Below, piece by piece: positions 1-64,000 of a stretch of 64,000 bases of DNA. A model generated the notes under the pieces. That model saw only the letters and a program-made list of their open reading frames with translations. It made no database searches and was not told where the DNA came from. Position numbers and translations under genes: made by a program. The stretch is from Enterococcus phage 9183: the sequence record MT939241.1, one strand, 5' to 3'. How positions within the stretch are numbered: position 1 is the stretch's first letter; the number at the start of each line of letters is the position of its first letter.

Positions 1-1
1 G

Positions 2-130
2 GGCACAATGAGAGAGGAAGTTCTTTTTGTCACTGATTATGATTATAATTTGATAGAAATTGATGGAACAGAAATTGAGTTTGAAGATGTTGATGCAGTT
101 GATGAAAATGAAGAAACTGTTTCATTTTAA
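2..130 (+). CDS. hypothetical protein, possibly 5'-truncated at window edge (acidic C-terminus ...EIEFEDVDAVDENEETVSF)
   Basis: Open frame from the window edge to TAA at 128-130. An internal ATG at 8 has no visible RBS. Confidence 0.3.
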   Translation, partial: GTMREEVLFVTDYDYNLIEIDGTEIEFEDVDAVDENEETVSF

Positions 131-142
131 GGAGTGAAATAA

Positions 143-1192
143 GTGGACGCAAGAAAAGTTGTAGGAATGTTGAGTGATAGAGACGTTTTTGATTTAATGG
201 ATGAACTTGATGCTCAACCAATTTCTAAGGGTAATACTTTTGAATGTAGGACAGTTTGCCATGATGGTCATAAACATAAGCTGATTTATTATAAAGATAG
301 TAAGTCATTTTATTGTTACACAAATTGCGGACACTTATCAATTTTTGACATGTTAGGTAAAGCTCTTGATTTGGAATTTATTGATGCATTAAAATATATC
401 GTTAAGAAATATAACTTGCATGACTCTGATCATATTGAAGGATTTACATATGAAAAAGTAGTGAATCCAGGAGCTTTACTTAAACAAAAATTAGAGAAAG
501 TAAAGGCACCAGCTTTCGAAAAATTAGATGAACACTTACTGCTTGACTTTTATCCATATTATCATAAATCATGGATTGATGAAGGTATTTCGATCAGTTC
601 GATGATGAAGTATAATATAAGATATTCAATCGTTGATAATCAAATTATCATTCCACATTATGACGAATATGGAAATTTAATAGGTGTTAGAGGACGTAAT
701 TTAAATAAAGATAAGGTTGATGAAGGTAAAAAATATATGCCAATCTTTTATGAAGGCAAAGTTCTTAAGCATTTAACAGGAGCAAACTTGTATGGCTTGG
801 ATAAAAATAAAGAGATGATTGAAAAACATAAAACGATGATCTTATTCGAGTCAGAAAAAAGCGTTCTTCAATTAGATAGTATGATGCCTGATCATTCAAT
901 AGGAGTTTGTGTATCGGGATCGTCTTTAACACAATATCAATTGGAGCTGATCAAAAAATTACGTATTGATGAAGTAATAATTGGCGTTGATAAAGAATTT
1001 GAAAATATAGGTGATGACAAAGAAAAACGATATGCTGAAAAGATTATTAAAGTATTTCGTAATAAGTTAGCTCCCTATGTTAGAGTAAGCGTGTTATGGG
1101 ACTTGAAAAATGAGCTTAATGAAAAGGATAGTCCAACTGATAGAGGTGTTAAAATCTTTAAAGATTTATATGAAAATAGAATTTATATATAG
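143..1192 (+). CDS. DNA primase (zinc-ribbon + TOPRIM, DnaG-like)
   Basis: GTG start 8 nt after AAGGAG. N-terminal Cys/His cluster (CRTVCHDGHKH...CYTNCGH) and a TOPRIM-like acidic core (LFESEKSVLQLD ... GVDKEF). Confidence 0.75.
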   Translation: MDARKVVGMLSDRDVFDLMDELDAQPISKGNTFECRTVCHDGHKHKLIYYKDSKSFYCYTNCGHLSIFDMLGKALDLEFIDALKYIVKKYNLHDSDHIEGFTYEKVVNPGALLKQKLEKVKAPAFEKLDEHLLLDFYPYYHKSWIDEGISISSMMKYNIRYSIVDNQIIIPHYDEYGNLIGVRGRNLNKDKVDEGKKYMPIFYEGKVLKHLTGANLYGLDKNKEMIEKHKTMILFESEKSVLQLDSMMPDHSIGVCVSGSSLTQYQLELIKKLRIDEVIIGVDKEFENIGDDKEKRYAEKIIKVFRNKLAPYVRVSVLWDLKNELNEKDSPTDRGVKIFKDLYENRIYI

Positions 1193-1203
1193 GGAGAGAT
1201 TTA

Positions 1204-3027
1204 ATGTTTAGTTTTGTAGAGAAAGAAAAATTTGAAGTAAGAAGTAACCATTTCGTCGAAGACATATTAAGTAACGCTGGTATAGAAAGCCCAGAAATGT
1301 TTTTAAACGGTAAACAATACAGTGATGAAATTGAAACGACACCAGAATGCTTATTTGGAATGACGGAAGCTGTCATTATGGTAAAGGATGCTATTAAGAA
1401 TTATCGGAGCATAGGAATTCTTGTTGACGATGATGCCGATGGTATGACTTCGTCTGCAATCATTTATAAGGCATTAAAACATTACAAAGCGAGATATTTA
1501 ACAACGATATTTCACGATCAAAAAGGTCATGGTTTAAGTGGTGAAATTGATAAGATCAAAAAAGGTGATTATGACTTAATTATCGTTCCTGATGCAGGAT
1601 CAAATGATTTTTACGAACATGAAATGCTGCTTAAAGAAGGAAAACAGCTTATCATTCTTGATCACCATGAAATGGATAAACCTGAAAAAATGCTTGACTT
1701 GAAAGAAAAATATAAAGGTAATTATGTTTTAGTAAATAACCAATTGGAATATAATACTGAAACGAATAAGAATTTCGTAGGAGCGGGTATGGCATACAAG
1801 TTCGTTCAAGCTTACGATAATTATGAAGGTGATAACTTTGCGGAGCAAGTATTAGATTTGGTGGCTGTAGGTCAAACAGGGGATGCTTCGGATATCTCCG
1901 ATTATGAAATTCAATATCTTGTTCGTTTAGGATTGGACAACATTAAAAATGGATTATTGAAGGAAGCTCTTAACAGTCGTATTGAAAAAGGGCAAAAATT
2001 GGCACCAGTGAATTTATCGTTTGACATTATTCCCTTCATTAATGCTGTAACACGTGTGGGAACTTTGGAAGAAAAAGAAGAATTGATTAAAGGCTTAATT
2101 GGTCATTATCCAACTGATGGTTTAATTGAAGTTGAAAAACGACGTAAAAATAAAGAAACAGGTAAATTTGAAAAACGCAAAGAGCTTTGGAGCCCATATG
2201 CAATTTTAATGGATAGTCTATCAAAAATCAAAAATCGTCAAAATAAAGAAGTTGATAAAATTTTGAAGCTTATCAAAAATCCATTTTTAGATGGTGTCGT
2301 GATAGCAGAAATCAAGAAAGATGAAATTGCTTATCGTTCAATCACAGGTTTAATTGCGAATAAACTTGTTTCAAAATATAATATGCCTGCTTTAGTCTTA
2401 GTTGAAAATGAAGATGGAACATATAGTGGATCAGCTCGAGGATATGAAAAGAAATTTACTTCATTCCGTCAATGGTGTTTAGACACTGGTAAATTTGATC
2501 TTGCGCAAGGACACGATAATGCGTTTGGTGTTATCATTAAAAATGAGAAATTAGAAGAATTAAAAAAATGGTTAACATGTTATGACTTACATGATGAAAA
2601 TATCGTTTATGAAGTAAATAAACTTTATGAAGGCGAAACCAATTTAGATGAAGTTCGTTTGATCAATGATCATGCTTGGATGTTTGGCGGAAGATTACAA
2701 ACACCAAAATTTGGTTATAAAGATCTAATAATTACGCGTAACTGTGTTTCACAACGTGGTTCAGTCGTAACGTTCTTTAATCAAGGTTTGGAATTTATTA
2801 TGTACAAACAAGAACCTGGTATAATTGATGAATTTATGTCAACAATGGGATTCGAACAAGAGATCGTTGTAAATCTTGTAGGACGTCCTTCTCGTAGTGA
2901 GTGGACTGGAAGAATTAAAGAGCAAATCGTTCTTGATGATTTCTCTATGATGCCACTATCAAAAACGAACGTTCAAAAGAAACAAGAAAAGACTTGGAAA
3001 GACGAAGATGAAGAATTAGAATTTTAA
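1204..3027 (+). CDS. DHH-family phosphoesterase (RecJ-like ssDNA exonuclease)
   Basis: Motifs DDDADGMTS, IVPDAGSND and LDHHE match the DHH phosphoesterase signature. 607 aa. RBS GGGAGAG. Confidence 0.6.
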   Translation: MFSFVEKEKFEVRSNHFVEDILSNAGIESPEMFLNGKQYSDEIETTPECLFGMTEAVIMVKDAIKNYRSIGILVDDDADGMTSSAIIYKALKHYKARYLTTIFHDQKGHGLSGEIDKIKKGDYDLIIVPDAGSNDFYEHEMLLKEGKQLIILDHHEMDKPEKMLDLKEKYKGNYVLVNNQLEYNTETNKNFVGAGMAYKFVQAYDNYEGDNFAEQVLDLVAVGQTGDASDISDYEIQYLVRLGLDNIKNGLLKEALNSRIEKGQKLAPVNLSFDIIPFINAVTRVGTLEEKEELIKGLIGHYPTDGLIEVEKRRKNKETGKFEKRKELWSPYAILMDSLSKIKNRQNKEVDKILKLIKNPFLDGVVIAEIKKDEIAYRSITGLIANKLVSKYNMPALVLVENEDGTYSGSARGYEKKFTSFRQWCLDTGKFDLAQGHDNAFGVIIKNEKLEELKKWLTCYDLHDENIVYEVNKLYEGETNLDEVRLINDHAWMFGGRLQTPKFGYKDLIITRNCVSQRGSVVTFFNQGLEFIMYKQEPGIIDEFMSTMGFEQEIVVNLVGRPSRSEWTGRIKEQIVLDDFSMMPLSKTNVQKKQEKTWKDEDEELEF

Positions 3028-3045
3028 AAAATATGAGAGGATTGG

Positions 3046-3074
3046 TTTACAGTTCTCTCATATCTTAATATAAT
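3046..3074 (+). promoter_or_regulatory. sigma-A-like promoter (TTTACA-N17-TATAAT); -35 lies inside hairpin 3031-3063
   Basis: Hexamers tttaca and tataat with a 17-nt spacer. The downstream leader ataatatataagtaataaataaa is nearly identical to the leader at 18505-18530. Confidence 0.55.
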
Positions 3075-3111
3075 ATATAAGTAATAAATAAAAAGAAAAG
3101 AGGAAATTATT

Positions 3112-3687
3112 ATGGTAAAAGTAAAATATTCAAAATATGATGTATATGATTTTTTAACGGAGAAAAGAAACGCAACATTAAAAGCAAAACTTGAGCCTAT
3201 AAACAATCTTAAAGAAGAGATGCGCGAACAAATTAAACATGCACGTTTAACAGGTATTGACTTAAATGATTTTCATGAAAAAATTAATGATCTTCTTAAG
3301 GTGACTGTTGAATTGCAATCACGTATGAATTATTCATATGGAGAATTATATCGTTTAAATTCCGCCTTAGATGATTTATGTACGAAAGAAAATATTGATA
3401 ATGCAATTGATTATCAAATTGACTATAAAGATAATGTAGACTATGATCGTTTACTTGATGAAGCAAGTAACCTACGAAGAGAAATTAATGATGAATTTGA
3501 TAAATTAGAAAAAATGGTTAAAGCATGTTCTGATGGTGCACAAGCTGTTCGTAACTTAAAAAATATTGGGTTTGATGTTTCTTCAATTCCTACGACAAAA
3601 ACAAGAGAAATGATGATCATTGATGCTTCAAATGTAAACACTGATCTTTTAGGTTTACCTGAGGAGAATACAAGTGAAAAATCTTAA
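3112..3687 (+). CDS. hypothetical protein (coiled-coil)
   Basis: 191-aa ORF with RBS AGAGGAAA. Coding-like composition. Confidence 0.55.
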   Translation: MVKVKYSKYDVYDFLTEKRNATLKAKLEPINNLKEEMREQIKHARLTGIDLNDFHEKINDLLKVTVELQSRMNYSYGELYRLNSALDDLCTKENIDNAIDYQIDYKDNVDYDRLLDEASNLRREINDEFDKLEKMVKACSDGAQAVRNLKNIGFDVSSIPTTKTREMMIIDASNVNTDLLGLPEENTSEKS

Positions 3688-3769
3688 GTATATTATTATT
3701 AGTATTATTATGTTATTAATAGTGCTTGCAGCCTATTTAATAACGACAATTTTACAAAAGTATATTTAA
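3674..3769 (+). CDS. small hydrophobic protein (31 aa, single TM)
   Basis: GTG start after GAGGAG. Sequence MKNLKYIIISIIMLLIVLAAYLITTILQKYI. Not in the ORF track because it is under 60 aa. Confidence 0.3.
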   Translation: MKNLKYIIISIIMLLIVLAAYLITTILQKYI

Positions 3770-3859
3770 CAAGAATTATGCAGTATATTATTAGGCTCGT
3801 TGATGATGATACTTATTTTTATATTGCTTATATGTATAGAATAATAAATGTAAACATGA

Positions 3860-4054
3860 TTGGAGGAAAAATCATTGAGTTTAAAGAATAAGATAGGTCT
3901 TGCTATCATTGCAATTATCGTCACAATTTACCTAATCTTTGCTTTTGCATATGTTTATATTTCAATTGGATTAGTACCATTTTTGTTTACAATTGTTGTG
4001 TGTTTATTATTGGTGATAGGTGGAATACTTTTAACATCGGAGGATGACAAATGA
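3860..4054 (+). CDS. small membrane protein (2 TM)
   Basis: Hydrophobic 64-aa ORF. The true start is probably TTG at about 3879, after GGAGG. Confidence 0.45.
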   Translation: MEEKSLSLKNKIGLAIIAIIVTIYLIFAFAYVYISIGLVPFLFTIVVCLLLVIGGILLTSEDDK

Positions 4055-4389
4055 ATAAAGATCAAATTTTAGAAGAAATTGAAGGTCTCCTAATAGTAGG
4101 AGAAATTGGTAAAGACAGTCAGGTTTGGTTTGAAGATGAAAAAGATGTTTTTCCAGTAGTTTCAATGGAAATTGATGAAGATAATGATTTAATCATTAAT
4201 GTTGAAGATTATGAACAAGGAGCAAATATCACAAGTTTTCATAATAATTTTGATAAGATGACGAGCGAACGCGGTGTAAATGAAGTATATGTTTACGTCA
4301 AAGAGGAGGATGAATTTTATCACATTGACGAAGTTTTTGGAGATGATGACAACGATCTTATCTTACTGTCAAAAGAAGGAGAAGTTTAA
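4051..4389 (+). CDS. hypothetical acidic protein
   Basis: 112-aa ORF, rich in D and E. Confidence 0.5.
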   Translation: MNKDQILEEIEGLLIVGEIGKDSQVWFEDEKDVFPVVSMEIDEDNDLIINVEDYEQGANITSFHNNFDKMTSERGVNEVYVYVKEEDEFYHIDEVFGDDDNDLILLSKEGEV

Positions 4390-4390
4390 T

Positions 4391-4906
4391 GTGGTGTGGT
4401 ATGATTTTGAAAGAGTAGGATCAAGAGCAATACTTGATGAAAGTAAATTTCGTCACCCGATTTATAATAGAACATTCATTGATGATGATTGTGAAAAAAT
4501 TATTGATCATGTTGATGTCTATCGTGAAAGAGAAAAAATTCATATAATTCAAAAAGATTTACAGGAACAAAGTAAAAATATAAAATTCATTTATGATTGT
4601 CGTGATGAAACATATTATGTCATTAGGTATGATTTTGAAAATCCTAAAAACACTTTTTATTGTCCAATTAAAGCTTTCTTCATTGAAGAAGAAATTATTG
4701 ATCGAGGCTTCACAAGAAATTATCAAACAGCACAACGAGGCTGTTTCATGCTTCTTGGTTATCATGAGGAAAATGAAGACATAGGATTAACGTCAATTTC
4801 ATGCGTTAAAATAATAGAACATAATAAGAAAATATATTCTTTCGTTGATCAATATGACAATGAAAATCGTATTTACGAATTTAATTATAAAGAAGAAATT
4901 TTATGA
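4391..4906 (+). CDS. hypothetical protein
   Basis: Track ORF 4280-4906 overlaps the upstream gene. The likely start is GTG at about 4391, 9 nt after GAAGGAG. Confidence 0.45.
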   Translation: MVWYDFERVGSRAILDESKFRHPIYNRTFIDDDCEKIIDHVDVYREREKIHIIQKDLQEQSKNIKFIYDCRDETYYVIRYDFENPKNTFYCPIKAFFIEEEIIDRGFTRNYQTAQRGCFMLLGYHEENEDIGLTSISCVKIIEHNKKIYSFVDQYDNENRIYEFNYKEEIL

Positions 4907-5099
4907 AGAAGTGCTCAAAGTTTATTTACTTTGAGCGCTTTTTATGATAAAATTAATTTATCAAATAAATATAGAAAGGAAATACATTATGAAAGACGAT
5001 AAGTATTTCTTTGAACTTCTTCGTAATATAGAACTTGAAGAAATTAAGTCCATTATCGAAAATAATGGAAAAATAATTGGTAAAAGCTTATAAAAATTG

Positions 5100-5128
5100 T
5101 TTACATTTTCTTCATTGCCAGTTATAAT
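5100..5128 (+). promoter_or_regulatory. promoter (TTTACA-N17-TATAAT) with conserved leader atatatataatcaataaacaaa (copy A)
   Basis: About 60 nt nearly identical to 29835-29900. The leader is shared with 60601-60640. Confidence 0.55.
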
Positions 5129-5164
5129 ATATATATAATCAATAAACAAACAATAAAGGAGATT

Positions 5165-5401
5165 ATGAAAATGAAAGAAAAATTATTTGAACTATATGAA
5201 GAAATCACAGGAATGAAAAATAATAATGTACACATTAGTCAACGTGCTATTCATTTCAACGGAAGATTAAACGCAATTGAAAATGAAATTAAAGAAAAAC
5301 ATAGTTTAGGTATTTTAAACGATAAAGAAATTAAAGATCTAAATGGTTTAATTAAAGGACTCTGTGAAGTTTGTTCACAAGAATATTCATACAACAAATA
5401 A
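5165..5401 (+). CDS. hypothetical protein
   Basis: 78-aa ORF with RBS AAGGAG, immediately downstream of the promoter. Confidence 0.55.
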   Translation: MKMKEKLFELYEEITGMKNNNVHISQRAIHFNGRLNAIENEIKEKHSLGILNDKEIKDLNGLIKGLCEVCSQEYSYNK

Positions 5402-5425
5402 AAAAATATATTGGAGGAAATTAAA

Positions 5426-5569
5426 ATGAAAAAATATCAAACTAAAGAACAAGAAATGTTAAACAAGGTGAAAACTGTATCAAAATTGGAGAGTTTATCT
5501 CCAAAAGAAAAGGTTGCTATCATGAAATTTTATGAAAATAAACATTTAAACATGACAACCAATTTTTAA
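5426..5569 (+). CDS. small hypothetical protein (47 aa)
   Basis: Start is GGAGGAAATTAAAATG. Followed by the terminator hairpin at 5581-5610. Confidence 0.4.
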   Translation: MKKYQTKEQEMLNKVKTVSKLESLSPKEKVAIMKFYENKHLNMTTNF

Positions 5570-5580
5570 TCGTTTTTATT

Positions 5581-5610
5581 AAGGTACTCAATTGAGTACC
5601 TTATTTTTTT
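5581..5610 (+). terminator. intrinsic terminator
   Basis: Hairpin aaggtactcaattgagtacctt followed by a T8 run. Confidence 0.7.
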
Positions 5611-5643
5611 TACATAAATAAACGAAATAAAGCTCCTAATATG

Positions 5644-5672
5644 TTTACAATGTCGACTTAGCTTGATATAAT
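5644..5672 (+). promoter_or_regulatory. promoter TTTACA-N17-TGATATAAT
   Basis: Extended -10 TGnTATAAT with a 17-nt spacer to tttaca. RBS AAGGAGG follows. Confidence 0.6.
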
Positions 5673-5702
5673 ATGATCGTAAATAAATAAAGGAGGAAAC
5701 AA

Positions 5703-6221
5703 ATGAGTATTAATATTGTTTTAGATGGTCCTAAAGCATGTGGAAAAAGCACAATTGCGAATATGATCATTAATGAATTAGGAAATTGGAAATATATTCA
5801 TTCGGATTCACAAACGAAAAATGATTTAGAATATCATTTAGATCTTTTAAATCAAGGTGAAAATACGGTATTAGATCGTTTTTCATTCGGTGAGGTAATT
5901 TATTCGAAAGTATATGATCGTAAATGTAAACTTACGCCTAGTGAATTTTTGAAGACAGTGACTAGAGAAAATACGATTTACGTCGTTCTTTACTCAAGCT
6001 CAATGATTCTTTTAGAAGAAAGAATAGTAAGGCGTGGAAGAAAAACTGAAGACGAAGAATTAAGTCTCGTTTCGTCTAGCAACAGTTTATTCATTAGGTG
6101 TGCTACTTGGATGCAAGATCAACCTTACTCAGTAAGAAAAAGATACTTAACTTTTGACGTAGCAAAATACACCGCTGAAGAAATCTTTGAAAAGATAAAA
6201 GAAAAAATGGAGGAATTTTAA
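5703..6221 (+). CDS. deoxynucleoside monophosphate kinase (P-loop NMP kinase)
   Basis: Walker A motif GPKACGKST. 172 aa. Sits in the nucleotide-metabolism cluster. Confidence 0.55.
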   Translation: MSINIVLDGPKACGKSTIANMIINELGNWKYIHSDSQTKNDLEYHLDLLNQGENTVLDRFSFGEVIYSKVYDRKCKLTPSEFLKTVTRENTIYVVLYSSSMILLEERIVRRGRKTEDEELSLVSSSNSLFIRCATWMQDQPYSVRKRYLTFDVAKYTAEEIFEKIKEKMEEF

Positions 6222-7055
6222 ATGCAATCATTTGATAATTTAAATGCAGCTTGGGCATGGTTCGCAACAAAAGCTTTAACAGGAAAAAGAGTTGCGGGCA
6301 CAACCGAATTAAATAATGTATCTTTCACGCTTGAAAATATTAATGAAAATTTACTTACAATTCGTGAAAACTTTTCATTATCATATTATTTAGGAGAAGG
6401 AATTTGGTATGGAGCAGGCTCAAATTCTATGGAGTTCATTTCAAGATTTGGAAAAATTTGGGAAAAATTAAGTGATGATGGTGTTACAAATGAAAGTGCC
6501 TATGGATATATTCTAAAGAAAAAATATGGCTTTGATCAAATTGAAAAAATGGTTGAACTTTTAAGTAAAGATCCAAACAGTCGTCGCGCAGTGATGAACA
6601 TTAATTTCGCTCGTAAAAATGTAATTGAAACGAATGATGAACAATGCACTATTGCTTTGCAGCTTTTGCTTCGTGATGGTGAGTTAAATATGACAGGAAT
6701 TATGCGTTCAAATGATTTATGGACGGGAACACCGTATGATATTTTCTACTTCACGGAAATTCAAAAATATATCGCTAATCGTTTAGGTGTTCAATATGGA
6801 ACTTATACTCATTTCGTTACTTCATTGCATATTTATGATCGTGATAAAACGAAAGTAAGTAAATCGATTTTGAATTACTTAAATGATGAAAAAGTTGATG
6901 TTACTATTGATGGTCAACTTTTATTAGAAAGCGCACCTGACTTATATAAGATAATAGGTAAGATTATAGATCCTAAAGAAGCCAAGAAAAAAGCAATTGA
7001 ATTAGCAAAAATAAGAAATATCGTTGGAGGTAAAGACATTGAAAATCAAAATTAA
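6222..7055 (+). CDS. thymidylate-synthase-family pyrimidine C5 hydroxymethylase/methylase, likely dCMP-specific
   Basis: ThyA core aligns well by eye: DPNSRRAV, catalytic Cys in EQCTIALQLLL, MRSNDLWTGTPYDIFYF against E. coli QRSCDVFLGLPFNIASY, and HIYDRD against HLYSNH. The Asn177-equivalent is Asp (PYD versus PFN). Confidence 0.6.
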   Translation: MQSFDNLNAAWAWFATKALTGKRVAGTTELNNVSFTLENINENLLTIRENFSLSYYLGEGIWYGAGSNSMEFISRFGKIWEKLSDDGVTNESAYGYILKKKYGFDQIEKMVELLSKDPNSRRAVMNINFARKNVIETNDEQCTIALQLLLRDGELNMTGIMRSNDLWTGTPYDIFYFTEIQKYIANRLGVQYGTYTHFVTSLHIYDRDKTKVSKSILNYLNDEKVDVTIDGQLLLESAPDLYKIIGKIIDPKEAKKKAIELAKIRNIVGGKDIENQN

Positions 7056-7455
7056 AATGTTTGAGGATGATCCATTATTTAAACCAAAAAGAGCACATTA
7101 CAATGATGCAGGAGCTGATGTTCGATCAACTGTAGATGCTGTTATCTTACCAGGTCAAACTGTAAAAATTCCATTAGGATTTGGATTGGAATTACCCGAT
7201 GGTTACATGGGTGTAATGATGAGTCGATCAGGCCTCGCCTCTAAAGGTCTTGTTTCACAAAATGCTCCTGTTGACTCAGGTTATAAAGGTCAAGTACACG
7301 CTATCTTGACAAATACGACAAATTTATCTATTACAATCGATCGCTTTACTCGTGTTGCACAATTAGTGATCGTTCCAATTATGGTGGCAGATTTCGTTGA
7401 AGAATTTGGAAATGAAAGAACTTCCGACGGTTTTGGAAGCACAGGTATTAAATAA
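7037..7455 (+). CDS. dUTPase-family dNTP pyrophosphatase (trimeric dUTPase fold; dUTP and/or dCTP specific)
   Basis: Motifs AGADV, VDSGYKGQV and the C-terminal RTSDGFGSTG. TTG start at 7037 after GGAGGT is preferred over the track ATG at 7024. Confidence 0.7.
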
Positions 7456-7799
7456 TGATACTTGTCTTTGATTTAGATGGAACGATTTGTGAGGAGAAAC
7501 CGAAAGGTACTCCTTACGCCGCTTATGCGGACGTTCAACCAAAAAGAAAAATGATTGAAAAGATTAAAGAATATCATGATGCAGGTCATAAAATCATTAT
7601 TTATACTGCTCGTCATATGGTTTCTACCAATGGTGATTTAAAAATGATTGAGGAACGTGTTGGTAAAATCACTCGCAATTGGTTAGAAAAAAATAATGTT
7701 CCTTATGATGAATTAATTTTTGGTAAACCATATGGGGATATGTACATTGATGATAAAGCAATGCAGCTTGATCAATTCTTATTGGAGGAAATGCTATGA
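7455..7799 (+). CDS. small HAD-superfamily phosphatase (capless)
   Basis: DLDGTI (motif I), YTAR (motif II), GDMYIDDK (motif IV). 114 aa. Confidence 0.5.
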   Translation: MILVFDLDGTICEEKPKGTPYAAYADVQPKRKMIEKIKEYHDAGHKIIIYTARHMVSTNGDLKMIEERVGKITRNWLEKNNVPYDELIFGKPYGDMYIDDKAMQLDQFLLEEML

Positions 7800-9430
7800 T
7801 TAATAATATCGCTCTTATTCCTGCAGCAGGTAGAGGAACGCGGATGAAATCAGTCACGGATAAATATCCAAAGGCAATGATTCCACATTTAGGAAAACCA
7901 ATTATAGGCCACCAAATTGAATATTTGATAAAAGAAGGCTTTGATAAGGTAGTTATCGTTGTAGGTTATCAGAAAGACATTCTAATGCAATACGTGATTA
8001 AAAATTATGCGGATAAAATTCGTATTTTATTCGCAAATCAAGACGAATTAGATGGACTTGCGACAGCGATTCTTGAAGGAATCAACGCCTTAAACGAAAA
8101 AGACTTATTATTATCAAATCTCACAATTATTCTAGGAGACATTTTACCTCAAGAAGAAATGCCTTATTTTAATGGAGAAAGTTTCATTTGCTATAAAGAG
8201 GTTGATGACTGGCAACGTTGGTGCATGGTTAAAGAACTTTATTCAGGTCGTTTATGTTTTTATGATAAACCAATTGATAAGCCAAACACCAATAAAGCTT
8301 TAATGGGAATTTACATGTTTAATGATATCGATCTATTAAAAGAAAGCATCGAACATATCAAAGAAAAAAATATTCGAATCAATGGGGAATTTCAATTAAG
8401 CTCTGCAATGAATATCTATAATGAACATGTTAACATTAATTTGAAAAAATATGAAAAATTCATTGACTTCGGTCAAGCTGAAGACATTAGTGCCGCAAGA
8501 AAAAATGCTGCTCGTTACTTCAATGATATTTTAATTGAAGATGAGGTAGTAACAAAAAGAAGCACTGATAAAAGTAAAATGTACGACGAATCAATGTGGT
8601 ACCAATTAGCCAAAAATTACTTAGGTGATTATTTACCTGAATGTTATGGCATGACAAAAGAAAATGATGGATATAAAATGAGTCGCATTAAGCTGCCTTC
8701 TCTCCAAGAACAATTCGTCTTTGGAACATTAAGTAGAGTAGAAGCTTACCAATTGATGATTGACTTAATGAATTATTTCAAAGACACGAAAAAATACGGG
8801 ACTAAGCGCCCAAATTTGATTAAAGCAAATCAAGATATGTTTATTAATAAGACAAGAGAACGTATTGAAAAAATCAAAAATATGTTCGATGAAAAATATT
8901 ATGTAATTAATGGAGAAATTAAAGAAAATCCAATTTTTATATTTGAAGAAAAAATCGTTCCTCGTTTAGAGGAAATTATTGCCGATGATAATTATGCCGC
9001 AATGATTCACGGTGATTTATTCTTTGGAAATATGATGTACGATCCAAAAGGAGAAGATGGGCAACGTTTGAAAATCATTGATCCTCGTGGCAAATATGGA
9101 GAAGATAATCGTCTTATGGGTGATATGCGATATGATTATGCTAAATTAAATCATTCAATTTCAGGATATTATGATTTCATTATTAATGGGCTTTATTATT
9201 TGGAAGATAATGGAACTGTGATCAATTATAACTTTTACGATAGTGAAAAGCAGGTAGAAGTACAAGGTTTATTTGAAGATTTACTTTCATTGTCTCATAT
9301 GAAAAAGAAAGATATTGATATGATCACGGGTATCTTGTTCCTATCGATGATTCCGCTTCACAAAGAGAATAAAAATAATCAAATCATTCAATTTGCACAA
9401 GCAATTAAATTTTTAGAATTAGGAGCATGA
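7796..9430 (+). CDS. bifunctional protein: N-terminal sugar/phospho-alcohol nucleotidyltransferase fused to C-terminal APH/choline-kinase-like kinase
   Basis: N-terminus IPAAGRGTRM...KAMIP...GKPII matches the NTP-transferase signature. The C-terminus has the Brenner motif HGDLFFGNMMYD followed by IIDPRGKYGED. 544 aa. Confidence 0.55.
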   Translation: MINNIALIPAAGRGTRMKSVTDKYPKAMIPHLGKPIIGHQIEYLIKEGFDKVVIVVGYQKDILMQYVIKNYADKIRILFANQDELDGLATAILEGINALNEKDLLLSNLTIILGDILPQEEMPYFNGESFICYKEVDDWQRWCMVKELYSGRLCFYDKPIDKPNTNKALMGIYMFNDIDLLKESIEHIKEKNIRINGEFQLSSAMNIYNEHVNINLKKYEKFIDFGQAEDISAARKNAARYFNDILIEDEVVTKRSTDKSKMYDESMWYQLAKNYLGDYLPECYGMTKENDGYKMSRIKLPSLQEQFVFGTLSRVEAYQLMIDLMNYFKDTKKYGTKRPNLIKANQDMFINKTRERIEKIKNMFDEKYYVINGEIKENPIFIFEEKIVPRLEEIIADDNYAAMIHGDLFFGNMMYDPKGEDGQRLKIIDPRGKYGEDNRLMGDMRYDYAKLNHSISGYYDFIINGLYYLEDNGTVINYNFYDSEKQVEVQGLFEDLLSLSHMKKKDIDMITGILFLSMIPLHKENKNNQIIQFAQAIKFLELGA

Positions 9431-9434
9431 TAAA

Positions 9435-10655
9435 ATGGGTAAAACAATCGTTTTTGGAAAATTAGGAAGAACTATACGATTCAACCGCAAGAATTGGAAA
9501 TCAGGTGCTGGCAATAATGAGCCGGCAACATTGCTTTCAGCTTTAGCTAATGCAAATCCTCAAAATAAATATATTATCATTGGTAGAAGTGATTTCTCTC
9601 GTTGTGATGAAGAAACGATAAACTATTGGTTTAAATATGATAATGTTGAAGATGCTTGGGCAGACTATGACAAGAAAAAACATGATCTTTATAATTTCCT
9701 TTATGAAAAATATAAAGATACTCATATTGATTATGGGATTATCAATGGAGGTATCACAGGTAACACAAACTCTCCAGGCTGCTTTATTAAATATGATAAA
9801 GATGGAAATTCAACTGGAGAAAAATTACGTGTGTTAGATGCTATGGCTATTTACGTTGGCCCAATCATTTGCTTATTTAACAAACGAAAAATAAAATGGG
9901 TAAACTTCCATGCAGATGCTCGTCAGTTTCCTATTAAAGGTAAAGATGTTTTCCAACAGCCTGAACTTACAATTGGGACAAGAAATATTGATCGAGTGAA
10001 AATGACATATAAAGATTATGATGATCAAACTGATATTCCTAGAGAAATGAGTATGAGATATGGAATGACTGAAGCTCTCCTTTTACTTGACCCTGAATAT
10101 AAAGATTTTCCTAAAGTTGAAAAAGATATTAAAGTAGGATTCTTCTTCCATAATTATGAAAAAATCAAAAATCGTACTCATGAATTACTTAATTATATTG
10201 ATCAGTTTGGAGAAGATGAAATTTCAGTTTATGGCAAATGGAAAGGTTTTGAGGATCAACCTAAATTTAAAGGTGAATGTACCTTTGATGAGATGCAAGA
10301 AATTTTACCTCGGATCAAATATACACTTTGCTATCCTATCGTTAAAGGTGATATTAGTGCAAAATGGATTGAAGCTGTAAGAGCTGGTATTATTCCTTTC
10401 TTCGATGAAAAATATGATGAAAATCGTTTGCTCGTTGATATTCACAACGTTCCTTCATTCTTATATGTATCTTCACCTGAAGATATGAAAGAAAAAATTA
10501 ACCTGCTTGAAAAAGATCCTCACATTTACAAATCTATTCTTGATTTATTGACTGATCGTTTAGAATATCTTAAAGAAAATGTTCTTTCAATTTATGAATG
10601 TGAAATTGAGGATGCCATTGAAGGCGGCGTTGAAAGATACGATAAAATTTATTAA
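9435..10655 (+). CDS. hypothetical protein, possible GT-B-type (alpha-glucosyltransferase-like) transferase
   Basis: 406-aa ORF in the modification cluster. Only weak by-eye resemblance to GT-B DNA glucosyltransferases (KWKGF segment), so the function is uncertain. Confidence 0.3.
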   Translation: MGKTIVFGKLGRTIRFNRKNWKSGAGNNEPATLLSALANANPQNKYIIIGRSDFSRCDEETINYWFKYDNVEDAWADYDKKKHDLYNFLYEKYKDTHIDYGIINGGITGNTNSPGCFIKYDKDGNSTGEKLRVLDAMAIYVGPIICLFNKRKIKWVNFHADARQFPIKGKDVFQQPELTIGTRNIDRVKMTYKDYDDQTDIPREMSMRYGMTEALLLLDPEYKDFPKVEKDIKVGFFFHNYEKIKNRTHELLNYIDQFGEDEISVYGKWKGFEDQPKFKGECTFDEMQEILPRIKYTLCYPIVKGDISAKWIEAVRAGIIPFFDEKYDENRLLVDIHNVPSFLYVSSPEDMKEKINLLEKDPHIYKSILDLLTDRLEYLKENVLSIYECEIEDAIEGGVERYDKIY

Positions 10656-10679
10656 AAATAAAAATCACGGGCGAATAAG

Positions 10680-10708
10680 TTTACTATTTGCCCGTGTAAT
10701 GATATAAT
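10680..10708 (+). promoter_or_regulatory. promoter TTTACT-N17-TGATATAAT; -35 inside hairpin 10666-10696
   Basis: Extended -10. The hairpin cacgggc...gcccgtg overlaps the -35. Confidence 0.5.
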
Positions 10709-10741
10709 ATAAAAGTAAAAATTATAAAGGATGGTATTTAT

Positions 10742-11266
10742 ATGAGTACGACTTTTAAAGTTAAAAAACACGAAGATAATATCATTCACCTTTATTCTGA
10801 TGGAGGCTGTCGTTCAACGGCAAAGAAAGGTGAAAAAATTAAAGACACCGATAAATGTGCTTACGCTTTCTTCTTAAAACAAGGAGGACACGAAAAACTT
10901 GATGGATTTGCTTCTTATGGAAAGACAAATAATAATCAAGAAATAATGGGATTGCTCATGGGGCTAAGAGCAATTAAACGTCCTGAGTTTCCAGTTATTG
11001 CTTATCTTGATAGCGCTTACGTTGTTAACTGTCTTCAAGCAGGTTGGTGGCGTAAGTGGGAGCAAAATGGGTGGACGAAGAAAGGTGGCCTTGCAAATGC
11101 TGAAGAATGGAAAGCATTAATTAAAGAACTTAAAAGATTTCCATTTTTCTCCATTGAAAAGGTGAAAGGTCATTCAGGTAATGCTGATTATAATGATCTA
11201 GTCGACAAGCATTTAAACAAATTAATGGATGAACTTGAGGAGAAAGGTAAAGGTAATGTATTATGA
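10742..11266 (+). CDS. ribonuclease H (RNase HI-like)
   Basis: YSDGGCRS...DK.AYAF ... EIMGLLMGLRA matches RNase H catalytic architecture. 174 aa. Confidence 0.65.
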   Translation: MSTTFKVKKHEDNIIHLYSDGGCRSTAKKGEKIKDTDKCAYAFFLKQGGHEKLDGFASYGKTNNNQEIMGLLMGLRAIKRPEFPVIAYLDSAYVVNCLQAGWWRKWEQNGWTKKGGLANAEEWKALIKELKRFPFFSIEKVKGHSGNADYNDLVDKHLNKLMDELEEKGKGNVL

Positions 11267-12234
11267 TTTATTTTGGTAAAACTCGTATTAACCTATTTTC
11301 ATATGACGCGTCAGCAAAGCCAAGATTAGATACTGAAGAAATATTAAAAGGAATGGGTTTCACACCTTTAATTGTGTCAGCTTTTGAAGAGGTAAAAGAT
11401 GTAAAATTACGCGTCGAACAAGAACTGGCAAACATAAAAGAAAATGATATCATAATCGTTCAATATCCTTCTTTTAGTTGGAGAGAATACGAAATAGCTT
11501 TTAATGAACAAGCACATAAACAAGGAGCTAAAGTGTTTGCTATCGTTCACGATCTGGAGACATTAAGATGGCCTGGTGATACGTCAGACTTTGAAGTATT
11601 AAATACTTTTGATGCTATTTCATTGCCTTCATATAAAGCTGCAAGCTTTTTAATGAAGAAAGGTTTGAAAACGCCTTTTTACTTCCAGTTCTTTTGGGAT
11701 TATTTATGTGAAAACAATGGGCAAATGTTAGACTTGAATGCCGATATTGTGTATGCAGGAAATATCATTGAACGTAAAACAGAATTTCTTAATGATGTAA
11801 AATTTCCAATACGCCTTTATGGTGATAATATCGAAAATAGAACATTTAGGGAAAATATCACATATGAAGGTAGACGAACGAATGAGGAATTAGTTTTGGA
11901 AATAGGAGGAAATATTGGCTTATCATGGGATAGTAATAATTATTTAGAATATGCAAAATATAATCTTTCATATAAGCCTGCTATGTATTTAGCCGCAAAC
12001 TGTCCTATTATCGTTCATAATAAAACGAACATAGCAAGAATAGTTGAAGCTTATAATTTAGGTAAAGTTATAGGTGATTTAAAATATGATACAGTTTTAA
12101 AAGCTGTCGTTGATATTAAGAAAGAACGTGAAAGATATGCAGAAGCAACTCTTGCATTTGGACAAAATTTAAGAGATGGAAGATGTTTGAAAAATTTAAT
12201 AGAAAGGATGTTGACTTCACAAGATGCATATTGA
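11263..12234 (+). CDS. GT-B fold glycosyltransferase, T4 beta-glucosyltransferase (Bgt)-like
   Basis: By-eye similarity to the T4 Bgt C-domain: ADIVYAGNIIERKTEFLNDVKFPIRLYGDN against LDVIYGGSFRSGQRESKMVEFLFDTGLNIEFFGN. The N-domain has a comparable layout. Confidence 0.45.
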   Translation: MIYFGKTRINLFSYDASAKPRLDTEEILKGMGFTPLIVSAFEEVKDVKLRVEQELANIKENDIIIVQYPSFSWREYEIAFNEQAHKQGAKVFAIVHDLETLRWPGDTSDFEVLNTFDAISLPSYKAASFLMKKGLKTPFYFQFFWDYLCENNGQMLDLNADIVYAGNIIERKTEFLNDVKFPIRLYGDNIENRTFRENITYEGRRTNEELVLEIGGNIGLSWDSNNYLEYAKYNLSYKPAMYLAANCPIIVHNKTNIARIVEAYNLGKVIGDLKYDTVLKAVVDIKKERERYAEATLAFGQNLRDGRCLKNLIERMLTSQDAY

Positions 12235-12478
12235 AATGTATATTTTTGATCAATGTTTCGTCGATCATGCAAATTATTTAGAGACAAGAGTTGGAGAAGG
12301 TTATAAGGTTTATCAATTCCAACAGTCAGGTGGAAATCCTCCATTTAGTCCTATTTATTCTATTAAATTTAGAAAGTTGCTTAAATATAAATGGTACAAT
12401 AATTTTCATGGTTGGTTATTTAAATATAGGAGAAAACGTTTTGTTGAAAAAGAATTAGGGAGGAAATACGTTGGCTAA
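12224..12478 (+). CDS. hypothetical small basic protein
   Basis: 84-aa ORF filling the gap before tdk. No convincing RBS. Confidence 0.3.
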   Translation: MHIEMYIFDQCFVDHANYLETRVGEGYKVYQFQQSGGNPPFSPIYSIKFRKLLKYKWYNNFHGWLFKYRRKRFVEKELGRKYVG

Positions 12479-13079
12479 ATTAATCTTCTTTTATGGGGCA
12501 ATGAAAAGTGGTAAAAGCATGGAAATTGCTAAGACATATACGAACTACAAAATTAAAGGACAAGATCCAATGGTTTTTAAACCTTCGATCGACACTCGTG
12601 ATAAAAACATTAAGTCAAGATTAGGTATTGAAATTCCTTGTGAAGTTATAAAACCTGATGAAGATTTAAATAGGAAAATTTTTATTGATCGATTTTCACA
12701 AAAATTGCCTCCTGTCGTTTTAATTGACGAGGCGCAATTTTTAAGTGACAAACAGGTTCGTGAATTGGGAGTAATTGTTGATGTAGGCAATATTGACATA
12801 ATTTGCTTTGGTTTAAAAAATGATTTTAAAGGCAAACTATTTGAAGGATCAAAGGCATTAATTGAGGAAGCTGATAAGTTAGTTGAAGTTAAGACATTAT
12901 GTGCTTTTTGTAACCGTAAAGCAACTCATAATCTTTTAACTGAAATTCATGATGATGGAAAAAGATATGCAGTTGACACTTCAGTTGAAGGAAACTTAAG
13001 GATCGGCGACGAAGATTTCTTTCAGTGTTGCCGAAAACATTATTATCAATATTCAACACGCACGCGTGAAATTAAATAG
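12471..13079 (+). CDS. tdk: thymidine kinase
   Basis: FFYGAMKSGKS P-loop and a C-terminal zinc ribbon (CAFCNRKATHN ... FQCCRKH). TTG start after GGGAGG. Confidence 0.85.
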   Translation: MAKLIFFYGAMKSGKSMEIAKTYTNYKIKGQDPMVFKPSIDTRDKNIKSRLGIEIPCEVIKPDEDLNRKIFIDRFSQKLPPVVLIDEAQFLSDKQVRELGVIVDVGNIDIICFGLKNDFKGKLFEGSKALIEEADKLVEVKTLCAFCNRKATHNLLTEIHDDGKRYAVDTSVEGNLRIGDEDFFQCCRKHYYQYSTRTREIK

Positions 13080-13090
13080 GATTTTTAATG

Positions 13091-13118
13091 AAGGTTCGTT
13101 TACATAGCGAACCTTTTT
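13091..13118 (+). terminator. intrinsic terminator overlapping next promoter -35
   Basis: Hairpin aaggttcgtttacatagcgaacctt followed by a T6 run. The loop contains tttaca. Confidence 0.65.
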
Positions 13119-13127
13119 TGATATAAT
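13099..13127 (+). promoter_or_regulatory. promoter TTTACA-N17-TGATATAAT
   Basis: Consensus match. Drives the polymerase gene. Confidence 0.6.
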
Positions 13128-13158
13128 AATATTGTAAGTAAAATAAAGGAGGAAATAA

Positions 13159-16100
13159 ATGAGTTGGTTTAGTATTCATAATCATAGTTATTATTCAAAC
13201 TTTCGTCTTCGTGATGCGACGAATGCACCTGAAGATATCATTGATAAAGCGATAGAGTTAGGCTTAACAGGTATCGTTTTGTCTGATCATGAAACTATAG
13301 CGGGAGCACCAAAATTTCTTGATTATGCAAAGAAATTAGAGAAAGAAAATAAATTGCCTGAAGGTTTTAAAGTAGGTGTTGGTAATGAAGCTTACTTAAT
13401 TGATCGAAAATATGAACAAGCAATGATTGATCAAGAAAAAGTTAAGTATTATCATTTTATCATGCTTGCAAAAAATCAAAGAGGATTTGAGTTTTTGAAA
13501 AAGCAAACAGCTTTAGCTTGGTCACACCGCATTTATTCAAGAGGTATGGAACGTGTACCAACATATAAGCAAGATTTGGTTGAATTAATGAAAGAATATA
13601 AAGGTGACGTTGTTGCTTCAACAGCTTGTATAGGAGGAGAACTACCTCAACTTATTCTTAAATTGGAGGAAGCTACTTTAAATGGAAACGACAACGAAGT
13701 TAAAGAAATCAAACAAGAAATTCACAACTTTATTCATTTTTTGGTTAACACTTTCGGTCATGAAAATGTATTCTTTGAGTTACAACCTTCGTACCAAGAA
13801 GAACAAAAAATCGTAAATAAATGGTTGCCAACGATTGCTGAAGCTTATAAGATTAAATGCATTGTGACAACTGATGCTCATTATCTTACTTTAGCACAAC
13901 AAGAATTTCATAAACAATATCTTCAAGCGTCAGAAGGAGAGCGTGAAGTTGAACAATTTTATGCAACTACTTACATTTTTTCTTATGATGAATTACTTGA
14001 ATATTTTGATCAGGAATTGCTTGATGTTTTAGTTGAAAATACAAATATCATTAAAGATATGATAGAGGAAATTAATTATAAACATGAAACCGTTATTCCA
14101 AACAGTCATATTCCTTCGTTTAAACCTAATATGGAAATTATGAAAAAAATCGACGAAGAAAAATATCCAAACATTTATAAGATGATGAACTCAAAAGTTT
14201 TGGAAGATCGTTATTATCATCACAGGGTTATGCAAGGTTTCATTGATAAGAAACAAGAATTTAATGATGAAAATCTTTCAAGAATTGATTTGGAATATAG
14301 TGAACTTGAAGAAATCAGTGAACAGCTTGGACAACCAATGACGTCATATTTCTTAGCCATGACAGAGTTCGTTGATATTATGTGGGAGCATTCGCTTGTT
14401 GGAGTAGGTCGTGGATCAGCTGTATGTTATTACACGAATTACTTATTGGATATCGTTCAATTAAACCCAATTAAATATGATTTACCATATTGGCGATTCT
14501 TATCACGTGAATATGTTGGAGAGTTTCCTGATATTGACGTTGATGCACAAGGATCACAACGAGCTTCAATCATTGAAGGCGTTAAAGAAAGATTTGGTCA
14601 TGAAAATGTATTAAACATTGGAACATACACAACTGAAGGAGCACGAGCTGCATCGCTTACTGCTTGTCGCGCGTTAGGACTTGATCCTGACACAGCACAA
14701 AACATTACAAATATGATTCCATCGGATAAAGGTAATCCATGGCCATTACATGATGCATTCTTTGGTAATGAAGAAGAAAATCGTAAACCTGATAAAGCAT
14801 TCATTAATGAAGTAAATAATTATGAAGGTTTACAAGAATTGATGCTTCAATCACAAGGATTAGTATCAGGTCGAGGACAACACGCAAGTGGAGTTGTTGT
14901 CTTTCCAAATGGATATACGTCAATGAACACAATGATGAAAACAAGTAATGGTTTACCTATTACACAATGGGATGCAGGTACTACTGAAGCTGCAGGCGGT
15001 ATTAAGTATGATTTCTTATCAATTAATGCTCTTGATCGAATTAAAAGTGCGATGGATATGTTATTGAAAGATGGAAAAATTGAATGGCAAGGATCATTAA
15101 GAGATACATTTAATAAATATTTCCATCCTGACGTACTTGAAATGGATGCAGATAAAATGTATGATATGTTATTCGATGGTGAAATCATTTCAGCATTTCA
15201 GTTTGAAGCAAAAACGGGTCGTCAAGCATTAGAAAAAATTAATGCACGAAACTTTAATCAATTAGTCGCAGCAAATTCATTGATGCGCTTATCATGCGAA
15301 GGTGAACAGCCAATTGATAAATTCATTCGTTATAAAAATGATTTAAGTAATTGGGATAAAGACATGGATGAATATGGTTTGACTGAAGATGAAAAGAAAG
15401 TGATGCATGAATTGCTTGATGCAAGATATGGGGTTTGTGAAACACAGGAAGCAATTATGCAAATTGCAATGCATGAAAAAGTAGCAAAATATAATTTAAG
15501 AGAAGCAAAGGGGTTACGTAAAGCATCAGCTAAGAAGAAACCTGAAATTCAAGAAAAACAAAAGAAACTGTTCTTTGAAAAAGGAACAGCGAATGGTACG
15601 TCAACAAACTTACTAAATTATATTTGGAATGAATGTTACGTTCCAACTTTTGGTTATTCTTTTAGTGCGCCTCACGTTGCAGCTTACACAATGATCTTGA
15701 TGATTGAAATGAACATTGCTTATCGTTATGGAGTTCATTATTGGAAGGCAGCTTGCTTAAATGTTGATGCAGGTATTTTAGATGGTGAAGTAGAAGGCGG
15801 AACAAGATATGGTAAAATTGCTAAAGCTTTATCAGGTTTTCGTGAAGATGTTGTTCCTCCGTCAGTCAATAAAAGTGATATTGGGTTTACACCCGATTCA
15901 AAAACGGGTAAAATTATGTATGGTTTAAAGCCAATCGTCGGTATGAATGGAAAACTCGCAAGACAAATCATTGAAAATCGACCTTATTCGAACATTAAAG
16001 ATTTCATTGAAAAGAATCTTGAAAATGGTGATTTGACAAAAGGTAAAATGGTTAACTTAATTAAGAGTGGAATTTTTGATGAACTTTACGCAAATCGTAG

Positions 16101-17013
16101 AGAATTAATGATTAAGTTTGTTGAATACGTTGAACCTCTTAAAGAAAAATTGACGACCGCGGTTATTCCAAAAATAATTGATCGCGTGCCTGAAACTTAT
16201 AAAGAAGGCGTAACTGCTTACATGTTTCTTAAGGAAGTAAAAGGTAAGAAAAATCATACACAATATTCGGATCATTTCTTTGATAATTATGAAAAATTAT
16301 GTAAAGAAAAAGTAACGAAAAAATATCCAAATTCATATTATTATGATGATAATGGTGAATTAGTAATTGAAGTAAAAGTACTTGAAAAAGTAGTAAAAGA
16401 TAAGATGGAACCAATTAAAGAATGGCTTAAGACTGAAGAGGCTTTACGTGCTGAAGCTGCATTAAGACGAACAGCGTTTTGGAATAAGTATTGTCAAGGA
16501 ACGATTTCTCATTGGGAAATGGAATCAATTACGTTCTACATTTCAAATCACGAACTTAATGAATATCCACTTGATTCATACTTTAACATTGCGTCATTTA
16601 AAGATATGCCAAGAGAACCTGAAATTATTGGTTGGTCAAATGGGAGAGGAAGAAAATGGCCTCAATTAAAAACGGAGGTCATTGCGGGAACCGTCATTGA
16701 TACTTTACCTAAGAAGGGTATCGTCACAATTATTACACAAACTGGAGTCGTCGATGTTCGTGTAGGAAAAGGAAAGTATCAACATTATAATAAGAAAATA
16801 ATGGTTGGCGAAGGTAAAGAACGAGTAAACATTGATGATACTTGGTGGAAACGTGGAAATATGATTGTCGTCGTTGGTTATCGTCGTGAAAATGATTTTT
16901 ATGCTAATGCAAGAAATAGTTCATATCAACATTCAGTGATGCTGATCAAAGGTCACGATGGTAAGAAAGTATTCGTTCAACAGGAAAAGAAAAAAATAGG
17001 AGAAGATTATTAA
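13159..17013 (+). CDS. DNA polymerase III alpha subunit (DnaE-type, N-terminal PHP domain)
   Basis: 1284 aa. PHP motif HNHSYYS at the N-terminus. Length and layout are typical of a polymerase alpha catalytic subunit. Confidence 0.8.
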   Translation: MSWFSIHNHSYYSNFRLRDATNAPEDIIDKAIELGLTGIVLSDHETIAGAPKFLDYAKKLEKENKLPEGFKVGVGNEAYLIDRKYEQAMIDQEKVKYYHFIMLAKNQRGFEFLKKQTALAWSHRIYSRGMERVPTYKQDLVELMKEYKGDVVASTACIGGELPQLILKLEEATLNGNDNEVKEIKQEIHNFIHFLVNTFGHENVFFELQPSYQEEQKIVNKWLPTIAEAYKIKCIVTTDAHYLTLAQQEFHKQYLQASEGEREVEQFYATTYIFSYDELLEYFDQELLDVLVENTNIIKDMIEEINYKHETVIPNSHIPSFKPNMEIMKKIDEEKYPNIYKMMNSKVLEDRYYHHRVMQGFIDKKQEFNDENLSRIDLEYSELEEISEQLGQPMTSYFLAMTEFVDIMWEHSLVGVGRGSAVCYYTNYLLDIVQLNPIKYDLPYWRFLSREYVGEFPDIDVDAQGSQRASIIEGVKERFGHENVLNIGTYTTEGARAASLTACRALGLDPDTAQNITNMIPSDKGNPWPLHDAFFGNEEENRKPDKAFINEVNNYEGLQELMLQSQGLVSGRGQHASGVVVFPNGYTSMNTMMKTSNGLPITQWDAGTTEAAGGIKYDFLSINALDRIKSAMDMLLKDGKIEWQGSLRDTFNKYFHPDVLEMDADKMYDMLFDGEIISAFQFEAKTGRQALEKINARNFNQLVAANSLMRLSCEGEQPIDKFIRYKNDLSNWDKDMDEYGLTEDEKKVMHELLDARYGVCETQEAIMQIAMHEKVAKYNLREAKGLRKASAKKKPEIQEKQKKLFFEKGTANGTSTNLLNYIWNECYVPTFGYSFSAPHVAAYTMILMIEMNIAYRYGVHYWKAACLNVDAGILDGEVEGGTRYGKIAKALSGFREDVVPPSVNKSDIGFTPDSKTGKIMYGLKPIVGMNGKLARQIIENRPYSNIKDFIEKNLENGDLTKGKMVNLIKSGIFDELYANRRELMIKFVEYVEPLKEKLTTAVIPKIIDRVPETYKEGVTAYMFLKEVKGKKNHTQYSDHFFDNYEKLCKEKVTKKYPNSYYYDDNGELVIEVKVLEKVVKDKMEPIKEWLKTEEALRAEAALRRTAFWNKYCQGTISHWEMESITFYISNHELNEYPLDSYFNIASFKDMPREPEIIGWSNGRGRKWPQLKTEVIAGTVIDTLPKKGIVTIITQTGVVDVRVGKGKYQHYNKKIMVGEGKERVNIDDTWWKRGNMIVVVGYRRENDFYANARNSSYQHSVMLIKGHDGKKVFVQQEKKKIGEDY

Positions 17014-17014
17014 G

Positions 17015-17040
17015 GCTGTGTTTACACAGTCTTTTCTTCT
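17015..17040 (+). terminator. intrinsic terminator (hairpin ctgtg-ttta-cacag plus T-rich tract) embedding next -35
   Basis: Seen directly in the sequence. Confidence 0.55.
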
Positions 17041-17049
17041 TGATATAAT
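17021..17049 (+). promoter_or_regulatory. promoter TTTACA-N17-TGATATAAT
   Basis: Consensus match. RBS GGAGG follows. Confidence 0.6.
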
Positions 17050-17079
17050 ATTATCGTAAATAAAAATTGGAGGAATGTT

Positions 17080-17343
17080 ATGAAACAGACAGAAGAAAAA
17101 GCTGAACGCAACAAAGAATTGCTTAGTCATATTTCAGAGGCACAAGCTCAAGTAAATACGCAAATCGAGCGCAAAGAAAATTTAGCCAATCAAGAGGTCG
17201 ACATTGAGGCAAAAATTGGTGTACTCCAAAATAAATTACACACAATTAAAATTAAGCAAAAATATAATGAGAAAGATCTTCAAGATGCAACGAGACAACT
17301 TAATTATATGAAAGAAAAATTCTGGGAGGAAAATTTGGTATGA
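17080..17343 (+). CDS. hypothetical coiled-coil protein
   Basis: 87-aa ORF with RBS GGAGG. Confidence 0.55.
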   Translation: MKQTEEKAERNKELLSHISEAQAQVNTQIERKENLANQEVDIEAKIGVLQNKLHTIKIKQKYNEKDLQDATRQLNYMKEKFWEENLV

Positions 17344-17618
17344 GTATGAAAAATGCATTTATGTTTATGAAATTGGAAAATAAGTTAAAGAAAAGCGAAA
17401 TCTTTATTTTAGGATATATTTTTGGTTCGCGTGACTCAGCTTTGCAGCTTGCACAAAATACTCATAAGCTGACTGACGAACAAATCAATGAATTGGATGA
17501 AGATGTATTTACGCCTGAAGCTCTTGAAGACGCTTGGAATCGTATTGCGGCTGAAATGCAAATCACTGATGCGCGATCATATTTTGATGTAATGGAAATT
17601 TTAGAAAAAGCGAAATAA
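17340..17618 (+). CDS. hypothetical protein
   Basis: 92-aa ORF whose start overlaps the previous stop (ATGA). Confidence 0.55.
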   Translation: MSMKNAFMFMKLENKLKKSEIFILGYIFGSRDSALQLAQNTHKLTDEQINELDEDVFTPEALEDAWNRIAAEMQITDARSYFDVMEILEKAK

Positions 17619-17647
17619 ATATGGGGATTTTACCCCATATTTTTTTA
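17619..17647 (+). terminator. intrinsic terminator
   Basis: Hairpin atatggggattttaccccatat followed by a T7 run. Confidence 0.75.
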
Positions 17648-17689
17648 CATATTAATTTGATAAAATTAGTTAAAATATGCATTCTTATG

Positions 17690-17718
17690 TTTACACATAC
17701 TTTTTCCTATGATATAAT
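17690..17718 (+). promoter_or_regulatory. promoter TTTACA-N17-TGATATAAT with no ORF downstream
   Basis: Consensus match. The next 170 nt contain no ORF with an RBS. Confidence 0.55.
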
Positions 17719-17725
17719 ACTAAAG

Positions 17726-17892
17726 TAGATAAATAGATATACATATTTGTCTGAGGGACTTCGTTAGAAGTTCCGAAGGGCATCAGCTTCGCTGATGTAT
17801 TGCCAAGGTTGTACATATTTTATGTGGTTCCTTACCGAACGAGATAGAACGAAATAGGTAAAAAAAAAAATAGAGGATTTCTCCTCTATTTT
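17726..17892 (+). ncRNA. candidate small structured RNA (promoter-to-terminator unit, about 165 nt)
   Basis: Bounded by the consensus promoter and a bidirectional terminator. Internal hairpins cttcg...cgaag and catcag-cttcg-ctgatg. No ORF with an RBS. Confidence 0.35.
17859..17892. terminator. bidirectional intrinsic terminator (A11 - hairpin tagaggatttctcctcta - T4)
   Basis: Palindromic hairpin flanked by an A-run and a T-run. It terminates the plus-strand unit and the minus-strand gene 17896-18309. Confidence 0.7.
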
Positions 17893-17895
17893 AAT

Positions 17896-18309
17896 TTATT
17901 TTTTATGGAAATTTACTTCTTCAAAGAATCGATCAAGAGGATAAAAATCATCAATTTCAGGATCTTCAATCATGCGATAAATTTCTTCATTTTGAATTTT
18001 ATCAAAGATTGGAAAATATTCATTAGCTCTATACTTATATGATCGTGCAACTTCCTCTTTAACACTTGCATCTAGGTTCGTTGAATTTAATTGTCCTCTT
18101 ACATGATCAATGATAAAATCAATGAATTCATTTTTATTAACGTAAAGATCTTGGAAAAATTCTTTTTCTCTTGAGGCAAAATCTTCAAGTTCGTCGATCA
18201 TTGATTCGTATTGTTGATAAAGATCTTCATTATAATGAGGAATCTCCATTAGCAAATATTGACTTTCTTTAGTTTTCTTTAATAATTCTTGGTATTTTGT
18301 GTTTTTCAT
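17896..18309 (-). CDS. hypothetical acidic protein (only minus-strand gene within the plus-strand module)
   Basis: 137-aa ORF with RBS AGGAGTG. Divergent from the gene at 18549. Confidence 0.6.
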   Translation of the reverse strand: MKNTKYQELLKKTKESQYLLMEIPHYNEDLYQQYESMIDELEDFASREKEFFQDLYVNKNEFIDFIIDHVRGQLNSTNLDASVKEEVARSYKYRANEYFPIFDKIQNEEIYRMIEDPEIDDFYPLDRFFEEVNFHKK

Positions 18310-18397
18310 TATAATTCACTCCTAAAATTTTTGTTATAGTTATTGTTTAACTATAATTATATTATAACCTGTAATGAAGCAGATGTATATAGTAAAT

Positions 18398-18437
18398 TGA
18401 CGAAATATGACGAAATTATCACAAAATATGACGAAAA
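18398..18437. repeat. three direct repeats of TGACGAAA(T/A) at 10- and 21-bp spacing in the divergent promoter region
   Basis: tgacgaaat at 18398 and 18408, and tgacgaaaa at 18429. Confidence 0.6.
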
Positions 18438-18482
18438 TATGCATATTTTTAGAATAAAATTTTGATTTTATTTCGATCAATG

Positions 18483-18510
18483 TTTACATATTTTTATACG
18501 ATGATATAAT
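18483..18510 (+). promoter_or_regulatory. promoter TTTACA-N16-TGATATAAT
   Basis: Consensus match. The leader matches the copy at 3075-3100. Confidence 0.6.
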
Positions 18511-18548
18511 ATATAAGTAATAAATAAATAAACGAAAGAGGTAGTTTT

Positions 18549-19121
18549 ATGATTGAAAACGAAGCTCTAGGAATTGAAAGAACTTTTGTTCTTAGAAAAG
18601 CCTACGAAGAAATTAATCGAGGTGTTGTAGGGGAACCTATCTTAGTAGCATTTAAAGATAATATGACAAAAAAATTTAATAAAGACAATTTATACCTATA
18701 TGCATATGATGCTTTTGGTTTACCCCACTTAACACCTGGTGATCTTGTGTTAGTTCCTGCTATTAAACATGATAATTATGAGGTAGTTAAAGTAATTGCT
18801 ACTTACACTGATATGCTTAATGATGAACGCCTTTTCAACAAAGCGCTTTATTCAATGGAAAAAACAAAAGAAAAAGGTTTGACGGTACGACCTGTTATTA
18901 CTAATATTCAACAATCAATTAGTGATTATCATCGACGTCTTCAAATCACAAAAGAAAAATTGATCAAAATTGAATCATTGAAACGCGAAATTGAAAAAAC
19001 TATCACTTTAGATAAAGTAAAACATTTCGCCAATTACAATCCTAATATAAAAGAAATTATGGATGAATTTAATGAAGATGAATTATTTAATCTTTTAGGA
19101 GGAGACATTGATGTTAAATAA
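18549..19121 (+). CDS. hypothetical protein
   Basis: 190-aa ORF with RBS AAGAGG. Confidence 0.55.
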   Translation: MIENEALGIERTFVLRKAYEEINRGVVGEPILVAFKDNMTKKFNKDNLYLYAYDAFGLPHLTPGDLVLVPAIKHDNYEVVKVIATYTDMLNDERLFNKALYSMEKTKEKGLTVRPVITNIQQSISDYHRRLQITKEKLIKIESLKREIEKTITLDKVKHFANYNPNIKEIMDEFNEDELFNLLGGDIDVK

Positions 19122-19398
19122 AGGCGAAGTTTATGTAGGTAAAGTAGGTACGTCACAAATTTTATTCGAGGTTGCTTTTGCCTACGATAACGATACTTAT
19201 AGCGCAGCACACGCTATTAGACTTGACAACGAAATCAATAATGAAAGCGTCGTTGTCTTTAATCATTCAAACGATGTTGTGATTTCATTATTTGACGAAG
19301 GAAAAGTTCGTGAGGCTACAACTAGAGAAATAATGATTTATGCTGAAGCTGTAAAACTTTACGATAAATTTTATAATGAAACGAGTTTACGAAAGTAA
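19108..19398 (+). CDS. hypothetical protein
   Basis: 96-aa ORF with RBS GGAGG. Overlaps the stop of the previous gene. Confidence 0.5.
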   Translation: MMLNKGEVYVGKVGTSQILFEVAFAYDNDTYSAAHAIRLDNEINNESVVVFNHSNDVVISLFDEGKVREATTREIMIYAEAVKLYDKFYNETSLRK

Positions 19399-19414
19399 CT
19401 CGTTTTGATATAAT
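19381..19414 (+). promoter_or_regulatory. hairpin acgagtttacgaaagtaactcgt plus promoter TTTACG-N17-TGATATAAT (terminator and promoter fused)
   Basis: The -35 lies in the hairpin loop. T-rich run of cgtttt. RBS AAGGAG follows. Confidence 0.5.
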
Positions 19415-19439
19415 ATAAAAAGATTTAAGAAGGAGAGAT

Positions 19440-19661
19440 TTGATGAATTTTAGTCAAGCTTTTGATACCGTCAGTCAACGAGAAGGAACGTTTATGCGTT
19501 TGCCTCAATGGAAAGAGGACGTAAAAATTCGTGCTCAATTTCCTGATGAATACAGTAAAATGAGTCATCCTTACCTATATGTGGAATCGCGTTTTGGTAA
19601 TGTACCTTGGATTCCAACACAGGTTGAAATGTTTTCAAATAAATGGGAGGTAGGAATTTAA
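19440..19661 (+). CDS. hypothetical protein
   Basis: 73-aa ORF. Confidence 0.5.
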   Translation: MMNFSQAFDTVSQREGTFMRLPQWKEDVKIRAQFPDEYSKMSHPYLYVESRFGNVPWIPTQVEMFSNKWEVGI

Positions 19662-20404
19662 TGAGAAAATTTGAAGTAGTAAGTGCCTATAAGGACAAAG
19701 AAATTAATTTGCCAATGCGAGCAACTCCTCATTCAGCAGGTTATGATTTTGAGGCTGCAGAAGATATTGAAATCCCTTCATTCTTCGTGGGTGTTCGTCA
19801 GTTGATGACATATATTGAGGATAGAATCGATCAATCAAATAATCATCCAATGGATGAACGAACATACGAAAGGTTGATGAGATATGAAGAAGAAACTGAT
19901 GAAATATCTAGACACCTATCTGAATATGAACAGCTTCCTGTTGCATATGTTAAAGAGCTTTTATCGTTAATCGATGATATTCTCGACGATGATGAAACTT
20001 CATGCTTAGAAGCTGTTGAAGATTTCCGTAAAAAATTAAAACCTACGTTAGTTCCTACAGGAATTAAAGCTTGCATGCATAAAGATGAATTTTTAGGATT
20101 ATACAATCGTTCTTCAAATCCATTAAAACGAATGCTCGTATTGGCAAATGGCGTTGGAGTTATTGATAGTGACTATTACGATAATGAAGACAACGAAGGC
20201 CATATCATGTTCCAATTTATTAATCTAGGATTCCTTCCTGTAAAGATTAAGAAAGGCGAACGAATTGGGCAAGGTATCTTCCAAAAATTCTTAACAGTTG
20301 AGACAGTTGAAGAAACGCGTGAAGATACAAGAAGCGGTGGTTTTGGTTCAACAGGTGTTGACGACACTATTCCTGGAGAAATGTTTGAAAAAGAGGTGCT
20401 TTAA
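19661..20404 (+). CDS. dUTPase-family dNTP pyrophosphatase with a roughly 100-aa insertion between motifs 1 and 3
   Basis: Motifs SAGYDF, VIDSDYYDNEDNEGHI, RIGQGI and RSGGFGSTG. ATG at 19661 after GGGAGG is preferred over the track start at 19643. Confidence 0.6.
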   Translation: MRKFEVVSAYKDKEINLPMRATPHSAGYDFEAAEDIEIPSFFVGVRQLMTYIEDRIDQSNNHPMDERTYERLMRYEEETDEISRHLSEYEQLPVAYVKELLSLIDDILDDDETSCLEAVEDFRKKLKPTLVPTGIKACMHKDEFLGLYNRSSNPLKRMLVLANGVGVIDSDYYDNEDNEGHIMFQFINLGFLPVKIKKGERIGQGIFQKFLTVETVEETREDTRSGGFGSTGVDDTIPGEMFEKEVL

Positions 20405-20704
20405 TTGGAAAAATTTGTTGTTCATATTTTCTATAATAAAGAATTAATCAAGAAAGATTTAGTATTAGGTATCGCTGATCAAATTTCTAATATAAAAGTC
20501 AAAGACATTGAGCTCGTTCCTAATGTAATGGATATCACTGAAGATGAAGTAATGCGTGAAGCTTATGGAATCTCTCGTGAATTGAAGCGCATTACTGCTA
20601 TCGTTCTTGATGTAAAAAATAATGAATTATTTAGGGCTGAAGGAAATAATTCTACTTCAATTCTTACAACAATTCAAATGGGGTTAAATAATTATGAAAG
20701 ATAA
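20405..20704 (+). CDS. hypothetical protein
   Basis: 99-aa ORF with a TTG start. Confidence 0.45.
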   Translation: MEKFVVHIFYNKELIKKDLVLGIADQISNIKVKDIELVPNVMDITEDEVMREAYGISRELKRITAIVLDVKNNELFRAEGNNSTSILTTIQMGLNNYER

Positions 20705-21293
20705 TATTTGCTTTGTTCTTGCGGGAAAAACACTTTCTGGCAAGACAACTTTACTAAAATATCTTGAAGAGAAAAAAGGTATTAAGCGTTTCATTACGAC
20801 AACGACAAGACCTCCTCGTCCAGGTGAAATAAATGGGGTTGACTATTTCTTCATTAGTGATGAAAAATTTAATTCATTGATGAAAAAAGATTTAATCGTT
20901 GCTCCTAATTTTTACCAACCTGCTGAAGAAACAGGCAGCTCAATTTGGTCTTATGGGCTAGATGCAAATCTTCTTAAAAATAAAGGAAGAACTTTAGTTG
21001 TCACTGAAATCAAAGGAATTATTGACTTGCAAGATTACTTTGGTAAAAAGAACGTATATGCAATTTATCTTGATGTTTCTCGAGAAAAACAGTTAGAACG
21101 TTCACAATTACGTAATGAAAAATTCACTGAAGAAAAAATGCGTCGTATCTTAGCTGATGATGAAGCATTTGATAATATCTTCCAATACGCTGACCTCGTA
21201 TTGAATGCCGATGATTCAATAGAAGTAAATGCTGAAAGAATCGCTTCTTATATTGAATACGTCGAAAATTATTATAGGAAATTTCGCAACTAA
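20694..21293 (+). CDS. guanylate-kinase-like nucleoside monophosphate kinase
   Basis: P-loop AGKTLSGKTTL and TTTRPPRPGEINGVDYFFIS match the GMP kinase signature. Confidence 0.6.
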   Translation: MKDNICFVLAGKTLSGKTTLLKYLEEKKGIKRFITTTTRPPRPGEINGVDYFFISDEKFNSLMKKDLIVAPNFYQPAEETGSSIWSYGLDANLLKNKGRTLVVTEIKGIIDLQDYFGKKNVYAIYLDVSREKQLERSQLRNEKFTEEKMRRILADDEAFDNIFQYADLVLNADDSIEVNAERIASYIEYVENYYRKFRN

Positions 21294-21878
21294 GTGAAAC
21301 AAATGAAAATTGTTCTGCCAATCCCTCCTTCTGTAAATGGATATCTTTACCCTAAAATGATAAGAATGGGCGGAAGAATGATAGGAAGATTGGCAGAAAC
21401 AGTTGAGTCAAAAGAATATAAGGCTCATATCATTCCAATTATTAAGAAAAGAATAAAAGAAGAAAATTGGAAGCAGCCTGAACCTGGAACATTCGTTGAC
21501 GTTAAAATTGATTATTTTTTTCCTCGTAAACGAATGGATCCTTCCAATTATCTTAAGGTACCATATGATGCTTTTACCGCTGCAGGAGTATGGGGTGACG
21601 ATGATATGGCTAAACCTCAAACAGGTTTAGTGATAATTGATAAATTTGATCCTCGCATTGAGATAACTGTTTCAGTTTCTGATCAAAAAGGAATCTTCAA
21701 TAATAAAAAAGATCGTGATAGATTTATAACTAAGTATATGAACATGATCCCTAAACGATCATTTGATGCACTCCTTCGTAAACTTGATGAAGGTCGAGTC
21801 ACTGAAAAGGTATATTTGACGGATAAAAACAAAGTGGAGGTAAGAGATGAATTTCTTAAGGGAATCAAAAATAAGTGA
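21294..21878 (+). CDS. RusA-family Holliday junction resolvase
   Basis: LPIPPSVNGY and the acidic cluster WGDDD match RusA. Confidence 0.65.
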   Translation: MKQMKIVLPIPPSVNGYLYPKMIRMGGRMIGRLAETVESKEYKAHIIPIIKKRIKEENWKQPEPGTFVDVKIDYFFPRKRMDPSNYLKVPYDAFTAAGVWGDDDMAKPQTGLVIIDKFDPRIEITVSVSDQKGIFNNKKDRDRFITKYMNMIPKRSFDALLRKLDEGRVTEKVYLTDKNKVEVRDEFLKGIKNK

Positions 21879-22230
21879 TTACTTTGCGTTTTTTGCCGCC
21901 ATATTCATTACAGCTGCCCTATTGTCTTTTGGTTTCTATAAGCAAAATATAGATGAAAAGATTAAGCAGCTTGAAGACGACAAGACGACTCTTATCTATG
22001 AAAATAAAGAACTTAAAAAGAAAGATAATTATTTAAGTGACACATATGATGATTGGAAAGAGTCTGCTGGAGAAAAATTAGGATATGGTTCTATCTTTCA
22101 GCTTGAAGGAATTGATAGTGTAAAAGATACGACAATTCTTACAGTTAAAGACACAAAATATGGTGGCGAATATATTATAATAACAAACAGCGATCGTTCG
22201 TTTATGCAAATAACAGAGAGAAAAAAATAG
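21847..22230 (+). CDS. hypothetical membrane-anchored protein
   Basis: N-terminal TM (FAFFAAIFITAALLSFGF). 127 aa. Confidence 0.5.
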   Translation: MNFLRESKISDYFAFFAAIFITAALLSFGFYKQNIDEKIKQLEDDKTTLIYENKELKKKDNYLSDTYDDWKESAGEKLGYGSIFQLEGIDSVKDTTILTVKDTKYGGEYIIITNSDRSFMQITERKK

Positions 22231-22252
22231 AGGGATTACCCCTCTATTTTTA
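22226..22252 (+). terminator. intrinsic terminator
   Basis: Hairpin atagagggattacccctctat followed by a T5 run. Confidence 0.7.
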
Positions 22253-22284
22253 TACATATTTTAGTAAAAATGTACAAAATTTTG

Positions 22285-22313
22285 TTTACAAGTCACTCAT
22301 TGATTGATATAAT
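22285..22313 (+). promoter_or_regulatory. promoter TTTACA-N17-TGATATAAT
   Basis: Consensus match. Confidence 0.55.
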
Positions 22314-22319
22314 TATTAA

Positions 22320-22644
22320 GTGGTCAAAATTAATAAAGAAATTAAAGATCCTCGGAACTTTATCCTTCCTACTTAAACAACATTTGATCGCTTTCATACA
22401 ATTCATTTAAGGTTTTAAAATCAACCATTTTAAGTATAAACTTTTCAATTAAAAAACATTAATAAAAGAAAATTTTCTATATACATTGTTCTTAATAAGG
22501 TTTATAATTAATATGTTGGTTAAAAACACAACAAAGCATTACATAAAGAATCAGTCTTGAAAACCTAGCTTTTAAAGAAGAAAGCCAGATTCAGGTGGCT
22601 ATTTTTTATGCACAAAAATACTATATTAAAGGTGGAAAAATAAC
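22320..22644 (+). promoter_or_regulatory. long (about 330 nt) ORF-free 5' leader of the sigma-factor gene, with a terminator-like hairpin plus T-run at 22592-22618
   Basis: No ORF lies between the promoter and the ATG at 22645. agcca...tggct is followed by attttttat. Confidence 0.4.
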
Positions 22645-23274
22645 ATGACAAAAACATTCTTAATGACAACGAAAACAGGTGCAGTGCAAAAAGATTTTAC
22701 ATTTGAAGAATTATACACCCAGTTCTTTAAGATGATTCAAAAAGAAACTTGGTCAATGGTTAAAGTTTATGGAAACATTATGAAACGAGAAGAAATAGAA
22801 CAACAATTCACGATTGAACTTTGGAACTCATATGAAAAATATGACATCAGCCACGGAACTTGCATTTCAACTTACATCTATAATCGTTTCCAAAAAGCAA
22901 AAAGAGATCTTCTTTATCCACTTATTGGTTCAAGTAAAAGCAAATGGGAAAAGAAAAACACAACTTCATTATCAGCAAAACATAATGAAGATGATCGTAA
23001 TGATCAGTCTAATAAGATGTTTACAAACGATAAGACATATAACCAAATAGTTAGCGCAGAAAATCTTCTTGTGAGTCAAGATTTAATTGAAGCAATCATA
23101 AGCGTTTATAATAGAGAAGAAGATCTTGATCTTATTTTAATCTTGATTGATAAGAAGACTTATTCAGTCGCAAATTATGCAGAAAAATGGGGAATTTCAC
23201 GTGTAGCAGCCAATAATAGATTAAGAAAAATTAAGAAAGAATTGGTTAATGTGTTGGAAGATTTCAAGAATTAA
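22645..23274 (+). CDS. phage-encoded RNA polymerase sigma factor (sigma-70 family, regions 2 and 4)
   Basis: Region-2-like segment IELWNSYEKYD...YIYNRFQKAKRD and a region-4 HTH YAEKWGISRVAANNRLRKIKKEL. 209 aa. Confidence 0.65.
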   Translation: MTKTFLMTTKTGAVQKDFTFEELYTQFFKMIQKETWSMVKVYGNIMKREEIEQQFTIELWNSYEKYDISHGTCISTYIYNRFQKAKRDLLYPLIGSSKSKWEKKNTTSLSAKHNEDDRNDQSNKMFTNDKTYNQIVSAENLLVSQDLIEAIISVYNREEDLDLILILIDKKTYSVANYAEKWGISRVAANNRLRKIKKELVNVLEDFKN

Positions 23275-23301
23275 AATTTTCATATTAAAAATAGACGAAA
23301 T

Positions 23302-23341
23302 AAGCCTGGTAGTTTACACACTACTAGGCTTATGATATAAT
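23302..23341 (+). promoter_or_regulatory. stem-loop aagcctggtag...ctactaggctt embedding -35 TTTACA, plus TGATATAAT promoter
   Basis: 11-bp stem and consensus promoter hexamers. Confidence 0.55.
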
Positions 23342-23375
23342 AAAAATGTAAATATTAAATGAAGGTGGAATATGA

Positions 23376-25313
23376 ATGTCTGACAAAATTAGAAAATTAG
23401 ATGATAGAGCACAAGCACGTGAGAAATTAAGTATTTGGTACGGATCACGTGATAACTTCTATCATGGTATTAAAGAGCTTATCGCGAATGCCGCCGATGA
23501 ATTACGAAATCATGCGACAGATCCGGGTAAAATTGAAGTTACACTTTATGAAGGAAATCGTCAAATTATGGTTAGTGATAACGGACGAGGAATTCGTATA
23601 GGTGGTGAAACTGATGGTGAAAAGAATTATGATCTTTTATTTAGAACATTGTTCGCAGGTACAAAATATGACGTCACTGAATCGGTTACGACAGGAACGA
23701 ATGGTGTAGGAACGACTGTCTTAAACTTTACATCGAAGCTGTTCGCAGTAATGTCTCATTACGATGGTTTCGTTCATAAAGTTCGCTTCAAAAATGGTGG
23801 TGAATTAGATGGGGAATACACCGAAATGAAATTAGAAAAAGGTATGAAAGATGTTCATGGTTCAACTTTTGTCGTTGAATTAGATGAAACTATTTATCCT
23901 CATGTCGAATTTTCTCCTGATAAAGTAAAAGAAATCGTTCAACATTTTGCAGCTGCTACATTAGGCGTAGAATTTACATTTAATTATCTTGATCAAAAAG
24001 AAGTATTTAAATATGAAGACATTCGTGAACGTTTCGAAGAAATGATTGGATCAACATCAACTTCAGCGATCTTTACATTGGGTGAAATTGAAAATGTAAC
24101 ATCAGTTGAAATCGTTGATGGAGATAAAGATGTTGAAGAAAAAAATAGTTACAATATTATGTTAACATCAACTCCTGACGTTTACCAAGAATCATACTTA
24201 AATATGACTTGGCTTGAAAATGGTGGAGCTATTAATGAAGGTATTCTTGATGGTGTTCGTTTATTCATGAATAAGTATTGCCGCACCAATAAATTATTTC
24301 CAGGAAAGATCACCGCATTTTCAAAGGATGATGTTGAATCATCAATTTCTTTCTTAGCTTTCACTGAATCAAATATCGTCGAATTTTCTAACCAAACTAA
24401 GTTAAGTACAAATAAGAAAAAATATAGAGACGAAGCAAAAGATTATGTAATGAATTTGCTCACAGCTGTTTCAATGCAACAACCTAAAGATTTCAAAAAG
24501 CTCGTTGATCATCTTCTTATGGTTCAAAAAGCAAATGGAGCTAACGAACGTGCTCGTCAAAAATTAAAGAAACAGTTAACTGAAAAAGTTTCAGGAATTG
24601 GTAATAAAATTGAAAAACTGATCGACAGTGAAAAACATGGATTAGATGCAGAACTCTTCTTAACAGAAGGTGACTCAGCCAATGGGTCGATCGTTGATTC
24701 TCGCAACGATGAGTTCCAAGCTGCATTTCCTTTACGAGGTAAAGTTCTTAACGTTCTTAAAGCACCACTTGAAAAGATCTTTAAAAATGCGGAAATTGTG
24801 AATATGGTAAAAATCATTGGAACAGGTATCACTGATGGAAAGAAAAATGATTTTGACATTAATAATTTACGCTTTGGAAAAATCATTATCACAACTGACG
24901 CGGATGCGGATGGTGGACACATTGCTTCATTATTGATCGCGTTCATCTATCGTTTCATGAGACCTTTACTTGAAAATGGCCATGTTTACGTAGCACAAAC
25001 GCCTTTATATGAATTGAAGTTTCCTGATGATTCAGTTGTTTACTTTTTAACTGAAGATGAAAAAGAAAAGAACATTGGTAAATATGAAGGACAAAAATAT
25101 GTTATCCAACGTCTTAAAGGATTGGGAGAAGTTGATGCTGAAACAATGGAAGCAACAACGATGAATCCTAAGACGCGAAATCTATTACAATTGACGGTCG
25201 CCGATGGAGAAGCAAATTATGCGATGATAAATAATTGGATGGGTGACGATGTAAATCCTCGTAAGAAATTAATTGAAGAGCAACTTCATAATTACATTAA
25301 CGATATTGATTAA
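23376..25313 (+). CDS. type II DNA topoisomerase ATPase/TOPRIM subunit (GyrB/T4 gp39-like)
   Basis: GHKL-type N-terminus (ELIANAADE, GRGI) and the TOPRIM motif LTEGDSANGS. 645 aa. Confidence 0.75.
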   Translation: MSDKIRKLDDRAQAREKLSIWYGSRDNFYHGIKELIANAADELRNHATDPGKIEVTLYEGNRQIMVSDNGRGIRIGGETDGEKNYDLLFRTLFAGTKYDVTESVTTGTNGVGTTVLNFTSKLFAVMSHYDGFVHKVRFKNGGELDGEYTEMKLEKGMKDVHGSTFVVELDETIYPHVEFSPDKVKEIVQHFAAATLGVEFTFNYLDQKEVFKYEDIRERFEEMIGSTSTSAIFTLGEIENVTSVEIVDGDKDVEEKNSYNIMLTSTPDVYQESYLNMTWLENGGAINEGILDGVRLFMNKYCRTNKLFPGKITAFSKDDVESSISFLAFTESNIVEFSNQTKLSTNKKKYRDEAKDYVMNLLTAVSMQQPKDFKKLVDHLLMVQKANGANERARQKLKKQLTEKVSGIGNKIEKLIDSEKHGLDAELFLTEGDSANGSIVDSRNDEFQAAFPLRGKVLNVLKAPLEKIFKNAEIVNMVKIIGTGITDGKKNDFDINNLRFGKIIITTDADADGGHIASLLIAFIYRFMRPLLENGHVYVAQTPLYELKFPDDSVVYFLTEDEKEKNIGKYEGQKYVIQRLKGLGEVDAETMEATTMNPKTRNLLQLTVADGEANYAMINNWMGDDVNPRKKLIEEQLHNYINDID

Positions 25314-25340
25314 GATGGGTTAAAACCCGTCTTTTTCTTT
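25314..25340 (+). terminator. intrinsic terminator
   Basis: Hairpin gatgggttaaaacccgtc followed by tttttcttt. Confidence 0.6.
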
Positions 25341-25346
25341 CCAATG

Positions 25347-25375
25347 TTTACACTTACTCATTTTAATGATATAAT
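25347..25375 (+). promoter_or_regulatory. promoter TTTACA-N17-TGATATAAT
   Basis: Consensus match. Confidence 0.6.
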
Positions 25376-25407
25376 AAGATAGTAATAAATATAAAGGAGA
25401 TTATGAA

Positions 25408-25665
25408 ATGTATTTTGAATCAAAAGAATTGTCTTTAAAACAAAAGACACGACGAGTAATTGAAATGAGCAATGAGATTAATTCAACATTGGACGTTTAT
25501 CGTTCAATCATGGTGAAATATGAATTAAATAAGAAATTGGAAAAAGAAGATCTCGCTCTTCTTGAAGAAACAATTGAACGATTTGATCGTTCACAATTAA
25601 AATTAGAAGATGTTCTCTTCGGCGTATTAGAACAACATCGATTTTTAGGAGGCAACAATGATTAA
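25408..25665 (+). CDS. hypothetical protein
   Basis: 85-aa ORF with RBS AAGGAG. Confidence 0.5.
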   Translation: MYFESKELSLKQKTRRVIEMSNEINSTLDVYRSIMVKYELNKKLEKEDLALLEETIERFDRSQLKLEDVLFGVLEQHRFLGGNND

Positions 25666-27661
25666 TAAAATTGAAGTAGGATCACATTTAAATAGCGCTA
25701 TGATGGGTATGTCTGCTTATGCATTACTACAACGGGCAATTCCCGATTATCGTGATGGCTTTAAACCTGTTCATCGACGAATCATTACTTCAATGGTTCA
25801 AAATAAAACATTAAACTTCACTAAGTCAGCCACAGTGGAAGGAAGAATCATGCAGCTGCATCCACATGGAGGATCATATGGATCAATTGTTGGTCTTGTT
25901 CAAAAAGATAGAAATAATTTACCTTTCTTAATAGGTAAAGGATCTTGGGGACAAAATACATCTAACGATCATACTCCTGCTGCAGCTCGTTACACCGAGG
26001 TAAAATTGGGCGATAATGCTTTAGAAATCACTAAAGAATTAAAAGAAAATAGTGTTGATTATGTACCTAATTATGATGGGACAATCATGGTACCTGAAGT
26101 CTTACCTGTCACATATCCTTCTATTTTAACACAATCACAAAGCGGGATGGCTATTGGTTTTGCATCATCAACATTGTCTTATAACATTCATGAATTATAT
26201 GATGCTATTGAAGATGTACTCATGATGAGACCAATGAAAACAATTTATCCTGATTTTCCAACAGGTGCATCAATCATTGAAGATGATGAAGCTGCAAAAG
26301 AAATCATTCGCACCGGTCGAGGATCTTTAAGAATGAGAGCGAAAATAGAAGTAGAAGGAAATAAAATTATCGTTCATGAAATTCCTTATGGTGCTAAACG
26401 AGAAGCTATCATCAATAAGATCATTGATTTAAACAAGCAAGGAAAATTGAAAGAGGTAACTGACGTTCGTGATGGAACATCATTTAAAGGAATGAAGATT
26501 GTCGTCACTGTTCGTAAGAATGCGGACATCAAAGAGGTAATCGCAAAGCTTTATAAATGGACAGCTTTACAAAGTTCAGTTTCATCCAACTTAAACGTTT
26601 TGATTGATGGGAAACCTCAAGTCGTCGGCGTAGAAGAATTATTAATTAAATGGCTTGGATGGAGAATGAAAGTAATTCGTCGAGGTATGCAAAATAAGAT
26701 CGATAAAATGATGAAAGAATTAAACGTTTTGATCGGACTTCGAAAAATTACGTCAGTCGATGAAGCAATTAAAATCATTCGTTTTTCAAAAGATAATGAA
26801 GTTGAAGAAAAGCTAATGAAAACATTTGACTTGAATTATGAACAAGCTGAATACATTGGTAAAATGACTTTACGTTCATTAAATGAAGAACGTATTCAAA
26901 AGAAAATTCAAGCGATCGACGAATTGGAAAAAGAAATTGATCAGTTGAAGAAAAACGAAAAAAATGACGGATATATCAAGGAAGAAATTAAACGTCGTAT
27001 GAAAGAAACGATTGAAAAAATTAATGCACCTAAACGTCGTACGAACGTAATCACGATCTCTGAAAAAGAAGAGAAAATCGTTAAGAAAGTTGCTAAACAA
27101 GAAAAAATTGGTAGTGATCACGATGTGACTGTCACAGTTACAAAAAATGGATGGGCATACAAAACAGATCGCTCAGGAAAAGAAAGATTCAAGATTCTTG
27201 CGGGTGACGAAATTCGTTATCAAGTACAAATGAAAAACAATGAAAAATTTACTACATTATTAAATGATGCTCTAGCAGGTTTAATTTGTGTAAATGATAT
27301 TGATGAAACTATTGGAATATTCTTGCCGACGTATTTTGAAAAAGAAGATTATATTGCTTGCATTTTTCCAGGACAAGAAACAAACGAATTACTTTTAGGA
27401 TATAATGATGGGCATATTGTTCGTGTACCTATTGAACAATACTCTGAAGCGTCAAGACGGATTTTAAAAAATGCTTACTGGAAAGACGAACCTTTAGTGT
27501 TAGTCCATCAAATTCGATCAAAAGATTCATCTATCGTCATCGAGTATGATGGAAAGGTTAAAAATATTGACATTGACAAAATAAATGTTAAACAATGGAG
27601 AGCTTCAAGAGGTCAATCTATTGTGAAAGTAAAAGAAAAAGTTGTAATGAATGTAGAATAA
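25658..27661 (+). CDS. type II DNA topoisomerase DNA-cleavage subunit (GyrA/ParC/T4 gp52-like)
   Basis: N-terminus AYALLQRAIPDYRDGFKPVHRRII is the GyrA-box region that precedes the catalytic Tyr. 667 aa. Confidence 0.75.
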   Translation: MINKIEVGSHLNSAMMGMSAYALLQRAIPDYRDGFKPVHRRIITSMVQNKTLNFTKSATVEGRIMQLHPHGGSYGSIVGLVQKDRNNLPFLIGKGSWGQNTSNDHTPAAARYTEVKLGDNALEITKELKENSVDYVPNYDGTIMVPEVLPVTYPSILTQSQSGMAIGFASSTLSYNIHELYDAIEDVLMMRPMKTIYPDFPTGASIIEDDEAAKEIIRTGRGSLRMRAKIEVEGNKIIVHEIPYGAKREAIINKIIDLNKQGKLKEVTDVRDGTSFKGMKIVVTVRKNADIKEVIAKLYKWTALQSSVSSNLNVLIDGKPQVVGVEELLIKWLGWRMKVIRRGMQNKIDKMMKELNVLIGLRKITSVDEAIKIIRFSKDNEVEEKLMKTFDLNYEQAEYIGKMTLRSLNEERIQKKIQAIDELEKEIDQLKKNEKNDGYIKEEIKRRMKETIEKINAPKRRTNVITISEKEEKIVKKVAKQEKIGSDHDVTVTVTKNGWAYKTDRSGKERFKILAGDEIRYQVQMKNNEKFTTLLNDALAGLICVNDIDETIGIFLPTYFEKEDYIACIFPGQETNELLLGYNDGHIVRVPIEQYSEASRRILKNAYWKDEPLVLVHQIRSKDSSIVIEYDGKVKNIDIDKINVKQWRASRGQSIVKVKEKVVMNVE

Positions 27662-27667
27662 GGACAT

Positions 27668-27730
27668 TCTGGGATCATGTTTATTTCATAATAATATAAT
27701 TATACGAACATGATCCTAAACTTATTTTTT
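27668..27730 (+). terminator. long hairpin terminator
   Basis: gggatcatgtt...aacatgatcc followed by taaacttattttttt. Confidence 0.6.
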
Positions 27731-27736
27731 TAATTG

Positions 27737-27766
27737 TTGTAATTTTAATGTCAATCATGATATAAT
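27737..27766 (+). promoter_or_regulatory. promoter (weak -35, TGATATAAT)
   Basis: Extended -10 at 27758-27766. Confidence 0.45.
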
Positions 27767-27813
27767 ATAATAAAGGTAGCAATACCTATTAAATAATTGG
27801 AGTGATCATTTTA

Positions 27814-27990
27814 TGGTACAAGTAAAACGAGTAGCAGGTTACCAACAAGAACAAGAAACACCTCTAGGAGTTTCCGAACATAACCTAGGAAAACAAGTAT
27901 TCACTGAAGAAGTAATTGGAAAAGGTGCAAAAGCTGATCAAGAAGCATTACATCCTACAACAACAACTACTTCAACAGTGGGAGCTTAAT
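27814..27990 (+). CDS. small hypothetical protein (58 aa)
   Basis: RBS ATTGGAG. Followed by a strong terminator at 27997-28021. Missed by the track because it is under 60 aa. Confidence 0.4.
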
Positions 27991-27996
27991 AATTAA

Positions 27997-28021
27997 ATAG
28001 AGCTTCGGCTCTATTTTTTTC
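27997..28021 (+). terminator. intrinsic terminator
   Basis: Hairpin atagagcttcggctctat followed by a T7 run. Confidence 0.75.
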
Positions 28022-28030
28022 ATAAAAATA

Positions 28031-28059
28031 TTTACATCCTATATATTAATAGTTATAAT
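28031..28059 (+). promoter_or_regulatory. promoter TTTACA-N17-TATAAT
   Basis: Hexamers and spacer match the family. Confidence 0.5.
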
Positions 28060-28091
28060 TAAATAGTAATCAATTAAATGGTGGTGAATCA

Positions 28092-28322
28092 ATGAATAAG
28101 AAACAGTTTGATTCGTTAAGTCAAGATGGACGAAAAAGATTTTTAAATAATCTTCCTGAAGGACTTACGGAACATGAAAGAACACTATATTTTAAGGAAA
28201 AAAATGTAGTGAAAATTTTATATATACAAGCCTCCGGATATACATCTGAGACGTCATATAATTTAAATGGATTACTTATAGGCCATGAGTTCGGAGGACA
28301 ACCACGAACATCTAATATGTAA
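28092..28322 (+). CDS. hypothetical protein
   Basis: 76-aa ORF with RBS GGTGGTG. Confidence 0.45.
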   Translation: MNKKQFDSLSQDGRKRFLNNLPEGLTEHERTLYFKEKNVVKILYIQASGYTSETSYNLNGLLIGHEFGGQPRTSNM

Positions 28323-28462
28323 TTATGTAAAAATAGACGAATTTCGTCGAATAAAAATCGAATTTTATTTATAAAGGAGAATATAAAATGCATAAGAAAA
28401 TGAAATAAGAAACGTATAATAGAGGAAATTCATCTATTTTTTCATATAAAATATGTAAACAG

Positions 28463-28491
28463 TTTACACTTTCTCCTCCTTCGTATATAAT
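28463..28491 (+). promoter_or_regulatory. promoter TTTACA-N17-TATAAT
   Basis: Consensus match. RBS GAAGGAGG follows. Confidence 0.55.
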
Positions 28492-28518
28492 ATAAACATA
28501 TATGAAGGAGGAATTTTT

Positions 28519-28929
28519 ATGTATATTTTATTAAAAGATTTATTGAAAAACGCTGAAGGGAATTTCTTATATCTAACACTTGATAATAGTGTATGTGTAT
28601 TCTCTTCAAAAGATGAAGCTATTATGAAATATGGAGATAAAGAAGTTATAAATATTGATACGTGTGTAAATAATTTTGGTGCTAGTTTGGTCGTTAAAGT
28701 TAAGACTCATAATGATGTTGAACTTGAACGTAAAATGACTAAAAGAATTGAAAGTCAAGTTGAGCTTTTGGAAGGGTGGCGTAGCGTCACTTCTGATGTC
28801 ATGTTTAAATTATTGGTTAACAATTATATTGAAGGATTCACAGATGCGCTTTATATTTTAGGACTCGACTATTCTAATTTACTTAAAGATGTTGAGAAAA
28901 TAAAGAAAGGTGATATCATTGAGAAATAA
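28519..28929 (+). CDS. hypothetical protein
   Basis: 136-aa ORF. Confidence 0.55.
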   Translation: MYILLKDLLKNAEGNFLYLTLDNSVCVFSSKDEAIMKYGDKEVINIDTCVNNFGASLVVKVKTHNDVELERKMTKRIESQVELLEGWRSVTSDVMFKLLVNNYIEGFTDALYILGLDYSNLLKDVEKIKKGDIIEK

Positions 28930-29230
28930 AATGTATGATACAGTTGATAAAATATGGTCATGGATTGTGGTAGGTGTTGAGGTTTTATGGGAAGCGGCTT
29001 TAAACATTGCCGAGGTGTTAATTCCATTTCTTCTAGCTATAGGACTAGGATCATTACTAATATTATTTCTATCAGTCATTCCTAAAATTTTTAGTGATGT
29101 AATAATGAAGATATTCGTTTTATCATTAATCTCATTGTGGATATTTTTTATATTGAAATCATTTATTGATCGATGTAAAATTGTCAAAAAGCAACATGAA
29201 ATAAGAAAGGATTTGGAAAATAAAAAATGA
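28910..29230 (+). CDS. small integral membrane protein (about 3 TM)
   Basis: Hydrophobic segments. 106 aa. Confidence 0.5.
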   Translation: MISLRNKMYDTVDKIWSWIVVGVEVLWEAALNIAEVLIPFLLAIGLGSLLILFLSVIPKIFSDVIMKIFVLSLISLWIFFILKSFIDRCKIVKKQHEIRKDLENKK

Positions 29231-29799
29231 AAAAGTTTATATTGATTATCTTAGCTATAATTGGAGTGCTATTCATAGGAGGAAAAGATCAAAGAGCCTA
29301 TGCGATGGTTCATTCTTCGTTTCATTCTTCATCGCATTCATCTTTTCATTCATCATCGAAAGTAGGTCGATCAACATTTAAGTCGCCCAGTCGATCAGGA
29401 TCTTCTATTAAAAGTGGATCAACTTACAAAGGTTCGGTTAAAACTCCTAAGGTGTCAGTTCCTAAGACAAATAAATCATCTTCATCTAAAGTGAAAAGCA
29501 ATTCCAATTTTAAAGGTAAACCTATTAAAAATGCTGACATTCCTACGAAAGTTAAGCCTCATTCATCAAGATCATTAGGCTTTAATGAAACGAATTATCG
29601 TCCATCTTATGAATCATCTTTTTCTTCACCGAGATTTTGGATGTGGTACTGGATGTTCAATCATCATGATTATAAAGACTCCAAAGGCGTAATTCATAAG
29701 TCATCAAAAATTAATTGGTTGAGAACTATTATGATGTTCATACTTGGAGCTTCATTATTAATCTTAATATTCCTAATAATATGGGCAATACTTCTATAA
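29227..29799 (+). CDS. secreted/membrane-anchored low-complexity protein with HSSFHSSS repeats
   Basis: N-terminal signal peptide, (HSSFHSSS)x2, a Ser/Lys-rich region and a C-terminal TM helix. Confidence 0.5.
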   Translation: MKKFILIILAIIGVLFIGGKDQRAYAMVHSSFHSSSHSSFHSSSKVGRSTFKSPSRSGSSIKSGSTYKGSVKTPKVSVPKTNKSSSSKVKSNSNFKGKPIKNADIPTKVKPHSSRSLGFNETNYRPSYESSFSSPRFWMWYWMFNHHDYKDSKGVIHKSSKINWLRTIMMFILGASLLILIFLIIWAILL

Positions 29800-29839
29800 A
29801 AATAAATAGAAAAATATGAAGAAATGTGAGTAAAAATTG

Positions 29840-29868
29840 TTTACATTTCTTCATTCTCCGATTATAAT
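29840..29868 (+). promoter_or_regulatory. promoter TTTACA-N17-TATAAT with conserved leader (copy B of the 5100 element)
   Basis: About 60 nt nearly identical to 5095-5160. Confidence 0.55.
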
Positions 29869-29915
29869 ATATATATAATCAATAAACAAATAATAAATGA
29901 AACGAGGAATATGAA

Positions 29916-30104
29916 ATGAAAAAAGGTCAACGCATTATGTTATTAGTAGATGTTAAAACAATGATGGCAAAATTTTCAAAAGGCGAAGAATTATTAATCA
30001 CTAAAGTTTCAATGGCCAACGGAAGAAAATCAATCACAGCGAGAAATGGTTTTGGATCAACTGTCGCTTTAAGAGAAGAACAGTTTAAAGTTTTAAGTAA
30101 ATAA
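29916..30104 (+). CDS. hypothetical protein
   Basis: 62-aa ORF with RBS GAGG. Confidence 0.45.
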   Translation: MKKGQRIMLLVDVKTMMAKFSKGEELLITKVSMANGRKSITARNGFGSTVALREEQFKVLSK

Positions 30105-30129
30105 AAATTAATGAAAAGAGGGAATTAAA

Positions 30130-30603
30130 ATGAAAAAATTAAACGAAATGACAGCAAAAGAACTTAAGGAAATGGCGAAAGAACAAAACATCAAAAATTG
30201 GTGGAAAATGAATAAGGAGCAACTTATCGTTGCTCTTTCTCAAGGAGACAAAGTTGAAGAAACTAAAGAGGAAAATACTAAGGAGGAAACACAAATGAAT
30301 AAAGAAGAAAACATCTCAATCATCGAAAAAGTTTACCAAATGTTAGAAAATGAAAGTGATGAAGTTAAACGACAAATCGCAAATAAACTTCTTAAAGATA
30401 CTAAGAAGAAAAAAGAAAAAATTGAAATCGTCGTTGATGATGAAACATTCACTTTCGAGTCATTACGACAAGCACACATCACTCTTAGCGAGAAATATGG
30501 TTTTACTTACTATGGTATTAAAGCTTTACTTGAAGGTAATGAAAATCATAAAGGTTACAAAGCAATGATGAAAGATCATAAAGTAACAGGAAAATTCTTA
30601 TAA
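30130..30603 (+). CDS. Rho-N/SAP-like helix-extension-helix domain protein
   Basis: N-terminus MTAKELKEMAKEQNIKNWWKMNKEQLIVAL resembles the Rho termination factor N-terminal motif. Confidence 0.45.
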   Translation: MKKLNEMTAKELKEMAKEQNIKNWWKMNKEQLIVALSQGDKVEETKEENTKEETQMNKEENISIIEKVYQMLENESDEVKRQIANKLLKDTKKKKEKIEIVVDDETFTFESLRQAHITLSEKYGFTYYGIKALLEGNENHKGYKAMMKDHKVTGKFL

Positions 30604-30619
30604 GAGAGGAAAGAGGAAG

Positions 30620-30802
30620 ATGTATAAATTCTTAGGTTTATTATTCATATTATTAATTGAGGTTGTAGCGATGCATCTTGTCGCTACGCCTTGGTACGGA
30701 TTAAATGTTTTTATCATAGGACTTATCACAATATTTTTAGGAACAATCGCTATAGGAATTATCGTTTATGATGAAGATGTAGATGAAAGAGTTCATAATT
30801 AA
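30620..30802 (+). CDS. small membrane protein
   Basis: 60-aa ORF with 2 TM. Confidence 0.45.
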   Translation: MYKFLGLLFILLIEVVAMHLVATPWYGLNVFIIGLITIFLGTIAIGIIVYDEDVDERVHN

Positions 30803-30840
30803 AATAAAAAAAAAATGAGGAGCTAAATGCTCCTCTTTTA
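30803..30840. terminator. bidirectional terminator at the strand-switch (A10 - gaggagctaaatgctcctc - T4)
   Basis: Palindromic hairpin between the convergent modules. Confidence 0.7.
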
Positions 30841-31815
30841 TATACCAAAAGCTTCAAATAGAATTTCATCGCTGCGATCCATTAGATATGATTCTGTTGT
30901 AGATACATCCTCATGATGAGCGATTAATTTCAACACTTTCAGGTCTAATGATTCTTTCCCTAATTCTTTCAACACATGATGTGTTCCATTTGAATAGTTG
31001 TCCAATGACGAATGTCGGAAACAGTGAGGATTAATGTCTAATTGAACGCCTGTTTTCTCCTCAAGAATTGTCCTAAATGTTAAACAAAATGAGTACAATG
31101 ATTCATAAGAACGAGCTCGTTTGTTTTCTCCTTTGCCCGCTACCCACAACGATTCAATATCATCTTCTCCTCGTTGATCAAACCATTTCTTTGCAATTTC
31201 ACGTGTACGATCAAAGTATAATAATTGGAATTTCTTTCCACGTTTACCAACTACTTCATTAGTCATCTTACCTTCTAAGAAACCTTTCTTATTTACCTGT
31301 AAGATTTCATTTCTCCTTGCAGCAGAATCGTATGATAATGAAAGGTAAAGAGCCATTTCATATCGTTCTTCCGCCAATAATTGATCAAGGATCACATTAA
31401 TTTGATCATCTGTTAAGAACACAATATCACGTACTTTTTCTCCTTGCACGCCCTTGATCGAACGCATTACATTTTTATCATAATCATATTCGTCCTCATC
31501 ATCTTCAGCGAATGTTAAGAGGTTACGAATTGAGCTTTGGAATCGATTAATGCGTGCTGCACTAGTCCCATTATCTTGAAGCTGTAAGAAGAAAGTTCGG
31601 AACATTCTTTTCTTTAGGTCTAATATAGATTTGTTTCCTGCATTATCATGAATCCAACAAAAGAAAGCACGAATGTCTGCCACATACTGATAAATCGTTT
31701 TCTCTGCTCGTCCTTTACTTTTAAGCTCTAGAACATAATCTTCTAAAAGCATTTTGTTTTCAGTGTTGACAGTCTCCCAAGTCTTTTCATTAAATAAGTT
31801 ATTACGTTTGCCCAT
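30838..31815 (-). CDS. tyrosine site-specific recombinase/integrase (XerC/D-like)
   Basis: C-terminal HCFRHSS (HxxR) followed by HHEDVSTTESY (nucleophile Tyr), with upstream ARR. 325 aa. Confidence 0.7.
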   Translation of the reverse strand: MGKRNNLFNEKTWETVNTENKMLLEDYVLELKSKGRAEKTIYQYVADIRAFFCWIHDNAGNKSILDLKKRMFRTFFLQLQDNGTSAARINRFQSSIRNLLTFAEDDEDEYDYDKNVMRSIKGVQGEKVRDIVFLTDDQINVILDQLLAEERYEMALYLSLSYDSAARRNEILQVNKKGFLEGKMTNEVVGKRGKKFQLLYFDRTREIAKKWFDQRGEDDIESLWVAGKGENKRARSYESLYSFCLTFRTILEEKTGVQLDINPHCFRHSSLDNYSNGTHHVLKELGKESLDLKVLKLIAHHEDVSTTESYLMDRSDEILFEAFGI

Positions 31816-31839
31816 ATTATTATCTCCTTACTTTATATA

Positions 31840-31867
31840 TGTAAAAGGAGAGGAATGAACCTCTCCT
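31840..31867 (-). terminator. terminator after endolysin gene
   Basis: Hairpin ggagagg-aatgaac-cctctcc with a T-run on the minus strand. Confidence 0.55.
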
Positions 31868-31874
31868 AAATTAA

Positions 31875-33038
31875 TTAATAGAAAGAACCATGTGCGATCC
31901 CAGTATTAGCATTACGAACTGCTACCCAACGATCTTGTCCTGAATATGATACGTAATGTGCCCAAATATATCCATCAGCCTTTACATATCCATCGTAATG
32001 GAATGATTGTCCTGTATAATATTGTCCTACGACTCCAGCGTTCACTGAAGGATTTGAACGAATGTTCACAGTTGTTCCAGCAACGAACGTTCCGTTTTCT
32101 TGATGGAATGTTGGAGTTGGAGCTACATTTTGTGTTTCAGTTACCAATGCGCCTGATACCCAACCAGCGCCATTTACTTCAAACCAAGTTGTGTAACCAT
32201 TTACTGATTCACCATTACGAGTGATACGTGTTGCTGTAAAACGATCGCCAGCTTTTAATTGACCAATAATTTTTGCTTTGGTGTTTTGGGCTGCTCGAAT
32301 ATTCACAGTTGTGTCGGCTACTTGAGGTTTGTTCCAAGCTGCGATATTGTAAGGAGAAGTTGGTGTAGGATTTGGATTTGGTTTTGGATTAGGATTTGGT
32401 GTAGGAGCGACAGGATCTTGTGAATCTCCAGCGACGCCATATTTCAAATCATTAGCCAGTTTTTGTTTGCTTACGCCCATTTCAGCTAAATATCCATAAG
32501 GATCAGTGTGATCGCCCCAGATATTTTGTGTTACCCACAAATGAGACTTAATACCAGGTGTTCCTGCGCCACCTTCATCTAACGTCAAAGGAATGCCATA
32601 AGCTTTAGCAGCAGCACGAGCCAATTCTACATAAGCATTATAGTTTTTCTTAAATAATGCTGGGTCAGATGTGTGCTGCAACTCAATTTGCACAGGTGCA
32701 TAAGGATTAGCATTTCCGGCTCCCCATGACACGTAACCCCATTGACCTACACGATAGTCAATTCCACCGTCACCGATGATGTCAGTCGTATAAGCACTTT
32801 GCCAGTTGTTTCTCATATACGTAGCTTCATTGCGGCCCGTTGCTCTAGGATTGGCTGTTTCATGCAAGATGATGTATTTATTTTGAGCAATACGACCATC
32901 TCCAGCTCCGGCAGGTAAATTAAATTCATTGTTCACTGTATAAAGAGCGGCTGCATCAGCTTTATCTCCTGCGAACAAACCTCCTACGCCTAAAGCGACT
33001 GTTGCGGCAACGATAGCGATAATTTTCTTAATTTTCAT
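31875..33038 (-). CDS. endolysin: Sec signal peptide + N-acetylmuramoyl-L-alanine amidase (Amidase_2/PGRP-like) + two C-terminal SH3b-like cell-wall-binding repeats
   Basis: N-terminus MKIKKIIAIVAATVALGVGGLFAG. YIILHETANP...YMRNNW resembles the PlyG-type amidase_2 core. Tandem repeats of about 70 aa (TTVNIR...). Confidence 0.7.
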   Translation of the reverse strand: MKIKKIIAIVAATVALGVGGLFAGDKADAAALYTVNNEFNLPAGAGDGRIAQNKYIILHETANPRATGRNEATYMRNNWQSAYTTDIIGDGGIDYRVGQWGYVSWGAGNANPYAPVQIELQHTSDPALFKKNYNAYVELARAAAKAYGIPLTLDEGGAGTPGIKSHLWVTQNIWGDHTDPYGYLAEMGVSKQKLANDLKYGVAGDSQDPVAPTPNPNPKPNPNPTPTSPYNIAAWNKPQVADTTVNIRAAQNTKAKIIGQLKAGDRFTATRITRNGESVNGYTTWFEVNGAGWVSGALVTETQNVAPTPTFHQENGTFVAGTTVNIRSNPSVNAGVVGQYYTGQSFHYDGYVKADGYIWAHYVSYSGQDRWVAVRNANTGIAHGSFY

Positions 33039-33079
33039 AAATTAAGTACCTCATTCTTTCTTTATTTTGTTTTTATATG

Positions 33080-33140
33080 TATAATCTATTGTCAGTAAAA
33101 CGAACATGTCATTAGAATGTCCTTCTGACAATAGATTATA
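33080..33140. repeat. perfect 16-bp inverted repeat (tataatctattgtcag / ctgacaatagattata) separated by 29 nt, between holin and endolysin
   Basis: Seen directly in the sequence. Confidence 0.8.
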
Positions 33141-33149
33141 CTTTACATT

Positions 33150-33509
33150 TTATTTGTCTTTGTTGCTACCATTTAATTTTCCGTCATCTAAGATATCTCC
33201 TACACTATTCCAGTCTTTGATCTTACCCGTGAATAAAGCAACAATTAAAGTAAGTAAATCTTTACCTCCAGCTGCGATAAGACCAGCAATTACACCATCA
33301 TAAATTCCTAAAGCGATTGATTGATCAGTTGCCCAAGTAGCAAAAACTCCAATTACGACCCCAACTCCACATGCAATTAAAGGTAAAAATCGATTGTCTA
33401 CTTTTTCAACATTTTTAAGAATGTACGTTACTAGAAAGACTCCTAAACCAATCATTAGGATGTAATTATTGTGAAGCATATTCATAGCATTTACGATTGT
33501 ATCAATCAT
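33150..33509 (-). CDS. holin
   Basis: 119 aa, 2-3 TM. Charged C-terminal tail. Lies directly upstream of the endolysin. Confidence 0.65.
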   Translation of the reverse strand: MIDTIVNAMNMLHNNYILMIGLGVFLVTYILKNVEKVDNRFLPLIACGVGVVIGVFATWATDQSIALGIYDGVIAGLIAAGGKDLLTLIVALFTGKIKDWNSVGDILDDGKLNGSNKDK

Positions 33510-33880
33510 TAAAAGTTCCTCCCATTAATTTTATTTCTTTCTTTTTCTCTTAAGGCTCTAGATAACTCTACGATTTGTTGTTCTTTTTCCTCTAGGAGTG
33601 CATTCATTTCTTTTTCTTTTAGTTCCAGCTTATCTAATAATTCTTGTGATTGTGCAAGCTGTAACCGAAGTTTTTCAGCCAAATCTTCCAATCGTGAAAT
33701 TTCCAAATCCTTTTCTCGATTTTGTTCCTTTAGTTCTTGAATGATATTACGAATCTCAGTTGTGTAAATTCCAGCGGCATCGGATTTGCTTTTCCTAGCA
33801 ACTCCAAGGTAGGTCATTAGTCCGCCAAAGATGGCCGTGACTAGACCAATAAAAACTTCATTCGTGAGCATTTCTTTCAT
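33509..33880 (-). CDS. membrane-anchored coiled-coil protein (lysis-cassette associated)
   Basis: N-terminal TM followed by a long heptad-rich helix. Confidence 0.45.
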   Translation of the reverse strand: MKEMLTNEVFIGLVTAIFGGLMTYLGVARKSKSDAAGIYTTEIRNIIQELKEQNREKDLEISRLEDLAEKLRLQLAQSQELLDKLELKEKEMNALLEEKEQQIVELSRALREKERNKINGRNF

Positions 33881-34259
33881 AAAGCCATCTATCTCCTTTG
33901 TATCTTATTGAGAAAATTAGTAAGAAGAAAAGAGTGAATAAAAGAATCCATGTAATGTTATGGTATCCACTTACTGATCTTACCAAATAAATCGTCCCCA
34001 ATGAAAAATACAAAGCTCCTAATAATACTATACAAATTTTCTGCAGCTTGGTTTTAATTCGCCAAAAAGAGTAAGCTAAAACCAATGAGAAAACTATGAT
34101 GATAGCACCAGTGATGTTGTCATCTATCCATTGAAAACTTTTTGGTAAAGTTAGAACTCCTCTTTGAACCAAATAGTCATCGTTGACTATTTGGAACAAT
34201 CCGAGGACGAAGGTTGAGATGACTAACGTATAAGCGTATTGCTTTTTGATAATCATCAA
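33858..34259 (-). CDS. integral membrane protein (4 TM)
   Basis: 133-aa hydrophobic ORF. Confidence 0.45.
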   Translation of the reverse strand: MMIIKKQYAYTLVISTFVLGLFQIVNDDYLVQRGVLTLPKSFQWIDDNITGAIIIVFSLVLAYSFWRIKTKLQKICIVLLGALYFSLGTIYLVRSVSGYHNITWILLFTLFFLLIFSIRYKGDRWLYERNAHE

Positions 34260-34262
34260 TTT

Positions 34263-34398
34263 TTATACCTCCTTGGCACCTTCAATAATTTCTCTAACTT
34301 GATCTTCAGTGATAGACTCTGGTACGAACATGTAAAGCTCTTCTTCCTTCAAGAATCCAACATTATACATATCTTTAATCAAATCAAATTCATACATA
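34263..34398 (-). CDS. small hypothetical protein (about 45 aa)
   Basis: ATG after AAAGGAG overlaps the stop of the upstream gene. Coordinates are accurate to within 1 nt. Confidence 0.3.
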
Positions 34399-34399
34399 C

Positions 34400-34885
34400 T
34401 TATTCATCTCCTTTAAGAGTTGTCGTTGTCGTAAAAGGTAATGTTCCATTTTCAACTGTTGTTGATGTAGTTGTCGTAGGTTCAACAGTCGTAGATGTTG
34501 TCGTTGTTGCGGCTTTAGTGGTTGTCGTTGTCGTTAATCCATCAAGTAAAGGTTTTACTTTTCTTTCAAGATTAATTGTTGCTAACATTGCTTTTGATGA
34601 TGCCGATCCAGCAATAGCTAATTTTGCTTGATTTTCCGACAATTCTTGATTTGCTTGCGCTAAATCATTTTCTAATCCTTCATAGCGAGCACGAAGATTA
34701 TCAAATTCATCCTTCAAAGCTAAGTCTCCAATGAATACCCATTTCCCTTCAGTTGGAACAAACGTTTGTTGTCCCAAAGGATAATCTTCTAAAGGAGCTA
34801 CGTCAGTGAATGGAAACATCACTGGATATCCTTCACTGACTTCAAATTCTTGTCCGCCTACTTCTTCAAATTTCCAAATTTTCAT
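34400..34885 (-). CDS. tail-associated protein with Thr-rich C-terminus
   Basis: 161 aa. The C-terminus TTTTTKAATTTTSTTVEPTTTTSTTV is a low-complexity Thr tract. Confidence 0.5.
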   Translation of the reverse strand: MKIWKFEEVGGQEFEVSEGYPVMFPFTDVAPLEDYPLGQQTFVPTEGKWVFIGDLALKDEFDNLRARYEGLENDLAQANQELSENQAKLAIAGSASSKAMLATINLERKVKPLLDGLTTTTTTKAATTTTSTTVEPTTTTSTTVENGTLPFTTTTTLKGDE

Positions 34886-34905
34886 AATATGATCTCCTTT
34901 TATAT

Positions 34906-37788
34906 TTAAACTTCTTCGTTTATTTCTGGTAATGTAGGTGTATCAATTTCTGTAACGTGAACATTTATTAATTGACCTTGTACGTATTTTCCTGATGCCA
35001 TTTCCCAACCAAAACTTAAATTATCGCCTTTCTTACCATTAATTAAAAATGTATGATTAATAGAATTACGATATTGAATATCGCTAGTTGCTAATCCCAT
35101 ACCATTACTTTCACGCCATTGAATTGTTTGTTCTGTATCTTTCCAGGCACACAGGTAAACATATCTTCCTGTCGTGGCAGCCAGCCCATTTGCTTTAGCT
35201 GTGACTTCAACTAATAATGTTGCATCACGATTAAATGTTTGATTCCATCGCCCACTATTGAAATCAAGCGGACAAGGTTTCATCTTAACACCTAATCTTT
35301 GACCAATTGTTCCAATTTCATTACCCCATCCCATGCGACCTTTATTTGGCATGTTTGATGTGTGATTTGTTCCAAGATAGAAGTGACCTTCATAAGGATA
35401 TAACTTTTCTTCCAAAATAGTGATACGTTTTAATGCGTCTTGTAATGAAGCCATGTCTGCTACTTCCACCCAAGGTTTTGCCACATTAGGTGATACACGA
35501 CGAAATGCCATTCTTTGTTGAATTGAATCATTAGCTACGTTCGTATATAATATTTGAACGGAGCTGCCTGTGTCAATATCAGGAGTATTTTGTAGGATGT
35601 AACCAACTGTGTTAGCTTTCATCGATTCAGGAATATTTGCGTAATCCGTCATCGCTTGCATCTCTGCGCCGGTCAAATATACATATCCTTTTCTTAATCT
35701 TAGATCAGCCAAGGATGCTTTTGCTGATGTGATTTGTGCAAGTAAAAATGCATTTCCATCATCATTGGTTAATTTTGCTTTTTGCCACAAAACTGTAAGA
35801 TTATCAAAATCTGCTCTCCTAAACGTTTCATTCCATCCTGTAGCTGATCCGCCATATATGCGACGAAATGCAATTCGTAGGTTCGTAGCAGCATAAGCCA
35901 TTGCATAAACGAATTGAATTGTTCGATCTGGAGAAACGTCAGGAACATTATGAACGACGTAGCCTGAAATTTGAGATGCATCACCACTAGGAGTTCTTAA
36001 TGTTGAAGGCAATGTGTTGTAATCGGTCATTGCTTGAGCTTCAGCTTGTGATAGCATAATATATTTCTTATGAATTTTCAAATCAGCAAAAGAGGCTTTT
36101 GCTCCTTCAATATTTACTAAAGGAACAGCGTCACCATCATCCATCGTCATTGGATAATTTTGAACATTGTTTTCAAGATATTGTCTACTTAAATTCCAAA
36201 CATAGTCTTTAGGACTATCACTGTCTTGGAAACCAACACCTTGATATTTTAACATGTCTACATTAGGAGAACGTGTATCACCTTTTTCAATCTTAAGCCA
36301 TTCAATTTGACAAGCGCCTACTGTTGATTGCGGATACTGAAAAATACGCAATTCTTTAGGTACGTTTGAAGAAACATGATTTGGTGTAAATGTTAAAGAC
36401 CACACATCAGTTAATCCTTCTACTGGTTTTAAGTTTCCATAATTAGTAGTTCCTGATCCATCGTTATACACCATAAATGTTTGACCTGAGGGTTTTGTTC
36501 CTTTAAGCGTGATAGTATATGTTTGACCTACTATAAACTCTTTTTCCATGTTAGCTTTATATATTAAGTACTCACTAGAATTAATTGGAAATTTAACATC
36601 TTTATTTGCAAGATTTTTTCCAATTTCTCTTTTACTTAAATTCCAAGGCTCACCTAATAAATTAGGCTGATATGGTGTGGCTGTTGAGCCTTCTTCAATC
36701 TTAATATCACTGACAATCACACTACCGTTTATTTTAGCGCCTACTTCTGTGTCAATAGTTAAATAGAATCTTAATAAATCTGTGATTTCATAATTAACTA
36801 TTCCTGTACCCTTGATTGTTATTTCTTTTCCTACTACTGCATCTATAGTTGTAGCATACAATAAAATAGTACCACCGTTGGTTTTACGATAAGATACTCT
36901 CAACTTATCAATATTTCCAGTTGTACCTTCCTCTATTTTAACTTTTGCGCTTATAGTATACGTTTTACCACTAACTAAACTAGGTATGTTATTTGAAGTA
37001 AACGCACTAAGGCGGTTGACCCCCTGAGAAGTTAAACGTATGCTGTTATATCCTACATCTAAGACTGAGACGTCACTCTCTTTATTAAAATCAGAAGCTT
37101 TAATTACATGCATTAGATTGGAATTTCCACTATAATCATAGTCCCCGAAGTCTAATGAATTAGAATACATTACATGCAAATTTCCTAATGCTTCAATTGC
37201 CTTACGAATTTCTTCTGATTTTTGAGCTAAAGAATTATAACTTGTATTTAATGTATTTAACTTACTTTCCAAAGTTCCAATCTTCGTTTTCAGATCAGCT
37301 AACATTGCGTCTCCTGCTTTAGTGTAATTTGCTAAAGCGTCGTTGTAGGCTTTATTCAATTTATCGATCAGCTTATTGTATTCTGTGATAATTGTTTCAG
37401 CTTCATCTGCTGTAATGTCGGCATTATCAAGAACGATAACTTGGAAGTTTGAAGTTGTACTTCTTTGTTTAGTTGTGATGTTCGTTAATGAGAAATAAGC
37501 TCGTTCATATTCTCCTGGAACGCCAAAAGCCATATTAGGAAATGTATAATCAAATTTTCCTTGATTTGCTACGATTCCTGATACTCCTTCTGTGTCAAGA
37601 ACGACCGTCTTATTTCCACTTGTGTTTCCTTCAAATGTAATTGTGTAACCCGTCAAATCAATTGGTTCGTCGTTGGCTGTAAGGTAGACGGTAACTTTTT
37701 GAACGCTACCGTCTCCAACACGACCATAGATTATAGGAGTTAAACGTGGCTGTTTGAAAATATCAAAACGCATTTCTCTATTTGCCAA
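34906..37788 (-). CDS. tail fibre / receptor-binding protein (BppU-like N-terminus, internal duplicated domain)
   Basis: The first 200 aa or so are paralogous to the 37802-41833 product. There is a TTG start. Two internal repeats of about 110 aa (ADLKIHKKYIMLSQAEAQAMTDY... and ADLRLRKGYVYLTGAEMQAMTDY...). Confidence 0.65.
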   Translation of the reverse strand: MANREMRFDIFKQPRLTPIIYGRVGDGSVQKVTVYLTANDEPIDLTGYTITFEGNTSGNKTVVLDTEGVSGIVANQGKFDYTFPNMAFGVPGEYERAYFSLTNITTKQRSTTSNFQVIVLDNADITADEAETIITEYNKLIDKLNKAYNDALANYTKAGDAMLADLKTKIGTLESKLNTLNTSYNSLAQKSEEIRKAIEALGNLHVMYSNSLDFGDYDYSGNSNLMHVIKASDFNKESDVSVLDVGYNSIRLTSQGVNRLSAFTSNNIPSLVSGKTYTISAKVKIEEGTTGNIDKLRVSYRKTNGGTILLYATTIDAVVGKEITIKGTGIVNYEITDLLRFYLTIDTEVGAKINGSVIVSDIKIEEGSTATPYQPNLLGEPWNLSKREIGKNLANKDVKFPINSSEYLIYKANMEKEFIVGQTYTITLKGTKPSGQTFMVYNDGSGTTNYGNLKPVEGLTDVWSLTFTPNHVSSNVPKELRIFQYPQSTVGACQIEWLKIEKGDTRSPNVDMLKYQGVGFQDSDSPKDYVWNLSRQYLENNVQNYPMTMDDGDAVPLVNIEGAKASFADLKIHKKYIMLSQAEAQAMTDYNTLPSTLRTPSGDASQISGYVVHNVPDVSPDRTIQFVYAMAYAATNLRIAFRRIYGGSATGWNETFRRADFDNLTVLWQKAKLTNDDGNAFLLAQITSAKASLADLRLRKGYVYLTGAEMQAMTDYANIPESMKANTVGYILQNTPDIDTGSSVQILYTNVANDSIQQRMAFRRVSPNVAKPWVEVADMASLQDALKRITILEEKLYPYEGHFYLGTNHTSNMPNKGRMGWGNEIGTIGQRLGVKMKPCPLDFNSGRWNQTFNRDATLLVEVTAKANGLAATTGRYVYLCAWKDTEQTIQWRESNGMGLATSDIQYRNSINHTFLINGKKGDNLSFGWEMASGKYVQGQLINVHVTEIDTPTLPEINEEV

Positions 37789-37801
37789 ATTTATCGTCTC
37801 C

Positions 37802-40800
37802 TTATAAAAAATCTAAATTAGGATATAGTTGATCAGTTTCGATCATAGGAACACGCATTAATCTACATGTTTCATAATCAGCTTCAGTCTGAACACCATA
37901 AACCTGATAATAAACACCTGATGCTTGAATGTCTCTCATAGATGTATCATCATTTAAGACAGCCATAGGAATTGAAAGGAGTGCTCCTCCATGTTTTCCA
38001 TATGCATAAATTTCATTTACTGTTCCAGCAGCTCTAGATCCTGGGCTATTCCAAAGCCATGAAACAGGATATTGAGGATAAAGCTTATGAAAAGCATCTC
38101 GTTGTGTTTTATTATTGATAACGAAGAATACTCGTTTTTCTAAACCATAACTTACAATCATATCATGAATCATTTTTGCAGTTGATGCAACGCTTAAGTC
38201 AATTTTACTTCCATCGAAATTAATTGTTAAATCTGTTCCTCTCAATGCTAAAAGAACAGATGATAATGAAGGAACTTTAAGTGTTTGACCAACAAGGTTA
38301 GGATATTTTACTGGATCGATTTTAATATTTAACGCTTTAACTTGAGCTTCTGTTAAATCGGCAAAATTGCCTGTTCCATTAGTTGTTCGATCAACAGTGT
38401 CATCATGCATTAAATATAATTTTCCATCGCTAGTTAAACGAGGATCCAATTCTACTCCGCCATAACCTAAGTCAATCGCAGCTTTAAATGCCTCAAGAGT
38501 ATTTTCAGGATATGACACCGTAGCTCCTCGATGAGCCATCATTCGCTCAGTTACTTCATCAGTAAAACTTGTTGGGTAAGGATCAGATGTTTCCCATTCT
38601 CCATACCAATAAGTATTTCCTGTGTAAGTTGCTGTACCAATTTTAATATTGTTTGTACCCAGTCGTTCAACGAAACCTTTATAATTAATGCGTTCTGGAG
38701 CATTAAATTGAACACATGTTAAAGGAACATTCCAATAAGTATATTTTGCTGCATTGCTTAAGCGAAAACCAGTAGGAACTTGCGCAAAAGTAGCAACATC
38801 TGTTCCTGTGGCACTAGTAAATTTAATTCTGGCAAAGAATTGTACTTTCCGTCCTTTTCTAATGAATTGATAATTAGTGATGTCAGCATCTGTTGTTGAG
38901 TTCGTTTGAATGTATTGCTTAAATCCTTCGTCAATATCATTCGCTGATCCTTCACCCGTTCCAAACCAACCAAATGTTTTCATCCAAGGTAAACGTCTTT
39001 GCATAACTCTCATTGAGCGTGCTGTCATAACTTTAGTAAAATCACCAGCGAAGTTAAAATCTGATGGGCGCATTGCTTCATCAGTAAGAGCATACATTAA
39101 AGCATCATTTTTTCTTGGATCACTGAAATTTTTTGTTCCTACAACATTTTGATTTCCAATAGTTTTTACGAATGTATTTTCTTGTGTTTTTGGAATGTAT
39201 TTTGAATCGACTTCAGTTTTCGTATACGTTTCAGTTTTCGTATATGAATCACCTTTTTTGGCAACTTCTACTCCGCTGCTTTGGAGCGTACCTGTAAAGT
39301 TTTTAAGGCCGGTAATATTTTGATTACCTGAAGTTTTCACTACATTCTTATCAATTTCATCAATTTTTGCTTCATTTGAAGCTGCATTTTTTTCAATGAA
39401 ATCTACATTTTCGGGAGCACTGTTCCAATTATAATCTTTAGGATTAGATGACTTAGTAAAACCAATTCCTTTATATTTAAAAGGGGCATTTAAATTAGGA
39501 GTTCGTGTGTCACCTTTTTCGATTTTGAGCCAGTCAATTTGGCATGCACCAACACTTGACGCTGGAGATTGGTAAATGTACACAGCATTTTTCTTTTCTC
39601 CTAAAATATCTATTTTTAGGGTAGCCGTCCATGTATTATGCAGACCCTCAACCGGTTTGAATATGGTGTGATTTTTTAACGCTAAATATACTCCAAAAGA
39701 TTGAGCGGAAGGTTTTGTTGCACCTATGGTCACAGTGTACGTCTCCCCTTCAACGAAATCTTCAGGAGTTCTACCTGAGTATAACGTTTCAACACTTGAT
39801 GTTATAGGAAACTTCACTGCAGGGTCAATAAGATTCTCACCCCACACCGCCTTACTCAAATAATATGGCTCATCTAGTAAATTAGGCTGATAAGGCGTTG
39901 CTGTCGAACCTTCTTCGACTTTGATATTTTCGATTAAAACAGTTCCGACAAAAGGCTCTGTTGATGTTGTATTGATCGTGAAATACATTCTATCGAAAAT
40001 CGATGGATCGGTTGCCGAACTCGAATTTGCCGTGATGAATATTTTCGTCTTCTTTCCGACTTGCGCATCTTTAGCCGTCAATGGCAATATGATTGTCCCG
40101 TTAGGGCTTTTTCTATATCCTAACCTTAAATTTTCTAACTTCCCAGAATAACCTTCCGTAACCGTAACATCTGCACTTAACGTGTATTGTTTGTTAGGAA
40201 GTAAAGCTGGAACACTCTTCATAGTTTCTAAAAAAGTAGCACCATCAGTTTTTGTGAAAGTTACTTTTAATGCATTTCCTATATCTTCTATAGTACCACC
40301 AGTAACTTTATAAAAATCACTAGCTTTTAGAGGAGTCATTAAGTTAGCATTTCCTGAATAATCATAATTGCCAAAATCCAATGAGTTAGAATATAATGAA
40401 TGTTCAGTGAATGCTTCATTCATTTCATCCTTAGTGTAATACTTACTTAAGTCAGGCTTAGGAATTAGGTCGTTAATGTTTAAATTTAAAGTTATTTCAC
40501 AAACGAAATAATCTAAATTAGTTCTTAACATTTTTGTTCCATCTGATGGGGTAGGTACGCCCATAATAAAAGCCATTACACCATTTTGATCCATTATTGT
40601 GTCAACGGATCCAACACCTGCTGTTACAGGATCGGGTTTGGAAGAACTGTGACTATTATTATCAATGCCCCAACCAGTCCAACCTTGCCAAGTCGTTCCA
40701 GTTGTCGTCCAGTTAGATCGGCCAATTGTATATTTATATACATCTCCTACTGATCCGAAGCCATAAGCAGTTGCACTAACAAAAGTAGCTTTCTTTATTA

Positions 40801-41833
40801 ATTGTTCTTTTTGTTGTGAACGAGTAGTCGCTCCTACATTGATGAATAAGTTTGGAAAACGACGACTTATTTCTGACACTGCATCAATTCTTGCTAAATG
40901 AAAAGTGACTTGACCATTTAGCGTTTGTTGTGCTTGAGCAAGTTTTCCATCTAATGCAGAAACATTTTTATAGTTCTTCCACATTGTTGCTGCTACATCA
41001 TCAGAAATTAATTCCGTTCCATCGTTCACTGTTCCTACAGAGTTTATATTCGCTGCGGGTATTGTGCCAAACTTCATTACGTTAGGATTTTCTGCAGTTG
41101 AACCTGAAATTTTTCCAGCGAAATCGATAGGAACCTTAATTTTAACATTTTTACCAGCTAAAAATGAAAGCACATCTTCCATTTTTAGTAACCCATCATT
41201 CACTAAATCGTTCATTCTTTCTTCTAGATCAGTGAGTTTTGCGTTAGTTTTCTCGTAATTACTGTTTAAAATATCGATTTTATTCTGAGCCGCATTAATC
41301 TTATTCGTAAGATCAGTAATGTAGTTATTGTACCTCGTATCGTAATTTTTCTTGAACTCATCGAAGTCTTGTTGTAATTCAGTTTGTGCTTCCAAGAAAA
41401 TACGATTTAATTCATCAACCAATTCTTCATATTCTGTAATGACTGTATGAGCTTCCTCAACAGTGATGTCTGCATTTTCGAATACTTGAATGTTAAAGTC
41501 TGAAGTCGATTCTCTTTGATCTCCTTTCACAAATGAAAAATATGCTCGTTCATATTTTCCAGCTGTTGAAAAAGCGATCAGTGGAAATGTGTAAGTAAAA
41601 TGACCTTTTGTGCGATCAACCATAACGATTCCTTCAAGATCTTTTACATATGTTCGGTTCCCACTTGTGTTACCTTCAAAGTTAATGACCCAACCTGTTA
41701 GGTCAAAAGGCTCTCCATTATTCGTGACATATACATCAACAGTTTGGACGAGTCCATCAGCGACCCGCCCATAGATGATAGGAGTCAAATCTGGAATTTT
41801 TGAAATGTCAAGACGTAATATCTTATTTGCCAT
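37802..41833 (-). CDS. tail fibre/baseplate protein with C-terminal glycerophosphodiester phosphodiesterase (GDPD) domain
   Basis: The N-terminus is paralogous to the previous gene. The C-terminus has the GDPD signature HRG...PENT...E.D...DG...HD (MMAHRGATVSYPENTLEAFKAAIDLGYGGVELDPRLTSDGKLYLMHDDTVDRTT). Confidence 0.7.
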   Translation of the reverse strand: MANKILRLDISKIPDLTPIIYGRVADGLVQTVDVYVTNNGEPFDLTGWVINFEGNTSGNRTYVKDLEGIVMVDRTKGHFTYTFPLIAFSTAGKYERAYFSFVKGDQRESTSDFNIQVFENADITVEEAHTVITEYEELVDELNRIFLEAQTELQQDFDEFKKNYDTRYNNYITDLTNKINAAQNKIDILNSNYEKTNAKLTDLEERMNDLVNDGLLKMEDVLSFLAGKNVKIKVPIDFAGKISGSTAENPNVMKFGTIPAANINSVGTVNDGTELISDDVAATMWKNYKNVSALDGKLAQAQQTLNGQVTFHLARIDAVSEISRRFPNLFINVGATTRSQQKEQLIKKATFVSATAYGFGSVGDVYKYTIGRSNWTTTGTTWQGWTGWGIDNNSHSSSKPDPVTAGVGSVDTIMDQNGVMAFIMGVPTPSDGTKMLRTNLDYFVCEITLNLNINDLIPKPDLSKYYTKDEMNEAFTEHSLYSNSLDFGNYDYSGNANLMTPLKASDFYKVTGGTIEDIGNALKVTFTKTDGATFLETMKSVPALLPNKQYTLSADVTVTEGYSGKLENLRLGYRKSPNGTIILPLTAKDAQVGKKTKIFITANSSSATDPSIFDRMYFTINTTSTEPFVGTVLIENIKVEEGSTATPYQPNLLDEPYYLSKAVWGENLIDPAVKFPITSSVETLYSGRTPEDFVEGETYTVTIGATKPSAQSFGVYLALKNHTIFKPVEGLHNTWTATLKIDILGEKKNAVYIYQSPASSVGACQIDWLKIEKGDTRTPNLNAPFKYKGIGFTKSSNPKDYNWNSAPENVDFIEKNAASNEAKIDEIDKNVVKTSGNQNITGLKNFTGTLQSSGVEVAKKGDSYTKTETYTKTEVDSKYIPKTQENTFVKTIGNQNVVGTKNFSDPRKNDALMYALTDEAMRPSDFNFAGDFTKVMTARSMRVMQRRLPWMKTFGWFGTGEGSANDIDEGFKQYIQTNSTTDADITNYQFIRKGRKVQFFARIKFTSATGTDVATFAQVPTGFRLSNAAKYTYWNVPLTCVQFNAPERINYKGFVERLGTNNIKIGTATYTGNTYWYGEWETSDPYPTSFTDEVTERMMAHRGATVSYPENTLEAFKAAIDLGYGGVELDPRLTSDGKLYLMHDDTVDRTTNGTGNFADLTEAQVKALNIKIDPVKYPNLVGQTLKVPSLSSVLLALRGTDLTINFDGSKIDLSVASTAKMIHDMIVSYGLEKRVFFVINNKTQRDAFHKLYPQYPVSWLWNSPGSRAAGTVNEIYAYGKHGGALLSIPMAVLNDDTSMRDIQASGVYYQVYGVQTEADYETCRLMRVPMIETDQLYPNLDFL

Positions 41834-41862
41834 TGATTATTTTCTCCTTTATTACTTTATTT

Positions 41863-44193
41863 TCAAATACCGTTCTTATGATATTTTCTTTTGTTTAGTT
41901 TTGGTTTTTCAAGTTTTTGCTCAAGTTCTTCAACTCGTTCAATAAGCTGTTTGTTCGTCATGCTGTTCAACATGATTTGCTTATTGACGTTTAATGTTAA
42001 GTAATGAGAATTATCTTCTTTTTGAGCAAGGAAAGGCGTGTATTGTGCAATTAGGCCAAGTTCACGATCTGCATTAGGTTGTGCTTCTGCTTGTCTACTT
42101 GAATACATTTGCTTACGATCAAATTCATAAAACTCCAATTTCTTCGTTTCTTTAATCGCATCAATTTTACTCTTTTCAATGTTTTCTTTTAAACGAATAT
42201 CTGATTGGTTTAAAATTGAAAAACCATGCATATTTAAGTTTGCATAAAAATCAAGAATTGCATTGTTGTATGCCGTGAAAGAGTCGTTTCCTCCAACTTT
42301 CATGTTTTTTAAATAACCACCAGAAATAGCATAGTTATTCATGCTTACACCACGATAAATACTCATGTCTCCCGAACCCGTCGACGGAAAATGAACACTA
42401 TTTATTGTTATTTTACCAGTGCTTCCATTAATATTAAAACGGTTAGTGAAAACCTTTTCACCAGTTCCATCCCACGTTGATATTGAAAAATCATATCCTC
42501 TTTCAACTGCAATCATCGTACCTAACTCACCATTAGTTTGATCCCGCGAACGAGAAAAACCTGCCATTTGTCTACTTTGATCATCATAAAAAGCTAATGA
42601 TCCAGCACGAAATTGAGCAAAAGTAGAATTGTCTGAAGAATCTATAATTGTAATCGTTCCTCCAACGATCACAGTTCTTGTACCTGAACCTATTGTCTCG
42701 AAACGTGCACCCGTGATAGTAACACCGACGATGTCAATTGCTCGAAGAGTACCAGTTGAAATTAGATCAGCTACAATTTGTCCTTCTTTATTCATACCTA
42801 CGACCCAAGGACCATTTCGTCCAGTTTTTGAATAAGCTAGACCTGCCTCATTCCATCTCCACATCTTTTTAGCTGTGTTAATGTTTGTCGTATCCATGAT
42901 ATAAATTTCTTGAGGATCAGCTAATGACGGATAAACAACTACGTGCCCTTCACCAGGATTATTAATAACGTCACCAAAATGATCAATATCTTCTTGAAGA
43001 TTGAAATATTTATTTTTCCAATCGTCGGTTATATCTTTAATTTTGTCATTCCATTCATCTTCGTCCATCGTATTATCACTGATGACGTCGCCTAAATTGG
43101 TGCGAGCATCACCAAGCTCTACAGTTTCAAATTGATCCAAATCAGGTCGCCAAACTACCTTTGTTACTTGTGCAACCGCATTAATTCCTAATTCATTAAA
43201 TGCAACAGTGATGTAATCACAAAGATCAATTTCTTCTAATCTTGAAATGTCTCCACTTTGAACGGATTTAGTTAGATCAACGAATTTCGTTTTAATTGAA
43301 ACTTTAGGAACACCAACATTATTACTTTTAACATAACTTTGGGCCATCGCTAAAAGTTCAGCCTTGTTCGTAGGTTTCTTATTAGAAAAATCTACGCTTT
43401 CAATACGCCGAACCCTATATTTTGAAACGTGTTCGCCGTCTACATAATCACCATCAACTGTGATAATTTGTTCTTCTTGTTCTTTTCCATCTTCAACTTC
43501 AGGAGTATATTTTGCCCAAGGATAAATAGATGTAAAAGTATTTTCAATACTTTCTTCCTGTGAAATATCAAGCAAATTTTTTCCATAAGCTACTACGATG
43601 CCAGTCTCTACACCTGCTTTTTCAGGAAGTTTAATCTTATTATTGTCGAAGATATATTCTCCTCCAAAGAGATCAAGTACAGAGCCAGCAGTTCCACCAA
43701 AAGCTTCCATTGTGTTAGCAAATTTTGCAGGATCAGTTAGTGTAATTTCTTTTTCTTCCAATCGTTGTGATGGATCTATTACAAAATCGTACTTAGGAAT
43801 TGAAATGTTTAAAAGAGCTTTCATTACGTCATCAGCTTTACCTTTTACGTTAGCGCTTTTCTTTACAGCTGAACGAAGTAATTGATAACGATAATGTTCA
43901 GCATAAACTGAAACGATTCCATTGATAGGTTTCGTTACTGTTTGAATTTCAAATCGTTGGTTTTCTGTGTACGATTTTGTTCCTGCGTTTGTTACAACCC
44001 AGTTACCGGTTTTTATTTGGTCGAATAAAACTCCTTTCACTGGATATTGAAATTCCAAAGTATATTCAGCATTTCTGCCTCGTGTCACACGAGGCAAAAT
44101 TGCATCATTAAGAGGACCATATCCAAGAGAGTTCCATTCGGTTTCAAATTTGTCATGTAAAACAAGTTTGCTCATACTGCTAACGTCCTCCAT
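41863..44193 (-). CDS. tail-associated lysin / tail endopeptidase (Tal)
   Basis: 776 aa. Positioned after the TMP and Dit in the siphovirus gene order. Confidence 0.6.
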   Translation of the reverse strand: MEDVSSMSKLVLHDKFETEWNSLGYGPLNDAILPRVTRGRNAEYTLEFQYPVKGVLFDQIKTGNWVVTNAGTKSYTENQRFEIQTVTKPINGIVSVYAEHYRYQLLRSAVKKSANVKGKADDVMKALLNISIPKYDFVIDPSQRLEEKEITLTDPAKFANTMEAFGGTAGSVLDLFGGEYIFDNNKIKLPEKAGVETGIVVAYGKNLLDISQEESIENTFTSIYPWAKYTPEVEDGKEQEEQIITVDGDYVDGEHVSKYRVRRIESVDFSNKKPTNKAELLAMAQSYVKSNNVGVPKVSIKTKFVDLTKSVQSGDISRLEEIDLCDYITVAFNELGINAVAQVTKVVWRPDLDQFETVELGDARTNLGDVISDNTMDEDEWNDKIKDITDDWKNKYFNLQEDIDHFGDVINNPGEGHVVVYPSLADPQEIYIMDTTNINTAKKMWRWNEAGLAYSKTGRNGPWVVGMNKEGQIVADLISTGTLRAIDIVGVTITGARFETIGSGTRTVIVGGTITIIDSSDNSTFAQFRAGSLAFYDDQSRQMAGFSRSRDQTNGELGTMIAVERGYDFSISTWDGTGEKVFTNRFNINGSTGKITINSVHFPSTGSGDMSIYRGVSMNNYAISGGYLKNMKVGGNDSFTAYNNAILDFYANLNMHGFSILNQSDIRLKENIEKSKIDAIKETKKLEFYEFDRKQMYSSRQAEAQPNADRELGLIAQYTPFLAQKEDNSHYLTLNVNKQIMLNSMTNKQLIERVEELEQKLEKPKLNKRKYHKNGI

Positions 44194-44963
44194 CTTGGTT
44201 TAATCATTACATTTGTCATGTTATCAAAACTTATCGTGTTTCTTCCAACTTCCAAAATTAATGGTGAATAACCTGCATTCGTCATCATGATCGAACTAGT
44301 TACATTTTCACCAGTTGTTTCTGAATAAGCGATTCCTAATTCATTATCTACAACGTAAGTTCCTGCTTTTAATTTACCAGCTTTAAAAGTAAACTGACGA
44401 CCATTAATGTAGAAATGAGCGTCATTTGTTGTGCTGCTTATTGTAAACTTGATCAAAGGAAGACTTTCAAATTCTTCTGGGTTGGTAAGAACAGTATTAT
44501 TATAAATTACTTTTTCTTCTTCTCCATCAACTCTAAAAATAAAAGGTTGTGTTTTGAAAGTTACGTCAAAGTCGATCCAAAGACCATTTACGTTGTTGTC
44601 CGTCGCTGATGTTCCTGAGTAAGCAAATCCTTTATAGTAATATTCGCTATATTCACTAAAAATAATTGGCGTATATTCTTTTGATCCATAAAGCCAAGCG
44701 GCAACCTCACGAAGAGATTGCGCTATATGCTTTTCAGGATTTTTATAAAGTCTTACAGGAAATACTTTATCGATGTCTTTATATTTCTGCCTATCTGAAA
44801 TAATATCAGAATTTCGACCATCAACATCTATCGTATCAAAAACGGACTCGGGCACGACTAATTCCATGTCTTTGCGTATACGCATTCCCATTTCGTTAGA
44901 CTTGCGCCCAAGATATTGAAAATAGGGCATGTCACTTAAATCAAATTGACTTTTTAGTGCCAT
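44172..44963 (-). CDS. distal tail protein (Dit)
   Basis: 263 aa, immediately downstream of the TMP. Confidence 0.6.
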   Translation of the reverse strand: MALKSQFDLSDMPYFQYLGRKSNEMGMRIRKDMELVVPESVFDTIDVDGRNSDIISDRQKYKDIDKVFPVRLYKNPEKHIAQSLREVAAWLYGSKEYTPIIFSEYSEYYYKGFAYSGTSATDNNVNGLWIDFDVTFKTQPFIFRVDGEEEKVIYNNTVLTNPEEFESLPLIKFTISSTTNDAHFYINGRQFTFKAGKLKAGTYVVDNELGIAYSETTGENVTSSIMMTNAGYSPLILEVGRNTISFDNMTNVMIKPRWRTLAV

Positions 44964-44975
44964 AGTTTCACGCTC

Positions 44976-47900
44976 CTATTTTTCTAATTTTCCTCTAATT
45001 TTACGTTCAGTAGAGATTGCGATTTCTTCAGCTAAATCTTCAACATCTTCGCCATTGTTAACGACTACTTCTTCAATATTGATGTTAAACACCATAGGAG
45101 AAGTTCCTCCAGTAGGAGATGCAACCGCAGCATTTGCTAAACCTGCAAGTGATCGATTTTTACCTGAGATTGAGCCAAAAGTATTCATTGTGGAATTTAC
45201 TCCTGACGTAATAGCAGATGAAGCACGACCAATTGCAGCCATTGATGAAGAAATCATTCCGCCAAATCCACCAAATCCGCCTCCAGCAGGAAATGGTCCA
45301 TTCGCAGGATTATAAGGATCATCATCGGAGACAACCTTAATTTCTCCTTCAGATTTAAACGGATTAAACTTGTCGATGATCTTACCAGCTTTATCCCATG
45401 CATTTTGAATCGTACGAACGATTCCTCCAAATACATCAGAGACTGCTTGCCATAAGTTTTGGAATGCGCCTATTACATTATTGACGACTCCGCTAATTCC
45501 ACTGATGACACTCTTAATCGTTCCAACAGCACTACTAATAGCACCTGAAATTCCATTCCAAACGCTACTTGTCACGTTCCTAATTGAGTTCCAAACGCTT
45601 GACGTAACACTGCTTACTGCGTTCCAAACATTTGAGATTGTATTTCTAATGTTGTTAAAGATTGGAGATGCTATACCTGAAATACTATTCCAAATTCCTG
45701 AAAGAACACCTTTAATACTATTCCAAACTCTTGATGTTACTCCACTAATTGCATTCCAAACCGCAGAAATATTATTCTTAAGATTGTTCCACCAAGTTGT
45801 GGCAATACCAGTGATTGTGTCCCATACAGCTTTTAATGCGTTTTTAATTGTGTTCCAAACGCTTGAGGTAACACTGCTAATAGCATTCCAAATCGCAGTG
45901 ATGTTATTTTTAAAGTTATTCCACCAAGTAGTAGCGATACTTGTGATCGTGTCCCACACGGCTTTAAGAGCATTTTTGATTCCATCCCATACTTTAGATG
46001 TTACATCTTTAATGCCATTCCAAAGTCCAGTGAAGAAATCTTTTAATGTATTAAATACATTTTTCGCCGCGTCAACAGTTGCATTCCAAATTCCTGAAAC
46101 TGTATCCTTAATCGCATTCCAAACGTTCGTCCAAATTGTTGAAATTGTGTTCCACAATCCAGTGAAGAAATCTTTAATTGCGTTCCATGTTGTTTCAGCA
46201 ACGCTCTTAATTCCTTCCCATACTGCAGAAAGTGCTTCTTTAACAGCATTCCAAACTGTGTTCCAAGTATCAACGACTCCGTCCCATACTTTCATAACTG
46301 TGTCGCCAATGACAGACCAAATTGCTTCGGCTGTTGCTTTCAATCCTTCCCATAAAAGAATGATTGCAGTGATAGCAATTTGGAGAGGTAATGTAATGAC
46401 TTGCCAAATTGCGTTCCAAGCTACATTAATGACATCTTTAAGTCCTTCCCAGAATGCGGAAGCTTTTTCTTTAAAGCTGTCCCATATACCTGTCACAGAT
46501 TCTACGACACCATTCCATAGGCCAGAAAACCAATCAGTGAAACCATTCCAAACATTCTTAATTGGTTCAACTACTTTGCTCCAGGCTTCGGATGCTTTAT
46601 CCGCAATTCCTGACCACCATTGACTTAGACTATCAGAGATACCTGTCCAAAATTCATTAAACCAGTCTGTGAGTCCACCCCACACCTCTTTAATCTTATC
46701 TCCAGCAGCGCCAAATTTTTCGCCTGCCCACGATGAAATCTTATCCCATATTCCACCAAGCCAATCAGTAAAGACTTGCCATTTTTCTTTGACCCATTCG
46801 ACGATTTCGCCCCAGTTCATAATAACGATTATTATTCCTGCAATAGCAGCAGCCACTCCAGCGATTATTCCTACTAATGCGCCCACTGAAATTCCTAAAC
46901 CTGCTGCTAATGGAGCAATGAATGTTAGTGCTGCTCCTAAAGCTACTAAACCAGCAACGAATGGTGTAACTACTGCGACAGCAACACCTAATGAAGCAAT
47001 AAATTTTTTCATTCCTGGACTTAACTTATCGAATTTTTCCCCAATTGAAGTTAAGCTCTTCACAAGAGGTAATAAGACTTTTGCAAGTTCTTCACCAATA
47101 GGAGCAAGTCCAGTTTTTAAATCTTGCATTGCCCCATTAAGTTTATCCATATTTGTTACGCTGTCTTCTGATGCTTTCTTAGCCGCACCACCAACATCGT
47201 CATACGCATCTGACGTTCCATTTAAGGCCTTGATAACTTTCATGGAATTATCTTCACCGAGTGCTGACCAAACGGTAGAAGCTCTATTCAATTGTTCATA
47301 TTGGCCGTCCATTTTTCCAAAATCATCAATCATACTTTTGATGACTTCTTTTTGTGATCCGCCGCCTTTTTTCCATTCTTCAAAGGCTGATTTTGTACTA
47401 TCACTAAACATATCCATGTTTTTTTCAAAACGTCCATCAGCTAATGAAATACCCATTTCTTTTACTAGGTCATTTACTTTATCCAAATTATAGGCACCAG
47501 CATCTAAACCGTTTTGAAGCATTGTGAATGTATCTTCTGCAGAAAACCCCATTTGTGACCAAAGTTGGCTATATTCCGCCATGTTGTCACCAAGTTCGTG
47601 GGTCTTATCAAGTCCGTTTTGAGCACCGACAGTCATTAGGTCCATTGCCTCTTGGGCTGTTAAACCAAAGTTGCTCATTAAACCATTTACGCCTCGCATG
47701 GTTTCATCCATATCCATGCCAAAGACTTTTTCTAAACCTAATGCTTGTTGTGTGATTCCTTGAAGTTGAGAATCATCTAAGTCTTTAATATTTGACTTAA
47801 CAGCTTGGATCGCATTTGTAGCTTCTTCCATTGAAGGAGCAAAACCATCACGAGCTAAACCTCTTGCGGTTTCTTGAAGTTTTTTAGCTTCTTCGTCGGT

Positions 47901-48818
47901 CAAACCAAAAGCAGCTTGTAACTTTCCTTGACTTGCTTCAACTTGACCAGCTGAATCCATCGCCGCCGCACCAAATTCTTTTAGCTTATCAGCCATTTGA
48001 CCAATTTTATCTGCAATTTCTAAACCTGCAAGGATTTTACCAGATTTCGCAACGCTTTCCATTCCGTCGCTTGCTTTTTCAGCAGGTTCATCCATTTGGT
48101 TTAATTCATCAGCTGTTTTGTTAATTGCCGCTCTTGTGCCATTCATTTCGGCAGCAAGATTATTCATTTTTGTTTTTAATTCTTGTGCAGCATTAGAACT
48201 TTTTCCTGATGCGGATACTTCTTCTTTATAAGCACTCTCAAGAAGTTCCATCTTATCAGCTTGTGCTTTATAAAGAGATTCCAATGATTGAATTTTATTT
48301 CCAACAGTTTCAGCATTTGTTCCAAACAATTTCATTTCTGAACTTGCTTTGTTTACTGCGGATTTATAACCAGAAATCGCAGTATCTGCTTCTTTCATCT
48401 GTTGATTAAAACTCTTCGTGCCGTCTCCTGCTTTATTTGCGTCTCCGCCAAATTCTTCAAGTTCACGGCTGACCGAGGCAAGTTCGCCTTTATTCCTAGC
48501 GATTTGAGCTGCCAAAGTGTTCATTGATTTCTCTAAATATAATGCCTCTTTAGAACTTTTTCCTGAAGCTTGAACTGTCTTTTCGTAGGCAACTTTTAAA
48601 GTTTCCAATTGTTCTTCTTGTTTATCAATCGTTCTAGTAAGTGCATCGTGTTTAGATTGTAATGTTTCTTGAGATTTACCGTAAGCCTTTAATTCAGCGT
48701 CGGTTTTTCGTACCTCAGATTGAAGAACGCCAAGCTCCGTTTTTGTTTTCTTAATGTTCTCATTAAGCTCGGACGTATTCATTCCGACTTTAATGTCTAA
48801 TCTTCTTTCGTCAGCCAC
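44976..48818 (-). CDS. tape measure protein
   Basis: 1280 aa. N-terminal coiled coils, TM segments and a long array of roughly 11-residue repeats of W-N-x-I-K/S. Confidence 0.85.
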   Translation of the reverse strand: MADERRLDIKVGMNTSELNENIKKTKTELGVLQSEVRKTDAELKAYGKSQETLQSKHDALTRTIDKQEEQLETLKVAYEKTVQASGKSSKEALYLEKSMNTLAAQIARNKGELASVSRELEEFGGDANKAGDGTKSFNQQMKEADTAISGYKSAVNKASSEMKLFGTNAETVGNKIQSLESLYKAQADKMELLESAYKEEVSASGKSSNAAQELKTKMNNLAAEMNGTRAAINKTADELNQMDEPAEKASDGMESVAKSGKILAGLEIADKIGQMADKLKEFGAAAMDSAGQVEASQGKLQAAFGLTDEEAKKLQETARGLARDGFAPSMEEATNAIQAVKSNIKDLDDSQLQGITQQALGLEKVFGMDMDETMRGVNGLMSNFGLTAQEAMDLMTVGAQNGLDKTHELGDNMAEYSQLWSQMGFSAEDTFTMLQNGLDAGAYNLDKVNDLVKEMGISLADGRFEKNMDMFSDSTKSAFEEWKKGGGSQKEVIKSMIDDFGKMDGQYEQLNRASTVWSALGEDNSMKVIKALNGTSDAYDDVGGAAKKASEDSVTNMDKLNGAMQDLKTGLAPIGEELAKVLLPLVKSLTSIGEKFDKLSPGMKKFIASLGVAVAVVTPFVAGLVALGAALTFIAPLAAGLGISVGALVGIIAGVAAAIAGIIIVIMNWGEIVEWVKEKWQVFTDWLGGIWDKISSWAGEKFGAAGDKIKEVWGGLTDWFNEFWTGISDSLSQWWSGIADKASEAWSKVVEPIKNVWNGFTDWFSGLWNGVVESVTGIWDSFKEKASAFWEGLKDVINVAWNAIWQVITLPLQIAITAIILLWEGLKATAEAIWSVIGDTVMKVWDGVVDTWNTVWNAVKEALSAVWEGIKSVAETTWNAIKDFFTGLWNTISTIWTNVWNAIKDTVSGIWNATVDAAKNVFNTLKDFFTGLWNGIKDVTSKVWDGIKNALKAVWDTITSIATTWWNNFKNNITAIWNAISSVTSSVWNTIKNALKAVWDTITGIATTWWNNLKNNISAVWNAISGVTSRVWNSIKGVLSGIWNSISGIASPIFNNIRNTISNVWNAVSSVTSSVWNSIRNVTSSVWNGISGAISSAVGTIKSVISGISGVVNNVIGAFQNLWQAVSDVFGGIVRTIQNAWDKAGKIIDKFNPFKSEGEIKVVSDDDPYNPANGPFPAGGGFGGFGGMISSSMAAIGRASSAITSGVNSTMNTFGSISGKNRSLAGLANAAVASPTGGTSPMVFNINIEEVVVNNGEDVEDLAEEIAISTERKIRGKLEK

Positions 48819-48845
48819 GAGTTAACCACCTACCCTTGCTTTTAA

Positions 48846-49105
48846 TTAAAAGAAGCTTACTTTATCTATTGGTATTAAACCAATTGCTTTGGCTTTTCCT
48901 TTAGCCAATTTTTTCCTACGTTTCTTAGCGAGCTTTTCATTGTTCATTGCGCCATGAACTTCTGCTAGGTCATTTATTTTTATTAAGGTACTATCCCAAA
49001 ACTCTTCTTCGGAAAGTCCTATTACTTTTCGCCCGATGTAATAAATTTGAGACCAATCAAAGTTGACGGGCTCAACTGGGCGAGTTAGTATTTCCTTCTG
49101 CGCCT
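48846..49105 (-). CDS. frameshift extension of the tail assembly chaperone (gpT-like, +1 frame)
   Basis: An 82-codon open frame opens just before the gpG-like stop and runs to TAA at 48846. Its composition is coding-like (EEEFWDSTLIKINDLAEVHG...KRRKKLAKGKAK). Confidence 0.45.
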
Positions 49106-49404
49106 AATAATTCTTGAAGAGCTTCTGATAGAGGTTCCAAATCACCAATGTCAATTCCATTTGCTACTTCGTCTTCAGTAAATTCTCTACCAGGGTTCCC
49201 TGCATTTAAAGCAGCTGTCGTAATAGAGATCAATGATTTAATTTGACCATTTTGGATTTTTTCCAATGCTTTATTAATATCGCCATACTGTTTTTCTAAA
49301 AAGTAAAGTGCGTTAAGATTAAATTTTAATGTTAAAGTTTGATCAAAACCTGATAGGTAAATAGATTGTCCTTCATTTTTTAAGTTCTTTGCTGTAATTG
49401 CCAT
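49072..49404 (-). CDS. tail assembly chaperone (gpG-like)
   Basis: 110-aa acidic protein between the major tail protein and the TMP. Confidence 0.6.
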   Translation of the reverse strand: MAITAKNLKNEGQSIYLSGFDQTLTLKFNLNALYFLEKQYGDINKALEKIQNGQIKSLISITTAALNAGNPGREFTEDEVANGIDIGDLEPLSEALQELLGAEGNTNSPS

Positions 49405-49444
49405 ACTTAATTTCTCCTCATCTTAATCTAGATTTTATTTAACT

Positions 49445-49463
49445 TCTCTATAATATATAGCCA
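49445..49463 (-). promoter_or_regulatory. candidate late promoter motif (minus strand TGGCTATATATTATAGAGA), copy 1
   Basis: 19/19 identical to 60498-60516, about 40 nt upstream of the chaperone start. An A-run lies upstream. Confidence 0.45.
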
Positions 49464-49510
49464 ATGTGGCCCTATTTTTTTATAAAAACGAAGAAGCAAA
49501 TTGCCTAATT

Positions 49511-49551
49511 TACATAAAAAAAAATAAGGAGGATCAATTAAGACCCTCCTT
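49511..49551 (-). terminator. intrinsic terminator after the major tail protein gene
   Basis: Hairpin aaggagggtcttaattgatcctcctt followed by a T9 run on the minus strand. Confidence 0.7.
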
Positions 49552-49570
49552 ATTTTTACTTTATTTTATT

Positions 49571-50179
49571 TTACTGCCGCGTTGTGCTAGTAGTCGTTAC
49601 TGGATCAGTAGTAGTTGCACCATAAACTTTAGTGAACCATTCACTAATAGTTGCTGTATCCACACCAGCTCCATCTTCATTGACTGAAGCACGCCAGTCA
49701 CCATTAAAGACTGTAGGTAAGAATGTACCTGTAATAGTCGTAGTTTGGAATGAGATAGAATCTTCTTTAGTTGCGTATTCATCTTCACCGGCTCCAAATG
49801 AACCTTTGTAAAGTACGACGTATTTATATTTGTTGTTAGATTTCAATGAGCGGAATGCCAAAGCAACCTTAGGAGCAACTTTATTTACGTTGTCGTGAAC
49901 GACGCCTTTTTCATCGATTTCTAATCCCATTAATTTTGCTACGATTTCATCTTTGATGTCAGCTGTTTCCAATTCAACAGCGATAGATGAAATTGTTTGG
50001 TTAGAAATTAATGCAATATCGTCTGCATAAAAAGCATCATCTGAAGTAGATGGTGAAATTGAGGCAGACACGGCTGGAGCAATTTTAAATGGAGCTCCAT
50101 ATGCTAAATTTCCTTTTTCATCATTTTTTAGTGGAAATGCATATAAGTCGGATAAACCAATGCGTACTGTATCTTCCAT
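49571..50179 (-). CDS. major tail protein
   Basis: 202 aa. Position and strong downstream terminator fit the role. Thr-rich C-terminus. Confidence 0.65.
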   Translation of the reverse strand: MEDTVRIGLSDLYAFPLKNDEKGNLAYGAPFKIAPAVSASISPSTSDDAFYADDIALISNQTISSIAVELETADIKDEIVAKLMGLEIDEKGVVHDNVNKVAPKVALAFRSLKSNNKYKYVVLYKGSFGAGEDEYATKEDSISFQTTTITGTFLPTVFNGDWRASVNEDGAGVDTATISEWFTKVYGATTTDPVTTTSTTRQ

Positions 50180-50202
50180 GTTTGTGACCTCTCTTTAATA
50201 AA

Positions 50203-50580
50203 TTATTCCTCGTCGAACGAGTTGAAAAAATAGTTCTTATTATAGTAAAGCACCCTATGATAATCATAAGGTTGTTCAGTTTCCGCGTATTCTTCACCAT
50301 TACGATAGTCAAATTTATTTGCTTCTAATAGTTCGCGGATCTTTCGTTCAGCTTCGGTGAATGAAGCTCCATTCCTAGCGATAATATCGATTTTTAATCT
50401 ATAAGTTACTTGAGCAATTTTATTTTCTGCTCTTCCACTTACATCATCTTGATAAGGTAGATAAACGGCATAAACAGGTTCCTCACCTGTACCAATGAAA
50501 TACCCCTTACCAGCTGGAAAGTCAAGTTTGCTGAACATTTCATGTAATTCTTTATGAATGCTAAATTCTGTTTTTGGCAT
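50203..50580 (-). CDS. tail component / tail terminator-like protein
   Basis: Assigned by position in the neck and tail module. Confidence 0.45.
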   Translation of the reverse strand: MPKTEFSIHKELHEMFSKLDFPAGKGYFIGTGEEPVYAVYLPYQDDVSGRAENKIAQVTYRLKIDIIARNGASFTEAERKIRELLEANKFDYRNGEEYAETEQPYDYHRVLYYNKNYFFNSFDEE

Positions 50581-50582
50581 AA

Positions 50583-51032
50583 CTATAACCCCATTGCACT
50601 AAAGACAATATCGGAAATTGCTTTCGTCGCATCTGATTGGCCTCTCTCAAAAGCGGGCTGCATAAATGGACGAGCTGTTACATATCCAACTACTTTGCCT
50701 TTTTTAGTCTTGATGACGTGACCACCTTCGACAATATGGCCCCAATAAACACCATTACGATATTTTCCTCGGCCCATATATGTACCAACAGATACATACC
50801 AGTTTCCAGTTTCATCACGTTTAGCGCTGCTAACTTTTATTGCTTCTTTTAAATGCTTGTCACTTTTTCGTCTTGAGGTATGAACGCCCGAACGAGCTAG
50901 CCTAAGAAATACGTCTCCTCCAGCTTTAAGAGCTTTCTTAGCACTCTTCTCACCTTGAGTGCCCATATTGCTAAGCTGCTTAAATAGTTCTTCGAAGCCT
51001 TCATCCTTGACGTAAAATCCGCCTCTAGCCAT
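50583..51032 (-). CDS. HK97 gp10-like neck/tail-completion protein
   Basis: Assigned by position and size (149 aa). Confidence 0.45.
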   Translation of the reverse strand: MARGGFYVKDEGFEELFKQLSNMGTQGEKSAKKALKAGGDVFLRLARSGVHTSRRKSDKHLKEAIKVSSAKRDETGNWYVSVGTYMGRGKYRNGVYWGHIVEGGHVIKTKKGKVVGYVTARPFMQPAFERGQSDATKAISDIVFSAMGL

Positions 51033-51378
51033 CTACTTTAATCTCGTCTCCTCGACTATTTTCATGGCTTGCGGTGAGAATTAAATATTCATTTCTAAAC
51101 TCAGGATTGAAAATTCCATTTACTTGGTAGATTTTACCTTGGAATTTAATGAGCATTGCTTTCGTTACTCCTGGCCTGTAATAAATTTCAAAAGTAACAC
51201 GTTCACGAGTGATGGTTTCTTTACCATCATTAATCTCCACAGGTTCCTCCTGATTTTTAATTTTTGCCCAAGGTTTTGCGAAAGGAACGAATACTTGTTT
51301 TTGGAAACCTTCTTCATCAGTTACCCATTGAATGTTACCTAATTCGATCTTACGATCCATTGCTCCTGATTGAGTCAT
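51025..51378 (-). CDS. head-tail adaptor (head closure) protein
   Basis: Assigned by position and size (117 aa). Confidence 0.45.
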   Translation of the reverse strand: MTQSGAMDRKIELGNIQWVTDEEGFQKQVFVPFAKPWAKIKNQEEPVEINDGKETITRERVTFEIYYRPGVTKAMLIKFQGKIYQVNGIFNPEFRNEYLILTASHENSRGDEIKVDG

Positions 51379-51381
51379 AGG

Positions 51382-51774
51382 CTATTCTCCTTCGTATTCA
51401 ACCATTGCTACTTGCCAATTGCGATGCATATCCAAGATACCTGAAAAGACAAAAGGTAATTCTTCTTTTGATGTATCCTCAGATAGGATGCCTCGATTCT
51501 TATACCAATGTTCGGCAATTGCCAATGTAGCGATCGTGATTTCAGATGGAACGTCACCATCAGTCCACTCAGCAAATGTCCATCCTAAATAAGTTTGGAC
51601 AAAAGACTTAGCTGCGACTAAAATTGTATCAATGAATCTGTCATTATCGACGTCATCAAAGTCGATTCGCATATAATCTTTTAAGTCTTGACGTGTAAGG
51701 TCTTGCGGTAGTGTAGATTTAACTATTTCTTGGAGCGTATTTTCGTTTTTTTCTTCCAAAACTAACACCTCCAC
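51382..51774 (-). CDS. head-tail connector (gp6-like) protein
   Basis: Assigned by position. The start is probably TTG at about 51759, after GGAGGTG. Confidence 0.45.
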   Translation of the reverse strand: MEVLVLEEKNENTLQEIVKSTLPQDLTRQDLKDYMRIDFDDVDNDRFIDTILVAAKSFVQTYLGWTFAEWTDGDVPSEITIATLAIAEHWYKNRGILSEDTSKEELPFVFSGILDMHRNWQVAMVEYEGE

Positions 51775-51898
51775 TAGTATAAAAATATAATTTTATTTAC
51801 ATAAAATTACGTTCTTATACCAATGGGAGAGCTGACCAGGCTCTCCAAGGTGTAAATGGATATAGGAAAAATCTTAGCCACGATAAAATAGGCCTCGA

Positions 51899-52771
51899 TT
51901 ATAATACTTTTTTAATTGCTTCTACATATTTATATGAACAAAAATCTTTATTTACGAAGGATAAATCGTCATTGAAAGGCGTTTCATGAACGTATTTTCC
52001 TTTGAAAAATAGATCTTCGCGATCTTCTGTCACTCCAGCATTATGATAAATTTTACATTTTTCCCAATTTTCTATAGGATCAGTTGCCCATACAAACTCA
52101 AATTCCTTAGAAACTACAGGTTTATAACCAAATAATGGCATATTCCATATTTGAGACCACATTTCTGCCGTCCATATTTGGAGATTTGTGTCCTGGAGGA
52201 TGAAATAATCATACATTTTCACACAATCGTAATAAACTTTCTTCCAATAAGCAGCTTTTGGGCGTTTTACGTATACTTGAGCACCAATTGATGCATCAGA
52301 TATGTCCTCTACTTGCTTTCGATCAATTCCAATAATTTCCATCATACGTTTGGCTATGTTTTTACCATTTTTGCAACCTTCAATGTAAGGTAAAGATAGA
52401 TATCCTGAACAATCTGATCCGATCCACTCAGAATCGTCAGTTTCGTCAATGTTTGGAATTTCTCTAAATATTACGTCGGAATCAATGTAAAGAAAATCTT
52501 CATTTTCCATTTCTGGATTGGCTTCAAGAAATTTCCACCAAAGGTAAGGACGAATAGATGGAATGTAAGCTTTATTCGTTCGGAGGTCTTCATGCCGGTG
52601 AATGGTTATTGATGGATATTTTTCTTGAAGCCTATTAGAAATGGAAGGGTCAAAACTTGCGAAAAGTATTACGATGTCTTTAACTCCTAAATCAAGAAGG
52701 TTTTTAATAGATACCTCTAGCTCCCATTCAAATCTAACTATTTCTGGTTGCGCATATAATACTTTCATCAA
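51899..52771 (-). CDS. hypothetical protein (moron between capsid and connector genes) with DSD motif; possible GT-A-type glycosyltransferase
   Basis: 290-aa ORF flanked by stem-loops (52811-52840 and about 51820-51845). Motif FLYIDSDVIF resembles the nucleotide-sugar transferase DxD motif. Confidence 0.5.
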   Translation of the reverse strand: MMKVLYAQPEIVRFEWELEVSIKNLLDLGVKDIVILFASFDPSISNRLQEKYPSITIHRHEDLRTNKAYIPSIRPYLWWKFLEANPEMENEDFLYIDSDVIFREIPNIDETDDSEWIGSDCSGYLSLPYIEGCKNGKNIAKRMMEIIGIDRKQVEDISDASIGAQVYVKRPKAAYWKKVYYDCVKMYDYFILQDTNLQIWTAEMWSQIWNMPLFGYKPVVSKEFEFVWATDPIENWEKCKIYHNAGVTEDREDLFFKGKYVHETPFNDDLSFVNKDFCSYKYVEAIKKVL

Positions 52772-52876
52772 ATTCTCACCTTTCCATTCCTAATTATTTT
52801 ATATGTAAATGGAGAGGAATCCGAAGATTCCTACTCCTCGATCTTTATTTATGATACTTCGTTAGGCCAACTTGAC

Positions 52877-52974
52877 TTAACCTTCAGCTAACGTTGTTGT
52901 CGTCGTAGATGTTGAAGTTGACGTTGTCGTCGTTGTAGCTTTCGTCGTTGAAGTAGTCGTCGTTGGCTCTACCC
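52877..52974 (-). CDS. candidate -1 frameshift C-terminal extension of the major capsid protein (Thr-rich, about 31 aa)
   Basis: Slippery heptamer C_CCA_AAA sits 2 codons before the capsid stop. The -1 frame then reads RVEPTTTTSTTKATTTTTSTSTSTTTTTLAEG*. Confidence 0.4.
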
Positions 52975-54192
52975 TTTTGGGGCTGCAACTACGATAGCGT
53001 TAGGGTTGTAAACTTCTCCATCCATGTAAGTATCTAGAATAGACAATTGACCACCAGCTAATGCTTGAGTAGTATCTTGAGTAACGTTGATCATGTTCAT
53101 ACCTTTTTTGATCAACATTCCGTAACCAGCTTCGAAGTTACCGAAGACGATTTTGTTTTGATGATCAGCTCCGTTAAGAACATCTGATACATGAACAGGT
53201 GCGCCAAACAATGAGAATCCAGGTTTGCCGTCAACTAGTCCACGGAAGATTAGGTAAGTGCCGTCTCCATCTTTCAATTGCATTACTTTGTTGAACATTG
53301 GACGAGACATAATCCACATTGCTCCACCAAGGTAGCCAGGATTTAATGTTCCATAAATTGTCAATAGATCAGGAACATCGATCGCAGCATTAATTTCTGC
53401 TTTAAGAACATCTTTGTCACCAATGATTGGACGGAATACGTTAGATGCATCTTCACCGTCTTTAGCACCAACTAGAATACCGCGTTCAATTGTTTTAGCA
53501 ACTGAACGAGTCAAACGTCCTTGTGCGTAACCTACGATATCAACACCTGCATCATTGATTAATTGGTTAGTTAATTGAATAGCAGCACCGACACGTTTTT
53601 GAGTCAAAGTAACAGCTTTCAATTTAGGTTGTAATTTGTTTGCATCAACAGTTTCACCGATGAATCCTTCATCAAAGTTTTCAGTTTCACGAGCAATTTT
53701 TAGGTTACCTGTAACTGAAGTAAATTTACGTACTGCATTAAAGATTGGAGAAGTTTCGCCTAACAATTCAATGATTTCACCATAAATTGTTTCAGGTACT
53801 AAAAATTCTCCTAGAGGATTAGCGCTGTTAATTGTAGCTTCATTTGAGTTAGAGAAAGTGATATCACGTAATTCTTGACCTTCTTGACGACGCAAGAATT
53901 GCTCCATTCCTCGTAATTCTTTTTCTTCTTTTGAGATAACTTTATCTTCCATTGTTTCTGCTCCTTCTTCATCAGCTGCCGCTAATGATCGTAATTCTTT
54001 TACTTGTTCCATAGATGCATCAAGTTTTGATACTTCTTGCTTAATTTCTGAAATGCGACTTAATTCAGTTTCTTCAAAGCCACGTGTTTCTTTTTCAACA
54101 GTGTCAGCCATTTCTTGCATTTCTGCCACTAATTTATTACGTTTTTCTAACATTGCTTTTAAATTAGTTTCCATGTTCAGGAACCTCCACAA
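52969..54192 (-). CDS. major capsid protein (HK97 fold)
   Basis: 407 aa. The order protease, capsid is conserved. Confidence 0.75.
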   Translation of the reverse strand: MWRFLNMETNLKAMLEKRNKLVAEMQEMADTVEKETRGFEETELSRISEIKQEVSKLDASMEQVKELRSLAAADEEGAETMEDKVISKEEKELRGMEQFLRRQEGQELRDITFSNSNEATINSANPLGEFLVPETIYGEIIELLGETSPIFNAVRKFTSVTGNLKIARETENFDEGFIGETVDANKLQPKLKAVTLTQKRVGAAIQLTNQLINDAGVDIVGYAQGRLTRSVAKTIERGILVGAKDGEDASNVFRPIIGDKDVLKAEINAAIDVPDLLTIYGTLNPGYLGGAMWIMSRPMFNKVMQLKDGDGTYLIFRGLVDGKPGFSLFGAPVHVSDVLNGADHQNKIVFGNFEAGYGMLIKKGMNMINVTQDTTQALAGGQLSILDTYMDGEVYNPNAIVVAAPKG

Positions 54193-55372
54193 TTTTATGA
54201 TTTTCTAACCAAGCACGAATTTCAGTTGCTTGTTTTTTCTTTTCTTCATCTTCGTCGTCAGTAGGTTTAGCTTCTTCAGCAGGTTTTTGATCGACGGGTT
54301 TAGCAGCTTCTTCAGTTGGTTTCTCAACTGGTTTTTCGTCTGCAGGTTTAGCCTCAGGAGCGGCTTCTTCAGTAGGTTTAGTATCTTCATCAACTTCTGG
54401 AGCTTTTTCCTCAGCTGGTTTTTCTTCAGCTCTTGTTTCTTCTCCTTCTTTAGGAGCAGGTTGTTCATCAGCAGGTTTTTCTTCAGCTGGTTGACCTTCA
54501 ACAGGTTTAGCTTCAGTTGTTACTTCTTCACGAACTTCTTCGCCAGGTTGAGCAGTTTCAGCAGGCGGAGTCATTTGATCAGCAGGCAATGCAGGTACTT
54601 GAGCGGAAGCAACTTGTTGTACTTGCTCCATAACTTGCTTAGCCATTTCTAATCCTTCGAAAGCTGACTTATCAACGATTTCTTGAAGTAATTTATTTGT
54701 TTCTGCTTGATTCATTGCAAGAGTTGAAATAGCATCGTAAACCATTTTAGGTGTTACTTCTTGTTCGTTGTTCATACTATTTCCTCCAATTAATGATCGT
54801 AACTCATTATCTTTAGTTTCGATTTCAGGAACTTCTACATCAGCAACTTCAATTCCTCGAGCCTCCAACAATGTTGTAGGATAAGCTGGAGTTTTTAAAG
54901 CAGAGATTTCATATAGTTCAATTTCATGTATCGTACGTAAAGGCATCCCATCAGAGGCTAAGCTCCAATTTTCATCCAATACTTTCATACCAAAAGACAA
55001 ACCTTTAATGATTCCGTCTCTTACTAATACATATAGATCTTTACCAAAACTAGTTTCAGAAATCTTAGCGTCGAAGTAAAGTCCTACTTCATCTTCTTCT
55101 AAAAATAGTGAATCATTTTCAGTTGAGGCTAAAATTTTCTTTGTGTCGTGATCGACCAAAAGGTCAATCGATTCTTTTAAGCGTCTTGCTTTAGCAATAG
55201 CTTTTTGGAAAGTGCCTGGTGCGATAACTTCACGCCATTTTTTCTTTCCTTCTTTACCGAGAATATGACTAGCTGCATCAGTAGCAACATAACCATGTAA
55301 TCTTAGACCATCAATCTCCTCCAAATCAGGATTGAGTTCGAGGTCAAGAGCTCTTAACTCGATTTCCTTCAA
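54164..55372 (-). CDS. prohead serine protease (HK97 family) with C-terminal Pro/Glu/Lys/Ala-rich low-complexity domain (scaffold-like)
   Basis: N-terminus resembles an S78 protease (HGYVATD...DHD). The C-terminus is PAEEKPADEQPAPKEGEE.... Confidence 0.7.
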   Translation of the reverse strand: MKEIELRALDLELNPDLEEIDGLRLHGYVATDAASHILGKEGKKKWREVIAPGTFQKAIAKARRLKESIDLLVDHDTKKILASTENDSLFLEEDEVGLYFDAKISETSFGKDLYVLVRDGIIKGLSFGMKVLDENWSLASDGMPLRTIHEIELYEISALKTPAYPTTLLEARGIEVADVEVPEIETKDNELRSLIGGNSMNNEQEVTPKMVYDAISTLAMNQAETNKLLQEIVDKSAFEGLEMAKQVMEQVQQVASAQVPALPADQMTPPAETAQPGEEVREEVTTEAKPVEGQPAEEKPADEQPAPKEGEETRAEEKPAEEKAPEVDEDTKPTEEAAPEAKPADEKPVEKPTEEAAKPVDQKPAEEAKPTDDEDEEKKKQATEIRAWLENHKIVEVPEHGN

Positions 55373-55386
55373 GATGTATCACTCCT

Positions 55387-56664
55387 TTATGTTTCTTTTT
55401 CAGCAGCTTCAACTTTAGCAGCCGCTGCACTATCCATCGTATTCGGAACAATAAATTTATCTTCACTAGGACGATAAAGAACTGAACCCAAACTAAATTT
55501 ATAGAAATCAGGAATCTCTGTGTTTGATCTATCGATTTCTGCGCGTGCTTCGTAGAATGAAATTAAGTTTCCATCGAAGGCAGCTGAAACTGCTTCTGTC
55601 TTTTCTTTCATTGTAAGTTGCACAAGTTTAGTTGTATCCATTTTAAATGAATATCCTTCGTCTTTCTCCTCTTCAAGAAGTAGTTGTTTATTTACCGAAT
55701 TTTCGATAGCTGAAACGATTGGGTTGATACATTGCTGTAGGAAAGCAATGTTTCCTTGTTCACTTGAACCATATTTGTTAGCATCAGCACTAATCATAAA
55801 TTCTGGAATGTTAAAGATTTGTGAAATAGCACGAGTAATGTATGCTCTTAAATCTTTCATTTGGAGTTTTTCAGGATCTAAAGAAACTGGAGAATATTGT
55901 AAACCTTCTTCTAAGATAATGGTTTTACCAGCATTTTCTGAACCTGCATACAAGTTCGAAAACGAACTCTTCAAATTCATAAATGCTTTTTCACTAAGTT
56001 TCTTCTCTGTCTGAAGCACAGCAATAGGTGCTGATCCATTCTTCATTACAGCTTTAGAAAATGCTTGTTCTGCTAAGGCTAAGCGAAGCAAGTCTTCATT
56101 TTGTTTTAGGACGCCTCGTCCTGTCAGGCCATCTTTTGAATCACGAAGAACTGTTAATAATTGCCATGAATCGAATGTTCTCGATCCACCGAAATCATTA
56201 ATCGTTGTTCGGGCGAATTTCTTATAAACGTCTCTCGCAAAAACTTGTGTTGTAATCTTTTTACTTTCCAAGAGATAAAGAGCTTTAATAGTGTTTAAAT
56301 TTCTTTCGATTACAGAATTAGAAACTCCGTAAAGTAAATAGTCACGTGCAAGTGCGCGTTTAAAAGTATATGCATCCATATTTTCGTTAGGTTGTTTATT
56401 TAAAATTCGTAAACGATTATCGTCATGTTGACGAACAACCTCACCTGTTTCAGGATTTCGTTTCACCAGATCAAAAGGTAATTGCCCAATCGCTGACGTG
56501 ATTAAGTCAACAGCTGAAGCAATGGCAGGAATGGAAAGCGCTTCTTCCTCGGTAATGGCAGTTTCTCCACCAAAGAAAGAAGAAAGGGCAGTTTGACCAT
56601 AGCTTACTGAATTACCAGCAATTGGTCCTTGGTTTTCTTTTTTGAACATATCAAATAAGCCCAA
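55387..56664 (-). CDS. portal protein
   Basis: 425 aa, located between the terminase and the protease. Confidence 0.7.
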   Translation of the reverse strand: MGLFDMFKKENQGPIAGNSVSYGQTALSSFFGGETAITEEEALSIPAIASAVDLITSAIGQLPFDLVKRNPETGEVVRQHDDNRLRILNKQPNENMDAYTFKRALARDYLLYGVSNSVIERNLNTIKALYLLESKKITTQVFARDVYKKFARTTINDFGGSRTFDSWQLLTVLRDSKDGLTGRGVLKQNEDLLRLALAEQAFSKAVMKNGSAPIAVLQTEKKLSEKAFMNLKSSFSNLYAGSENAGKTIILEEGLQYSPVSLDPEKLQMKDLRAYITRAISQIFNIPEFMISADANKYGSSEQGNIAFLQQCINPIVSAIENSVNKQLLLEEEKDEGYSFKMDTTKLVQLTMKEKTEAVSAAFDGNLISFYEARAEIDRSNTEIPDFYKFSLGSVLYRPSEDKFIVPNTMDSAAAAKVEAAEKET

Positions 56665-56676
56665 TTTGCTACCTCC

Positions 56677-58389
56677 CTATAAAATATATAATCCTCGGTT
56701 TTCATAAGAACTTTTGCCTTCGTCTAATTCTGTTTGCCATAAGGTCACAGCATCAATCGTTGCGGCAAGCATATCTATTTTACCATTGGATTTTTTCTTA
56801 TTTACGTAACTATTTAAATTAGTATCAAATACTTCACGAGCATTTGCTACATTTCGTTCAAATAGACTGTTTGGTTCATAACCAACTTTTTGTTGGATAA
56901 CATACTCTTTAAATAATTTCGTAGGAGCGTGTAAAACACTAGAATGCTGCTTAACTTCAATAACGTCAAGACCACCTTCATCGTTCCATCTATTTACTGA
57001 AGAAATAGCATTATACTTATCATAACCAATTCCAAGTATTTTTACACCATATTCTTTTTCAATATTTAATACGAAATTTTCTATAAAGCGATATGAAACA
57101 ATTCTATCGCCACATGCAAATGCATATCCGTTTTCAATCATCATACGATAATCAATTTTTTCAATCTTGCTTTTTTGTTCAATATTTTCTCCAGGAATAA
57201 ATGCCCAACTTTTAACATAGAACTTATCCTCGTAGAAATCATAATGAACCATAGAGACAGCAGTGTTATCATCTGACATCGCTAAGTCGACGCCAAGATA
57301 CACTTCTTTACCTTCCCAGTCATAAGGACCGTCGAGTTTGTTTTTGCGCAAGTCTTCCGTACTAATGTAAACCTCAGAATCATCACCATCAACGAAGATG
57401 TTCATGTGCTTTGTCTTAAAGTTCTTCTGAGCGGATGGTACTTCTAGTGCTTTCTTACGTTGCTCTTTCAGGTAATCGAAGTTTGCCTCAATATCTATAG
57501 CAAGTGGATTAGCTTTTAGCAATTCATTATCGTCAGTCCATTTTTTATTATCATCAGGACGGTATAACATTGCAAATAACTTATCGTCATCAACTTGTCC
57601 ATGAATAACCTTAGTAGCATAATCAACTTCTTCAGTCATCGGATTATTTAATGATTCATAAGCAGTGGAAATTAAGATTCCAGTACGATTGACCATGTTC
57701 ATCTGAGAAGACTTCATGGCATCAATCGGATAACGAGTTCTTAAAGCTCCAACTTCATCCGCAACGAACACATTGGCTTTACGACCATCCATACGGTTTT
57801 CTGACGTTGCTAATGGAACAAATTTACTTTTAGTTAGTAAACAACGTACTTCACCGCGAACGATTTTGAAGTGCTTACTAATTAGAGGACTCTTTTCAAT
57901 TTGTTGCTCCATTTCTTTTTTAACGATAGATGATAGTTCTCTATCGGGAGCGACAGAGTAAAACTCTGAATACTCAGGTTCGATAAGTAACAATAGGATA
58001 AATAGTAAAGCGACCAAGAATGTTTTACCACTCTTACGTCCAATTAATAAAATAGATTGTTCGTATCTTCGCTTTTCATGATTATCTTTATACTTCCAAC
58101 ATAAAACATTCATAATGAAGAACCATTGGAAAGGAGCCAATGAATCATGAACAGGTAAACCTTGACGAATACCTGACGCCATGTTGATCAGCTTCGTTAA
58201 GTTAGTAATCTTTTTCGCTAACTCAACATCAAAGAAGTAAGAAAAGTTAGGATTGTCCTCTTGTTTCAAATCTTCTAAGAATGATTCGCAAATTTGATGA
58301 ATATCTTTGTTTGTTGGAAAATTATCATCTATAACATCGACGGCATATTTATAAGCAGGATGGTCTTTAAACCAATCGCTCATAATCAT
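56677..58389 (-). CDS. terminase large subunit
   Basis: 570 aa. N-terminal ATPase followed by a C-terminal nuclease layout. Confidence 0.8.
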   Translation of the reverse strand: MIMSDWFKDHPAYKYAVDVIDDNFPTNKDIHQICESFLEDLKQEDNPNFSYFFDVELAKKITNLTKLINMASGIRQGLPVHDSLAPFQWFFIMNVLCWKYKDNHEKRRYEQSILLIGRKSGKTFLVALLFILLLLIEPEYSEFYSVAPDRELSSIVKKEMEQQIEKSPLISKHFKIVRGEVRCLLTKSKFVPLATSENRMDGRKANVFVADEVGALRTRYPIDAMKSSQMNMVNRTGILISTAYESLNNPMTEEVDYATKVIHGQVDDDKLFAMLYRPDDNKKWTDDNELLKANPLAIDIEANFDYLKEQRKKALEVPSAQKNFKTKHMNIFVDGDDSEVYISTEDLRKNKLDGPYDWEGKEVYLGVDLAMSDDNTAVSMVHYDFYEDKFYVKSWAFIPGENIEQKSKIEKIDYRMMIENGYAFACGDRIVSYRFIENFVLNIEKEYGVKILGIGYDKYNAISSVNRWNDEGGLDVIEVKQHSSVLHAPTKLFKEYVIQQKVGYEPNSLFERNVANAREVFDTNLNSYVNKKKSNGKIDMLAATIDAVTLWQTELDEGKSSYENRGLYIL

Positions 58390-58450
58390 ACCTCCAATTA
58401 AATAAACTTAGAAAAATTGGTTTTCTAAACAGCAATTAATCTAAGTGATA

Positions 58451-58521
58451 CAGGCTACCAAGGATTCGAACCTTGACTAATGGTTTTGGAGACCATTGTG
58501 CTACCTTAACACTTGTAACCT
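58451..58521 (-). tRNA. tRNA-Trp (anticodon CCA)
   Basis: Manual fold. T-arm CAAGG-TTCGAAT-CCTTG, anticodon stem ATGGT/ACCAT with loop CTCCAAA, and a 7-bp acceptor containing one G-U pair. Boundaries are accurate to within 1 nt. Confidence 0.55.
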
Positions 58522-58651
58522 AAGGTACTCCGACTTTCGTCGGAGAGTTTATTTATGAAAAAACTTAGTAAATAAATAAATAAAAAGAAAAAAGAAAAAG
58601 GAAGTTATGACTAGAAAAAGGTGAATACACAGGTGAGTCTTTACGACTCAA

Positions 58652-58738
58652 CGGAAGCAGTAGGACTCGAACCCACAAGCCGACCAAACGACTAACCGCT
58701 TTCAATGCGGGTGCAGTACCAATTATGCTTATGCTTCC
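58652..58738 (-). tRNA. tRNA-Ser (anticodon TGA), type II with long variable arm
   Basis: Acceptor GGAAGCA/TGCTTCC, anticodon loop ATTGAAA, long variable arm stem AGTCG/CGGCT, and T-arm GTGGG-TTCGAGT-CCTAC. Confidence 0.7.
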
Positions 58739-58813
58739 TATATGTTAAGGAGGCTCAAAACCGAAACTCTCCTCCTAAGTTTTTTGACTACGCCGGTATC
58801 CAGTTTTCAAAGA

Positions 58814-59305
58814 TCAGTTTCTTAAAGCTTGTAGCAATGGATCCTCTTCCTCCTGTTTAGCTTCAACTTTCATTTGGCTTAAACTTGCCCTTGCTGAAGG
58901 AGATAATCCAAGCTGTGTACACAGTGCTCTATACTGACTTAAATATGCTAGTTTAGTTTTTACCATTGGGTGTTCTTTTGGAATTGAGTTTCCAAATTTG
59001 TCATACGTATCATACTTGATTCCTTCTAATGCCAAGATTTCATCAGCCTGTTTCATTTTAGATAAACAGTCGGCTGTTTGTGAAAGAATAGGAACGTCTA
59101 AATTTGATAAGAAATTAGATTCACTAAATTCGTTAATTAAAAATTCATAATATTCTTTTGCATACTCGTCGAGATCATCAGGTACGATCCAAACTAAATT
59201 ATCGTTTCCTGCCATTTGTTCTTCGACTTCAGCACGTTCATTTAAAGATTCTTGTGTTTCGCTTTTTCCTGCTTTAACTATTGCAGGTTTTCTGGGACGA
59301 CCCAT
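58814..59305 (-). CDS. terminase small subunit
   Basis: 163 aa. Position and P27-like composition support the call. Confidence 0.55.
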   Translation of the reverse strand: MGRPRKPAIVKAGKSETQESLNERAEVEEQMAGNDNLVWIVPDDLDEYAKEYYEFLINEFSESNFLSNLDVPILSQTADCLSKMKQADEILALEGIKYDTYDKFGNSIPKEHPMVKTKLAYLSQYRALCTQLGLSPSARASLSQMKVEAKQEEEDPLLQALRN

Positions 59306-59307
59306 AA

Positions 59308-59919
59308 TTATATCACCTCTTTCATTGGATAAACTCTTTTCATTATGTAATCATGATAAGGTTTTTCTTCCAATGAATATCTTTTTACACAAGGATAGGA
59401 AATGTTTAAACCTTCAGCAGCTTCAATCATGCTATCGTATATAGTAACTTTTTTAGTTTTAATATTTGTTACTTCTATTTTTTTCGATTGTGAATTTTTA
59501 CCGCCTTTATGTTTGCCAATATTTCCTTCTTTAATTTTTAACTTTGTATCTTCATTTAATTTTGAACCTTTTCTAGCTTTTGACATTCTTTCTTTAGCTT
59601 CCTTACTATGAGTCTTTCCAAAGAAACCATTATTTTCTCCAAAAGCTTTATAACCAAAGGCTTTATTTAATAAATTATAATTTTCATTATCTTTATTATC
59701 TAATGAATATTTTGTTTCAAAATCATAAGCTTCTTTTCTATCATCAAACATCTTAACGATATTTACTTTCAATAGATCTAAATCTTTAACGATATTTTTA
59801 TAATCGTCATTTCTTTGTTTAAAATCAAAAGCTCTTGATATTGTGCCGCTTCCAATATATATAATTTCTTCATTATATATATGTTCATATACTACATAGG
59901 TTTTTGCTTTTATGATCAT
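59308..59919 (-). CDS. GIY-YIG homing endonuclease (free-standing) with C-terminal NUMOD-like DNA-binding repeats
   Basis: YVVYEHI...IYIGSG. Confidence 0.65.
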   Translation of the reverse strand: MIIKAKTYVVYEHIYNEEIIYIGSGTISRAFDFKQRNDDYKNIVKDLDLLKVNIVKMFDDRKEAYDFETKYSLDNKDNENYNLLNKAFGYKAFGENNGFFGKTHSKEAKERMSKARKGSKLNEDTKLKIKEGNIGKHKGGKNSQSKKIEVTNIKTKKVTIYDSMIEAAEGLNISYPCVKRYSLEEKPYHDYIMKRVYPMKEVI

Positions 59920-60338
59920 AGCTTAAATTCGTCCTCCTCTTTTAAAGAAGGTACTTGCCATTCGAAGTCCAATTTATCATCTATTCCTAACTGAACGTTA
60001 CACGTTTTACATAATGTAATTGTGTTATTGTAATCATACATAAGATGAGGAAAATGAATTCTACTTTTAATGTGGTGAACTTGTAATTCATCGCCATTAA
60101 TAATTCCATATTTAATGTAGCAACGTTGACACATATGATCATCACGATCAATGATACGTAATCTAAATCGTTGCCATTTCTTACTCATTAAAGGAGCAAG
60201 TGTTTCCTTATTCTTTTGATAATATTGTCTACGTTTAGCATTTCGAATTTCTCGATTCTTTTCCATACCTGGGCATTTATGATCAGGACCAGCAATTTTT
60301 CCACAGTATTTACATACATATTTCCTTGTCGTCATCAA
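59916..60338 (-). CDS. HNH endonuclease
   Basis: Cys pairs CKYCG and CQRC, and HHIKSR...N.T.LC..CN. Confidence 0.7.
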   Translation of the reverse strand: MMTTRKYVCKYCGKIAGPDHKCPGMEKNREIRNAKRRQYYQKNKETLAPLMSKKWQRFRLRIIDRDDHMCQRCYIKYGIINGDELQVHHIKSRIHFPHLMYDYNNTITLCKTCNVQLGIDDKLDFEWQVPSLKEEDEFKL

Positions 60339-60468
60339 TGATCAACTCCCAGTTTATTTCCTCGTCAGTCTCATCTAATAAAATAGAATGACCACAATTA
60401 GGACATTCATCATTAATAGAATAGTCAATAGGAAAATCGCAGTTGGGACATACAATAATATTTTCCAT
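60310..60468 (-). CDS. small zinc-ribbon protein (about 52 aa)
   Basis: ATG after AGGAG. CPNC...CPNCGH. Overlaps the start of the HNH gene. Not in the track. Confidence 0.35.
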   Translation of the reverse strand: MENIIVCPNCDFPIDYSINDECPNCGHSILLDETDEEINWELIIDDDKEICM

Positions 60469-60497
60469 AAGCTAAACTCCTAAAGTTTAACTCTTTA

Positions 60498-60516
60498 TCT
60501 CTATAATATATAGCCA
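60498..60516 (-). promoter_or_regulatory. candidate late promoter motif TGGCTATATATTATAGAGA, copy 2 (upstream of packaging operon)
   Basis: Identical 19-mer to 49445-49463, about 30 nt upstream of the start codon. An A-run lies upstream. Confidence 0.45.
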
Positions 60517-60577
60517 TTGTAACTTCATTTTTTTATATATATTGATGAAGTTTTTTCATTTTTTCTTTAAAAAACTA

Positions 60578-60606
60578 TATACATATACATGTAGAAAGTA
60601 TATAAT
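60578..60606 (+). promoter_or_regulatory. promoter (TATACA-N17-TATAAT) with conserved leader ataatcaataaacaaa (copy C)
   Basis: The leader is shared with 5129-5150 and 29869-29890. Confidence 0.45.
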
Positions 60607-60653
60607 ATAAATATAATCAATAAACAAATAAAAAACGAAAGAGGTAAAATCAA

Positions 60654-60911
60654 ATGAGAAAAACTTTATTATCATTAAACATTGACGGAGCATTCTGTGA
60701 TATTGATGTAATCTTCGAAGAAGGTAACGAACAAGAAACTTATTTAGAAATGGTCGACGAAATGGGGGATTCCTTTTACATTAACGCTGGTGAGAAAAAT
60801 GAAGAAGTAGGAATCGAGTTCATAAACATCTATAATGATGCTTACGCAGGAAGTTGGACAGCTCATTTAAACATCAACGGAATGGAAATGAAATTTTACT
60901 TGGAGGACTAA
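60654..60911 (+). CDS. hypothetical protein
   Basis: 85-aa ORF with RBS AAGAGG. Confidence 0.5.
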   Translation: MRKTLLSLNIDGAFCDIDVIFEEGNEQETYLEMVDEMGDSFYINAGEKNEEVGIEFINIYNDAYAGSWTAHLNINGMEMKFYLED

Positions 60912-60912
60912 T

Positions 60913-61356
60913 ATGTTCGTAATTAAAAAAGATTACGACAATGTCATTAAGAGAAACCTCGAACTCAAGGAAACGATTCGAGGTCTCCAAAATGACGTCG
61001 TAAGAATCACAAGACAAAAAGAAGCTGCCTATAAAGATGTTAGTCTTTATCGTCGAGGTTGTGAAAAGATATCTAATGACTTACAGGCAATCTCATCGGA
61101 TCTTAATAAGGAAATAGATAATCTTAAGGAAAAACTTGAGAACGCGAATAACATTTCTTTAAGAGGAAAAGATCTTTACGTAATTCATTATTACGACTCT
61201 AAAGATAGAATGTATCGTTCTTTTAATGTTCTTACTACTTCACAAAGAAAAGCAATCTTATGTTTTCGTAAGAATAAACCTAAGAACATTGCAGACATAG
61301 AAGATATCGTCGTGATGTCTGACATTATTATTTATGAAGGAGAGGATGACAAATGA
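60913..61356 (+). CDS. hypothetical coiled-coil protein
   Basis: 147-aa ORF. Confidence 0.5.
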   Translation: MFVIKKDYDNVIKRNLELKETIRGLQNDVVRITRQKEAAYKDVSLYRRGCEKISNDLQAISSDLNKEIDNLKEKLENANNISLRGKDLYVIHYYDSKDRMYRSFNVLTTSQRKAILCFRKNKPKNIADIEDIVVMSDIIIYEGEDDK

Positions 61357-61730
61357 AAATTGTCGAAGGTGATACATTAATAGGAAGGAAATCTAATTGG
61401 GATGTAGGAATCACAAAAGGAGATCTTTACTTAGTGGAGAAAGATGTGTATGGTCTTTACATTAGTCTTGGATATTCTTATCTTTACTTTGAAGGAAATG
61501 AACAAGTGTTTGACGAACTTCTTAAGAAGATTAATGATATGAATAGTCCTAGAGAGTTATATGCTGTAATCTTCATAGAAGATGGAACTTCTTTTCTATT
61601 AGGTGCTTATACTTCATTAGGAAAAGCTAGAGGGTCTATGTCTAATTCAATGCGGCAACATAAGTTACGAGTAGGTGCTCGTGAAAGAGAGTATCATATA
61701 AAACGATATGTATCGGAGGACTATGTATGA
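61353..61730 (+). CDS. hypothetical protein
   Basis: 125-aa ORF. Confidence 0.5.
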   Translation: MKIVEGDTLIGRKSNWDVGITKGDLYLVEKDVYGLYISLGYSYLYFEGNEQVFDELLKKINDMNSPRELYAVIFIEDGTSFLLGAYTSLGKARGSMSNSMRQHKLRVGAREREYHIKRYVSEDYV

Positions 61731-61918
61731 AAGTAGGAACGAAAGTAAAAATTCTTCGTGAACTCGATGATGTTTATTGTAAAGATTGTGAAGGAGTAAT
61801 TATTTCAATAAACCAATATGGAGGAGAAATTCTTATCTTTAAAGTTGAATTTATTAATAATAAAGGAGAAAAAGATGTTTGTCTCTTTTTTGATCAAGAA
61901 TTGGAGGAGTTAAAATGA
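61727..61918 (+). CDS. hypothetical protein
   Basis: 63-aa ORF. Confidence 0.4.
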   Translation: MKVGTKVKILRELDDVYCKDCEGVIISINQYGGEILIFKVEFINNKGEKDVCLFFDQELEELK

Positions 61919-62196
61919 AAATCGTAAAAGCAACATTTTGTATAATCTTATTAGTAATGTCTAACATCGTACCTTTCTTAGGACCTCTTTTAATGTTGGT
62001 TATCATTATGGGAGTCTATGGTCATAGTGCAAAGAAAGAGATGTTACGAATGATGGAGGACGACGATCCTAGTCGTCTCATCGAATTTAAAGTTCGTTAT
62101 CGTCGTATGAAATACATTCATCTTAATGAAGAAATGAGAATTAAATGTGAAGAAACAATTGATCGTTGGGAAAGAATGAAATTAGCTAACGCATAA
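61915..62196 (+). CDS. small membrane protein
   Basis: 93-aa ORF with 2 TM. Confidence 0.45.
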   Translation: MKIVKATFCIILLVMSNIVPFLGPLLMLVIIMGVYGHSAKKEMLRMMEDDDPSRLIEFKVRYRRMKYIHLNEEMRIKCEETIDRWERMKLANA

Positions 62197-62224
62197 ATAA
62201 ATATGAAGACAAGGAGAAATAGTA

Positions 62225-63097
62225 ATGACAGAAGAAATGAAAAGAACTGCTAACCTTAGACATGGAAAAGGTAGAAGAAATTTCCGTTGTGTAATTGGAG
62301 AAGATAGATATGACGGACGTTGGCTTCGCTTTAATGTGGATGGAACGATTACGCGTGTACAGAAATCAAGTCGTGCTACGATTTTCTCTTCAATCCAAGC
62401 TGCAGAGAAAGCTATGGAAAATTATGGGGTAGAAGATTTTGGTTTAACATTCTTTCCTGTGACCAATTATAGTGGATTTACTTCAGCGAATCGTAACCAA
62501 GGTAGAGAACGATTACCTCAAATTATCATTGATGAAATAAGCAGTGAGACTGTGAAAGAGTGGATTTGGCAAGATCCTACATTTTCATTGAACGATTTAG
62601 AGGATGAATACATTGTGAAACATAGTAGAGAATTAAAGAGCGAAATCATTACAAAAATTAGTAAGTTGATTGATGTTCATCAAGTCGCAGACTATTTCTA
62701 CGCAAAGTCTAAAAGTAGCACGGATTCTAATATAGAATATTTGAAGGCGCATGAATGCCAAGGATGTAACATTTGCGATGAAATCCAGGAGATGGCAGCT
62801 TTCCTGGATCGTAAGGAAATGTCGAAATTCTTCCATGTGATTACTCTCCAAGATACGAATCGTAAAGAAAGATATGACACAGATGACATTGAGGAATTGG
62901 CACATATGTATAAAGATTTCGTTCCTCTTCGCTTATCGGGTTATAGTATGAAAACGATAGGTAAGTTTTACGGTCTTTCGGAAGATGAGCATCGTGCATT
63001 CTTCGATAGGTTGGCAAATAGCTCCTATCACGAAGTCATAGGACGAAATAAGCGAGGACTTAAACGAGGAGACAAAAGAACTTTAGTTGAAACGTAA
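62225..63097 (+). CDS. hypothetical protein
   Basis: 290-aa ORF with RBS AAGGAG. Confidence 0.55.
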   Translation: MTEEMKRTANLRHGKGRRNFRCVIGEDRYDGRWLRFNVDGTITRVQKSSRATIFSSIQAAEKAMENYGVEDFGLTFFPVTNYSGFTSANRNQGRERLPQIIIDEISSETVKEWIWQDPTFSLNDLEDEYIVKHSRELKSEIITKISKLIDVHQVADYFYAKSKSSTDSNIEYLKAHECQGCNICDEIQEMAAFLDRKEMSKFFHVITLQDTNRKERYDTDDIEELAHMYKDFVPLRLSGYSMKTIGKFYGLSEDEHRAFFDRLANSSYHEVIGRNKRGLKRGDKRTLVET

Positions 63098-63122
63098 GCC
63101 ATTAAGGTTTACGTTTTTTATA
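63090..63122 (+). terminator. intrinsic terminator
   Basis: Hairpin aaacgtaagcc...ggtttacgttt followed by a T-run. Confidence 0.55.
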
Positions 63123-63129
63123 TTTTTAG

Positions 63130-64000
63130 ATGAAATTTTTATTAGTAAAATTTTTTATAAAATTTAAGTTTTTCTTATAAAATTCTTTAAGACAGGTGTC
63201 AAAAAATATTTCGTTTTGGTACTTTTAGTGAGATCTGACGTCAACAACGTATTATCTACATTTCTCCATTTTTTTCTGACGGATAGGCCGGCTATAGAGA
63301 GAGACGGAGTCGGGTGGCTGGTTCCGCGAGGTCGTGCATTGATGCTGCATATAACACTCATATCTTCACTCATTACATTCATTGATGTAAAATGTGACGA
63401 AATATTGTGCACAAATATATGATCACTCATTCATATATAATGCATTACACACTCACACTCATGCATACATATCATACACTCCTATCATACAGCTTATACA
63501 CTACTCTATATCCTTCTATATCTATCTATCTATAATAGAGCAAATATAGTGCTAAAAATAGTGTCAAATATAGGTTAAAATAGCACTAAATATCGTCAAA
63601 TATATGTACTATTTCTATATTATTTACCTTATATATTCGTCTATATATTCGTACCTATATAATAGACGTATAAAATAGTGCCATAATATTGTGCTTATAT
63701 TTTATCCCTATTATTTATCCTATTATAACTGCCTTATATAATTGCCTGTAGAATAGTCCTATCTATTAGTCCTTCTATTTATTACCAGTCATATATGGTC
63801 AACAATTTCTATCTCTCTATTGTCCATTCATTTATATGGATAGTATATGGACCAATTGGCTGGCTGTCTATATCTATCTATATTGGCTGGATATATAGAC
63901 GGATATATTAGTGGATATATATGGCAGCTATTCTATCGGCTATTCTATCGGCTATCTAGGCTATCTATTATATATTATTATTTATATTATTATTTATATT
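63130..64000. repeat. ORF-free repeat-dense region running to the window edge: 12-bp tandem repeats, dispersed ATAGTG(C/T) motifs in both orientations, G-depleted strand asymmetry
   Basis: ggatatat x3 at 12-bp period (63889-63920), ctattctatcgg x2 (63928-63951), tattatttatat x2 (63973-63996), tatatattcgt x2 (63630-63653), and atagtgcta/atagtgtca/tagcacta (63546-63588). Confidence 0.7.

Follow-up and report, generated by a model that had tools for sequence, protein, structure and literature searches.

A predicted operon for glycosylated 5-hydroxymethylcytosine with its own sugar-activation module in Enterococcus phage 9183

In phage T4, a ThyA homolog produces 5-hydroxymethyl-dCMP before replication and GT-B enzymes glycosylate the base after replication. 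The pathway comprises the gp42 dCMP hydroxymethylase, the gp1 dNMP kinase, the gp56 dCTPase, which is MazG-like (PMC13326640), and alpha- and beta-glucosyltransferases that use host UDP-glucose without any sugar-activation genes. The Enterococcus faecalis siphophages VPE25 and VFW have cytosines that are bisulfite-resistant, and their DNA is resistant to EcoRI and MspI and sensitive to PvuRts1I, which was interpreted as glycosylated 5-hydroxymethylcytosine (5hmC) (Duerkop et al. 2016, PMC4999554). The VPE25 modification is known from this enzyme and bisulfite behavior rather than from a chemical definition. In RB69-like relatives of the T-even phages (RB69, DLP3, and HY126), whose DNA carries arabinosyl-5-hydroxycytosine, AfhF and AfhE, the latter a sugar kinase and pyrophosphorylase, serve to make UDP-arabinofuranose (Lee et al. 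NAR 2026, PMC13326640). The same work sets out N177D, L143D/E, and D169N as specificity rules for the ThyA family (PMC13326640).

We compared these systems with a locus of Enterococcus phage 9183, an Enterococcus faecium siphophage (Denvervirus) that is 94.5% identical to phage Planchet and that differs from T4 in virion type, in its DnaE polymerase, and in its Gram-positive host. The window analyzed was a stretch of 64,000 nucleotides (MT939241.1), in which the low GC content (0.27–0.40), the siphovirus type, and a DnaE polymerase gene were all seen as first described. The first-pass annotation had reported a contiguous, co-oriented block ending at 12234, and an ORF check located every one of its ORFs on the + strand at the coordinates given. 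RNase H is interleaved as had been claimed, but the thymidine kinase gene lies just beyond 12234; the natural unit is 5703–13079. This unit forms a single compact early operon, bounded by terminators, in which neighboring genes touch or overlap. The features are as follows.

5580–5603, + strand: terminator-like hairpin, the likely upstream operon boundary
5644–5672, + strand: extended -10 promoter-like site (TTTACA-17-TATAAT with TG), the likely operon promoter
5703–6221, + strand: P-loop nucleotide kinase, 172 aa, YorR/TMK-like (PHROG 761 "thymidylate kinase" 1.3e-13; PDB YorR 3kb2 3.5e-5)
6222–7055, + strand: 277-aa member of the ThyA family, its active site of the dCMP hydroxymethylase type (Pfam Thymidylat_synt 2.1e-23)
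7024–7455, + strand: trimeric dUTPase-family dNTP pyrophosphatase (Pfam dUTPase 7.9e-21; PDB dUTPases 5e-22)
7455–7799, + strand: small HAD phosphatase, 114 aa, AfhF-like (HAD_PNKP 2e-7; TIGR01689 4.6e-21)
7796–9430, + strand: fusion of an N-terminal sugar-1-phosphate nucleotidyltransferase and a C-terminal APH/ChoK-fold kinase, AfhE-like (Pfam, NCBIfam)
9435–10655, + strand: 406-aa GT-B glycosyltransferase (GT406) with a T4 Bgt-like fold (structure comparison)
10680–10708, + strand: weak internal promoter-like site, in the sole sizeable intergenic gap of the block
10742–11266, + strand: 174-aa RNase H with a role in replication (Pfam 5.2e-17; 87% identical to the VPE25 protein)
11263–12234, + strand: 323-aa Gtf3/WbbI-like GT-B glycosyltransferase (PDB Gtf3 3qkw/3rhz 1.5e-15)
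12224–12478, + strand: conserved 84-aa ORF overlapping both neighbors (orthologs in Planchet, VPE25, and nattely, 51–95% identity)
12471–13079, + strand: thymidine kinase, last gene of the unit (Pfam TK 5.6e-33)
13090–13116, + strand: terminator-like hairpin that closes the unit
13099–13127, + strand: promoter-like site 5′ of DnaE
19643–20404, + strand: second dUTPase-family protein, 253 aa, with an N-terminal extension of ~130 aa (Pfam dUTPase 7.3e-15, residues 134–238)

The promoter- and terminator-like sites derive from a consensus scan in which the total number of promoter matches was not above chance, but those agreeing with the consensus at 11 of 12 positions were located in the intergenic gaps. 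A family search with the 84-aa ORF gave no match.

VPE25 and VFW likewise belong to the Andrewesvirinae, and they are collinear with 9183 over the kinase, ThyA, dUTPase-family, RNase H, Gtf3-like, small ORF, thymidine kinase, and DnaE genes. Identities between VPE25 and 9183 range from 47% to 87% (dUTPase-family protein 77%, thymidine kinase 63%, ThyA homolog 55%). The earlier statement that such a modification is not described for this phage type is thus half right, given that these collinear members of the same subfamily were reported in 2016 to carry modified and apparently glycosylated cytosines. The two loci differ between the dUTPase-family and RNase H genes: a single T4-type b-gt (352 aa) is found there in VPE25, and the HAD phosphatase, the fusion, and GT406 take its place in 9183. 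Homologs of these three proteins are absent from VPE25, nattely, and two further loci (L007 and L008).

The ThyA homolog had been proposed to be a pyrimidine C5-(hydroxy)methylase, and its active site agrees with this. Its best PDB match is MilA (3.5e-28), whereas thymidylate synthase scores 2e-12, and the NCBIfam thymidylate synthase equivalogs all fall far under their cut-offs. The signature E58, W80, Y94, D(143), C146, N168, D169, G173, and D177 fits T4 gp42 and not the HY126 5-hydroxylase. The ThyA homolog and gp42 share every residue around the C5 site except that at position 142 (11 of 12), at an overall identity of only 29%. Within this signature, N177D and the Asp at the L143 register are cytosine-type changes, and D169, W80, and G173 are kept. 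D169N, which marks 5-hydroxy-dCMP synthases, is absent (MRSND as in gp42, versus MRSQN in HY126), and HY126 has A and V in place of W80 and G173; without D169N, the enzyme is predicted to be a hydroxymethylase rather than a hydroxylase. The same pattern recurs in 120 of the 120 nearest homologs and, identically, in VPE25. As judged from these residues, the active site is cytosine-specific and of the hydroxymethylase type, and not that of a canonical thymidylate synthase. The protein is nearer to MilA (mildiomycin biosynthesis, PDB 5b6d) than to gp42 and resembles MilA in having Asp at position 177 as well as at the L143 register, with D169 retained. MilA itself belongs to an antibiotic pathway and uses a ribonucleotide, CMP, as its substrate; in 9183 the phage replication context would argue for dCMP.

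The genes flanking the ThyA homolog fit a supporting role in nucleotide supply. The upstream gene, first called a dNMP kinase, does encode a P-loop nucleotide kinase, but the dNMP specificity depends on weak similarity, with Pfam matches that are sub-threshold only. YorR is also the nearest neighbor published for DLP3 gp78 (PMC13326640). The kinase gene adjoins the ThyA homolog also in VPE25, nattely, and three further loci (L007, L012, and L013), and the protein may phosphorylate 5-hydroxymethyl-dCMP, an assignment that is weak. The dUTPase-family gene, which invariably adjoins the ThyA homolog in relatives and whose start is uncertain (TTG at 7024 versus 7039 in the Planchet annotation), would supply a dCTPase or dUTPase activity. 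The dCTPase role is unproven because its dUTPase motifs are fully canonical, and the protein family differs from that of T4 gp56. The second dUTPase-family protein, kept in VPE25 and L012, could instead be the enzyme that depletes dCTP.

Profile and structure matches bore out the calls made for the dUTPase-family, HAD, fusion, and RNase H proteins. The HAD phosphatase matches PDB entries 1xpj (2.7e-18) and 9iqw (3e-9), carries DxD, T, and K/DD motifs in the alignment, and is 35% identical to HY126 AfhF over 106 aa (E = 2e-15). In the fusion, an NTP_transferase domain (residues 6–237, 6e-18) precedes an EcKL/fructosamine-kinase-like domain (308–438); the protein is 25% identical to HY126 AfhE over 485 aa spanning both domains (E = 4e-19) and has the GxGTR, HGDxxxxN, and IDPRG motifs in common with it. 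An activation module of this kind had been described as lacking in T4, which is true for T4 itself but not for its RB69-like relatives. The HAD, fusion, and GT406 genes stay linked in five other loci (L006 and L010–L013), and in jumbo-phage contigs the HAD and fusion genes adjoin hmC-type ThyA homologs, in L015 together with an AGT-family glycosyltransferase. In L010 and L011, no ThyA homolog was found within 10 kb of the cassette, which may thus sometimes serve an acceptor other than 5hmC.

One of the two glycosyltransferases had been credited with a T4 Bgt-like C-domain. T4 Bgt is indeed the nearest fold to GT406, and T4 AGT is among the top ten, but the likeness spans the whole fold. GT406 has Bgt-like nucleotide-binding residues and a modest profile match to Bgt (probability 55–65%); pairwise and Pfam-level comparisons with Bgt gave no significant match. 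The 323-aa enzyme is a clear sequence homolog of the Gtf3/GtfC glucosyltransferases, which glycosylate serine-rich-repeat adhesins, and of the galactofuranosyltransferase WbbI; these known enzymes extend a sugar that is already in place. It matches NCBIfam beta-1,6-galactofuranosyltransferase models (PRK09814; 2e-31, under the cut-off), an ortholog carries Pfam Gtf3_N/Gtf3_C, and the VPE25 ortholog is 48% identical. We propose that GT406 glycosylates 5hmC in DNA directly and that the 323-aa enzyme may extend this first sugar, in which case its acceptor would be a sugar on DNA, whereas known members of its family act on glycoproteins or LPS. Neither glycosyltransferase could be assigned to non-DNA substrates, although the characterized Gtf3 enzymes glycosylate proteins and not DNA.

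With moderate confidence, we favor the reading that the operon replaces deoxycytidine in phage DNA with 5hmC, which is glycosylated from a phage-made sugar nucleotide and then extended by the Gtf3-like enzyme, each catalytic step being predicted from homology. The dUTPase-family pyrophosphatase would yield dCMP or dUMP and hold unwanted dNTPs down, and the ThyA homolog would convert dCMP to 5-hydroxymethyl-dCMP with methylene-tetrahydrofolate. The adjacent kinase and host kinases would then produce the triphosphate for incorporation by the DnaE replisome. In parallel, on the model of AfhE and AfhF, a host sugar phosphate would receive a 1-phosphate from the fusion kinase, lose its distal phosphate to the HAD enzyme, and be converted to an NDP-sugar by the nucleotidyltransferase. 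After replication, GT406 would move this sugar onto the hydroxymethyl group in DNA, and the Gtf3-like enzyme would attach a further sugar. The cytosine-type ThyA active site and the Bgt-nearest glycosyltransferase uphold the T-even logic first proposed for this operon, and the initial interpretation as a whole is partly supported, its gene observations being confirmed.

Other readings share some of this evidence. The AfhE/AfhF homology, the clustering of a MilA-like ThyA homolog with a TMK/YorR-like kinase and GT-B transferases as in DLP3 and RB69, and the best PDB relatives (MilA, 1xpj, and YorR, as reported for those clusters) would all fit a flavin-dependent 5-hydroxy-dCMP synthase and DNA bearing ether-linked arabinosyl-5-hydroxycytosine, with no methylene bridge. 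This system is reportedly also treated in He et al. Nat Chem Biol 2026. We consider it unlikely in 9183, however, since the diagnostic D169N is missing while W80 and G173 are kept, and since neither the 64-kb stretch nor the complete Planchet genome encodes an arabinose-5-phosphate isomerase, the HY126 386-aa (RB69 gp50-like) protein, or an HY126-type glycosyltransferase. Moreover, VPE25 encodes an ortholog of the ThyA-family enzyme, and PvuRts1I, which is specific for 5hmC and g5hmC, cuts VPE25 DNA. The Afh phages differ from 9183 in host and virion type. Similarly improbable is a division of labor in which nucleotides are the substrates of just three proteins (the ThyA homolog, the kinase, and the dUTPase-family protein), and in which one or both glycosyltransferases work with the HAD phosphatase and the fusion on a target other than DNA: teichoic acid or a polysaccharide of the host cell wall, for superinfection exclusion, or else a protein of the phage or its host. 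The adhesin substrates of the Gtf3 family, the TIGR01689 label "capsule biosynthesis phosphatase", the cell-envelope sugar-nucleotide enzymes related to the nucleotidyltransferase domain, and the cassettes of L010 and L011 point that way. Against it, the cassette occupies exactly the position at which collinear relatives have b-gt, inside an operon of translationally coupled genes for nucleotide metabolism and replication, GT406 most resembles a DNA-modifying enzyme, and the jumbo-phage cassettes again flank ThyA homologs. In cultured phages, homologs of the fusion and HAD occur, Planchet aside, almost only where the DNA contains glycosylated cytosine.

The APH/choline-kinase/EcKL fold of the kinase domain and the match of the nucleotidyltransferase domain to CTP:phosphocholine cytidylyltransferase (1jyk, 1e-9) could instead suggest LicA/LicC-like activation of phosphocholine, phosphoethanolamine, or another alcohol phosphate, with either 5hmC or the first sugar as the point of attachment. 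We give this little credence, because AfhE shows the same LicC and ChoK resemblances (PMC13326640), the module is conserved together with a GT-B glycosyltransferase that has Bgt-like nucleotide-binding residues and not with a LicD-type phosphotransferase, and the LicA/LicC route needs no bisphosphate-trimming HAD. Ordinary nucleotide metabolism, with a thymidylate synthase, a plain dUTPase, unmodified DNA, and glycosyltransferase genes that are unrelated morons, would agree with database entries that label the ThyA-homolog gene "thymidylate synthase", with the canonical dUTPase motifs, and with the general salvage theme of the TK, dNK, and GMK genes. It is highly improbable, given the equivalog scores and the demonstrably modified DNA of collinear VPE25; in addition, N177D with an acidic L143-register residue is incompatible with dUMP methylation, according to mutagenesis work as it is cited in PMC13326640.

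The glycosylated-cytosine reading of VPE25 and VFW and the AfhE/AfhF-type module were known already; what is new is the exchange of the glucose-adding enzyme for a module predicted to make the phage's own activated sugar. Because this module lies exactly in the slot of a UDP-glucose-using b-gt and no arabinose-5-phosphate isomerase was found, the sugar is probably not from host UDP-glucose and not necessarily arabinose, and 9183 DNA probably carries a sugar not yet described on 5hmC. The modification likely serves as a shield against the restriction and CRISPR nucleases of the host. C-containing palindromes are depleted in the 64-kb stretch, GAATTC most of all, which counts against the full reading in that fully protected cytosines would not obviously need such depletion. 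Planchet encodes a further Bgt-family glycosyltransferase, PLANC_101, outside the corresponding stretch, so glucose may also be used.

Each of the open reading frames that the first-pass annotation had assigned to a candidate cytosine hypermodification island was found in the window, in the same orientation and tightly packed, and the low GC content it described was also evident (0.27–0.40 in the window). Because most of these genes overlap or abut, the natural unit extends from 5703 to 13079. A consensus scan located, at 5580–5672, a terminator-like hairpin together with a promoter-like site of the extended −10 type, and another terminator-like hairpin (13090–13116) immediately 3′ of the thymidine kinase (TK) gene. 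The TK gene had been counted as part of the island and is indeed present, although it is positioned just past the end coordinate originally proposed. The genes considered here are listed below; those of the unit share one orientation.

5703–6221, P-loop kinase (172 aa)
6222–7055, ThyA homolog
7024–7455, dUTPase-family protein
7455–7799, small HAD phosphatase (114 aa), hereafter HAD
7796–9430, nucleotidyltransferase-kinase fusion protein (544 aa), hereafter the fusion
9435–10655, putative glycosyltransferase of 406 aa, hereafter GT406
11263–12234, Gtf3-like glycosyltransferase (323 aa)
12471–13079, TK
19643–20404, second dUTPase-family protein (253 aa), with a dUTPase domain in residues 134–238 only and an unassigned N-terminal extension of ~130 aa

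Profile searches agreed with the proposed identities of the ThyA homolog (Thymidylat_synt, 2.1e-23), the dUTPase-family protein (dUTPase, 7.9e-21), HAD, RNase H, and TK, and the fusion was likewise found to join an N-terminal sugar-phosphate nucleotidyltransferase to a C-terminal EcKL/fructosamine-kinase-like domain. The weakest assignment is that of the P-loop kinase as a "dNMP kinase", for which Pfam matches were sub-threshold, PHROG 761 matched at 1.3e-13, and YorR was the best solved relative (3.5e-5). Over the full 7.4 kb queried, this region shares 94.5% DNA identity with Enterococcus phage Planchet (OX422066), and the ThyA homolog is 100% identical to a protein of Enterococcus phage TJE4. 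Planchet, a siphophage with a genome of 86.5 kb that infects vancomycin-resistant E. faecium, is classified in the genus Denvervirus, subfamily Andrewesvirinae. The genes together form a genuine, coherent operon for hypermodification of cytosine in DNA, in which the hydroxymethylcytosine route of T4 and VPE25 is combined with a sugar-nucleotide supply cassette of the Afh type to form a hybrid.

The ThyA homolog belongs to the thymidylate-synthase fold and family (PF00303), and its best PDB match was the CMP 5-hydroxymethylase MilA (3.5e-28), followed by thymidylate synthases (~1e-12) and T4 gp42 (3e-7). The catalytic Cys146 and the residues of the phosphate and folate sites, R166, S167, H207, Y209, E58, and W80 (E. 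coli numbering), are kept in this protein and in all 120 of its 120 nearest homologs. At the position of Asn177 it carries Asp (PYDIFY versus PFNIAS), and the Leu143 register is occupied by the Asp of an NDEQC motif, three residues N-terminal of the catalytic Cys, as in T4; the latter placement was read from the ungapped register, because one MAFFT run introduced a gap at that point. The N177D change is associated with recognition of cytosine instead of uracil, and an acidic residue in the L143 register admits water, such that the product carries a hydroxymethyl group and not a methyl group. Twelve residues line the C5 site, and the ThyA homolog departs from T4 gp42 at only one of them, position 142. 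This C5-site signature is common to 120/120 nearest database homologs and is also present in the ThyA homologs of VPE25, the relative nattely, the metagenomic relative L008, contigs L012 and L013, and jumbo phages.

Two other activities were considered for this protein. A thymidylate synthase was judged unlikely on the basis of N177D and of the NCBIfam thymidylate-synthase equivalog models, every one of which scored far under its cut-off. A cytosine 5-hydroxylase would be the partner of the Afh-type module in the phages where that module has been described. The substitution of Asp169 by Asn is diagnostic for 5-hydroxy-dCMP synthases (Lee et al., NAR 2026, PMC13326640) and is found in RB69 gp48, DLP3 gp80, and phage HY126. 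An alignment with E. coli ThyA, T4 gp42, and the HY126 homolog, which is experimentally characterised as a 5-hydroxy-dCMP synthase homolog, revealed that this substitution is absent from the window protein: Asp169 is retained within the motif MRSND...GTPYD (MRSND versus MRSQN in HY126). Trp80 and Gly173, both lost from HY126, are also retained, and the hydroxylase assignment is not favoured. Because of the active-site signature, the likeness to MilA and gp42, and the sub-cut-off thymidylate-synthase scores, we predict that the ThyA homolog is a folate-dependent dCMP hydroxymethylase (dCMP + CH2-THF to 5hm-dCMP).

The first-pass annotation had also noted an extra small-molecule activation module. 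The module is present, although it proved to be of a known kind, as direct comparison with the HY126 cluster proteins demonstrated homology to AfhE and AfhF. In RB69, DLP3, and HY126, AfhE (a nucleotidyltransferase-kinase fusion) and AfhF (a small HAD protein) convert arabinose-5-phosphate via the 1,5-bisphosphate and the 1-phosphate to UDP-arabinofuranose, whose sugar is then joined to 5-hydroxycytosine by GT-B enzymes (PMC13326640); this work is also attributed to He et al. 2026, as cited in PMC13326640. The fusion aligns with HY126 AfhE across both domains (25% identity over 485 aa, E=4e-19) and has GxGTR, HGDxxxxN, and IDPRG motifs in common with it, and HAD aligns with HY126 AfhF (35% identity over 106 aa, E=2e-15). 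PDB matches to HAD included 1xpj (2.7e-18), which is also the published top match for RB69 gp51 and DLP3 gp81 (PMC13326640), and 9iqw (3e-9). The latter is labelled "capsule biosynthesis protein" and its accession falls in one series with that of 9iqz, the structure of the HY126 glycosyltransferase; our guess is that 9iqw is AfhF itself.

Other components of the HY126 pathway were sought. No SIS-domain protein or arabinose-5-phosphate isomerase was present among the window ORFs or the Planchet hypothetical proteins, and tblastn with the HY126 isomerase returned nothing at E<=1, whether in the window, in the full Planchet sequence, in contigs L010–L013, or in VPE25 (L014). Neither the HY126 386-aa protein nor the HY126 glycosyltransferase is present in the window, anywhere in the Planchet genome, or at the cassette loci. 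PHROG 1238 matches HAD (2.4e-28) but bears the label "phosphoheptose isomerase", which misfits the 114-aa HAD fold and looks like an annotation borrowed from a neighbouring gene.

Across the entire region, the window and VPE25 are collinear. Identities are 47% for the kinase, 55% for the ThyA homolog, 77% for the dUTPase-family protein, 87% for RNase H, 48% for the 323-aa glycosyltransferase, 52% for a small ORF, and 63% for TK, and DnaE, the second dUTPase-family gene, and guanylate kinase follow downstream in both. The order kinase, ThyA homolog, dUTPase-family protein, glycosyltransferase, RNase H, Gtf3-like glycosyltransferase, TK, DnaE is thus kept between the window and the VPE25-type locus, and the sole structural difference resides in the interval between the dUTPase-family gene and RNase H. 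This interval holds a single T4-type b-gt gene in VPE25, nattely, and metagenomic relatives L007 and L008, where no homologs of HAD, the fusion, or GT406 occur. In the window, Planchet, L006, and L012, the same interval holds HAD, the fusion, and GT406, and the window has no T4-type b-gt at the glycosyltransferase slot. The replacement of b-gt by the cassette at a fixed slot is well supported by these observations.

The modification enzymes are more diverged from their VPE25 counterparts (47%, 55%, and 48%) than are the interleaved housekeeping genes (77% and 87%), a pattern that fits enzymes having either co-adapted to another sugar or been acquired separately. In L006, the closest metagenomic relative, an extra 187-aa ORF (L006:10791–11354) without a Pfam match lies between the ThyA homolog and the dUTPase-family gene, and it is absent from the window and Planchet.

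Glycosylated cytosine had been thought not to be described for this phage type, a claim that does not hold. Cytosines of VPE25 and VFW are bisulfite-resistant, and the DNA of these phages is refractory to EcoRI and MspI and susceptible to PvuRts1I, from which Duerkop et al. (2016, PMC4999554) concluded that the cytosines are glycosylated, probably as glucosyl-5hmC; the authors also remarked on b-gt and a second "nucleotide sugar synthetase-like" gene. The bisulfite, MspI, and PvuRts1I data pertain to VPE25 and VFW only.

The family of GT406 is very small, with 23 clusters found among 5.8 billion proteins, and by sequence the protein is nearly an orphan. The suggestion that it is a Bgt-like glycosyltransferase was borne out by modelled fold and not by direct sequence comparison. 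A Pfam profile search did not match PF09198 (the T4 Bgt family, CAZy GT63), BLASTP against T4 Bgt and nattely Bgt gave nothing significant, and the family profile found no meaningful match in the PDB. Alignment of the family with five Bgt-family proteins by hhalign gave a modest result (probability 55–65%, E=6e-5), in which invariant D161, R247, K310, and E313 are paired with Bgt D100, R195, R269, and E272, with low alignment confidence in the N-domain. The reference residues on the Bgt side are the catalytic Asp100 and the UDP-binding Arg191, Arg195, Arg269, and Glu272. An AlphaFold model built from the family alignment was confident (pLDDT 91.6, pTM 0.88) and was used in place of a single-sequence model (pLDDT 31), which was discarded. 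A Foldseek search with this model returned T4 beta-glucosyltransferase entries as the top PDB matches (~1e-9), and GT406 is predicted accordingly by modelling to adopt a two-domain GT-B fold with Bgt as its nearest relative.

The 323-aa protein is unambiguously assigned by sequence to the Gtf3 family of GT-B enzymes (3qkw/3rhz, 1.5e-15; Pfam Gtf3_N/Gtf3_C on a 95%-identical ortholog). Characterised members of this family add a sugar onto an existing sugar, and DNA is not their acceptor. Planchet encodes a fourth glycosyltransferase, PLANC_101 (388 aa; OX422066 77238–78404, equivalent to L003:15239–16405, minus strand; outside the window), ~21 kb from the operon. It has a PF09198/T4-Gluco-transf N-domain (5.8e-10), and its C-terminus is 30% identical to GT406 over 104 aa. 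No counterpart is visible beside the ligase gene of VPE25. The presence of PLANC_101 makes mixed glycoforms possible in Planchet.

The most likely mechanism as a whole is one in which dCMP would be converted to 5hm-dCMP, phosphorylated, and built into DNA. In parallel, the fusion and HAD would convert a host sugar phosphate to an NDP-sugar, GT406 with its Bgt-like fold would transfer the sugar onto the hydroxymethyl group in DNA, and the 323-aa Gtf3-like enzyme would extend this first sugar. Computation gives good support to an active site of the hydroxymethylase type, to the homology of the module with AfhE/AfhF, to the likeness of the GT406 fold to Bgt, and to the replacement of b-gt by the cassette. 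We infer the substrates of the kinase and the dUTPase-family protein, the use of DNA as the acceptor by both glycosyltransferases, the order of the steps, and above all the sugar. That a UDP-glucose-using enzyme has been swapped for a self-supplied pathway argues for a sugar other than glucose, and the lack of an isomerase points to a starting sugar phosphate that the Gram-positive host already contains. We tentatively propose, with somewhat less than even confidence, that the base in Denvervirus phages (TJE4, Planchet, and 9183) is a hitherto undescribed one, 5hmC O-glycosylated with a phage-activated sugar drawn, without an isomerase, from a central-metabolism sugar phosphate, with a pentofuranose (ribose or arabinose) as one possibility and with Gtf3-like extension.

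As far as we found, AfhE/AfhF-type modules have so far been studied only in Gram-negative myoviruses that make 5-hydroxycytosine. We found no literature on DNA modification in Planchet, 9183, TJE4, or Denvervirus, nor on an AfhE-type module that either operates with a hydroxymethylase or resides in a Gram-positive phage; Bullen et al. 2024 describe phage phi47, whose DNA is unmodified. Here such a module accompanies a ThyA homolog of the hydroxymethylase type in a siphophage of a Gram-positive host, a combination from which a new glycosylated base is predicted, and its occurrence in therapeutically relevant E. faecium phages is a specific and cheaply testable prediction. If true, the AfhE/AfhF module would be a portable cassette for hydroxymethylcytosine and hydroxycytosine routes alike, serving Gram-positive siphophages and jumbo phages besides T4-like myoviruses. 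The arrangement illustrates how the exchange of cassettes at one fixed slot in the genome diversifies the DNA sugars of phages. The collinear pair of VPE25 (b-gt) and Planchet/TJE4 (cassette) constitutes a natural experiment on the benefit of a different sugar. Planchet and 9183 are under development against vancomycin-resistant E. faecium. Which modification their DNA carries is relevant to host range, given type II and type IV restriction and CRISPR. The type of modification also matters for sequencing and engineering these phages and possibly for innate immune sensing.

The triad of HAD, fusion, and GT406 was also recovered elsewhere. In L013 it occurs in altered order, adjoining the same pair of ThyA homolog and dUTPase-family gene, and in L010 and L011 it occurs with no ThyA homolog within 10 kb. 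In these last two phage contigs of ~100 kb (L010:5758–11200 and L011:5602–11215), the cassette is flanked by an unassigned 483–519-aa protein and interrupted by one of 219–230 aa that faintly resembles HipA-like kinases; in L011, a gene for a MazG-like PRA-PH protein and a SASP gene lie nearby. HAD and the fusion are additionally present in two jumbo-phage-like contigs of ~0.5 Mb, L015 (558 kb) and L016 (476 kb), where HAD, a DUF1653 protein, and the fusion sit beside a ThyA homolog with the hydroxymethylcytosine signature and a dCMP deaminase. In L015, a T4 AGT-family glycosyltransferase is located beside this locus. Both contigs also carry a TMK-like protein (UDG-fused in L016) and a nucleoside deoxyribosyltransferase-like protein. 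That such large fusion-bearing contigs are cellular genomes was considered and rejected, as they look like jumbo phages. Among 50,697 cultured-phage records the fusion was found in 233, of which Planchet is the only Gram-positive phage and nearly all others are T4-like myoviruses.

The dUTPase-family protein of the operon has canonical motifs and the look of an ordinary dUTPase; because the motifs are canonical, they do not decide between a dCTPase and a dUTPase. The second dUTPase-family protein is kept in VPE25 (58%) and L012, and one of the two paralogs may be a dCTP-depleting enzyme. Palindrome statistics provided an indirect test of cytosine protection. Over the whole window, GAATTC (the EcoRI site) was observed 4 times versus 24.8 expected (z ~ −5), and CATG, TCGA, and ACGT were depleted too but GATC was not. 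Because C-containing palindromes remain depleted, this test is uninformative or mildly contrary.

Elsewhere in the window, type II topoisomerase subunits resembling GyrB/ParE (23376–25313) and GyrA/ParC (25658–27661) are phage-encoded. The minus strand carries a small Rho_N-domain protein (30130–30603) and a tyrosine recombinase (30838–31815; Planchet annotation), although virulence has been ascribed to this phage.

Follow-up and report, generated by a model that had tools for sequence, protein, structure and literature searches.

Several enzymes of the thymidylate synthase (TS) fold make pyrimidine nucleotides other than dTMP, and three positions, 143, 169 and 177 in E. coli ThyA numbering, have been linked to what each enzyme makes (PMC6400193, PMC5175136, PMC13326640). 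ThyA has L/D/N at these positions, SPO1 gp29 (product 5-hydroxymethyl-dUMP, 5hm-dUMP) D/D/N, T4 gp42 (5hm-dCMP) and MilA (5hm-CMP) both D/D/D, XP12 deoxycytidylate methyltransferase (5-methyl-dCMP) N/D/D and RB69 gp48 (5-hydroxy-dCMP, 5ho-dCMP) E/N/D, a code that is built on few characterised enzymes and, for the methylase state, on the one example of XP12. In T4 gp42 (PDB 1b5e, 6a9a), roles have been assigned to E60, W82 and an S-x-Y motif, D145 has been proposed to activate the water used for hydroxymethylation, and D145N abolishes hydroxymethylase activity (PMC6400193). An acidic residue at the position of ThyA L143 together with S-x-Y is accordingly regarded as the hydroxymethylase signature (PMC6400193, PMC13326640). 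MilA, the CMP 5-hydroxymethylase of Streptomyces rimofaciens (PDB 5b6d, 5b6e, 5jnh), carries an extra helical C-terminal domain, and K133 and A176 determine its preference for CMP, such that the A176S/K133R mutant is switched to dCMP (PMC5175136). The 5-hydroxy-dCMP synthases, finally, are TS homologues in which D169N is the diagnostic residue and has been validated as predicting 5-hydroxycytosine (5hoC) in DNA (PMC13326640).

The DNA of the Enterococcus phages VPE25 and VFW (Andrewesvirinae) resists bisulfite conversion, EcoRI and MspI and is cut by PvuRts1I (PMC4999554); this evidence comes from digests and bisulfite treatment rather than mass spectrometry, and from another genus with another first glycosyltransferase than the phage studied here. 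Our literature search found no papers on VPE25 and glycosylated cytosine after 2017, and none dealing with modified DNA of Denvervirus, TJE4 or phage 9183.

Enterococcus phage 9183 belongs to the siphophage genus Denvervirus (TJE4/Planchet). We analysed a 64,000-nucleotide stretch of its record MT939241.1, referred to below as the window, and concentrated on a plus-strand ORF at 6222-7055 that starts with ATG and encodes a TS-fold protein of 277 aa, the product of the sole TS-family gene within the window and 100% identical to a protein of Enterococcus phage TJE4. Public records label the gene 'thymidylate synthase' or hypothetical protein. We estimate a probability of roughly 80% that it encodes a folate-dependent deoxycytidylate (dCMP) hydroxymethylase, a member of a known enzyme kind, as predicted from the following features:

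6209-6213, plus strand: GGAGG ribosome-binding site, 8 nt 5' of the ATG at 6222, read from the sequence
6222-7055, plus strand: TS-fold enzyme, predicted dCMP hydroxymethylase (5hm-dCMP synthase, the function of T4 gp42, EC 2.1.2.8), from Pfam, the MilA match, AlphaFold2 (AF2) and Foldseek
6396-6398, plus strand: Glu59 (ThyA E58, T4 E60), methylene-THF activation, invariant in all alignments
6459-6461, plus strand: Trp80 (T4 W82), for the PABA ring of folate, invariant in 73 sequences and Val in RB69 gp48
6495-6503, plus strand: S92-A93-Y94, the S-x-Y water-positioning motif (T4 S94/Y96, S-N-Y), from alignments, invariant in 73 sequences
6582-6587, plus strand: Arg121-Arg122, the phosphate-binding pair from the partner subunit (Arg121 is ThyA R126, T4 R123 and MilA K133), from alignments
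6636-6638, plus strand: Asp139 (ThyA L143, T4 D145), acidic, three residues before the Cys, from alignments, invariant in 73 sequences
6645-6650, plus strand: catalytic Cys142 (6645-6647) and Thr143 (ThyA C146 and H147), from alignments and codons
6705-6716, plus strand: R162-S163-N164-D165 (ThyA R166-S167-C168-D169), with Ser163 as deoxyribose determinant and Asp165 as pterin-binding residue (Asn in 5ho-dCMP synthases), from alignments and codons
6738-6740, plus strand: Asp173 in TPYDIFYF (ThyA N177 in LPFNIASY, T4 D179, MilA D186), cytosine-reading, from alignments and codons
6837-7052, plus strand: C-terminal helical extension, residues 206-277, from the AF2 model, like the MilA C-domain and not in ThyA or T4 gp42

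Membership of the TS superfamily is clear from Pfam PF00303 Thymidylat_synt (2.1e-23, 83 bits against a cut-off of 24.3), and the NCBIfam TS equivalogs score the protein at 29-87 bits against cut-offs of 108-576. By HMMER its best sequence match among solved structures is MilA at 3.5e-28, with ~27-31% identity, whereas genuine TS match at ~1e-12. The AF2 model (pLDDT 94.8) is ranked by Foldseek closest to MilA (4.6e-17, TM 0.76, alignment over 292 columns), then to T4 dCMP hydroxymethylase and then to TS, and the top PDB matches are all of the TS fold. In place of the ThyA C-terminal lid stands the helical extension, with AF2 helices at residues 206-220, 231-245, 251-264 and 271-274 (pLDDT ~98); the MilA region has five helices whereas that of the phage protein is shorter, with ~70 aa and four helices. 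We rejected the rank of MilA as top structural match as evidence for hydroxymethylation: it is not discriminating because the published 5ho-dCMP synthases RB69 gp48 and DLP3 gp80 also match MilA best. The best PHROG of the protein is phrog_5131 (5e-41) while that of both T4 gp42 and RB69 gp48 is PHROG 160, and its identity to gp42 is 24-25%; because of these two differences we place it in a separate MilA-like clade (phrog_5131), although it is predicted to function like gp42.

The residues were placed by three MAFFT alignments of the TS homologue with E. coli ThyA, T4 gp42, SPO1 gp29, XP12 and RB69 gp48, with which HMMER alignments to solved structures agree throughout, and the codons were read directly; conservation in the clade was followed in a 73-sequence homologue alignment, in 120 database homologues and in 80 viral loci. 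An earlier note on this DNA had proposed an Asn-to-Asp change at the position of ThyA N177 and a cytosine-directed enzyme, and had named an alignment with T4 gp42, SPO1, XP12 and ThyA as the check. In every one of our alignments Asp, not Asn, occupies this position (Asp173), and the residues are best read as those of a cytosine-directed enzyme. Asp173 is not a chance substitution, since it is invariant in the 73 sequences and the D / RSxD / D pattern recurs in 120/120 database homologues and 78/80 viral loci. The same note was right that the catalytic Cys and the RSxD motif are kept and that the His following the Cys is replaced by Thr; because this last change is common to T4 gp42, MilA and RB69 gp48, it marks cytosine-directed enzymes generally and no single product. 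The TS catalytic set as a whole is aligned and invariant (C142, E59, Y94, R121/R122, R162, H203 and Y205), with S163 and D165 also conserved. In TS, with E. coli numbering, Arg126/127 and Arg166 form the phosphate clamp and His207 and Tyr209 engage the 3'-OH.

At the three coded positions the protein reads D/D/D (Asp139, Asp165 and Asp173), as do T4 gp42 and MilA, and it departs from ThyA in having Asp173 for Asn177, which reads uracil, and Asp139 for Leu143, a hydrophobic residue that excludes water. The residues expected of a dCMP hydroxymethylase are all present: Asp173, Asp139 with S92-A93-Y94, Asp165 with Trp80 for folate binding, and Ser163 with Arg121. The last two stand where MilA has Ala176 and Lys133 and indicate a deoxyribose substrate.

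The surrounding genes add a nucleotide-metabolism cassette and a set of sugar genes:

5703-6221, plus strand: P-loop nucleotide kinase, 172 aa, candidate 5hm-dCMP kinase (phrog_761 'thymidylate kinase', 1.3e-13)
7039-7455, plus strand: trimeric dUTPase-family gene (Pfam dUTPase PF00692, 8e-21), overlapping the end of the TS-homologue gene by 17 nt
7455-7799, plus strand: HAD phosphatase, 114 aa, of the AfhF / RB69 gp51 type (phrog_1238, 2.4e-28)
7796-9430, plus strand: fusion protein, 544 aa, with an N-terminal sugar-1-phosphate nucleotidyltransferase and a C-terminal APH/EcKL-like kinase (Pfam, PHROGs)
9435-10655, plus strand: GT-B glycosyltransferase, 406 aa, of a rare family, candidate first transferase on DNA containing 5-hydroxymethylcytosine (5hmC), from predicted fold and gene slot
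11263-12234, plus strand: second glycosyltransferase, 323 aa, of the WbbI-like beta-1,6-galactofuranosyltransferase family (NCBIfam PRK09814, to 2e-31, below cut-offs)

The kinase stop codon directly adjoins the start of the TS-homologue gene, the GGAGG of which was noted just past this stop codon. The kinase shares phrog_761 with RB69 gp45, and its Pfam matches, to Cytidylate_kin, dNK and DNMK, are weak; 36 of the 80 viral loci have a kinase homologue close to the TS homologue, and kinase-TS fusions were found in three cases. In 76/80 loci a dUTPase homologue adjoins the TS homologue or lies close to it, making it a conserved partner cassette. The dUTPase-family protein of phage 9183 reaches 100.3 bits against NCBIfam dut (cut-off 103), and its motifs, compared with those of E. 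coli Dut, resemble an ordinary trimeric dUTPase; because the base is recognised through backbone atoms, its sequence cannot decide between dCTPase and dUTPase. We suggest that it would manage the nucleotide pool as a dUTP, and possibly a dCTP, pyrophosphatase. No homologue of T4 gp56, the partner dCTPase of T4 (Pfam dUTPase_2), was found within the window.

The sugar genes resemble those of RB69. The HAD phosphatase matches gp51 by BLASTP (3e-14, 35% identity), gp51 itself matches phrog_1238 at 1.9e-42, and the TIGR01689 capsule phosphatase model is matched at 4.6e-21, under the model cut-off. The fusion protein (Pfam NTP_transferase 6e-18, EcKL 1.2e-4; PHROGs 24015, 21938, 4098 and 3980) matches gp52 at 2.7e-13 and gp53 at 2.6e-4, which fall in PHROGs 4098, 21938 and 3980, and it has the architecture of AfhE, or RB69 gp53:52, the function of AfhE being taken from PMC13326640; with the HAD phosphatase it makes up a module of the AfhE/AfhF type. 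To date, this kinase-phosphatase-pyrophosphorylase route has been known only as a source of UDP-arabinofuranose in 5-hydroxycytosine phages. A sequence search with the kinase domain of the fusion (residues ~250-544) against solved structures returned noise only, and tblastn with the arabinose-5-phosphate isomerase RB69 gp55 as query was negative for the window, for Planchet and for four related loci. An accompanying isomerase of this kind would define arabinose as the sugar.

The glycosyltransferase encoded at 9435-10655 comes from a family with only 23 clusters among 5.8 billion proteins. Against solved structures its sequence gave noise only, and BLASTP of both glycosyltransferases of the window against T4 beta-glucosyltransferase (BGT) yielded no significant match (best E 0.09). 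T4 BGT accounts for all of the top five Foldseek PDB matches, from 9e-10, of the AF2 model of the 9435-10655 product (pLDDT 91.6), a likeness revealed by the predicted structure alone. The second glycosyltransferase, which is conserved in the phages nattely and vipetofem (3e-97) and whose gene was noted in VPE25 by Duerkop 2016, probably extends the glycan.

Besides the methyl and hydroxymethyl products considered in the earlier note, a third product, 5-hydroxy-dCMP, comes into question from the D169N enzymes (PMC13326640). The TS homologue might be a flavin- and O2-dependent 5-hydroxy-dCMP synthase of the RB69 gp48, DLP3 gp80 and HY126 type, with sugars attached via a C5 ether, which we consider unlikely. 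In its favour, these enzymes too are of the TS fold, carry N177D, an acidic side chain at 143 and a Thr following the Cys and have MilA as best fold match, and the HY126 enzyme (PDB 9iqc/9iqu) matches it at ~3e-11. Their clusters also contain a phrog_761 kinase, a phrog_1238 HAD, a nucleotidyltransferase-kinase fusion and GT-B transferases; the cluster of phage 9183 thus holds homologues of the RB69/HY126 UDP-arabinose module, and, apart from this cluster, the only phages known to have a HAD plus nucleotidyltransferase-kinase module are those that arabinosylate 5hoC. However, the diagnostic D169N is missing: the column is Asn in RB69 gp48 but Asp165 here, and the Asp is retained in 120/120 homologues and 78/80 viral loci. 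The PABA-binding Trp80, lost in RB69 gp48, is kept as well, the match to MilA is far above that to the HY126 enzyme, and the arabinose-5-phosphate isomerase encoded by the RB69, DLP3 and HY126 clusters is a further difference. Moreover, close homologues of the TS homologue are paired with the canonical T4 beta-glucosyltransferase, the known acceptor of which is 5hmC. With Asp165 and Trp80 kept, 5-hydroxy-dCMP is disfavoured, by a reasoning that runs in the opposite direction to the validated one from D169N to 5hoC.

Nor, in all likelihood, is the protein an XP12-type dCMP methyltransferase that makes 5-methyl-dCMP, a reading that we regard as very unlikely. The XP12 enzyme has the TS fold, N177D and S-A-Y in common with it, but has Asn at 143 and Pro after the Cys where the phage 9183 protein has the acidic Asp139 and Thr143, and it is the corresponding D145N change that kills hydroxymethylase activity in T4. 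The gene for the XP12 enzyme lies beside a dCMP deaminase gene and a gene for DHFR, which recycles DHF, and is accompanied by no glycosyltransferases; by contrast, we found no homologue of DHFR, dCMP deaminase or a second TS gene within the window or the related loci searched, and neither DHFR nor dCMP deaminase is annotated in the remainder of the near-identical Planchet genome. A methyl group would offer the adjacent glycosyltransferases no hydroxyl, and the DNA of VPE25 is MspI-resistant, although MspI cuts 5mC DNA. The earlier note stated that sequence cannot separate a methyl from a hydroxymethyl product; the published signatures (Asp139 with S92-A-Y94 as against Asn at 143 in XP12) now allow a usable call, made against one reference methylase.

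Less probable again is an ordinary phage thymidylate synthase that converts dUMP to dTMP and tolerates the Asp. The gene is the only one of the TS family, lies near a thymidine kinase gene, adjoins a dUTPase gene that would supply dUMP and bears the database name of such an enzyme; this idea conflicts with the three changes Asn177 to Asp, Leu143 to Asp and His147 to Thr, with the helical domain in place of the C-terminal lid, and with the low equivalog scores and distant match to true TS given above. Least probable of all is a CMP hydroxymethylase like MilA/BcmA serving a small-molecule or RNA-related product. Among solved structures MilA is nearest to the phage protein in both sequence and fold and shares the helical C-terminal extension, but MilA is CMP-preferring through Ala176/Lys133 and is part of an antibiotic pathway. 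The phage protein carries the deoxy-type Ser163/Arg121, the very state that turns MilA to dCMP, and is encoded in a DNA-modification cluster among phage replication and dNMP-metabolism genes with no MilB-type N-glycosidase seen nearby.

Returning to the dCMP hydroxymethylase, the analysis above shows the fold, the residue identities with their conservation and the gene neighbourhood, the literature supplies cytosine modification in relatives, and the product, the order of steps and the sugar in the pathway that we propose are inferred. In this model, Cys142 would attack C6 of dCMP, Asp173 would read and protonate the N3/N4 face of the cytosine, and Glu59 would activate 5,10-methylene-THF. A water activated by Asp139, with S92 and Y94, would then add to the exocyclic methylene in place of hydride transfer, with 5hm-dCMP and THF as products. 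Phosphorylation of 5hm-dCMP toward the triphosphate would fall to the upstream kinase and incorporation into DNA to the phage Pol III alpha, after which the glycosyltransferases encoded a few genes further on would decorate the 5hmC of the DNA with sugars and shield it from host nucleases.

Two described systems can be compared with this proposal. T4 gp42, which also feeds a glucosyltransferase step, agrees with the TS homologue in predicted substrate and product, in D/D/D, S-x-Y, the PABA Trp, the Thr after the Cys and the Ser/Arg pair, but belongs to a different orthologous group, has no C-terminal helical domain and, in gp56, has a partner of Pfam dUTPase_2 rather than PF00692. In VPE25, VFW, nattely and vipetofem, the TS homologues are 55-57% identical to that of phage 9183 (VPE25/VFW 55%) and have the same signature, and the gene order is the same, with kinase, TS homologue and dUTPase, then RNase H, WbbI-like glycosyltransferase and thymidine kinase. 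They differ in having a canonical BGT gene (PF09198) after the dUTPase gene, where phage 9183 has the HAD phosphatase, the fusion and the rare BGT-like glycosyltransferase, the last of which fills the BGT slot of nattely and vipetofem. More broadly, homologues with 44-63% identity lie directly beside T4-type BGT genes in 11 of the 80 loci (PF09198, 2e-61 in nattely), and an alpha-glucosyltransferase gene is beside the TS homologue in one (PF11440, 1e-28).

The enzyme is of a kind already known; the sugar chemistry downstream is of greater interest, and the sugar-activating genes are an unusual partner for such an enzyme. We tentatively suggest, at somewhat less than even odds, that in Denvervirus (TJE4, Planchet and 9183) a hydroxymethylase-type TS homologue, a sugar-nucleotide route of the AfhE/AfhF type and a BGT-like transferase combine to give an undescribed glycan on 5hmC rather than plain glucosylation, with extension by the WbbI-like enzyme. 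One example of such a glycan is pentofuranosyl-5hmC, a structure formerly assigned to RB69 and since revised. The combination of a D/D/D TS homologue, a HAD phosphatase and a fusion of the AfhE type is seen again in one phage contig of 35 kb and in two contigs of ~0.5 Mb, and because of this recurrence the pairing of 5hmC with an AfhE-like enzyme may represent a widespread, unrecognised branch of cytosine hypermodification.

If read correctly, the locus means that candidate therapeutic phages of Enterococcus faecium are predicted to have fully substituted, glycosylated cytosines, which bears on the sequencing and cloning of their DNA, on its restriction, on sensitivity to CRISPR and type IV defences and possibly on immune sensing of the DNA. 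The TS homologue would also be a test case for the 143/169/177 code outside T4-like phages, in a lineage where 5hmC, not 5hoC, would be joined to a phage-made sugar nucleotide.

The query thymidylate synthase (TS) homologue is encoded by the following ORF:
6222-7055, + strand, ATG start, 277 aa

GGAGG lies 8 nt 5' of the ATG, the stop codon of the preceding gene abuts the start, and the protein matches Pfam Thymidylat_synt at 2e-23. Residues were placed by HMMER alignments to solved structures and by three MAFFT alignments that included, as references, enzymes from annotated records (E. coli ThyA, T4 gp42, SPO1 gp29, the Xp12 enzyme, RB69 gp48 and the enzyme of Serratia phage IME250, representing ViI-like phages), all of which were concordant; codons of the key residues were checked directly in the sequence. 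In agreement with the earlier note, which had described a ThyA homologue retaining the catalytic Cys and the RSxD motif, Cys142 aligns with E. coli Cys146 and R162-S163-N164-D165 with R166-S167-C168-D169 in all alignments, while Thr143 occupies the position of His147, the PCH His said to be replaced. The proposed Asn-to-Asp exchange is likewise borne out, including in the suggested comparison with T4 gp42, SPO1, Xp12 and ThyA: Asp173 in TPYDIFYF, not Asn, stands opposite Asn177 in LPFNIASY. Asp173 is invariant across 73 aligned homologues (identity down to about 45%), and the pattern of Asp, Thr after Cys, RSxD and Asp recurs in all 120 database homologues and in 78 of 80 viral loci; the Asp is fixed in the clade.

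According to published work, N177D (E. coli numbering) makes dCMP rather than dUMP the substrate. An acidic residue at position 143 (T4 Asp145, three residues before the Cys) has been proposed to activate water, giving a hydroxymethyl rather than a methyl product, and works jointly with an S-x-Y motif; T4 D145N is inactive (PMC6400193, PMC13326640). D169N marks the recently found flavin- and O2-dependent 5-hydroxy-dCMP synthases of RB69, DLP3, HY126 and other phages (PMC13326640). We read the three positions from the MAFFT alignments and, for the CMP 5-hydroxymethylase MilA, from the HMMER structure alignment.

Residues at positions 143/169/177 and products of TS-family enzymes
ThyA: L/D/N, dTMP
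Xp12 enzyme: N/D/D, 5m-dCMP
SPO1 gp29: D/D/N, 5hm-dUMP
ViI-like enzyme (IME250): D/D/N, annotated thymidylate synthase
RB69 gp48: E/N/D, 5ho-dCMP
T4 gp42: D/D/D, 5hm-dCMP
MilA: D/D/D, 5hm-CMP
Query: D/D/D (D139/D165/D173), predicted 5hm-dCMP

The S-x-Y motif of the query is S92-A-Y94, and its Trp80 aligns with the residue that binds the folate PABA ring in T4 (Trp82; PMC6400193) and with a Val in RB69 gp48. The CMP preference of MilA is due to Ala176 and Lys133, and an A176S/K133R mutant turns to dCMP (PMC5175136); the corresponding query residues, Ser163 and Arg121, are those of the deoxyribose state. Taken together, D/D/D, S-x-Y, Trp80 and Ser163/Arg121 point to an enzyme acting on dCMP with methylene-THF as cofactor and yielding 5hm-dCMP.

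An AlphaFold2 model of the query (73 homologues; pLDDT 94.8) gave MilA as the top Foldseek match in the PDB (4.6e-17, TM 0.76), followed by T4 dCMP hydroxymethylase (8e-13) and thymidylate synthases; in a sequence search against solved structures, MilA scored 3.5e-28, TS about 1e-12 and T4 gp42 3e-7. We discounted the MilA match as evidence for hydroxymethylation because published 5-hydroxy-dCMP synthases also match MilA best. Residues 206-277 of the model form a helical extension reminiscent of the additional helical C-domain in MilA; ThyA and T4 gp42 lack it. T4 gp42 falls in PHROG 160, whereas the query falls in PHROG 5131, and the two share 24-25% identity. Judged by sequence, the query thus belongs to a MilA-like clade separate from T4 gp42.

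A protein of Enterococcus phage TJE4 matches the query at 100% identity, and the surrounding 7 kb share 94.6% identity with Enterococcus phage Planchet (Denvervirus, Andrewesvirinae), a siphophage with an 86 kb genome that infects vancomycin-resistant E. faecium and whose record names the counterpart 'thymidylate synthase/pyrimidine hydroxymethylase'. A literature search found no publication on Denvervirus DNA chemistry. The query lies in the replication and nucleotide-metabolism arm of the genome, near genes for primase, a RecJ-like protein, Pol III alpha, gyrase/topoisomerase IV subunits, thymidine kinase and a guanylate-kinase-like protein. No other TS-family gene occurs in the window; homologues of DHFR, dCMP deaminase and gp56-type dCTPase were found neither there nor among the annotations of the Planchet part outside it. 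The annotation of near-identical Planchet also includes a nucleoside deoxyribosyltransferase gene, a second nucleotide kinase gene and, distant from the main cluster and outside the window, a further glycosyltransferase (PLANC_101, 15239-16405 of the Planchet locus L095).

We searched 80 viral loci encoding relatives of the query with the window neighbour proteins and T4 proteins. In 76 loci the TS homologue has a trimeric dUTPase-family gene next to it or close by, and this gene often overlaps the TS stop codon; in 36 a P-loop kinase is nearby, and at least three kinase-TS fusions occur. In 11 of the 80 loci the TS homologue directly adjoins a T4 beta-glucosyltransferase homologue (in phage nattely, PF09198 at 2e-61); in one, its neighbour is a homologue of DNA alpha-glucosyltransferase (PF11440, 1e-28). 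In Lactobacillus phage ATCCB, the TS homologue is followed by genes for beta-glucosyltransferase and then UDP-galactopyranose mutase. The window itself carries two dUTPase-family genes, at 7039-7455, the one coupled to the TS homologue in the 76 loci, and at 19643-20404 (253 aa, with a long insertion between motifs and a YncF/PRK13956 type match). A 5hmC phage needs a dCTP-clearing enzyme, and one of the two may serve as such. Agathobaculum phage AB434P2 encodes an annotated deoxyuridylate hydroxymethyltransferase (3838-4500 of its locus) with Asp at the N177 position and D/D at 143/169, which on these residues is more likely directed at dCMP.

Evidence on DNA chemistry comes from phages VPE25 and VFW, whose homologue is 55% identical to the query. 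Their DNA resists bisulfite conversion, EcoRI and MspI and is cut by PvuRts1I, which Duerkop et al. read as glycosylated 5hmC (PMC4999554). These data lend independent, indirect support to the hydroxymethylase reading.

Phages nattely and vipetofem have the order kinase, TS homologue, dUTPase, beta-glucosyltransferase, RNase H, WbbI-like glycosyltransferase, thymidine kinase. The order in the window is identical except that three genes fill the beta-glucosyltransferase slot:
7455-7799, HAD phosphatase, 114 aa
7796-9430, fusion of an N-terminal sugar-1-phosphate nucleotidyltransferase and a C-terminal APH/EcKL-like kinase, 544 aa
9435-10655, glycosyltransferase of a rare family, 406 aa

The cassettes are swapped at a fixed position between the dUTPase and RNase H genes (window 7455-10655 versus 8292-9356 in nattely and vipetofem): the latter two carry a canonical T4-type beta-glucosyltransferase, and the window, two related loci (L006, L014) and a 35 kb phage contig (L097) carry the HAD phosphatase, the fusion and the rare BGT-like glycosyltransferase, the L014 locus ending inside the fusion gene, before the glycosyltransferase. 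The rare family comprises 23 clusters among 5.8 billion proteins; a model of the window member (pLDDT 91.6) is confident and has T4 beta-glucosyltransferase (BGT) as its closest PDB structure, the top five matches, from 9e-10, all being BGT. The HAD protein is homologous to RB69 gp51 (BLASTP 3e-14) and the fusion to gp53:52 (BLASTP 2.7e-13 against gp52, 2.6e-4 against gp53); the two window proteins share PHROGs 1238, 4098 and 21938 with these RB69 proteins. Proteins of the gp51 and gp53:52 type are AfhF and AfhE in HY126, RB69 and DLP3, where arabinose-5-phosphate is phosphorylated at C1 and its 5-phosphate removed to yield UDP-arabinofuranose (PMC13326640). A homologue of arabinose-5-phosphate isomerase, which would mark arabinose as the sugar, was found in neither the window, Planchet nor the related loci, and the best PHROG of the window fusion, 24015, differs from that of the RB69 counterpart.

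These AfhE/AfhF-like neighbours are the sole support for the query being a 5-hydroxy-dCMP synthase, which we consider unlikely, as Asp165 and Trp80 are present. A dCMP methylase is very unlikely given Asp139, the absence of DHFR and the presence of glycosyltransferases. With Asp173 at the N177 position, an ordinary thymidylate synthase is less credible still, and a CMP hydroxymethylase, against the Ser163/Arg121 state, is the least credible of all.

The D/D/D TS homologue also occurs with a HAD phosphatase and an AfhE-like fusion in L097, and with such a fusion in two contigs, each about 0.5 Mb and resembling a very large phage. In the latter, L098 (558 kb) and L099 (476 kb), the TS homologue and the AfhE-like fusion lie within about 10 kb together with genes for a dCMP deaminase and a nucleoside deoxyribosyltransferase. 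L098 additionally has a HAD phosphatase and a homologue of DNA alpha-glucosyltransferase. The group is a possible cluster for cytosine hypermodification in huge phages. The L097 HAD phosphatase (7964-9004) is lengthened to 346 aa, and the GIY-YIG-looking motif YIGKGKNLRA in its C-terminal part suggests that the extension may be a fused or inserted homing endonuclease. The label 'phosphoheptose isomerase' of phrog_1238 in PHROGs and GenBank records looks like a propagated misannotation: its members, which lie near pyrimidine-modifying TS homologues in SPO1 (gp30.2, 2885-3289 of its locus), RB69 (gp51, 9709-10095 of its locus) and the window, are small HAD phosphatases, and SPO1 is a 5hmU phage without sugar.

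Other features of the window include:
30838-31815, - strand, tyrosine integrase gene (Phage_integrase and SAM-like domain)
58450-58522, - strand, tRNA-Trp
58652-58738, - strand, tRNA-Ser

The integrase gene sits in a phage described as virulent and is mentioned in the Planchet and VPE25 papers. The GC skew flips sign near 30 kb and again near 60 kb, in step with divergent blocks of transcription: the + strand carries the replication genes, the - strand those for lysis and structure.

With fold, residues, residue conservation and synteny of the query as observations, and cytosine modification of relatives as taken from the literature, we put at 0.8 the probability that the query is a folate-dependent dCMP hydroxymethylase feeding glycosylated 5hmC DNA, on a residue code drawn from few enzymes. 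In our model, the query would convert dCMP and methylene-THF to 5hm-dCMP, the kinase and dUTPase homologue would serve the pathway, and 5hmC in the phage DNA would then be glycosylated with a presumed sugar. Formation of 5hm-dCMP by phage TS homologues carrying N177D is textbook knowledge; the more novel part, going beyond a known kind of enzyme, would be the combination of 5hmC with a phage-made NDP-sugar, which we put forward tentatively.

Follow-up and report, generated by a model that had tools for sequence, protein, structure and literature searches.

A predicted sugar-activation module, a kinase/nucleotidylyltransferase fusion with a HAD phosphatase partner, among putative cytosine-modification genes of Enterococcus phage 9183

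Results

Gene organisation of the locus

The DNA analysed here (the window) is a 64,000-nucleotide stretch of Enterococcus phage 9183, record MT939241.1. Its features of interest are collected in Table 1. The central gene is one unbroken ORF with an ATG start and a GGAGG ribosome-binding site 8 nt upstream. Its start overlaps the stop codon of a small HAD phosphatase gene by 4 nt (ATGA at 7796-7799), and the two genes are translationally coupled. On the other side, the start of a gene for a GT-B glycosyltransferase (GT1) closely follows the end of the fusion. In public annotation the fusion is mislabelled “Glycosyltransferase” and the HAD protein “Polynucleotide kinase”. Pfam and NCBIfam searches confirmed the neighbourhood that an earlier, sequence-only reading had described, with a thymidylate-synthase (ThyA) homologue on the 5′ side, the HAD phosphatase directly 5′ and glycosyltransferases 3′. 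Genes for RNase H and thymidine kinase are part of the same apparent operon, and Pol III alpha lies downstream. Because the next strong terminator-like site is found only at 13090-13116, the segment from 5703 to 13079 is probably a single transcription unit.

Table 1. Features of the fusion locus (positions in the window).
Feature	Coordinates	Strand	Size, residues or supporting evidence
Terminator-like hairpin	5580-5603		just before the promoter-like site; consensus scan alone
Promoter-like site, TTTACA-17-TATAAT with TG	5644..5672	+	consensus scan alone
P-loop (d)NMP kinase	5703..6221	+	weak P-loop kinase matches; phrog_761 thymidylate kinase, E 1e-13
Thymidylate-synthase homologue, predicted dCMP hydroxymethylase	6222..7055	+	PF00303, E 2e-23; MilA, E 3.5e-28
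dUTPase/dCTP-deaminase-fold protein	7024..7455	+	PF00692, E 8e-21; PF22769, E 1e-8
AfhF-like HAD phosphatase	7455..7799	+	114 aa; TIGR01689, DLP3 gp81 homology, PDB matches
Fusion: sugar(-phosphate) 1-kinase/sugar-1-phosphate nucleotidylyltransferase, bifunctional, AfhE-like	7796..9430	+	544 aa
N-terminal nucleotidylyltransferase domain, residues 1-238	7796..8509	+	G12-R-G-T-R16, K26, Q82, D115, D157-K158-P, D224
C-terminal APH/choline-kinase-fold domain, residues 241-544	8516..9427	+	K254, E265, H405-G-D407-x4-N412, D429-P-R-G
GT1, GT-B glycosyltransferase	9435..10655	+	weak Pfam Glyco_trans_1_2; model pLDDT 91.6; Foldseek
GT2, WbbI-like (beta-1,6-galactofuranosyltransferase family)	11263..12234	+	NCBIfam PRK09814, E 2e-31
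Next strong terminator-like site	13090-13116		consensus scan alone

Two intact catalytic domains in the fusion

A domain HMM scan, the check that the sequence-only reading had named, found the expected nucleotidyltransferase: residues 6-237 match NTP_transferase (PF00483, E=6e-18), and NCBIfam models of sugar-1-phosphate nucleotidylyltransferases match at E 1e-23 to 4e-28, every match falling under the equivalog cut-off. The proposed G-x-G-T-R motif is G-R-G-T-R at residues 12-16 (7829-7843), and is accompanied by the catalytic Lys and the metal-binding Asp residues. On the kinase side Pfam matches are weak (EcKL, E 1e-4; fructosamine-kinase, E 2e-3). The Brenner motif H-G-D-x4-N foreseen there is nevertheless present in the APH/choline-kinase-fold domain as H405-G-D407-L-F-F-G-N412 (9008-9031), with a metal-binding Asp further 3′ in I-D429-P-R-G (9077-9091; D429-P-R-G, 9080-9091), and an alignment of 57 family sequences shows no variation at K254, E265, H405, G406, D407, N412 or D429. 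All catalytic residues are thus present in both domains, and the domain matches are far beyond chance. At E<=1e-30 the family comprises 2,692 clusters, some of which may be nucleotidyltransferase-only proteins; among the best 150 matches listed, nearly all span the full length. Full-length conservation in more than 150 representative clusters rules out a chance ORF or pseudo-fusion.

The nucleotidyltransferase domain is nearest the hexose-1-phosphate enzymes ST0452, RmlA, GalU and AglF, and its sugar lobe is complete. Q82 (codon at 8039-8041) aligns with RmlA Gln83, the residue that recognises U/T, and D157-K158-P corresponds to RmlA E162-K163-P. The kinase domain resembles the pentofuranose 1-kinase MtnK, at a level where HMM comparison detects no sequence similarity. 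Four conserved basic residues of the kinase (R240, K352, R356, K450) would suit a phosphorylated substrate. A PDB sequence search with the fusion matched nucleotidyltransferase-only chains alone, with no AfhE structure for residue-level comparison.

Neighbouring enzymes of the acceptor and donor sides

The ThyA homologue, whose top PDB match is the CMP hydroxymethylase MilA, has W80, C146, D169, G173, D177 and Y209 (E. coli numbering) in common with T4 gp42; in the 5-hydroxycytosine (5hoC) synthases DLP3 gp80 and phiC120 c158 four of these positions read A80, N169, V173 and F209. The T4 gp42 alignment recovers C148 and D179 of that enzyme, and equivalents of both are present here. Activity on dUMP was rejected, as position 177 is Asp, the residue of dCMP-specific enzymes. 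The protein is therefore predicted to make 5-hydroxymethyl-dCMP, the source of the acceptor base. Both acceptor-side marks of a T4-type 5-hydroxymethylcytosine (5hmC) system occur at the locus: the dCMP hydroxymethylase signature (Cys146, Asp177, Asp169) and a DNA-glycosyltransferase-like fold. The latter is that of GT1, the model of which has T4 beta-glucosyltransferase (beta-GT) as its top Foldseek PDB match (E 9e-10) and also matches the HY126 glycosyltransferase 9iqz. GT1 is a predicted NDP-sugar user and a candidate 5hmC-DNA glycosyltransferase. Of the remaining genes, the P-loop kinase likely phosphorylates the modified dCMP, and the dUTPase-fold protein is likely a pool-clearing dCTPase/dUTPase. 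GT2, a 51% identical homologue of which occurs in vB_EfaS_140, a phage without the fusion, possibly adds a second sugar.

The HAD protein matches the EcbF-BcbF capsule phosphatase model TIGR01689 (E 4.6e-21), DLP3 gp81 (35% identity, E 4e-14) and the PDB entries 1xpj (E 2.7e-18) and 9iqw (E 3e-9), the last being from the same deposition series as an entry titled “phage HY126 glycosyltransferase”. It is predicted to strip the distal phosphate from a sugar bisphosphate. The suggestion that this phosphatase takes part in donor synthesis is supported and can be extended: rather than an accessory, it is probably the middle step, turning sugar-1,omega-bisphosphate into sugar-1-phosphate, and consequently the kinase substrate is probably an already phosphorylated sugar.

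Relationship to AfhE and AfhF

The architecture itself is already known. In PMC13326640, AfhE of coliphage HY126, RB69 gp52:53 and DLP3 gp82 are described as kinase/nucleotidyltransferase fusions adjoined by the HAD protein AfhF (assigned homologues: RB69 gp51 and Acinetobacter phage DLP3 gp81), and AfhE and AfhF as converting arabinose-5-phosphate (Ara5P) into UDP-arabinofuranose for arabinosylation of 5hoC. The sources are He et al., Nat Chem Biol 2026 (via PMC13326640) and Lee et al., NAR 2026. The fusion aligns with DLP3 gp82 over residues 6-461 (blastp, E 3e-18), tblastn with the fusion gives matches in 281 phage records, RB69 among them, and the assigned AfhE members DLP3 gp82, phiC120 c163 and RB69 gp52:53 show full-length homology, at only 22-26% identity. 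Family-specific kinase residues are common to the fusion and the AfhE type (R240, F242, N243, W268, K352, R356 and Y446-D-x-A-K450). As in AfhE, an N-terminal nucleotidyltransferase is joined to a C-terminal APH-fold kinase, with a small HAD phosphatase adjoining; as in HY126, RB69 and DLP3, the module sits in a phage gene cluster for cytosine hypermodification (putative in 9183), along with GT-B transferases, a ThyA homologue and a nucleotide kinase of the P-loop type.

The differences are also clear. About 19 sugar-lobe residues kept by the fusion and RmlA are missing from the AfhE-type nucleotidyltransferase domain. K158 of the D-K-P motif is G in AfhE-type proteins, and further clade-specific differences lie at positions 113, 256, 261, 520 and 522. 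The ThyA homologue is of the 5hmC (D169) type here and of the 5hoC (N169) type in the AfhE systems. The AfhE phages are Straboviridae, whereas 9183 is a roughly 86-kb siphophage of a Gram-positive host. In a midpoint-rooted neighbour-joining tree of 136 proteins, a distance tree without support values, all proteins linked to an arabinose-5-phosphate isomerase (API) gene fall in an 11-member clade, and the fusion in a 125-member sister clade of 51 viral and 74 cellular sequences, which spans Gram-positive phages, jumbo phages, CPR bacteria, Clostridia and Thaumarchaeota.

The API partner is absent from the window and from the related phage Planchet, as judged by tblastn with DLP3 API, a four-sequence SIS profile run on all ORFs, and annotation; Pfam identifies no isomerase among the ten small neighbouring ORFs. 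Within 10 kb, API was found at none of 51 viral loci of the fusion subfamily and, as a weak match, at 1 of 80 cellular loci, compared with 6 of the 12 full-length proteins that scored lower, under 250 bits. These six all belong to the 11-member AfhE-type clade (DLP3, phiC120, S-SRM01, MA9V-1, L075 and L092). A literature search for an Enterococcus API returned nothing usable and, to our knowledge, production of Kdo precursors would not be expected in a Gram-positive host. Lacking API linkage, co-occurrence with a 5hoC synthase and grouping in the tree, the fusion is not a simple AfhE orthologue; by sequence it belongs to a much larger sister branch.

Distribution of the module

Enterococcus phage Planchet is about 95% identical to the window, and its copy of the fusion gene is the one annotated “Glycosyltransferase”; the Planchet paper does not discuss DNA modification. 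In the related enterococcal phages nattely and vB_EfaS_140, HAD, fusion and GT1 are replaced by a homologue of T4 beta-GT (41% identity, E 3e-83). Among relatives of the fusion, a HAD gene lies within 1 kb in 49 of 51 viral cases and within 2 kb in 53 of 80 cellular ones. Forty of 50 distinct viral relatives have a ThyA-like gene (always D169/D177) or a Tet_JBP gene within 10 kb, and 39 of the 50 an adjoining GT1-like or TAGT glycosyltransferase; GT1 itself accompanies HAD and fusion in loci L009, L017, L018 and L019, and in 17 of 50 viral loci. These linkage counts, together with the homologous fusions of T4-like phages and the DLP3 homology, speak for the earlier proposal that the enzyme makes an NDP-linked donor for transfer onto DNA. 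The subfamily is also common in bacterial and archaeal glycan loci unconnected with DNA, the cellular relatives lying in LPS/capsule-type loci with WavE, GT2 and Capsule_synth genes; hence the enzyme itself is not DNA-specific. In Synechococcus phage S-SRM01, a SIS-fusion-HAD triad sits inside a large fucosyltransferase cluster. The HAD-fusion module goes unmentioned in Burke 2021 and in the Pyle 2023 preprint, the reports covered here.

Discussion

A proposed three-step route to a nucleotide sugar

We propose, with a probability of roughly 0.7, that the module works in the order kinase, phosphatase, uridylyltransferase and delivers a UDP- or dTDP-sugar with which GT1 glycosylates 5hmC. Starting from a host sugar phosphate, the route would take three steps and two genes. 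With ATP as the phosphate donor, the C-terminal APH-fold kinase would act at the anomeric C1 of a sugar omega-phosphate and so yield the sugar-1,omega-bisphosphate; the HAD enzyme would take off the distal phosphate; and the N-terminal RmlA/GalU-like domain would join the resulting sugar-1-phosphate with UTP (or dTTP), a nucleotide preference suggested by the equivalence of Q82 and RmlA Q83. GT1, the presumed consumer of the donor, would then move the sugar onto 5hmC in phage DNA, the likely acceptor base, supplied by the dCMP-hydroxymethylase-type ThyA homologue, and GT2 may attach a further sugar. The order of steps is modelled on AfhE/AfhF as PMC13326640 summarises them.

The APH fold sets the module apart from heptose activation (HldE/GmhB; HddA/GmhB/HddC), where the kinases are of the ribokinase/PfkB fold (HldE) or of the GHMP type (HddA); the HldE adenylyltransferase has a cytidylyltransferase-type fold, and the domain order differs from that of the fusion. 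AmgK/MurU of MurNAc recycling and NahK are separate proteins that take free sugars without a phosphatase step, and their product is destined for peptidoglycan, not DNA. MtnK is a stand-alone enzyme of methionine salvage, without a nucleotidyltransferase. In T4 as, by prediction, at this locus, a pre-replicative dCMP hydroxymethylase is succeeded by a DNA transferase of the GT-B fold; T4, however, takes host UDP-glucose, whereas 9183 has its own putative donor-synthesis module and a different GT-B enzyme in place of beta-GT.

Alternative readings

Homology makes D-arabinofuranose the expected sugar. AfhE is the sole characterised relative in the literature cited above, and has the same fusion and the same HAD partner; the shared family-specific kinase residues, the TIGR01689 match, the link of 9iqw to the HY126 deposition series and the MtnK-like kinase all agree with a strict orthologue that would turn Ara5P, supplied by the host or made by a phage isomerase that has escaped recognition, into UDP-D-arabinofuranose and leave arabinosyl-5hmC in the DNA. 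We consider this rather unlikely in view of the missing isomerase gene and its near absence from the subfamily, the separate clade, the AfhE-type loss of sugar-lobe residues and of K158, and the pairing with a 5hmC-type synthase. Ribose-5-phosphate or a hexose-6-phosphate is at least as likely, because the subfamily comes without an accompanying API. The same three steps could tentatively be assigned to another universally available sugar phosphate (e.g., ribose-5-phosphate, glucose-6-phosphate, GlcNAc-6-phosphate or mannose-6-phosphate), with a UDP/dTDP-sugar as the product, either one without precedent in DNA modification or one made by bypassing the host mutase and pyrophosphorylase. The systematic lack of the isomerase from Gram-positive phages to Thaumarchaeota, the proximity to hexose-1-phosphate enzymes with a complete sugar lobe, and the clade-specific residues, K158 included, favour such a substrate; but many hosts could still provide Ara5P, and it would be difficult to see why three genes should take the place of a functional beta-GT if they made plain UDP-glucose. 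Fusions with DHBP synthase (P0156, P0241), a possible hint that the substrate derives from ribulose-5-phosphate, were set aside, their nucleotidyltransferase motif being degenerate and their setting a bacterial heptose-type cluster.

The order of steps could be different. Should the HAD enzyme act first, or be unrelated, the kinase would phosphorylate C1 of a free sugar in the manner of NahK, AmgK and MtnK, and the same product would arise with no bisphosphate. The APH-fold anomeric kinases known to us do take non-phosphorylated C1-OH sugars. In Table 1 of PMC13326640 the phosphatase stands before the kinase for DLP3 and RB69, whereas the text of that source on HY126, citing biochemical work, gives Araf5P to Araf1,5P2 to Araf1P, and the four basic kinase residues fit a phospho-substrate; we hold the free-sugar order to be improbable. 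Still less probable is a target other than DNA, the NDP-sugar serving to remodel polysaccharide or teichoic acid of the host wall or to glycosylate virion proteins, as an auxiliary metabolic module merely situated among replication genes. The capsule-type loci of the cellular relatives and the S-SRM01 triad would fit such a role. Against it, the module is flanked, in one apparent operon, by the dCMP hydroxymethylase/dUTPase genes on one side and a BGT-like transferase on the other, takes the place of the T4-like beta-GT of relatives, and is linked to hydroxymethylpyrimidine-forming enzymes in most viral relatives. The sequence-only reading had left the substrate as a sugar or an amino-alcohol. 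The sugar stands; CDP-linked activation of choline, ethanolamine or another amino-alcohol in the LicA/LicC manner is not favoured, since Q82 and D157-K158-P of the RmlA type are kept. Sugar-1-phosphate nucleotidylyltransferases score equally well or better, the obligatory HAD partner would have no role in a choline pathway, and the genes found alongside the module encode glycosyltransferases rather than phosphocholine transferases, so that this reading appears very improbable.

Implications

Returning to the three-step route, our provisional view, held with less than even confidence, is that fusion and HAD form a family, sister to AfhE/AfhF, which activates a different sugar from the Ru5P-derived arabinose or else provides arabinofuranose for 5hmC and not for 5hoC. 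The analysis separates the AfhE/AfhF arabinose pathway, characterised in T4-like phages in 2025-26, from a much larger sister family, paired with a HAD phosphatase and not with an isomerase, whose substrate lends itself to direct assay with two small recombinant proteins. If the proposal is correct, an Enterococcus phage infecting vancomycin-resistant strains would carry a cytosine hypermodification not yet described, and the two-gene module would constitute a general route to nucleotide sugars that has gone unrecognised, serving phages with hydroxymethylpyrimidine pathways of both the ThyA type and the TET/JBP-TAGT type and recurring in hundreds of bacterial and archaeal glycan loci. DNA hypermodifications decide whether phages survive restriction, type IV and CRISPR defences. 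Planchet-like phages, which are under development against vancomycin-resistant Enterococcus faecium (PMC11210271), probably carry a non-glucose glycosyl-5hmC; the modification and its genes bear on host-range prediction, sequencing and engineering of these phages.

The nucleotidyltransferase-kinase fusion and its probable operon

The fusion gene has a clean reading frame and a GGAGG ribosome-binding site. At ATGA (7796-7799) it starts within the stop codon of the HAD phosphatase gene before it, and 4 nt separate its own stop codon from the ATG of the next gene. Promoter-like and terminator-like sites, located by consensus scan only, suggest that the segment 5703-13079 may be a single transcription unit. 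The GC content of the phage segment is about 31-37%.

Predicted genes and signals around the fusion gene
Feature	Coordinates	Strand	Remarks
Terminator-like hairpin	5580-5603		consensus scan only
Promoter-like site	5644-5672		consensus scan only
P-loop nucleotide kinase	5703-6221		
Thymidylate-synthase (ThyA) homologue	6222-7055		
dUTPase/dCTP-deaminase-fold protein	7024-7455		
HAD phosphatase	7455-7799		114 aa
Nucleotidyltransferase-kinase fusion	7796-9430	+	544 codons
GT1	9435-10655		406 aa; weak GT-B match
RNase H	10742-11266		
GT2, WbbI-like glycosyltransferase	11263-12234		
Thymidine kinase	12471-13079		
Terminator-like hairpin	13090-13116		consensus scan only
Pol III alpha	13159-17013		

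A second, longer dUTPase-fold protein (253 aa) is encoded at 19643-20404, ~12 kb downstream of the one at 7024-7455; the presence of two such genes suggests distinct roles, in clearing the dUTP and the dCTP pools.

Across 15 kb the window shares about 95% identity with Enterococcus phage Planchet (OX422066), an 86.5 kb virulent siphophage (Denvervirus, Andrewesvirinae) isolated on vancomycin-resistant E. faecium. Its record labels the fusion (L001 9001-10632) "Glycosyltransferase" and the HAD protein (8660-9004) "Polynucleotide kinase" (PLANC_62, PLANC_63). Both labels are misleading. Planchet also codes for a nucleoside deoxyribosyltransferase, an NMN transporter, another nucleoside kinase and an additional glycosyltransferase of 388 aa (PLANC_101; L010 77238-78404, beyond or bordering window coverage) with weak similarity to the GT1 C-terminus (30% across 104 aa).

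The sequence-only reading had described a G-x-G-T-R nucleotidyltransferase joined to an H-G-D-x4-N kinase, set between a hydroxymethylase-type gene and glycosyltransferase genes with a HAD gene directly upstream. This description is right on every point. Residues 6-237 match Pfam NTP_transferase (E 6e-18), and the N-terminal half matches NCBIfam sugar-1-phosphate nucleotidylyltransferases (archaeal GlmU-type, 4e-28; AglF, 2e-23; long RmlA, 2e-23; also GalU, HddC and MurU), every match lying far under the equivalog cut-off. The C-terminal half, with weak kinase matches in Pfam (EcKL, 1e-4; fructosamine kinase, 2e-3), contains the motifs H405-G-D-L-F-F-G-N412 and I-D429-P-R-G. Alignment of 57 full-length relatives showed G12, R16, K26, D115 and D224 of the nucleotidyltransferase, and K254, E265, H405, G406, D407, N412 and D429 of the kinase, to be invariant or near-invariant. 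The AlphaFold model built from this alignment is confident (pLDDT 90.7, pTM 0.80), the linker at ~231-240 having low confidence; N-domain matches dominate its Foldseek comparison with the PDB (ST0452, RmlA, GalU; E about 1e-14). These data establish the domain identities and the conserved residues.

Relationship to AfhE/AfhF

Distant homologues of the fusion are present in 281 phage records (tblastn; about 25% identity, mostly over at least 85% of the length), mainly from T-even-like phages of Escherichia, Acinetobacter, Klebsiella, Serratia and Proteus. In RB69 and DLP3, arabinosylated 5-hydroxycytosine (5hoC) takes the place of cytosine, and the proteins RB69 gp52:53 and DLP3 gp82 have been classed as fused nucleotidyltransferase-kinases, analogues of AfhE from coliphage HY126 (Lee et al., NAR 2026, PMC13326640). 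In the AfhE pathway, as PMC13326640 summarises it from He et al. (Nat Chem Biol 2026), a phage arabinose-5-phosphate isomerase (API) supplies Araf5P, the AfhE kinase converts it to Araf-1,5-bisphosphate, AfhF, a HAD phosphatase, takes off the 5-phosphate, and the AfhE N-domain yields UDP-arabinofuranose.

The window fusion matches DLP3 gp82 (E 3e-18, 25.7% identity, residues 6-461) and the window HAD matches gp81 (35% identity, E 4e-14). The top PDB sequence matches of this HAD are 1xpj (E 2.7e-18), which Lee et al. also give for gp81 and gp51 (PMC13326640), and 9iqw (E 3e-9), from the same PDB series as 9iqz, entitled "phage HY126 glycosyltransferase". Moreover, the window protein and the AfhE-type proteins have in common many kinase-domain residues, R240, F242, N243, W268, P281, K352, R356, G442 and Y446-D-x-A-K450, which are family-specific, over and above the generic catalytic set. 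Homology and shared residues therefore place the window protein in the broad AfhE family, and AfhE-like chemistry would be the natural expectation. As AfhE/AfhF are already known (2025-26), the kind of system is not categorically new.

The window system differs from AfhE in belonging to another clade, in having no isomerase, in having a 5hmC-type rather than a 5hoC-type partner and in residing in a siphophage of a Gram-positive host. Tblastn, profile search and annotation found no SIS-type (API) gene in the window or in the whole of Planchet. Searching 1.84 billion representatives with a profile gave 2,692 clusters at E<=1e-30, a figure that may count nucleotidyltransferase-only proteins; the best 150 of the 2,692 are nearly all full-length, all with E<1e-100. 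We surveyed gene context at 80 IMG/VR loci, 80 bacterial/archaeal genome loci and several GenBank phages, scoring all ORFs against small profiles for API, HAD, ThyA and GT1. Viral proteins were split into 51 distinct full-length sequences scoring at least 250 bits with the window-family profile and 12 lower-scoring ones (including DLP3, phiC120, S-SRM01 and MA9V-1). API was found within 10 kb at none of the 51 loci of the former group, and HAD within 1 kb at 49; the corresponding figures for the latter group are 6/12 and 6/12. Cellular loci gave one API within 10 kb, a weak match (1/80), and HAD within 2 kb at 53/80. In a midpoint-rooted neighbour-joining tree of 136 proteins (a distance tree without support values), all six API-linked proteins fall in one clade of 11 members (AfhE-type), and the window protein in the opposite, window-type clade of 51 viral and 74 cellular sequences. 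Residue 113 is L in the window type and W in the AfhE type, residue 158 K and G, respectively, and positions 256, 261, 520 and 522 also differ; the AfhE-type N-domain is without ~19 sugar-binding-lobe residues that the window protein and RmlA have. The window fusion is thus a divergent variant of the AfhE/AfhF kind.

In Synechococcus phage S-SRM01, an AfhE-type SIS-fusion-HAD triad (L014 6402-8814) lies within a large group of fucosyltransferase, GDP-fucose synthesis and GT2 genes, suggesting that this cyanophage uses an arabinose-type module for a non-DNA glycan.

Probable association with hydroxymethylpyrimidine DNA

The window ThyA homologue has C146, D177, D169, W80, G173 and Y209, as does T4 gp42, the dCMP hydroxymethylase; D177 is the cytosine-specific residue. 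DLP3 gp80 and phiC120 c158 differ in carrying the published 5hoC-synthase signature N169, plus A80, V173 and F209. The homologue was aligned with E. coli ThyA and with T4 gp42, the latter sequence coming from its record; recovery of the known gp42 residues C148 and D179 validates the alignment. D169/D177 are present in 18/18 ThyA homologues adjoining window-type fusions.

At the position of HAD, fusion and GT1, the related enterococcal phages nattely and vB_EfaS_140 have one gene with 41% identity to T4 beta-glucosyltransferase (E 3e-83; window 7455-10655 versus vB_EfaS_140, L004, 4025-5083). Flanking genes are 76-77% identical in nucleotide sequence to those of the window, with the ThyA homologue, dUTPase, RNase H, GT2 and thymidine kinase conserved. 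A beta-glucosyltransferase homologue at the same site in relatives argues that this lineage almost certainly makes 5hmC DNA and that, in the window phage, a cassette using host UDP-glucose has been swapped for one that makes its own donor.

The confidently predicted GT1 structure (pLDDT 91.6) has a GT-B fold; its top PDB match is T4 BGT (E 9e-10), the HY126 DNA glycosyltransferase also being among the matches. GT1 accompanies HAD and fusion in other phages: L009, L017, L018 and L019, and 17/50 viral loci. GT2 is uncoupled from them, being missing in L009 and present in vB_EfaS_140; this conservation (51% identity) makes GT2 independent of the fusion module. Its match to the beta-1,6-galactofuranosyltransferase family (WbbI, PRK09814; E 2e-31) hints at a furanose donor.

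Of the 50 distinct window-type viral loci, 18 have a 5hmC-type ThyA homologue, 22 a Tet_JBP dioxygenase, 22 a TET-associated glycosyltransferase (TAGT) and 11 a C5 DNA methyltransferase, the TET plus TAGT loci including Stenotrophomonas phage DLP_6. Tet_JBP/TAGT loci, some with the methyltransferase, are post-replicative hydroxymethylpyrimidine clusters. The phage module therefore recurs in pre- and post-replicative routes of hydroxymethylpyrimidine glycosylation. This observed gene linkage, the cassette swap and the AfhE/AfhF homology support the role in donor synthesis for DNA modification that had been proposed from the sequence. Neither Burke 2021 nor the Pyle 2023 preprint mentions the HAD-fusion module.

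HAD and fusion adjoin Tet_JBP and TAGT (PF20691) in DLP_6 (L003 6613-8641), where the HAD ORF, which precedes gp29, carries no annotation, and in 22 IMG/VR loci (e.g. L041-L056, L062-L064). HAD-fusion-GT1 has no ThyA homologue within 10 kb in two phage contigs, each about 95-100 kb long (L017 8159-9607; L019 8137-9588); preceding it instead is a conserved ~482-aa protein, with no Pfam match, that is possibly a different base-modifying enzyme. Probable jumbo phages L005 (558-kb contig) and L007 (476-kb contig) carry HAD, DUF1653 and fusion near genes for a 5hmC-type ThyA homologue, dCMP deaminase and a nucleoside deoxyribosyltransferase-like protein; a gene of the T4 alpha-glucosyltransferase family (PF11440) is present in L005 as well, and a second, stand-alone nucleotidyltransferase in L007.

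Proposed pathway

The pathway below is inferred as to the sequence of its reactions, the nucleotide used, the acceptor and, above all, the sugar. The fusion C-domain would use ATP to phosphorylate the anomeric hydroxyl of a sugar omega-phosphate, K254 and E265 serving in nucleotide binding, D407 as base and N412 and D429 for Mg. HAD would then remove the distal phosphate, the N-domain (R16, K26, D115, D224) would join the sugar-1-phosphate to UTP or dTTP, and GT1 would move the sugar onto 5hmC in DNA, with possible extension by GT2. Fusion Q82 aligns with RmlA Q83, and D157-K158-P with RmlA E162-K163-P (the RmlA sequence is consistent with variant residue numbers in PDB titles); judging from these alignments, the enzyme would prefer UTP/dTTP and bind phosphate through D157-K158-P.

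A pentofuranose-5-phosphate fits as kinase substrate, the kinase structurally resembling methylthioribose kinase, a C1 kinase acting on 5-substituted ribofuranose. A hexose would suit the more RmlA/GalU-like N-domain just as well.

Other architectures and cellular relatives

The system is unfused in L077 and L079-L089 (IMG/VR, around 9600-12100), where an ORF encodes the kinase alone (about 310-330 aa) and, at several of the loci, separate nucleotidyltransferase and HAD genes come next; in L079 and L080 one long ORF matches both of the latter profiles. In a Nitrosopumilus MAG (L113 4494-5567), HAD and a second nucleotidyltransferase-like domain form one protein, encoded beside the kinase-nucleotidyltransferase fusion. 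Representative clusters P0156 and P0241 (locus L012 2048-4414) join an N-terminal 3,4-dihydroxy-2-butanone-4-phosphate synthase domain (E about 1e-73), an enzyme whose substrate is ribulose-5-P, to the nucleotidyltransferase-kinase, the nucleotidyltransferase motif of P0156 being degenerate (R16S, K26H); the setting is a bacterial cluster of heptose-type glycan genes that includes SIS_2, GHMP kinase, HAD, nucleotidyltransferase and transaldolase.

The window subfamily is found in Clostridia, Gastranaerophilales, CPR bacteria, Muribaculaceae and others, as well as in Gaetbulibacter jejuensis, Rubritalea profundi and Nitrosopumilus-type archaea. Such a spread also points to a starting metabolite that is widely available. 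Cellular fusion genes usually adjoin HAD, and genes of the WavE family or GT2 are often next to them; Rubritalea has a GDP-mannose-dehydratase-like and a Capsule_synth gene as neighbours. We conclude from this occurrence and these contexts that fusion plus HAD is a general route to nucleotide sugars, one recruited by phages.
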